Assembly (NCBI GenBank): GCA_048941285.1
Contig: JBHLNS010000015.1
Location: 1-21,752 of the forward strand
Length of the DNA: 21,752 nucleotides
Direction of reading: 5' to 3'
Origin: Promethearchaeota archaeon
GTDB taxonomy: Archaea; Asgardarchaeota; Lokiarchaeia; Sigyniarchaeales; SOKP01
The notes below the pieces were generated by a model. The model had not been told where the DNA came from and did no database searches. It saw nothing but the letters and a program-made list of their open reading frames with translations. Positions 1-21,752 of this stretch are shown here, one piece after another. A program made the position numbers and the translations under genes. Each line of letters begins with the position of its first letter. Position 1 is the stretch's first letter.

Positions 1-17
1 AAAGAAAATAGTTAATT

Positions 18-1232
18 ATGAATATTCTCGTTCTTCAAGAAACTGATTGGCTTACACGAGGACCAAATACCCAACACCATGTTTTTGAGAGAATCTCCAA
101 AGACAATAATATCAATATTACTGTTCTTGATTACGATATTGATAGGTTAATGCGTTCTAAATCCATATTAATAAAAAAGTGTCAATATTCTAATATTCAT
201 CGGACAATAGATAATTCAAGAGTAAAAATTATTCGAACTGCTCATATTCAAGTTCCATATCTTAGGAGAATATCCTCATTAATTACTAACTTTTTTGAAA
301 TGCTTAAACTGTTAAGGATAAATAGACCAGATATTATTATAGGATTTTCCTTAACAAATGGTATAATTGGTTTATTTTTATCCAAGTTATATAGAATCCC
401 CTATGTCTTTTATTATATAGATAAGCTTCACACTTTAGTGCCAATTCATTTTGTTAGAAAAATTGCTTTATTTTTTTCACAAATTTTATTTAGGTATTCA
501 GATAAAGTCATAGTTGTGACGAAATCGCTTCAAAATTATGTTTTGAATCAAGGTGTCAAAATAGAAAAGGTGAAAATTCTATTAAATGGAGTTTCTTTAG
601 AAAACACAATTGTAAATAGGAACAAGCTTGAAAATTTAAAGATAAAATATTCAATAAAAGAAGATGATTTTGTTCTTTTTTTTATGGGATATTTTTATGA
701 TTTCGCCGGACTAAAAGAGATTATTGACTATTACAATATAAAGATACTCAATACTACATTAAAATTTAAGTTTATACTAGTAGGGGACGGAGGAATTTAT
801 AATCAATTAATTAAGCACTGTGAAAAAATTAAAGCAGATTGGGTAATCTTTACAGGAAGAATTCCTTTTTTTGAAATAACCGAATATATTGAATTAGCTG
901 ATTTATGTCTCATGAGTTTTGATTTGAATGATATAACTAGAGAAATAACTCCTGTGAAGATTATGGAATATTTAGCCATGAAAAAACCAGTATTATCTAA
1001 TAGTTTACCTGGGGTTATGAATGAGATTGGAAAGGATAATGGAGTAATTTATGCCAAAAATCAAATAGATCTTATAAAAAAAATTGAACTATTAAGCCTA
1101 AACAGAGAGAAATTGCGAGAAATCGGTCAAGAAGGTTTTAAATTAATAAAAAAATATTATACATGGCCAAATATATTGCATGATTTTAAGCAAATTTTAT
1201 TTAGTCTCATAAAATTAAAAAGAAAATCTTAA
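18..1232 (+). CDS. GT4-family (GT-B fold) glycosyltransferase
   Basis: N-terminal MNILVL; RPDIII; 'ILLNGVS'; 'LFFMGYFYDFAGL'; 'ILVGDG'; 'FTGRIP'; 'PVKIMEYLAMKKPVLS'; C-terminal 'YYTWPNI', all typical of GT4. Its stop overlaps the stop of the convergent sulfotransferase (TTAA at 1229-1232). Confidence 0.9.
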   Translation: MNILVLQETDWLTRGPNTQHHVFERISKDNNINITVLDYDIDRLMRSKSILIKKCQYSNIHRTIDNSRVKIIRTAHIQVPYLRRISSLITNFFEMLKLLRINRPDIIIGFSLTNGIIGLFLSKLYRIPYVFYYIDKLHTLVPIHFVRKIALFFSQILFRYSDKVIVVTKSLQNYVLNQGVKIEKVKILLNGVSLENTIVNRNKLENLKIKYSIKEDDFVLFFMGYFYDFAGLKEIIDYYNIKILNTTLKFKFILVGDGGIYNQLIKHCEKIKADWVIFTGRIPFFEITEYIELADLCLMSFDLNDITREITPVKIMEYLAMKKPVLSNSLPGVMNEIGKDNGVIYAKNQIDLIKKIELLSLNREKLREIGQEGFKLIKKYYTWPNILHDFKQILFSLIKLKRKS

Positions 1233-2098
1233 TCATCTAATTTCCATTCAGTTAAATCCTTTCCTATTAATTTTTCTAATTCTAGAATATCTTCCCTATA
1301 TTTTAGATATAATTCTTGTCTTAATTTGGGGCTCAATTTTTCTTTTCCTCGTTTACTATTTGATAATTCAAAAAGTTTTTTAAATCGTTTAAGGTTTGAT
1401 GAGATTAAGTATAAATCTTTTGAAACAAGGAAATCATTAATTTTATTAGCAAACTTGTATCCCTGAGTATATAATCCATGGAATCTGGGAATCTCAGAAG
1501 AGTGAATTTTACTCGTTATTTTAGTTTTATCTAATAGGTTATAGTTTATCTTTAAAAAATCCGTAATTTGCCTTAACGCTTCAAATTTATCACTCATCAG
1601 TTCTTCAAAAACAAATATCAGAAACTGTTCTTTGGGAAAATACTCAAACCATCTTTTAAGGTGTTGTGAATAAAATCCAATTTTGTATGCTCGGTCTCTC
1701 TTCTTTAAGAAATCTATAAAAGAATCCTTTATATTTAAAATCAATTTATTATAAGTGTATTCAGAAAAAGCTCTATTTACAGGATTTCTAAGAAACAGTA
1801 TTATACTAATTTTAGGGAGAACATGTGCAATACGAAGTGGAGCGTCTTTTTCATGAAAGTATTGAGGAGAAATGTCTCCTATTGCTCTATATGACGATTT
1901 TCTTGAACCAACAAAAAATTGTTTATACCAATTCAATCCTTTATGATAATTTTCGCTAAAGAAATTAATTTCTTTTAAATGTGGATATAAATAAATTTCT
2001 GGATGATTTTTTAACAATTCATATAACCAAGTAGTACCACTTCTTTCGGCTCCAATACATAAAAAATTTGGTAGTCCTTGAATATGATTTATTGACAA
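1229..2098 (-). CDS. PAPS-dependent sulfotransferase (carbohydrate sulfotransferase-like P-loop fold)
   Basis: 5'-PSB motif 'PNFLCIGAERSGTTWLY', 'KEINFF', 'GDISPQY', 3'-PB motif 'LRNPVNRAFSEY', and 'GFYSQHLKRW..FP.EQ'. The TTG start is uncertain. Confidence 0.9.
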   Translation of the reverse strand: MSINHIQGLPNFLCIGAERSGTTWLYELLKNHPEIYLYPHLKEINFFSENYHKGLNWYKQFFVGSRKSSYRAIGDISPQYFHEKDAPLRIAHVLPKISIILFLRNPVNRAFSEYTYNKLILNIKDSFIDFLKKRDRAYKIGFYSQHLKRWFEYFPKEQFLIFVFEELMSDKFEALRQITDFLKINYNLLDKTKITSKIHSSEIPRFHGLYTQGYKFANKINDFLVSKDLYLISSNLKRFKKLFELSNSKRGKEKLSPKLRQELYLKYREDILELEKLIGKDLTEWKLDD

Positions 2099-2307
2099 TT
2101 TTATTCATTAATTTGTTATTTAGCGATTAAGGTGTTAATCTTATATTTTAAATCATTCCTTTTTGATAAAATTATTTCTTAAAATAAAGATAGAAAAAAT
2201 ATTGTTGATCTAAAATAAATACAACAATATTGAAAATAGTTATTTTAAATCAAATATTATAATAGTTACATTTTTTTTAATTTGAAAATTAATATCAACT
2301 AAATTAA

Positions 2308-3858
2308 TTGGATTTAGAAAGAAAACCTAACAACCTAGAATTTAAAATGAGGAACAAACAAGAGGCATTCAAGAGTTTTTTTATAATTTCAATCTCTTTG
2401 ATCATAGCATTTGTTTCAAATTTATTAATTGTTTTAATATTAACACATAATTTTCCTCCTGGAGAATATGCAGTTTATCAGTTTTCTTTAACATTTTTAA
2501 CTTTTTTTACAATTTTTTCAAATATAGGATTAAGCACAACAATAATTCAACAATTATCGGCTGAAAAAGATAAAGATCATCATAAGCTTGTTAGATTATT
2601 CTCAGAAGGATTAAAATGGATTATCCTATTCACATTAATATTTTCATTAATACTCTTTTTTTCTGCAGATTTCTTCGAAATATTCTATCAATTGCCTGGT
2701 TTAGGTATTGTACTTAAGTTTACTTCCTTAATTTTAATTTCAAACAATATTGTCAATTATTTCGAAAGTATTTTTCAGGGTTTATGGAAGTTTAAACTTT
2801 TCGCTATTTCATTTATCTTCTCTAAAGTGATAAAAGTAGTTATTGTGAGTCTAATCTTTATCATCGATATGTCATTACCTCAAATTATCGCTTTATTTTC
2901 CATTGCTCTGTTAATTCAATTAATTGTAATTTTAGGATTTTCTCAAATAAAGTATCGGTATCTATCTTCCTTTTTTAGTTTTAACCGAGAGCTATCGAGA
3001 ACACTGTTAAAATTTTCAATTTTTATTTTTTTATACGTCTTTTTTCAAAATGTAATAACATACTCAAATCAATTTATTTTAGCTGCTTTTGTTATTCCTG
3101 CTGAAATTGCTCACTATACTATTGTTCAATGGATGATTGTTAGTTTCTCGATCCCAGCAATAATTTTTTCAAGATTTATACTACCTTATGTATCCCATTA
3201 TATACAGAAAGTTGAAGAAGAACGAGGCAAAATTCAAACAATTTATAATTTGATTTTTAGGTATGGCTTATTATTAACTATACCAATATCATTTTATTTT
3301 CTAATTTTCTCAGATCCATTGATCGCATTGATGTTTGACCCTAGTTATTATCCTGTCTCGAATTATCTTAAGTTGTATATATTTTTTTTGAATATAAATA
3401 TAATTGATGTAGCTGGGGGCCATTTCTTATGGGCGTCTAATGAACCAAAGCTTGTATATAAACTTTATGCGGTCACCTCTTTTTTCACACTCACAATGAG
3501 CTTTATCTTAATCCCAATTCTTTATACATTAGGTGCAATACTATCTATTATGATTCCACATTCGATCTATACAATATATTCTATTTTTCTGGTAAAAAGG
3601 AAAAATAAAATAGAATTTGACTCAAATTTGTTACCTACTATATTTAAATATATAATTTCAGCGTTTTCGGTTATGATATTACTGTATGTAATTAATTTAA
3701 TTTTTCAATTTAACCTAAATAATATATTAATTTTACTTACTTTTTCAGGAATCTATTTTGGAATATTCCTTATTATGATCTTGTTATTAAGAGGAGTTAC
3801 TTTAATGGAAATTAAAGATTTCATTAAATTACTCAGAAATTCAATTTTTAAGAATTAA
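2308..3858 (+). CDS. Wzx/MOP-superfamily oligosaccharide flippase (polysaccharide export protein)
   Basis: About 500 aa with many hydrophobic helices; 'L..GEYAVY', 'FSNIGLSTTII', 'ESIFQG', 'ILPYVS', 'PIL..LGA' patterns; lies next to a glycosyltransferase. The real start is probably the ATG at 2347 rather than the TTG at 2308. Confidence 0.85.
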   Translation: MDLERKPNNLEFKMRNKQEAFKSFFIISISLIIAFVSNLLIVLILTHNFPPGEYAVYQFSLTFLTFFTIFSNIGLSTTIIQQLSAEKDKDHHKLVRLFSEGLKWIILFTLIFSLILFFSADFFEIFYQLPGLGIVLKFTSLILISNNIVNYFESIFQGLWKFKLFAISFIFSKVIKVVIVSLIFIIDMSLPQIIALFSIALLIQLIVILGFSQIKYRYLSSFFSFNRELSRTLLKFSIFIFLYVFFQNVITYSNQFILAAFVIPAEIAHYTIVQWMIVSFSIPAIIFSRFILPYVSHYIQKVEEERGKIQTIYNLIFRYGLLLTIPISFYFLIFSDPLIALMFDPSYYPVSNYLKLYIFFLNINIIDVAGGHFLWASNEPKLVYKLYAVTSFFTLTMSFILIPILYTLGAILSIMIPHSIYTIYSIFLVKRKNKIEFDSNLLPTIFKYIISAFSVMILLYVINLIFQFNLNNILILLTFSGIYFGIFLIMILLLRGVTLMEIKDFIKLLRNSIFKN

Positions 3859-3879
3859 TTGAAGCTAAAAATTTACACC

Positions 3880-3892
3880 TTTTTTTCTTTTT
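3880..3892 (+). terminator. Possible archaeal oligo-T terminator after the flippase
   Basis: T-rich tract (ttttttt-c-ttttt) about 20 nt after the stop codon. Weak evidence given the AT-rich background. Confidence 0.3.
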
Positions 3893-4026
3893 CATTCAAA
3901 ATATAGATATTTAAATGAAAAAAAGAAAATAATTTCCATTTCTTTTTATTAAATTTGAATATGTACAAATACATTTAAGAAAAGAGTCTATCTTTTTTAT
4001 TATGAATTAAAATTATTAAACTCAAT

Positions 4027-5691
4027 GTGATTTTTATGGATCGACAAAGAATATTACAGGAAGCTCAAAAAATAGCAAAAAAATATTCATTTTGGATGGT
4101 TTCTGGTGATATAACACATTTATATGGTTATCTTTATGAAACTGCCGGAAAAAAATACGAACTCGAAATTAAATTCAAAGATAAATTTCCAAATTCTCCC
4201 CCACACATGATTTATCATGATGAGATAAATAATTTATTAGGTAATTTTCAGTTAAGTAATCTGACCAATTGGACACCAAACTCTACTGTAGTTGATATTG
4301 TTGATGAACTTCACTCTAAAATTCAAAATGCTCTCGAAAGTACAGAAAAAATACCAGAAGAAATATCATTTGAAAGGGAGAAAGAATCTGTGGAGGAGGT
4401 ATCTCTTGAAAAAGAAGAATATATTACTCCCGATCTAAATGCTTATCCTCCTGATTTTCAATACGATAAATCTTTAGCTCCTTCTGAATCTACTAATGAT
4501 TTATTTTTTACTGAAAATTCATCAATTTATCCCTCCAAAGATCTTGATTCAATTGATCATTCCAAAATATATACTGAGCAAGAAATAATTGAAGAGAATG
4601 AACAATTAGGGGTTTTAATCAATACTGAATTGAGTTTAATTCAACAAGAATATGCCTATGATCAATCTGACACTGGGGGTGCAGTTATTAATGTTTATAT
4701 TACTATAACTCTCACAAAAACTTTTATAATTACTATTGATCTCATGAATTATCCAGAAAAGCCAATTATTATTTTTCCAGATGAGATAAAGAACATAATT
4801 GGAGATCCTTATAAAACCATAGATTTATTAAGAAATTGGGATGCAAAAAAACCTTCACATATAATAGATATCTTGCACAAATTAGAAAAGAAACTATTAT
4901 TCATAAAGGAAATTGAGACCCAATCAAAAAAAATATCTGGAGAATATCAATGTAAAGATGTGCCTAATAGCTTAACAAAATTAAAAATTATCTTACTAAC
5001 ATATGGATTTAAGGAATATTTTTTAGATATTGATCTAGAACCTTATCCTAATCCTCCAAAAATTGGATTAGATTCGGAATTGCAAGAAATCGTTAAAAAA
5101 CCTGTTGAAGAATTAAATATTTATAAGAATTGGATAAAGAATGAAACAGAACCAGTTGAAATTGTGAGAGAAATCTCTTGGTTAGTTGATAAGAATTCAA
5201 GAATTAATTTTGAGATTGATTTATTGAAAGATCATTACAAGAATATAAAATTTGACTCATTGACAGCAACTTTACAGATTGAAATGAGAGGTAAGATGAA
5301 AACAGAAGATCTCACTTTTAATTTTCAGATTAATTTACCAAATGAATATCCTATGAAAATGCCTGACGTGAAAGTAATAAATGAATTTGAACTTGAAGCT
5401 CATGAAAAAATAAAGAATGATTTACACGCATCTTTTAAAGATTTCTTTGAAGAATGGACACCATTTAGTTATCTCGTTGATTTATTTAACTTAATTTCTA
5501 AAAAAATCTTTGAAGTATCAGTAGTCTCATGTGTTATATGCCATAAAATTGAATGCCCAAGTTGTACAAAAAAAATTGCTGGAGAAGATAATTGCCATAC
5601 AGAATGTCCCCATTGTAGTCGAGCTTATCATAATCACTGTTGGGAACAGACCATTAAATCATTTGGAAAATGTGGTTTTTGTTTAAGGTAA
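4027..5691 (+). CDS. Multi-UEV/RWD (E2-fold) domain protein with C-terminal RING finger; putative E3 ubiquitin ligase
   Basis: Four repeats of a beta-strand + [FY]PxxP(P) ... W + amphipathic helix pattern (FPNSPP/NWTP, YPEKP/NWD, YPNPP/NWI, YPMKMP/EWTP). Acidic linker at about aa 105-195. The C-terminal 53 aa hold 10 Cys and 5 His. The start may be the ATG at 4036. Confidence 0.75.
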   Translation: MIFMDRQRILQEAQKIAKKYSFWMVSGDITHLYGYLYETAGKKYELEIKFKDKFPNSPPHMIYHDEINNLLGNFQLSNLTNWTPNSTVVDIVDELHSKIQNALESTEKIPEEISFEREKESVEEVSLEKEEYITPDLNAYPPDFQYDKSLAPSESTNDLFFTENSSIYPSKDLDSIDHSKIYTEQEIIEENEQLGVLINTELSLIQQEYAYDQSDTGGAVINVYITITLTKTFIITIDLMNYPEKPIIIFPDEIKNIIGDPYKTIDLLRNWDAKKPSHIIDILHKLEKKLLFIKEIETQSKKISGEYQCKDVPNSLTKLKIILLTYGFKEYFLDIDLEPYPNPPKIGLDSELQEIVKKPVEELNIYKNWIKNETEPVEIVREISWLVDKNSRINFEIDLLKDHYKNIKFDSLTATLQIEMRGKMKTEDLTFNFQINLPNEYPMKMPDVKVINEFELEAHEKIKNDLHASFKDFFEEWTPFSYLVDLFNLISKKIFEVSVVSCVICHKIECPSCTKKIAGEDNCHTECPHCSRAYHNHCWEQTIKSFGKCGFCLR

Positions 5692-5995
5692 ATTGGATTC
5701 CTACTTATACTTAAATTATTATTAACATTCGAAATTTGGACGATCACGATATAAGTTGGAATTAAATTTAAATTTAATAGATTATGATTCAACTATTAAA
5801 TAATATAAATTAGCATAAAAGTATCTTCTCTATGGGAATTCTAACTTACAATAATACCCGATTCAAAGATAGGACAATCTATTGAATGTTTTTTTGTTAA
5901 TCTAAAATTGAAAGTCTCCATATACAAGTCTTTAGATGAATTAAATAAATTTTTTAATTTGAATTTCTTATTATATACATTCACATTTTCATTAG

Positions 5996-8900
5996 ATGGT
6001 TTTCGTGGAAGAATTGGATAAAAATCTGAATTTAACTGATCTAGAAGAAAGGATACTAGATTTTTGGAAGCATAAAGATATATATTCATTAATTAGGAAA
6101 AAAGAAGAAGGAAAGCAAATTTGGCGGTTTATTGATGGCCCTCCTTATACAACGGGATCCATTCATTTAGGAACAGCATGGAATAAGATTTTAAAAGATT
6201 ATTTAATTAAGTATAAACGGATGAGGGGATTTAAAGTGACAGATACCCCGGGTTATGATACTCATGGATTACCAATCGAAGTTCAAATGGAAAAGGAACT
6301 AGGTATTAAGAACAAACAAGAGATTCAAGAATATGGAATGGATAAATTTATTATGAATTGTAAGGAGTTTGCTTTAAAAAATTTAGCAATAATGAACGAT
6401 CAATTTAAAAGATTAGGCTGTTACTTCTGGGATTGGGACAATCCGTATATAACATTCAGAAATAGCTATATTGAGGGAATCTGGTGGACTTTAAAAAAGG
6501 CTTGGGAAAACAATCTACTCTATAAATTTTATCGGCCTCTGAACTGTTGTCCTCGCTGTGCAACAGCTTTAGCAAAACATGAGCACGAGTATAAAAACAT
6601 TAAGGATACAAGTTTATTCTTAAAAATAAAATCTGAAGATATGGAAGATACATATTTTATTATTTGGACTACAACACCTTGGACATTAGTAGCTAATTCT
6701 GCGATAATGGTAAATCCAATTGCAGAGTATGCTAAGGTATATATAGAAGATCTAAATGAATATTGGATATTATCAAAAAATTCAATAACTCATTTAATCT
6801 CAGGGGAATTAGGTTATAAATACAAAATCATAGAAGATTATCTTGGGGAAGAATTAGAAGGAAAAAAATATATACATCCATTATTAAATGAGGTTCCCTA
6901 CCAAAAAGAATTTGCAAAAAAAAGTGAAAAAATTCATTCAATAATCCTTTCTGAAGAATATGTTTCAGCATCAGAAGGCGTTGGTTTAGTACATACTGCA
7001 CCTGGACATGGACCCGAAGATTTCGAAGTCGGTGTAGCGAATGGTATCCCCATATTCAATCCAGTTAATATTAGAGGAATATATAAAAAAGAAGCAGGTA
7101 AATTCGAGGGAATGAATGTTTTTGATGCCAATAAAATAATATTAGATATATTAAAGAAAAATGGAATGCTCATTTTTACTAATGAAATCGAACACGAATA
7201 CGCACATTGCTGGAGATGTGATTCAAAACTGGTTTATAGGGCTACTAATCAATGGTTCTTTAAAACAGAAAGCTTAATCCCAAAATTACTTGAAAAAAAT
7301 GAAGAAATATACTGGATACCTGATTGGGCAGGAAGTAGATGGTTTAAAAGTTGGCTAACGACTTTGAAAGATTGGTGTATCTCAAGACAACGTTTTTGGG
7401 GTATTCCTTTAAGTGTTTGGACATGTGATAATGAAGAATGTGAAAATATTATAGTAATTGGATCGGGAAAAGAATTAAAAGATATCGCGGGAGAATGTCC
7501 TGAAGATTTACATAGACCTTGGATTGATCAGGTAACTTGGAAATGCAAAAAATGTAATAAGGGAACTATGAGAAGAATTCCTGATATTTTAGATGTATGG
7601 TTAGATTCTGGATCTGTTATGTGGGCCGCTCAAGAAATTTATGATGGAGAAAGTCATTATGATACTTGGATACCAGCAGATTTCATAATTGAAGGAAAAG
7701 ATCAAATCAGAGGATGGTTTAATAGTTTATTAAATAGTGCTATGGTATCTTCAGGTCGTAAGAATTATGATGCATGCTATATGCATGGTTGGGTCTTAAT
7801 GGAAAAAGCCAAAATGAGTAAATCAAAAGGTACAGTCATAAATCCTGAAGATATAATAGAGGGCACAATTCCAGAATTACAGAAAAAGAAATCTTTTTCT
7901 AATATTAAAGGAGCTGAAACATTTCGATTTTATTGCATAGGGGTGACTCAACCTGGACGAGATTTTAATTTTAATCTTAAAGAATATACTGATACTTACA
8001 AAATTATTAATACAATATGGAATGTTTATGTTTATGCAAATGAAAAGTTTAATTTAGCTGAATTTGATCCTAAACAGGTCAAATTAGATTTTGATAAGAT
8101 CAGTAAATTAGATAAATGGATAATTTCAAGACTAAATTCTACTATTAAGAAGATAACAAAATTATCAGATGAATATCAACTTCCTTGGATTACTGGCGAG
8201 TTAAGAGATTTAATTGTAAATGATATAAGCAGATGGTACATAATGCTGAATCGGGAAAAACTCGATATATATTCAGAAGATCCTAATAAATTATCAATTA
8301 TGGCAGTTCTCTATCATGTGTTATATAAGGTTTTATTGTTGTTAGCACCAATTAACCCGATGTTAAGCGAAGAAATTTTTCTAAAGATGTATAAATCTCA
8401 CGTAAAATCAATTGGTTTTGAAGAAACAGATACTATTCACTTACAAGATTGGCCTAAATATGATGAGAAGATGATTCAATTAGAATTAGAGGAACAAATG
8501 CATTTTACAAGAGAATTAATAGAAATTATTCGAGCGATAAAAGATGAAAATAGAATAAGATTAAGGTGGCCAAATAAAAAAATAATTATAGAAACAAAAG
8601 AGGACATGCCAAAAATAGAATTTCCTGAAATCATTAAGAAAGTTGGAAACGTTAGAGAACTAGTGATAGTAAAATCAGTTAAACCGTCAAAAAACTTAAT
8701 TAAGGCTGAATCTAGATTCTGTAACGTTTACTTAGATATATCTATTGATGATGATCTTTTATCTGAGCGAATAATAAATGATTTAATAAGAAATATACAA
8801 TTTATCCGAAAAAGCCATGGATATAAGATTGAAGACAAAATAACATTAAAGATAGGAACTAAAACAGAATACTTAAAAGATCTTCTTGATAAAAATCAAA

Positions 8901-9142
8901 GCACAATTATAGAAAAAATAAATGTTAAAAACCTTGATATCCTCTCAGATGACCTTTCTGAAGAAAAAAGTAAAATTTTTGGTTATTTGAATATATGTCC
9001 AAATAGAGATTGTTCTGCTGCTTTAAAAGATAATATAATTTCTAAATTAAGGAAAAACCTTGAAATAAAATGTCCACATTGTGAATCTAAAATAACTAAA
9101 GATACTATTAAAAAAATTAAATTTATTTTTAATAGAATATAA
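5996..9142 (+). CDS. ileS: Isoleucine--tRNA ligase, archaeal/eukaryotic type
   Basis: 'FIDGPPYTTGSIHLGTAWNK' (HIGH variant), 'PGYDTHGLPIE', editing domain 'IWTTTPWTL' and 'GVGLVHTAPGHG', 'DWCISRQRFWG', 'EGKDQIRGWF', 'KMSKS'. Confidence 0.97.
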   Translation: MVFVEELDKNLNLTDLEERILDFWKHKDIYSLIRKKEEGKQIWRFIDGPPYTTGSIHLGTAWNKILKDYLIKYKRMRGFKVTDTPGYDTHGLPIEVQMEKELGIKNKQEIQEYGMDKFIMNCKEFALKNLAIMNDQFKRLGCYFWDWDNPYITFRNSYIEGIWWTLKKAWENNLLYKFYRPLNCCPRCATALAKHEHEYKNIKDTSLFLKIKSEDMEDTYFIIWTTTPWTLVANSAIMVNPIAEYAKVYIEDLNEYWILSKNSITHLISGELGYKYKIIEDYLGEELEGKKYIHPLLNEVPYQKEFAKKSEKIHSIILSEEYVSASEGVGLVHTAPGHGPEDFEVGVANGIPIFNPVNIRGIYKKEAGKFEGMNVFDANKIILDILKKNGMLIFTNEIEHEYAHCWRCDSKLVYRATNQWFFKTESLIPKLLEKNEEIYWIPDWAGSRWFKSWLTTLKDWCISRQRFWGIPLSVWTCDNEECENIIVIGSGKELKDIAGECPEDLHRPWIDQVTWKCKKCNKGTMRRIPDILDVWLDSGSVMWAAQEIYDGESHYDTWIPADFIIEGKDQIRGWFNSLLNSAMVSSGRKNYDACYMHGWVLMEKAKMSKSKGTVINPEDIIEGTIPELQKKKSFSNIKGAETFRFYCIGVTQPGRDFNFNLKEYTDTYKIINTIWNVYVYANEKFNLAEFDPKQVKLDFDKISKLDKWIISRLNSTIKKITKLSDEYQLPWITGELRDLIVNDISRWYIMLNREKLDIYSEDPNKLSIMAVLYHVLYKVLLLLAPINPMLSEEIFLKMYKSHVKSIGFEETDTIHLQDWPKYDEKMIQLELEEQMHFTRELIEIIRAIKDENRIRLRWPNKKIIIETKEDMPKIEFPEIIKKVGNVRELVIVKSVKPSKNLIKAESRFCNVYLDISIDDDLLSERIINDLIRNIQFIRKSHGYKIEDKITLKIGTKTEYLKDLLDKNQSTIIEKINVKNLDILSDDLSEEKSKIFGYLNICPNRDCSAALKDNIISKLRKNLEIKCPHCESKITKDTIKKIKFIFNRI

Positions 9143-9151
9143 TTCTAAAAT

Positions 9152-10204
9152 TTAAATTTCTGAAAATCCGTATTTTTTATAATAATCTAACCAATAAATA
9201 AACATGTCCCTCAGAGTTTCCTCTATGGGAGTAGAAATTTCCCATCCTAGTTCATTTTTTATCTTTGAATTATCACCTAGAATAACATCCTCATCGGTCC
9301 TTCTCAACTTATTGCTAACATTTTCCTTTACTTCTATTTTTTTTAAAGAAAAACTTAAAGCGATATTTAAAATTTGGCGAATTTGAAGCTTTTTACTTGA
9401 GCAAATATTATAAGTTTCTCCAGGAGTTCCCATTGTTGTTGCTAACCAAATTGCTTTAATTGAGTCTTTTATCCCCGTATAATCTCGATAAGGCTCAAGA
9501 TTTCCCACCTCTATTATGGGTTCTGACAAACCTAATTCGACTTGCGCCACTTTTCTAATAAAATCTGAAGTTGCATCTCCCCTTCTTCTAGGGCCTGTTT
9601 GATTAAAAAATCTAAGATTGATAACCTTAATTCCAAAATTAACAAAATATTGACGAGCAAGTAATTCAGCTGCAACTTTACTAATTCCATAAGGATGTAT
9701 GGCTAGTAATGGATCAGATTCTTTTAATGGTCTGTTTAGCAATGTTGTTGTTCCATATTCTGCACTAGTACAAGCAACTATAACTTTAGTTTTAATATTT
9801 TGTTTTTTGATCGCTTCGAATACGTTAATTGTCCCTACTACATTAGTTTCTATAGTATCCACAGGATTTTCCCATGAAGGTATAACTAATGGTTGTGCTG
9901 CAAAATGAAATAGAAATTTAGGTTTAATTTTTGTAATAATTTTTTCTAATAGTTGAGCATTTTTAATGTCACATTCAAATATACGCAATTGTTTATTATT
10001 AGTCGGGATTTCAATTTTTTGATTGAAAATTGCTTTCTTGTCTTTTTCAGCGAATTTTAATTTTTCATTTGTATAGTGAGATAAATTTCTATAAATTTGA
10101 TTTGGTCTTTCTATAGCATATACCATATAATTTTTTTCGATACATAAATCAGTTAGATGTGACCCTAAAAAGCCATTTGCCCCAGTAATGAGTATCTCTT
10201 TCAT
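9152..10204 (-). CDS. GDP-mannose 4,6-dehydratase-family SDR (GDP-sugar dehydratase or reductase; possibly acts on GDP-heptose)
   Basis: 'ITGANGFLGSHL', 'HFAAQPLVIPSWENPVDT', 'CTSAEYG', YxxxK 'PYGISK', 'RFFNQTGPRR', 'VGNLEPYRDY'. The substrate is inferred from context only. Confidence 0.8.
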   Translation of the reverse strand: MKEILITGANGFLGSHLTDLCIEKNYMVYAIERPNQIYRNLSHYTNEKLKFAEKDKKAIFNQKIEIPTNNKQLRIFECDIKNAQLLEKIITKIKPKFLFHFAAQPLVIPSWENPVDTIETNVVGTINVFEAIKKQNIKTKVIVACTSAEYGTTTLLNRPLKESDPLLAIHPYGISKVAAELLARQYFVNFGIKVINLRFFNQTGPRRRGDATSDFIRKVAQVELGLSEPIIEVGNLEPYRDYTGIKDSIKAIWLATTMGTPGETYNICSSKKLQIRQILNIALSFSLKKIEVKENVSNKLRRTDEDVILGDNSKIKNELGWEISTPIEETLRDMFIYWLDYYKKYGFSEI

Positions 10205-10235
10205 TTTGAATCACTAATATGTTCAATTTAAATTT

Positions 10236-11369
10236 TTATTTTAATAGACCTTTTTCTTTTAATTCTAATATTGCCTTATCGGATAATTCTTGGATGCCTT
10301 CGTGTTTAATTTTGATCCATTCTATTAATTCATTTATTCCTTCTGTAAAAACAACCGTTGGTAAATAACCTAACTTACTTTTTATTTTAGAAATGTCTGC
10401 AACACAATGCCTAATATCACCAACTCTAAATTGATGATTATAGATCGGCTTTAATTTGGGATTTAGCTTTTTGGAAATTATTTCAGCAACTTCTTTTATT
10501 GTAATTGGAGTGCCTGTACCAACATTAAAAACCTCACCATTTGCGGCAGTTTTTTCCATAGCAAGAATTAAAGCTTGACATACATCTTTTACATTTACAA
10601 AATCGCGTGTTTGATTTCCATCCTCATAAACTATTGGAGGTTTTCCATGAAGCGCTCTTGTACTAAATATTGAACAAACTCCCGTATAGGGGTTTGAAAG
10701 AGCTTGTCTTGTCCCATAAACTAAGAAAAATCTTAAAATTGTTGTATTAATTCCATACGTTTTACCTATCATAAGGCTCAGTTTTTCTTGCGCTTCTTTA
10801 GATAAGGCATATACTGAACTAGGATTCAATGGTGAATTCTCATCAGTTAATAAAGGTTTGACTTTAGATCTACACTCAGGACAATTAAGCTCCCAATCTT
10901 TATTCTTCAATTGATCTAAAGATCTTAATTTTGGGAAAATTATTCCACAATTATTACAATAAGATTTAGCTTCTCCATATACAGTATTAGATGATGCAAT
11001 AATAACTTTTTCAACATTATGTTCAGTATTTACTAAAATATCGAATAAGTTTGCTAATCCAATTATATTATTATTAAGGTATTTTTCTATTTGGTACATT
11101 GATTGTCCAACTCCAACACTTGCCGCCAAATGAAAAATAATCTCATGGTTTTTTACTAAATCTTCTAATTTTTTATAATCCGTTACAGACCCCAAAATGA
11201 ATTCAGAATCTTTATTTAAGTAGGAAGGAGGTTTACCAGATTTTCCATGGACTTGTTCTTCTAAATTATCAAGAATAGAAACTTCAATATTCTTTTGCTC
11301 TATTAACTTGTCAACTAAATGAGATCCAATAAAACCTGCTCCGCCCGTAATTAGTACTTTTTTTGGCAT
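10236..11369 (-). CDS. NAD-dependent NDP-sugar epimerase/dehydratase (extended SDR) with CxxC...CxxC insertion
   Basis: 'ITGGAGFIGSHL', 'HLAASVGVGQSMY', 'ASSNTVYGE', 'YALSK', 'YEDGNQTRDFVNVKD', 'RVGDIRH'. Confidence 0.88.
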   Translation of the reverse strand: MPKKVLITGGAGFIGSHLVDKLIEQKNIEVSILDNLEEQVHGKSGKPPSYLNKDSEFILGSVTDYKKLEDLVKNHEIIFHLAASVGVGQSMYQIEKYLNNNIIGLANLFDILVNTEHNVEKVIIASSNTVYGEAKSYCNNCGIIFPKLRSLDQLKNKDWELNCPECRSKVKPLLTDENSPLNPSSVYALSKEAQEKLSLMIGKTYGINTTILRFFLVYGTRQALSNPYTGVCSIFSTRALHGKPPIVYEDGNQTRDFVNVKDVCQALILAMEKTAANGEVFNVGTGTPITIKEVAEIISKKLNPKLKPIYNHQFRVGDIRHCVADISKIKSKLGYLPTVVFTEGINELIEWIKIKHEGIQELSDKAILELKEKGLLK

Positions 11370-11558
11370 AAATTTATTATATGTGTTTTTTTAGAGGGTT
11401 TAATTGTTCATAAGTTTTTATTAAAATTAAAGAATATGATAAATTTGAAATATTTTACAGAATATTTGCTGAATTTAACTAAATAATAATCAAATTTTTT
11501 AACGATTTAACATGAAAGAATTTGATATAACAATATTTTACTACTAATATAAAAATAT
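11370..11558. promoter_or_regulatory. Divergent promoter region between the SDR pair and the heptose/pentose-phosphate operon
   Basis: 189-bp very AT-rich gap between divergently oriented starts (11369 minus, 11559 plus). Individual TATA/BRE elements cannot be assigned reliably. Confidence 0.5.
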
Positions 11559-12569
11559 ATGATAGTTCGTTCAAAAGCACCTTTTAGAGTTAGTTTTGGT
11601 GGCGGAGGAACAGATATGGCTCCATATTGTATTGAACATGGAGGATGTGTAATAAGTACCACTATAGACCGTCATATTTATATCTCTCTGAAACCAAGAA
11701 CAGATAAAAATGTAAATATATTTTCAAGTAATCTTAATGAAGAATTTCTTTTTGAAATTGGAGATACTGATTATTCCACAGAATTTGAATTATTTAAAGG
11801 GATTTTTAATGTTTTGGAAATAAAAGACGGATTTGATATTACATTTAATTCAGAACTTCCAGCAGGTTCAGGAATGGGGGGTTCTTCTTCCTTATCCGTA
11901 GCGTTAATAGGCGCTTTTAACATATATTATAAATTTGGTTATTCTAAATATGAAGTCGCTCAAAAAGCCTATGAGATTGAACGTAATGAGTTAAAACAGA
12001 AAGGAGGGTATCAAGATCAATTTGCTGCGGCTTATGGAGGTTTTAATTTTATTGAATTTTCGGAAAAAGTAAATGTTTTTCCTATAGTTACCAGCCAAGA
12101 AATGATAAATGAGCTCCAATTTCGTTTAATTTTATGTTATGTAGGAGGGTCTCATTTCTCCTCTAATATTCAAGATGAAGTATTAAAAGGTTACCATATT
12201 GAGAAAAAAAATTATCTTGAAGCCATGCAAGATTTAAAAGATGTTGCTCATTCTATAAAGAATATTGTAGAATCTAATAATTTAAATCAATTAAATGAAT
12301 TTGGTTATCTATTACATAAGGGATGGATTGCCAAAAAGAGTTTAAGCAGCAAAATATCCAACAGAAATATTGAAAATTTTTATCTAACTTCCAGAAAGTT
12401 TGGAGTTCTTGGAGGAAAATTATTAGGTGCAGGAGGAGGAGGACACCTATTACTTTTTTCAGATCCTTATAAGAAACATATTGTAATTCAAGAATTGGAA
12501 AAAATAGGTGGTGTAATTGTTAATTTTCATTTTAATCCAAAGGGACTTGAAGTATGGAAATTGATATAG
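11559..12569 (+). CDS. hddA: D-glycero-alpha-D-manno-heptose-7-phosphate kinase (GHMP kinase)
   Basis: 'MIVRSKAPFRVSFGGGGTDM..Y', GHMP motif 'LPAGSGMGGSSS', 'GGYQDQFAAAYGGFNFIEF', 'GGKLLGAGGGG'; adjacent to gmhA. Confidence 0.9.
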   Translation: MIVRSKAPFRVSFGGGGTDMAPYCIEHGGCVISTTIDRHIYISLKPRTDKNVNIFSSNLNEEFLFEIGDTDYSTEFELFKGIFNVLEIKDGFDITFNSELPAGSGMGGSSSLSVALIGAFNIYYKFGYSKYEVAQKAYEIERNELKQKGGYQDQFAAAYGGFNFIEFSEKVNVFPIVTSQEMINELQFRLILCYVGGSHFSSNIQDEVLKGYHIEKKNYLEAMQDLKDVAHSIKNIVESNNLNQLNEFGYLLHKGWIAKKSLSSKISNRNIENFYLTSRKFGVLGGKLLGAGGGGHLLLFSDPYKKHIVIQELEKIGGVIVNFHFNPKGLEVWKLI

Positions 12570-12601
12570 AATAAAATTAACATATTAAAAGAGATGACAA
12601 T

Positions 12602-13168
12602 ATGGAAAATGAAATCATTTCAATTTTAAATGAGAGTATTAAAGTTAAAGAAGGTATAAAAAATATAGCTCCTATTATAGCAGAAATTTCCAAAGAAATA
12701 GTAAAGGCATACAAAAAGAAGAAAAAAGTTGTACTCTTTGGCAATGGTGGAAGTGCGGCTGATGCACAACATATTGCTGCAGAATTTGTGGGAAAGTTTT
12801 ATAAGGATAGAGATTCACTCCCTTCATTAGCGTTTCACACTAATACTTCTGTGCTTACAGCAACTGCTAATGATTACGGTTATGATCTAGTATTTGAAAG
12901 ACAAGTGTCTGCATTTGTAGAGAAAGGAGATATTGCTATTGGAATTAGCACTTCTGGCAATTCACCAAATGTTATAAAAGGTTTAATAAAAGCAAAAGAG
13001 AAAGGAGGGGTAACTATAGGTTTTACTGGACAAAAGCAAAATAGAATAGAAAAAATAGTTGATCTTTGTTTAAAAATACCCTCAGCAGATACTCCACGAA
13101 TTCAAGAAGGACATATAACAGTAGGACATATTATTTGTTATTTAGTTGAGAAAGAACTTTTTGGGTAA
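12602..13168 (+). CDS. gmhA: Phosphoheptose (sedoheptulose-7-phosphate) isomerase
   Basis: 'FGNGGSAADAQHIAAEFVG', 'TATANDYGY', 'GISTSGNSPNV', 'TPRIQEGH'. Confidence 0.96.
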   Translation: MENEIISILNESIKVKEGIKNIAPIIAEISKEIVKAYKKKKKVVLFGNGGSAADAQHIAAEFVGKFYKDRDSLPSLAFHTNTSVLTATANDYGYDLVFERQVSAFVEKGDIAIGISTSGNSPNVIKGLIKAKEKGGVTIGFTGQKQNRIEKIVDLCLKIPSADTPRIQEGHITVGHIICYLVEKELFG

Positions 13169-13178
13169 TTATATATTT

Positions 13179-13814
13179 ATGAAAAAAGTCGCAGTTTCAA
13201 TTCATGCAAAAGAAGACTTTACAGTGGAAATTTTAAAGGAATTGGAAGGTTTCGATTACATTCATGTAGATTTAATGGATGGTACATTTGTTAATAATAA
13301 AAATAAAAATCTAGGTGTTTTTAAGAAAATAAAAGAAACTTATAATACCCCTGTGATTGCCCATTTAATGGTTGTAAATCCTTTCGATTATATTGACGAG
13401 ATTATTAACTTTATTGATATATTTTTATTTCATTTTGAAATTGAAGGCAAGAAGGATATAATCATAAAAAGAGTAAGAGATTTTCATAAAAAAGTTGGTA
13501 TTGCTATAAATCCAGACACAAATATTAATGAAATTATATCCCATCTTAAGAATATTGATCTTGTATTAGTAATGAGTGTTGAACCAGGTTGGTCAGGGCA
13601 GAATTTTTTAATCGATTCTATAGAAAAGGTAAATGCTTTAGCTCAATATAAAAAGAAATATGATTTTTTAATTGATATTGATGGTGGAGTTAATATATCA
13701 AATGCAAAACTATTAAAAAATACAGATATTTTAACAAGCTCAAGTGCTATTTTAAAAGCCGAGGATCCTAATAAAATTATTAAATTGCTTAAATTTTCTG
13801 ATGAAAATGAGTGA
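13179..13814 (+). CDS. rpe: Ribulose-phosphate 3-epimerase family protein
   Basis: 'IHVDLMDGTFV', 'HLMV..P', 'FHFE', 'VMSVEPGWSGQNF', 'IDGGVN'. Start placed at the ATG at 13179; the ORF track starts at an upstream TTG (13146) that overlaps gmhA. Confidence 0.88.
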   Translation: MKKVAVSIHAKEDFTVEILKELEGFDYIHVDLMDGTFVNNKNKNLGVFKKIKETYNTPVIAHLMVVNPFDYIDEIINFIDIFLFHFEIEGKKDIIIKRVRDFHKKVGIAINPDTNINEIISHLKNIDLVLVMSVEPGWSGQNFLIDSIEKVNALAQYKKKYDFLIDIDGGVNISNAKLLKNTDILTSSSAILKAEDPNKIIKLLKFSDENE

Positions 13815-14349
13815 AAAAAAAAAAGCAATCTTTCTAGATCGAGACGGAGTAATTAACAGAGAAGTCAATCATCTATCAAATCCAGATGATTTTGAGTTCA
13901 TTGAAGGATCAATTGAAGCTTTAAAGATCCTTAAACAAAAAGGATTCTTACTTATAATTATTACTAATCAAGCTGGGATAGCAAGGGGCATTTTTACAGA
14001 AGAAACCCTTATAAAAATTCATGATAAAATGATTGCAAGGTTAAAGCAAGATGAAATTGAATTGGATGAGATATATTATTGTCCACACCATCCTGACTTT
14101 ACCGGACCATGTAATTGTAGGAAGCCACATCCCGGAATGATATTAAAAGCTGAAATAAAATATGATATTGATTTAGCTAATTCATATTTTGTTGGAGATA
14201 CATTGAATGATATTCAAACAGGTAAAGCAGCAAATTGTAAAACTGTTTTAGTCTTAACAGGTTATGGTAAAGAGGAACAAAAAAATATTGGAGCTGTTAT
14301 ACCGGACATGATATTTAAAAACTTAAAAGAATTTGCCATAAATATATAA
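13801..14349 (+). CDS. gmhB: D-glycero-D-manno-heptose-1,7-bisphosphate 7-phosphatase (HAD)
   Basis: 'AIFLDRDGVIN', 'ITNQAGIARG', zinc motif 'CPHHP....CNCRKP.PGM', 'FVGD...DIQ'. Overlaps the rpe stop; the start is 13801 or 13807. Confidence 0.94.
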   Translation: MKMSEKKKAIFLDRDGVINREVNHLSNPDDFEFIEGSIEALKILKQKGFLLIIITNQAGIARGIFTEETLIKIHDKMIARLKQDEIELDEIYYCPHHPDFTGPCNCRKPHPGMILKAEIKYDIDLANSYFVGDTLNDIQTGKAANCKTVLVLTGYGKEEQKNIGAVIPDMIFKNLKEFAINI

Positions 14350-14392
14350 AACAAATAATTATTATAATCATCAAAATTGATCGTGAAGAAAT

Positions 14393-15049
14393 ATGAAATT
14401 TTTTATTGATACTGCAAATTTAGAACAAATCAAAGAAATGCAGGAACTTGGAATAATTGATGGGGTCACCACTAACCCGACACTTTTATCAAAAGAAGGG
14501 GTCGATCCTATAGAACAATTGAAAAAAATCTGTGAAATCGTTGACGGACCTGTGAGTGGGGAAGTCATAGGATTAACCACAGAAGAGATGATTAAGGAAG
14601 CTCGTGAATTAGCCAAGATTGCACCAAATTTAGTAATCAAGATTCCATTTACGAAAGATGGTATTAAAGCTGTAAAAATTCTTGAACCAGAAGGAATTAA
14701 AACGAATGTAACGCTTGTATTTTCACAGAATCAAGTCTTAATTGCCGCTAAAGCTGGAGCCTCATTTATAAGTCCTTTCATAGGAAGATTAATGGATAAT
14801 GGCCAGAATGAAATTGATTTTCTTTGGGAATCTATGGACATCCTAAATGCATACGATTTTAAATCTGAATTAATAGTAGCGTCTATAAGGAATACTCGGC
14901 ATGTTATTGAAGCTGCTAAAATAGGAGCACATATTGCTACAATCCCTTTTGCTGTACTTGAAAAAATGTTTAGACATCCAAACACCGATCAAGGCTTGGA
15001 AGCATTTCTAAAAGATTGGGAAAAATTACAAAGAGAATTAAGCAAATAA
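14393..15049 (+). CDS. tal: Transaldolase (short TalC/MipB-type)
   Basis: 'FFIDTAN', 'GVTTNPTLL', Schiff-base Lys in 'VIKIP', 'NVTLVFS'. Glu in 'VSGEV' and Phe in 'ISPFIGR' indicate transaldolase rather than fructose-6-phosphate aldolase (Gln/Tyr). Confidence 0.92.
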
Positions 15050-15058
15050 TTGAATAAT

Positions 15059-16057
15059 ATGGCTCTTATTGATGAAATTTCAAAATGGCATAATAAAAAA
15101 GTATTAGTTATTGGGGATGCTTTAATAGATAAGTATATTTTTGGTTACACCGATCGAATATCTCCAGATGCTCCTGTCCCAAATGTAAAAATAGAAAACA
15201 GCAATATTTATATTGGTGCAATTGGTTTAGTACTTCAATTTATACAGTCCTTGGGTGGAATTCCCGAAATTTGTACTATTATTGGAAATGATTTTGAAGG
15301 AGAATTTTTCTTAAGAAAAATAAATGAGCTAAAAATAGGCTCATCTGGTATTTTCATAGATGAGAAAATTAAAACTCCTCAAATAACGCGAATAAAAGCA
15401 ATGAATCAGCATTTATTAAGATTAGAAACAGATTATAATAGTGATATCTCTCAATCAATTAGAGAAAAATTCAAAAATTTAATAGGTACTAGTCCCCAAG
15501 ATATTGAAGCCATTTTAATTCTAGATTATGGATTAGGTGGTATTTTTAACGACCAATTTATTCGTAAACTATTAAATTTTTTAAAAGAGAAATATAAAAA
15601 AATACCCATAATTGCACGCCCCACAATATCAAACTATTATCTTTATGAAAATATAGAATTAATTAAAATGAATCTACAGAAAGCTTTAGATGCTTTTTCA
15701 ATTGATTGCTGCAATGAAACAAGCGTTATAATTGCTGGAAAAAGAATTTTAAATGCATCTAAGTCCAAAAATGTATTATTAAATTACTTAGAACTGGAAT
15801 CCTTTTTATTTTCAAAAGATAATGATAAAATAGATAAATTTCAGCCAATTTTACAGCAGCCAGTAAGAAGTTATGTAGCAGTTGGGAGCGTAGTTATGGC
15901 AATATTAGGATTATCTTATGCTGCTAAGATTTCAGTATTAAATGGAGTAAAACTTGCACTTTTTGCCGCTGCACTTACCGCAACTCTACCTCCTGTGGAA
16001 TTCTATAATCAAGAAAAACTCCGTAATTACATTTTAAATCAATCGATTAAATTATAA
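15059..16057 (+). CDS. RfaE/HldE kinase-domain-like PfkB protein with degenerate catalytic motifs (probable pseudokinase)
   Basis: 'VLVIGDALIDKY', 'RISPDAPVP', 'QHLLRLE' and 'LDYGLG' match HldE domain I, but DVTGAGD reads SYVAVGS. Start is the ATG at 15059 or the TTG at 15050. Confidence 0.8.
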   Translation: MALIDEISKWHNKKVLVIGDALIDKYIFGYTDRISPDAPVPNVKIENSNIYIGAIGLVLQFIQSLGGIPEICTIIGNDFEGEFFLRKINELKIGSSGIFIDEKIKTPQITRIKAMNQHLLRLETDYNSDISQSIREKFKNLIGTSPQDIEAILILDYGLGGIFNDQFIRKLLNFLKEKYKKIPIIARPTISNYYLYENIELIKMNLQKALDAFSIDCCNETSVIIAGKRILNASKSKNVLLNYLELESFLFSKDNDKIDKFQPILQQPVRSYVAVGSVVMAILGLSYAAKISVLNGVKLALFAAALTATLPPVEFYNQEKLRNYILNQSIKL

Positions 16058-16077
16058 TTACTATTTTATGTGATAGA

Positions 16078-16932
16078 ATGGAAATTTCTAAAGCAGATGA
16101 ACAAAAAGTCTTAGTTGATATTATAGATATCAAAAAAGATATATTAAAAATGATATATAAGGCTCAGTCGGGCCATCCAGGTGGTTCACTATCATGTGTT
16201 AATATTATTTATCTCCTTTACAGCAAGATTATGAGGATAAATTATCATAATCCTACTTGGAAAGAAAGAGATATATTTATATTAAGTAAGGGCCATGCAG
16301 CACCTGCCTTATATGCAGTTTTATCAAAATTTAATTTTATAAAGAGAGAGGAACTATTTACATTAAGAGAGTTTAATTCCAAAATACAAGGACATCCTGT
16401 TAAAAATCCGGAATTTGGAATTGAAATATCTACGGGATCTTTAGGAATGGGTTTATCTATAGGGGTTGGATGTGCTTTGTCTGCCAAAATTGATAATTCT
16501 GATAAAAAAATTTACGTTTTATTAGGAGATGGAGAGTTAAATGAAGGAGCAATATGGGAAGCTGCAATGTCTGCGAATCATTTTAAATTAGATAATTTAA
16601 TAGCAATAGTAGATCGTAATGGATTACAAATAGATGGATCAACAGAAGAAATAATGGCCTTAGAACCATTAGCAGAAAAGTGGAAAGCATTTGGTTGGGA
16701 AGTTATAGAAGTGGATGGATTAAATCCTAAGAATGTATTACAAGCATTTGAACGTGCCAAAAACATAATTGGAAAGCCAAAAGTGATCATATCTTACTTA
16801 ATTAAGGGATCTGAAGTATCGTTTATGCAGCATACTCGAGAATTTCATGGAAGGGCACCTAATGAAAAAGAATATGAAATTGCGCTTAAAGAGCTAGATA
16901 AGATTAAAGAAGAAGTATTAAGAGGGTATTAA
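16078..16932 (+). CDS. Transketolase, N-terminal (TPP-binding) subunit
   Basis: 'SGHPGGSLS', 'LSKGHAAP', 'GHP', 'TGSLGMG', TPP motif 'GDGELNEGAIWEA...DRNGLQIDG'. Confidence 0.93.
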   Translation: MEISKADEQKVLVDIIDIKKDILKMIYKAQSGHPGGSLSCVNIIYLLYSKIMRINYHNPTWKERDIFILSKGHAAPALYAVLSKFNFIKREELFTLREFNSKIQGHPVKNPEFGIEISTGSLGMGLSIGVGCALSAKIDNSDKKIYVLLGDGELNEGAIWEAAMSANHFKLDNLIAIVDRNGLQIDGSTEEIMALEPLAEKWKAFGWEVIEVDGLNPKNVLQAFERAKNIIGKPKVIISYLIKGSEVSFMQHTREFHGRAPNEKEYEIALKELDKIKEEVLRGY

Positions 16933-17862
16933 ATGGTTCCAGATCCACCACTTAGGGATACTTTTGGGAATTTTTTAGTTGAAGAAGGTGAAAGAAACAA
17001 AAGTGTTGTTGTTTTGGATGCAGATCTCTCTGCTTCAACAAGGACGAATAAATTTGCTAAAAAATTTCCTGAACGATTCTTTAATATGGGAATTGCTGAA
17101 CAGAATATGATAGGAACAGCCCTAGGATTAGCGATTTCCGGTAAAACTCCTGTTGTAAGCGGATTCTCTATATTTACAACGGGCAGAGCGTGGGAATTCA
17201 TAAGATTTGCTTGTCATGATAAATTAGATGTGAAAATAATAACTACACATGCAGGAATTGTAGGTAAAGACGGGAGTACTCATAATGCATTAGAAGATTT
17301 AAGTTTGATGACATCTCTCCCGAATTTAAGCGTACTAGTCCCATCCGATAATATTGAACTTATTAGAATATTAGAATATACTTTTAAAACAGACGGACCT
17401 TTTTATATCAGATTACCTAGAAATTCATTTCCTAAAATACATAATGAAAATTATAAATTTAATATTGGAAAAGCTGACATATTAAAAGAAGGAAAAGATA
17501 TTTGCCTTATTGGAACAGGTTATGGTAGTTTTTTAGCTTTTGATTCCTCCCTAAGTATTGAAAAGGAACTAAATTTATCAATCAAAGTAATTAATCTTCC
17601 AACGATCAAACCTATAGATGAAAAATCTCTATTAAATGAGATTAAAGAGGTAAAAGGTATTGTTATCTTAGAAGAACATAATATATATTGTGGTTTTGGT
17701 AGTATAATTGCTAGAATCATTTCAAAAAGAATGGCAAAAATAATAAGATTTATCGGGATAAATAATAATTTTATTCAATCGGGTAAAAGAGAAACGATCT
17801 TAAATGCTTATAAAATGAATACACAAGAATTAGTAAAACAAATAAAAAAAATTATTAAATAA
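16933..17862 (+). CDS. Transketolase, C-terminal subunit
   Basis: 'LDADLSAST', 'FPERFFNMGIAEQNM', 'THAG..G.DG.TH', 'GPFYIRL', 'TIKPID', 'EEH'. Its ATG immediately follows the N-subunit stop. Confidence 0.93.
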   Translation: MVPDPPLRDTFGNFLVEEGERNKSVVVLDADLSASTRTNKFAKKFPERFFNMGIAEQNMIGTALGLAISGKTPVVSGFSIFTTGRAWEFIRFACHDKLDVKIITTHAGIVGKDGSTHNALEDLSLMTSLPNLSVLVPSDNIELIRILEYTFKTDGPFYIRLPRNSFPKIHNENYKFNIGKADILKEGKDICLIGTGYGSFLAFDSSLSIEKELNLSIKVINLPTIKPIDEKSLLNEIKEVKGIVILEEHNIYCGFGSIIARIISKRMAKIIRFIGINNNFIQSGKRETILNAYKMNTQELVKQIKKIIK

Positions 17863-17897
17863 TTGTTATTTCTTTTCATAAATGTATAATTTATTCT

Positions 17898-18440
17898 TTA
17901 TTTATGTTTATTAGGCAGATATCCCATTGAATCTAGAGCTTTTAATATAATTTCTTTGCTTTGTTCAACCGTTTCTTTATCTGTTTCAACGATTATATCT
18001 GCTGTATCAGGATCCTCGAAAGGATGATCAATTCCAGTAAAATCCTTTATTTCACCAGCTCTTGCTTTAGCATACATTCCTTTAATATCTCTCCTTTCAC
18101 ATTCCTCAAGAGAACATTTAACATAGACAAGTATATAATTACCAATCTCTTTTCGAGAATAGGCTCTTATCTTATTATATGGTGATACGAAGGATGCTAA
18201 CACAGCAACTCCATTTCTAGTCAGTAACTTAGCAACAAAGGTAACTCTTTCAATGTTCATATTTCTATCTTCCTCAGAAAAGCCTAAATCTCTGGTTAAT
18301 CCTTTTCTAACTATGTCTCCGTCAAGTCTTTCGACTTTCATTCCTCTTTTTTTCAGATCTTCAGCAACAGCATCTGCTAGAACACTCTTGCCTGAACAAG
18401 GAAGACCTGTAAACCATAATGTAAAGCCTTTATGTTCCAT
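17898..18440 (-). CDS. cysC: Adenylyl-sulfate (APS) kinase
   Basis: 'WFTGLPCSGKS' P-loop, 'LDGDIVR', 'DLGFSEEDR..N', 'FVSPY', 'RDIKGMYAKA', 'FTGIDHPFE'. Confidence 0.96.
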   Translation of the reverse strand: MEHKGFTLWFTGLPCSGKSVLADAVAEDLKKRGMKVERLDGDIVRKGLTRDLGFSEEDRNMNIERVTFVAKLLTRNGVAVLASFVSPYNKIRAYSRKEIGNYILVYVKCSLEECERRDIKGMYAKARAGEIKDFTGIDHPFEDPDTADIIVETDKETVEQSKEIILKALDSMGYLPNKHK

Positions 18441-18462
18441 TTCTTTTCATTTAGCTTATTTT

Positions 18463-19863
18463 TTAAAAATTTATTATATTACCTTCCATATCCTTAGGAA
18501 CTTCAACATCTAAAATTTTTAAAGAAGTTGGAGCAATATCAAGTATATTCTTGATTCCTAAATTTTTGCCTCTCTTATTTATTGGGTCATAAATAATGTA
18601 AACACCAAACCAATCATGAACTGCATCATCAGGACCTGTATCATTTTCATCTAAATACATAGAATCATATCCAACAGTTCCTGCGGATCTCCAATTTAAA
18701 TCGTCAAAGTATACCATTAGATCTGGTGGGTCTCCATTTAAAACCTGAAACAATTCTTCTGGTTTATAGATGATTGTATTCATTGGATTACCATTATTAT
18801 CCTTTATGGATTTTAACTTTTTAATAACAACTTCTCTTACTTTCTCATAATCTTTTTTCTTAATAATTCCATGGGGCTCTCTTCCTTTAACATTAAGGAA
18901 TATTCTTGCGTAATAACCCCCCCACCCCCAAGCATAAGTATTATCCCAATCAATATCCGCTTCTGCTAACCTTGTTCGGGGTTTTGGTTTAGTTTTAAAT
19001 TTTAATAGTCCCAATTCTTCAAGAGCCATATTTACACATATTAAACCTTTCATTGCTTTAGCACCATGATCTGAAACTACCATGGTAATAGTATTTTCAT
19101 CAAGTAATTCCAAGATTTCTCCAATTTCTTGATCCAGATATTGATAGTATTTCTTCATTTCTTCTTCAAATTTATTCCCTTGGATAAATTTAATATGATT
19201 TTTATCATAATATTTCCAAAATGAATGATGGAATCTGTCTAATCCAATAATTACAAATTTAAAATAATCCCATTCCTTATTTTGGATTAAATATTTTACA
19301 GTTTTAAAATGAATCTTGGTCATGTCATAAATTTCTTTTAATAAGATAGTTTTATCTTCTACTCTAAAATTAGCATCCAAGATGTAATTTCCAACATGTT
19401 GTTTAATTTCTTCTTTTAATTCTGGAGGATAAGTATATTCTACTGTTGTATCTGGTGTAATAAAACCAGATACTAAGCAACCATTTATTGGCTGAACTGG
19501 ATATGTTGGTGGTAACCCTAAAATACAAGATTTTAAACCCTTTTCTGCAATTATATCCCAAATTTTAGGTTCTTTAATTTTATAAGATGTTGCGATCCAA
19601 TAATCATCGTATGAATTCTCTTTTCTATGTCTAAATCCATATAATCCTAGCGTTCCTGCTTTTTTTCCTGTTGACATCACCATCCAAGCAGGAATTGTAA
19701 TTGGGGGATCGCATGTTTTTAATTTGCCATAGACACCATACTCCACCATTTTCTTTATATTAGGACAATCATCTAGGAAGTCTTCTAATAGAGTTTTAGG
19801 TGTAGCACAATCTAATCCTATGACAACTAATCTTTTTTTATTTTTATTCATCATTGAATGCAT
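18463..19863 (-). CDS. Alkaline phosphatase superfamily / nucleotide pyrophosphatase-phosphodiesterase-type protein
   Basis: 'VIGLDCA' metal ligand, Thr nucleophile in 'PPITIPAW..MSTGK', 'DRFHH', 'VVSDHG', 'LNVKGREP.G', 'DIAPT'. No signal peptide or transmembrane segment. Several in-frame Met start candidates. Confidence 0.88.
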   Translation of the reverse strand: MHSMMNKNKKRLVVIGLDCATPKTLLEDFLDDCPNIKKMVEYGVYGKLKTCDPPITIPAWMVMSTGKKAGTLGLYGFRHRKENSYDDYWIATSYKIKEPKIWDIIAEKGLKSCILGLPPTYPVQPINGCLVSGFITPDTTVEYTYPPELKEEIKQHVGNYILDANFRVEDKTILLKEIYDMTKIHFKTVKYLIQNKEWDYFKFVIIGLDRFHHSFWKYYDKNHIKFIQGNKFEEEMKKYYQYLDQEIGEILELLDENTITMVVSDHGAKAMKGLICVNMALEELGLLKFKTKPKPRTRLAEADIDWDNTYAWGWGGYYARIFLNVKGREPHGIIKKKDYEKVREVVIKKLKSIKDNNGNPMNTIIYKPEELFQVLNGDPPDLMVYFDDLNWRSAGTVGYDSMYLDENDTGPDDAVHDWFGVYIIYDPINKRGKNLGIKNILDIAPTSLKILDVEVPKDMEGNIINF

Positions 19864-19898
19864 AAAATATTCTTTTTTATAAAATTGATTAAAAAAAA

Positions 19899-21047
19899 TT
19901 AAGAAACAAACGGATTTTTATATTGTAGAATAACTTTAGCTACTTCGGGACGCATTACTTCTGGATCTGGAGGTTTACCTGATTGTAAAGCATCTCGTAT
20001 TTCCCTCCCTGCAAAAAAGTTTTGCATTTCTGGTGGGTGAGGACAAATCTTATCATTTACTATTGAATCACATTTACTGCATTTTGAAAACGACCTAAAT
20101 AAGATTGGTTCAATACCTAGATCAGGGAAAAGGTCAAAGATTTTATGAGCATCATAAGGGCCATAATAATCACCAACACCAGCATGGTCCCGTCCTATTA
20201 TTATATGATCACAACCGAAATTTTTTCTTGCTATAGCATGAAAAATAGCCTCTTTAGGTCCAGCATATCTCATTTCTGTTTCGAATGTGCTTAGAACAAC
20301 CCTATCTTTAGGATAATATTCTTCTATCAACACTTGGTAGGATTTTATTATTACCTCATCTAGAAAATCCCCGATTTTTTTCTTTCCTATTACAGGATTT
20401 ATAAAAAGTCCATCAACATATGTCAGACCTGCTTTTTGAACATACTCATGGCCTAAATGGGGAGGATTTCTTGTTTGAAATGCTACTACTCTATCCCATT
20501 TCTTTTCTTTGAATAAGACTCTAGTTTCTATTGGTTTTAAATCTAATTCAGGAAAAGTAGGTTTTGGTTCATTAATTAAGAAAATCTCACCACCCAGTAA
20601 TTTTTCTTTCATTTTATAAACACTCTTTACACCGGGATGTTTTTCATCCAGTGTTCCATAAACCTTCTCAGCCAATTCCTTCTTATTATAATTATATTTA
20701 TCTTCAACATCCATTAATGCTATAGGGATTTCCGAAGGATCAACTAATAAAACTCTATCATCAATATTAATCAGATTTGCTTTACTCTCATCAACATCTA
20801 GTACTATTGGAAAAGGCCATGCTATGTTATTTTCTAAATACATATGTTGGAGAACGTATCTATAATTGTTTTCATTCATAAATCCTTCTAAAGGACTAAA
20901 TACTCCGAAAGCTATGTTTTTAATTACTTTTATTGTCTGAGGATTTACATGTATCTTTTCAAAATCGTTTAACTGGTTCAAAATTCGTTCTTTCTCAAAT
21001 TTCGGTAATTCTTTATTTATTAAAGTTCCACCATGTGGCTGTATCAT
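19899..21047 (-). CDS. sat: Sulfate adenylyltransferase (ATP sulfurylase)
   Basis: 'PHGG.L', 'FSPLEGFM', 'AFQTRNPPHLGHE', 'MRYAGPKEAIFHAIARKNFGC', 'GRDHAGVG', zinc site 'CSKC...CPH', 'MRPEV'. Confidence 0.97.
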   Translation of the reverse strand: MIQPHGGTLINKELPKFEKERILNQLNDFEKIHVNPQTIKVIKNIAFGVFSPLEGFMNENNYRYVLQHMYLENNIAWPFPIVLDVDESKANLINIDDRVLLVDPSEIPIALMDVEDKYNYNKKELAEKVYGTLDEKHPGVKSVYKMKEKLLGGEIFLINEPKPTFPELDLKPIETRVLFKEKKWDRVVAFQTRNPPHLGHEYVQKAGLTYVDGLFINPVIGKKKIGDFLDEVIIKSYQVLIEEYYPKDRVVLSTFETEMRYAGPKEAIFHAIARKNFGCDHIIIGRDHAGVGDYYGPYDAHKIFDLFPDLGIEPILFRSFSKCSKCDSIVNDKICPHPPEMQNFFAGREIRDALQSGKPPDPEVMRPEVAKVILQYKNPFVS

Positions 21048-21109
21048 ATTTTTAATCTCAACCTGTTAGTTATTTATTATTTTTTATTATTCACATAAAA
21101 ATTATAACT

Positions 21110-21352
21110 TTAATCTATATATCCCAAATCTCTTAAACGTTGTTTGACTTTTTCTTCTTCTTCTTTAGTGAATGCTCTCTTTTTCCTTTCATCTTCTTCG
21201 ATGGATGATATAACTTGTCTTAAGACATATGTTACATAACTAGAAACACTAGAGAAACCAGTCCCCTTCATACGTTCCTTAATCTTCTGTGCAAGTGGTT
21301 TGGGAATAGAAACAGTAGTATATTCTACCTTATCTTCTTCATTTTCAGACAT
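21110..21352 (-). CDS. CopG/ribbon-helix-helix transcriptional regulator with C-terminal 'RLRDLGY' tail
   Basis: 'YTTVSIPKPLAQKIKERMKGTGFSSVSSYVTYVLR' fits the RHH strand-helix-(G.S.S)-helix pattern; first gene of the sat-AlkP-cysC unit. Confidence 0.85.
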   Translation of the reverse strand: MSENEEDKVEYTTVSIPKPLAQKIKERMKGTGFSSVSSYVTYVLRQVISSIEEDERKKRAFTKEEEEKVKQRLRDLGYID

Positions 21353-21400
21353 TATTCTTTTCGCTTAATATAATTTTAAGTATTATAATAATTCAATTAA

Positions 21401-21430
21401 TTATTATTAATAATTATTAATAATTATTAA
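21401..21430. repeat. 10-bp tandem repeat (TAATTATTAA) containing a perfect 24-bp palindrome (21407-21430); candidate operator
   Basis: ttattattaa-taattattaa-taattattaa. TTAATAATTATTAATAATTATTAA equals its own reverse complement and lies 55-78 bp upstream of the RHH start. The repeat is directly visible; the function is inferred. Confidence 0.6.
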
Positions 21431-21439
21431 AATTTAAAG

Positions 21440-21455
21440 TATAAACCAATATAAA
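21440..21455 (-). promoter_or_regulatory. Candidate archaeal TATA boxes for the RHH-sat-AlkP-cysC unit
   Basis: TTTATA on the minus strand at 21440-21445 and 21450-21455. The AT-rich background limits significance. Confidence 0.3.
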
Positions 21456-21560
21456 GATTTTCTATCATAAATTATACGAATTTCAGTTTTTTATGTATCA
21501 AGTTTAAATTAAGATATACATATGATTATTTTAAAATTATAAATCTAACTAAGAATTATT

Positions 21561-21752
21561 CTAATTTTCTAAATAAATAACAAATAAATCATTGATCTGA
21601 CTCTCAGTGAGATCTTTTAACTCTACTTGCATCCATTCCCAGTTTGTACCAGGGTAAAAACTAGCTTCTAAATTAAAACCGGTTCCTGTCTCAACAACCG
21701 TGGCAGTCTTCCCCGCGGTTAAATCAATGCCTTCCAAGGCGGTTACCGCGGC
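21561..21752 (-). CDS. 3' end of a hypothetical protein, truncated by the window edge
   Basis: Open minus-strand frame from the window end to a TAG at 21561-21563: AAVTALEGIDLTAGKTATVVETGTGFNLEASFYPGTNWEWMQVELKDLTESQINDLFVIYLEN*. GC content rises over the adjacent intergenic DNA. Not in the ORF track. Confidence 0.65.
   Translation of the reverse strand, partial: AAVTALEGIDLTAGKTATVVETGTGFNLEASFYPGTNWEWMQVELKDLTESQINDLFVIYLEN

Follow-up and report, generated by a model that had tools for sequence, protein, structure and literature searches.

A conserved Lokiarchaeial protein with four non-catalytic UBC-fold domains and a C-terminal RING-type zinc module, a candidate single-chain E3 ligase

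Eukaryotes possess many non-catalytic E2-fold domains, among them the UEV, RWD and kinetochore RWD domains, FANCL, BRE and Mediator subunits. The origin of these domains is a question on which an archaeal family of such proteins bears. The accessible portion of PMC6601020 attributes to Asgard archaea no more than E2s, a single Uev-like homologue and a single RWD-like domain. That article, as far as it was accessible, was also the sole paper found that joins 'Asgard' with 'FANCL' or 'RWD domain'. A gene on contig JBHLNS010000015.1 of a Promethearchaeota archaeon (GCA_048941285.1) was analysed within a window of 21,752 nucleotides, which is the whole stretch of DNA considered. A preliminary description, made from the sequence alone, saw in its product four E2-like repeats followed by a RING and compared the arrangement with FANCL. 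Is the protein built in this way, and if so, what does it do?

The gene corresponds to a single open reading frame on the plus strand, 4027..5691, which gives 554 aa when counted from an in-frame GTG at 4027 (+). This GTG would lengthen the product by three residues. The translation start is likely the ATG at 4036, and the gene from there runs 4036..5691 (+), 551 aa and a stop codon. The Met encoded at 4036 is the N-terminus in 32/35 aligned homologues; two of the other three carry short N-terminal extensions and one is truncated at its N-terminus. Residues 1-551 are numbered here from the ATG, and motif positions in the preliminary description from the GTG. The exact 551-aa protein is already on record (database cluster P0002). 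At least 120 homologues with 58-100% identity are among the matches listed, and 323 pass E<=1e-3, a number that rules out a frame artefact or chance open reading frame. Across 53 sequences that reach down to 21% identity, there is little or no variation at the RING ligands and at the YP and W positions; P240, P338 and P439 never vary, and each of W268, W366 and W474 is kept in at least 90%. The family lacks an NCBIfam model, and databases mostly name its members 'hypothetical protein'.

The 551-aa protein consists of four homologous UBC-fold domains that lack a catalytic Cys, followed by a RING-type zinc module. All four domains lie on the plus strand. D1 (residues 1-104, 4036..4347) is the one most like catalytic E2s and has neither HPN nor the catalytic Cys. 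D2 (residues 188-295, 4597..4920) is non-catalytic and UBC-like, with YPEKP and W268. D3 (residues 296-395, 4921..5220), likewise non-catalytic, carries YPNPP and W366 and forms a double-RWD-like pair with D4 (residues 396-492, 5221..5511), an RWD-type UBC-fold with YPMKMP and W474. The repeat motifs listed in the preliminary description (F54PNSPP, W82, Y242PEKP, W271, Y340PNPP, W369, Y441PMKMP and W477) were all found in the translation. Segment BLAST connected D2 with D3 (E 1e-7), D1 with D3 (3e-5) and D1 with D4 (8e-4). Furthermore, hhalign of the four domain sub-alignments gave 87.4-99.3% probability for all six pairs, with 99.3% for both D1-D2 and D2-D3. The four internal repeats first noticed from the sequence alone are confirmed by both methods.

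Matches to known families point the same way. Pfam UQ_con scores 42.6 bits in the 551-aa protein against a cut-off of 27, its best stretch being 40-101 in GTG-start numbering, in D1, while Pfam RWD reaches 22.1 bits on D4 against a cut-off of 22.8. Across the family, RWD is matched in 47/53 members and UQ_con in 46/53 at E<=0.01. The features of the UBC superfamily are present, namely a helix, a four-strand meander and further helices in the models, the profile matches, and [FY]Pxx(x)P followed by a Trp. In a domain tree D1 joins the catalytic E2s (split support 91/90), and it has the look of an E2-derived domain that was added later. D2 and D3 are close relatives of each other, and D4 is of RWD type and appears to pack against the RING.

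A catalytic E2 identity is ruled out because both the active-site Cys and HPN are missing. Aligned with Rad6/Ubc2 chains, D1 has a gap at HPN and Gln at the Cys position. In the homologue alignment that column holds Gln in 25 rows, Glu in 5, and Asp, Lys, His and Val once each, never Cys, these six commonest residues making up 34/35 rows. The equivalent position of D4 is Phe in an alignment to E2 chains. Outside the zinc module there is a single Cys column, residue 306 where D3 begins, and it is not invariant (Cys in 29/35 close and 26/53 wider homologues). The earlier statement that no repeat retains HPN or an active-site Cys was correct. A defence-system reading was also rejected: the only PADLOC match was to a generic 'E2' profile, on D4 and covering part of it (positions 5-87 of 241; 1.1e-6), and no defence genes surround the gene.

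The predicted structures agree with the domain assignment. In the full-length AlphaFold model every domain is confident (D1 at a pLDDT of about 88-96) and only residues 105-187 fall below 50. A 364-aa model has a pLDDT of 91.3 and a pTM of 0.74; within it D2 forms a helix, four strands and helices at pLDDT 86-96. A structure search of 48,161 chains made without Foldseek found 48 at Z>=8, and the 50 chains listed are, by title, all E2, UEV or RWD proteins or contain them. D2 matches a BRE chain (6r8f_G) with a VIA Z of 8.0 over model residues 4-101. D3+D4 match the Knl1 double RWD (Z 10.6, 176 aligned) and the FANCL central domain (3zqs_B; Z 9.7, 178 aligned). D4 alone gives VIA Z values of 10-11.7 to RWD domains (8adl_C, RWDD1, RNF25 and GCN2) and to E2s. 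A single-sequence phmmer search of the PDB gave weak matches only (E>=0.13). Together, models and structural matches indicate that the repeats adopt the UBC-like fold that had been predicted for them.

D1 and D2 are separated by an acidic linker of 83 residues (105-187, 4348..4596, +) that is predicted to be disordered. Its length and sequence vary in the 35-homologue alignment with the exception of one linear motif, residues 125-141 (EKEEYITPDLNAYPPDF; 4408..4458, +), with the consensus EE[YF]ITPDLxxYPPD. Y/F129, P132 and P138 are conserved in 35/35 homologues; T131, D133 and Y137 in 34; E127 and E128 in 33; L134 and P139 in 32; and D140 in 31. Such a peptide may serve to dock a partner, or else a domain of the protein itself.

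The C-terminal zinc module (residues 493-551, 5512..5688, +) was recognised by its ligand pattern, profile matches and model. The predicted zinc ligands are C499 and C502; C507, C510 and C520; C524 and C527; H532, H534 and C535; and C546 and C549. In 20 modules eleven of these positions are invariant, and position 534 is His in 18 and Cys in 2. The pattern is a cross-brace, C-x2-C ... C-x2-C-x4-H-x2-C-x10-C-x2-C, to which an extra C-x2-C...C and H534 are added. Since 12 ligands are conserved, three zinc sites are implied. In the full-length model the module has short strands and a helix at 533-543. The protein does end in YHNHCW...FGKCGFC as first described, and the module does match RING fingers by profile; with 12 ligands, it is not a plain C4HC3 finger of the kind that the preliminary description gave for FANCL.

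Which zinc fingers does the module resemble? When its profile was run with hmmsearch against solved chains, it found Arkadia (1.2e-4), RCHY1 (1.8e-4), RBX1 (3e-4), RNF165 (5e-4) and EL5 (9e-4), and it matched RING-H2 fingers and RBX1 across its whole length. The RCHY1 and RBX1 RINGs were also found by the whole-protein profile. Among the 29 matches listed at E<=1e-3 only one, the zinc ribbon of RPA12, is not a RING. By sequence profile the module is nearest to RING-H2 fingers and RBX1. The alignment with RBX1 spans profile positions 1-49 and takes in the H-x-H-C stretch as well as the extra pair of Cys and the single Cys, which fits three zinc sites as in RBX1. RBX1 differs in having C-x-H where the archaeal module has C-x2-C, and Asp in place of Cys as the last ligand. 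Both RBX1 and the RING-H2 fingers differ in context, as the archaeal module shares a chain with UBC-like domains and does not partner a cullin.

Because this layout is otherwise known from eukaryotic ubiquitin ligases (FANCL, listerin), the protein is probably a ubiquitin ligase. We favour a single-chain RING-type E3 for ubiquitin or a ubiquitin-like protein, the pseudo-E2 domains of which would bind ubiquitin or substrate. The zinc module, on this reading a cross-brace RING that has an RBX1-like third zinc site in addition, would dock a charged E2~Ub produced by an E1/E2 set of the same genome. Recognition would fall to the four UBC-fold domains, all without catalytic residues, which would bind ubiquitin, an E2 or substrate as eukaryotic UEV and RWD domains do. 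The protein appears to be under purifying selection, which was counted in favour of the ligase reading. So was the outcome of the Foldseek searches, in which the best matches of the predicted models are RING E3s built on UBC-like domains, FANCL and listerin/Ltn1; the alignment of D4+RING with the C-terminal unit of Ltn1, described below, was counted here too. In addition, the same zinc module, with 55-61% identity, ends beta-helix/NosD and LRR proteins, which follows the usual logic of a substrate binder joined to a RING and argues for an E3.

Several observations on the module weigh against an E3. No Pfam RING model reaches its cut-off in the 551-aa protein (Prok-RING_1, 14.2 bits against 29.1); in the family at E<=0.01, Prok-RING_1 is matched in 9/53 members, zf-RING_2 in 4/53 and zf-rbx1 in 1/53. 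The matches of the profile to PDB chains have modest E-values of about 1e-4, and hhalign of the module with the plain RING of a relative gave a probability of 48.6%. The features typical of E2-binding RINGs are present in part. The Ile of CVIC is one of them. By contrast, the Trp directly after C535 and a last pair reading CGFC instead of CPxC depart from the type, as does a basic residue two positions past the last Cys instead of one.

The surroundings of the gene also weigh against an E3, as neither ubiquitin, E1, E2 nor ESCRT genes occur among the 18 neighbouring open reading frames scanned in the window; the gene stands alone there, as the preliminary description had remarked. The search of the rest of the genome proposed at that time found all the components. 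The genome has three E1/E2 sets, ubiquitin genes and JAB proteases: contig 41 carries JAB-E2-E1-Ub and two more ubiquitin-domain genes, contig 40 carries JAB-E1-E2, and contig 61 an E2 and an E1. The contig-41 E2 keeps HPN and Cys99 and was found in 40/41 genomes of the family. A cognate ubiquitin system therefore exists in the genome, which was counted for the ligase reading.

Relatives in other Asgard genomes supply further context. Short forms of 365-429 aa have three UBC-like domains and a RING. One of them (genome G237) lies directly upstream of an E1 gene, and behind each of two others comes a double-RING protein, the two being orthologous (46% identity). In another Asgard family, a 293-aa UBC-like-plus-RING relative has E1/E2 genes on one side and a further RING gene on the other, and a 263-aa relative lies in a Ub-E1 / E2-JAB cluster. 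The family thus includes graded forms with one, three or four UBC-like domains and a RING, some of them inside E1/E2/Ub operons. This link of the relatives to ubiquitin operons is guilt by association in favour of an E3. Forms with at least three domains and a RING were found only in the window's own Lokiarchaeia-type class among the 301 Asgard genomes searched.

A second reading also draws on structural comparison. The Foldseek matches of both models are headed by FANCL (E 1e-8 and 4.7e-9; a second FANCL match at 1.8e-8), with BRE (6gvw_C, 9.2e-7 and 2.8e-6) and listerin/Ltn1 (1.5e-5) next. BRE is a scaffold for a JAB/MPN deubiquitinase and is not known to have a RING. The protein could likewise be a non-catalytic, ubiquitin-binding scaffold, as BRE/BABAM2 is in the BRISC and BRCA1-A deubiquitinase complexes; its tandem UEV-like domains would serve as readers of ubiquitin chains or as a platform for a JAB/MPN protease, with the zinc module as no more than a structural or protein-binding finger. 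A likeness to BRE had been guessed beforehand, and BRE chains are indeed among the best structural matches (6h3c_C, VIA Z 8.2, 255 residues aligned). That a non-enzymatic scaffold is a top match also counts against the ligase reading. Pfam BRE is matched in 5/53 members at E<=0.01 (best 1.9e-7), the one positioned match being partial and in the D1 region of member P0123. The absence of catalytic residues from all four domains, the several JAB proteases of the genome and the shortfall of the Pfam RING models in the 551-aa protein would also suit a scaffold. Conversely, the zinc-module profile finds E2-binding RING-H2 fingers and RBX1 before other zinc fingers, the module stands at the end of beta-helix and LRR proteins in the manner of E3 RINGs, and the relatives adjoin E1 and E2 genes, not JAB genes alone. 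BRE (PDB 6GVW chain C, 6H3C chain C) resembles the archaeal protein in its chain of tandem non-catalytic UEV-like domains and differs in being a scaffold without a known RING. On this evidence we consider the scaffold reading unlikely.

If the protein is an E3, as we favour, on what might it act? Eukaryotic RWD proteins cluster around translation (GCN2, RNF14, RNF25 and listerin), and a quality-control RWD-RING ligase acting on ribosomes or translation factors, like listerin, RNF25 or RNF14, would be a special case of the ligase reading with no separate claim about the fold. D4+RING superposes on the C-terminal RWD-RING unit of Ltn1 taken from ribosome-bound RQC structures (VIA Z 8.9, 148-149 residues, rmsd 6.1-6.7), and it matches listerin there as well as it matches FANCL. 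Pfam PF23009, a model listed on listerin fragments in an atlas search, scores 18.4 bits in the 551-aa protein against a cut-off of 27 and is found in 31/53 members at E<=0.01. Moreover, a gene for isoleucyl-tRNA synthetase (IleRS) comes next downstream, in the same orientation, in the window, in 8/11 same-genus loci and in 6/13 loci of other genera. IleRS is divergent in one genome of the same order, and in one genus another class-I synthetase paralogue takes its place. A role linked to translation would explain the persistence of this neighbourhood. Against this, the synteny among relatives may be inheritance only, and in the window 304 bases separate the gene from IleRS. The examined flanks of 5/13 other-genus loci have no IleRS-like match, and one further such locus has only a distant one (37% identity) about 5 kb off. 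Listerin itself, with about 1500-1700 residues, binds the ribosome through its N-terminal and HEAT regions. Nothing like that long region is present in the 551 aa, which hold four UBC-like domains, a linker and a RING. Listerin/Ltn1 (PDB 8AAF chain e, 9OFV chain e, 9GY4 chain F) and the archaeal protein appear alike in an RWD-type domain packed on a C-terminal RING, and differ in that the other parts of the archaeal protein are three more UBC-like domains. We judge a translation-linked role very unlikely.

A broader and speculative proposal would place the UBC-like-plus-RING unit at the archaeal stem of the RWD-RING ligases (FANCL, listerin, RNF25). The FANCL-type plan, in which several pseudo-E2 folds serve a single RING, would have come about through domain duplication in Asgard archaea, ahead of the origin of eukaryotes, and the long Lokiarchaeial form beside IleRS would be a translation-linked quality-control ligase. 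We regard this proposal as distinctly doubtful. What is established is the presence, in a Lokiarchaeia-type lineage, of chains in which several pseudo-E2 domains are joined to a RING, and the conservation of these chains as a family. With the family as a tractable system, three questions can be approached: the origin of RWD-RING ligases, the binding partners of pseudo-E2 domains in a minimal ubiquitin system, and the inheritance or convergence of the plan of FANCL or listerin. Should the protein be no more than a lineage-specific E3, its architecture is still new among archaeal E3s.

How does this architecture compare with known systems? RING E3s and UEV domains without catalytic function have already been described in the ubiquitin systems of archaea (PMC5654768; bioRxiv 10.1101/2023.07.25.550441; PMC9192718), as far as the accessible portions of these sources go. 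The archaeal E1/E2/small-RING cascades and the Asgard UEV-Vps23 resemble the present case in having these two components. They differ in that, in the same portions, the RING proteins are small and single-domain, and the UEV is single and fused to ESCRT-I parts. No chain of UBC-like domains ending in a RING appears in the accessible text of the three sources, and a literature search found no description of a multi-UBC-like-plus-RING protein in Asgard archaea.

FANCL is the E3 of the Fanconi anaemia core complex, and it is the closest structural parallel by Foldseek. The alignment is colinear over 387-398 columns against a FANCL chain of 370-373 residues, and VIA placed residues 2-364 of 7kzp_L on residues 9-364 of the model (Z 9.4, 305 aligned end to end). 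The part of the preliminary claim that concerned a FANCL-like layout therefore stands for domain order along nearly the whole chain; rigid-body similarity is low, with TM 0.24-0.26 and, for the alignments along the whole chain, rmsd of 17-30 A (26 A for the top hit). A specific kinship with FANCL is not supported. Pfam FANCL_d2, FANCL_d3 and FANCL_C match 0/53 members at E<=0.01. FANCL_d1 matches 2/53, below its cut-off (best 2.1e-4), and in P0123, the sole member whose match position was seen, it falls on D4, the wrong domain. FANCL is also absent from the best 60 matches of either PDB sequence-profile search, that with the whole protein and that with the zinc module.

Could the protein nevertheless be truly orthologous to eukaryotic FANCL, or its direct ancestor in archaea, with a role in DNA-damage signalling? 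Apart from the leading, colinear Foldseek matches, this would accord with the short forms, which share the domain count and size of FANCL. The protein-language-model look-alikes that follow the family's own clusters are FANCL clusters as well, at 0.84-0.86, below the 0.9 line and a lead only, and the RING of one relative matches FANCL_C at E 1.2e-3, below cut-off. In addition to the Pfam results and the poor superposition, the double-RWD geometry is closer to CENP-O and Knl1 (TMt 0.47-0.59) than to the FANCL central domain (0.39), the RING, apparently with a third zinc site, has its nearest sequence matches in RING-H2 fingers and RBX1, and the confinement of forms with at least three domains to a single class argues against such descent. 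Orthology is extremely improbable. FANCL (PDB 3K1L, 7KZP chain L, 9A0J chain L, 3ZQS) differs from the archaeal protein, the long forms of which occur in one class only, in its inter-domain geometry and in the eight ligands of its RING, compared with 12 here, and the archaeal protein has a fourth, E2-derived domain and the disordered 83-residue linker in addition. The two are alike in that three UBC-like folds precede a C-terminal RING in one chain, and the FANCL order of E2-like fold, double RWD and RING is found both in D2-D3-D4-RING here and in the natural short forms.

The gene at 4027..5691 (+) is a single long ORF that encodes 554 aa if GTG is the start. Comparison with homologues makes ATG 4036 the more likely start than GTG 4027. 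In an alignment of 35 close homologues this first Met is the N-terminus in 32, and P0002, a database cluster with exactly the same protein, is 551 aa long. Residue numbers refer to the 551-aa form and are three lower than those of the preliminary description, whose motifs were each found at the assigned residue in the GTG-start translation. The four repeats it recognized are indeed UBC-fold domains (D1–D4; residues 1–104, 188–295, 296–395 and 396–492), as borne out by Pfam, segment BLAST, hhalign, AlphaFold and the structure aligner VIA. The protein matches Pfam UQ_con (42.6 bits, cut-off 27), RWD (22.1 bits, cut-off 22.8) and PF23009 'UBC_like'. Across 53 members of the wider family, RWD was found in 47, UQ_con in 46 and UBC_like in 31 (E≤0.01). 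Segment BLAST recovered the internal repeats D2-D3 (1e-7), D1-D3 (3e-5) and D1-D4 (8e-4), and hhalign of domain sub-alignments gave probabilities of 87.4–99.3% for all six pairs.

AlphaFold modelled residues 188–551 (41 sequences) with mean pLDDT 91.3 and pTM 0.74. In the full-length model (pLDDT 79.3) D1 and D2-D4-RING are confident, and values <50 occur only in residues 105–187. In the models D1–D4 each start with a helix, followed by four strands and further helices. Independently of Foldseek, VIA-align was run against 48,161 representative chains, of which 48 had Z≥8. Judged by their titles, the 50 matches listed are E2/UEV/RWD domains or chains containing them, among them SEA-complex chain 8adl_C (Z 11.7), RWDD1 (11.6), E2 E1 (11.5), the GCN2 RWD (10.9) and the Tsg101 UEV (10.0). 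None of the domains is a catalytic E2, as had been noticed, judging from alignment with Rad6/Ubc2 and from homologue columns. Against Rad6/Ubc2 chains D1 has a gap at HPN and Q at the Cys position, a column without a single Cys among the 34 of 35 homologue rows listed; in D4 the corresponding residue is Phe. Outside the zinc module Cys forms a column only at residue 306, where D3 begins, and is present there in 29/35 close and 26/53 wider homologues.

The C-terminal RING (residues 493–551) was upheld as a RING-type finger by its ligands and profile, but it carries extra ligands, and no Pfam RING model reaches cut-off in the window protein; a minority of the 53 members match. In an alignment of 20 copies, taken both from family members and from proteins of unrelated architecture, 11 ligand positions are invariant and a twelfth, residue 534, varies between His (18 copies) and Cys (2). 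Because there are twelve ligands, three zinc sites are predicted. Searched against all PDB sequences, the module profile matched Arkadia (1.2e-4), RCHY1/Pirh2 (1.8e-4) and RBX1 (3e-4, over profile positions 1–49), with RNF165 and EL5 also matching and RBX2 and APC11 more weakly. The first and inserted Cys pairs, the lone Cys and the H-x-H-C stretch of RBX1 coincide with the module. By analogy with the zinc assignment of RBX1, the three sites would be C499/C502/H532/C535, C524/C527/C546/C549 and C507/C510/C520/H534; plain two-zinc RINGs begin to match at the second Cys pair, so this exact assignment is tentative. This RING subtype occurs once in the window's genome. The same 12-ligand module is C-terminal in P0178, P0181, P0182, P0187, P0194 and P0196 (55–61% identity), joined to right-handed beta-helix/NosD repeats or leucine-rich repeats, and these proteins are probably additional E3 ligases from the same lineage.

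D1 is separated from D2 by residues 105–187, which are acidic, variable and predicted to be disordered. Within them EE[YF]ITPDLxxYPPD is near-invariant in the 35 homologues. Such conservation amid predicted disorder points to a putative docking motif; in the full-length model it is docked on none of the domains. The window protein is probably a single-chain RING E3, in which the RING would recruit E2~Ub, the pseudo-E2 domains would bind ubiquitin, E2 or substrate, and the linker peptide would bring in a partner.

A representative search without length limits yielded three kinds of relative. Full-length relatives are 41–56% identical, and natural short forms of ~350–460 aa, corresponding to residues ~190–551, have three domains and the RING at 23–32% identity. 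The third kind is the zinc module by itself, at the C-terminus of the beta-helix/NosD and LRR proteins described above. In other Asgard families, the f21 relative (~300 aa) has one UBC-like domain and a RING, and the f24 relative (~265 aa) is present in 20/21 genomes of its family. The close homologues carry Promethearchaeota, Lokiarchaeota and similar MAG labels. Searched with the window protein, a sample of 301 Asgard-phylum genomes, many of which are incomplete, gave matches at 1e-5 in 59. Near-full-length matches are confined to the window's family (49/68 genomes with any match) and one genome of a same-order sister family, and short forms are present in two further families of the class. 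The family profile matches 130/301 genomes at 1e-6; matches outside the window's class, the f21 and f24 proteins among them, are partial.

A careful unrooted tree was built from 46 domain sequences and 115 columns, after removal of long branches (all domains of P0054, P0144, P0153, P0157 and P0164, one E2, and both halves of a 263-aa relative). It has one group per domain position (D4 100/99, D3 93/86, D1 93/81, D2 69/37), and short-form domains cluster with the same-position domains of long forms. A split (91/90) places D1 apart from D2–D4, together with the UBC-like domain of a relative and four catalytic E2s. A quick 65-row tree agrees and is less resolved. These groupings, from short unrooted trees, are suggestive of D2-D3-D4-RING as an older core to which an E2-derived D1 was added later.

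As the preliminary description stated, the window holds no ubiquitin-system genes; around the gene lie IleRS and genes of glycan, sulfation and pentose-phosphate metabolism. Ubiquitin, E1 and E2 were found elsewhere in the genome, which is 94% complete, on contigs 41, 40 and 61. Contig 41 (L029, 2-6548) has the main cassette, Ub-E1-E2-JAB, and an ORF truncated at the contig end, which lacks a Pfam match and has a RING-like match at its C-terminus. Genes beside the cassette encode a wHTH regulator and two proteins (264 and 145 aa) whose ubiquitin domain is C-terminal. Contig 40 has JAB-E1-E2 and contig 61 has E2 and E1. A 1023-aa MIT + TPR protein on contig 61 (L030:6891-9962:-) adjoins an E1-like gene (530 aa) that contains a large insert, and an E2 is nearby. 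The genome has four zf-RING_2 genes.

The link of the relatives to ubiquitin genes is physical. One short form, in genome G237, lies immediately upstream of an E1 gene. Two others, in genomes of two families (G237 and G294), each precede a same-strand gene for an orthologous protein (L068:4856-5950:- and L069:7174-8298:+; 46% identity). This 365–375-aa protein combines a helical N-terminal part with a zinc ribbon and two fingers, one zf-RING_2 (above cut-off) and one RING-like, and may form a RING-RING partner pair with the short form. The f21 relative lies close to E1 and E2 genes, a further RING gene and an AAA ATPase. The 263-aa f24 relative (L089:3911-4702:-, genome G184) is flanked by E2-JAB on one side and Ub-E1 on the other; it has no Pfam match and was detected by the family profile alone, at positions about 212–358.

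IleRS (5996-9142, +) lies directly downstream of the gene on the same strand, as in 8/11 same-genus and 6/13 other-genus loci (IleRS neighbourhood loci L019, L020, L022-L026, L028, L070, L073-L078 and L080). In one same-order genome IleRS is divergent from the gene, and in one genus (L077) its place is held by another class-I synthetase, a paralogue with 31% identity to IleRS. A translation-linked E3, a special case of the E3 reading, would fit this arrangement and is improbable; the adjacency may just reflect inherited synteny. The flanking glycan/sulfation genes (18-1232, +; 1229-2098, -; 2308-3858, +; 9152-11369, -; 17898-21047, -) include ATP sulfurylase, APS kinase, a sulfotransferase, a glycosyltransferase, a polysaccharide flippase and two NDP-sugar dehydratase/epimerase genes, and look like a sulfated-glycan cluster. 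A sugar-phosphate run (11559-17862, +) holds GHMP kinase, SIS isomerase, ribulose-phosphate 3-epimerase, HAD phosphatase, transaldolase and transketolase (split N + C genes), with a 335-aa ORF (15050-16057) without Pfam match in mid-run.

Excerpts returned by a literature search describe no multi-UBC-like-plus-RING protein in Asgard archaea. Excerpts of one study report several E2s, one Uev-like homologue and one RWD-like domain in Asgard archaea, and class FancL with atypical RWD/UBC-like proteins (PMC6601020).

The observation in the preliminary description was confirmed, and its interpretation is supported in part: the FANCL-like architecture holds for fold order, and FANCL family membership is not supported. 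Pfam FANCL_d2, FANCL_d3 and FANCL_C match 0/53 members at E≤0.01. FANCL_d1 matches 2/53, below cut-off, and in P0123, the one position seen, falls on D4 and not on the first domain. FANCL ranks first in Foldseek against PDB for both models (9a0j_L, 1e-8 and 4.7e-9; 7kzp_L, 1.8e-8 and 9.7e-9), in alignments of 387–398 columns to chains of 370–373 residues. Whole-chain alignments reach TM 0.24–0.26 only, with rmsd 17–30 Å (26 Å for the top match of the 364-aa model), and a direct FANCL orthologue with a DNA-repair role is very improbable. Next after FANCL comes BRE/BABAM2 (6gvw_C), a likeness also proposed earlier; the main rival reading, a BRE-like non-enzymatic scaffold, is unlikely and less probable than a single-chain RING E3. 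Listerin/Ltn1 in RQC complexes (9ofv_e, 8aaf_e) and FANCL crystal 3k1l follow. Apart from what PDB titles show, the naming of the FANCL domains and the functions given to listerin, RNF25, RNF14, GCN2 and BRE are general background. Language-model look-alikes after the family's own clusters are FANCL clusters (0.84–0.86), then listerin fragments and RWD-plus-RING clusters; all lie below the tool's line of 0.9 and therefore serve as leads only. VIA aligned FANCL 7kzp_L end to end over 305 residues (model 9–364, chain 2–364; Z 9.4). D4 + RING aligned with the Ltn1 C-terminal unit (Z 8.9, 148–149 residues, rmsd 6.1–6.7), and D3-D4 with the double RWDs of Knl1 (Z 10.6) and the FANCL central domain (Z 9.7, rmsd 7.2). 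In the whole-chain Foldseek alignments of the predicted models the likeness is one of fold order, and the packing differs.
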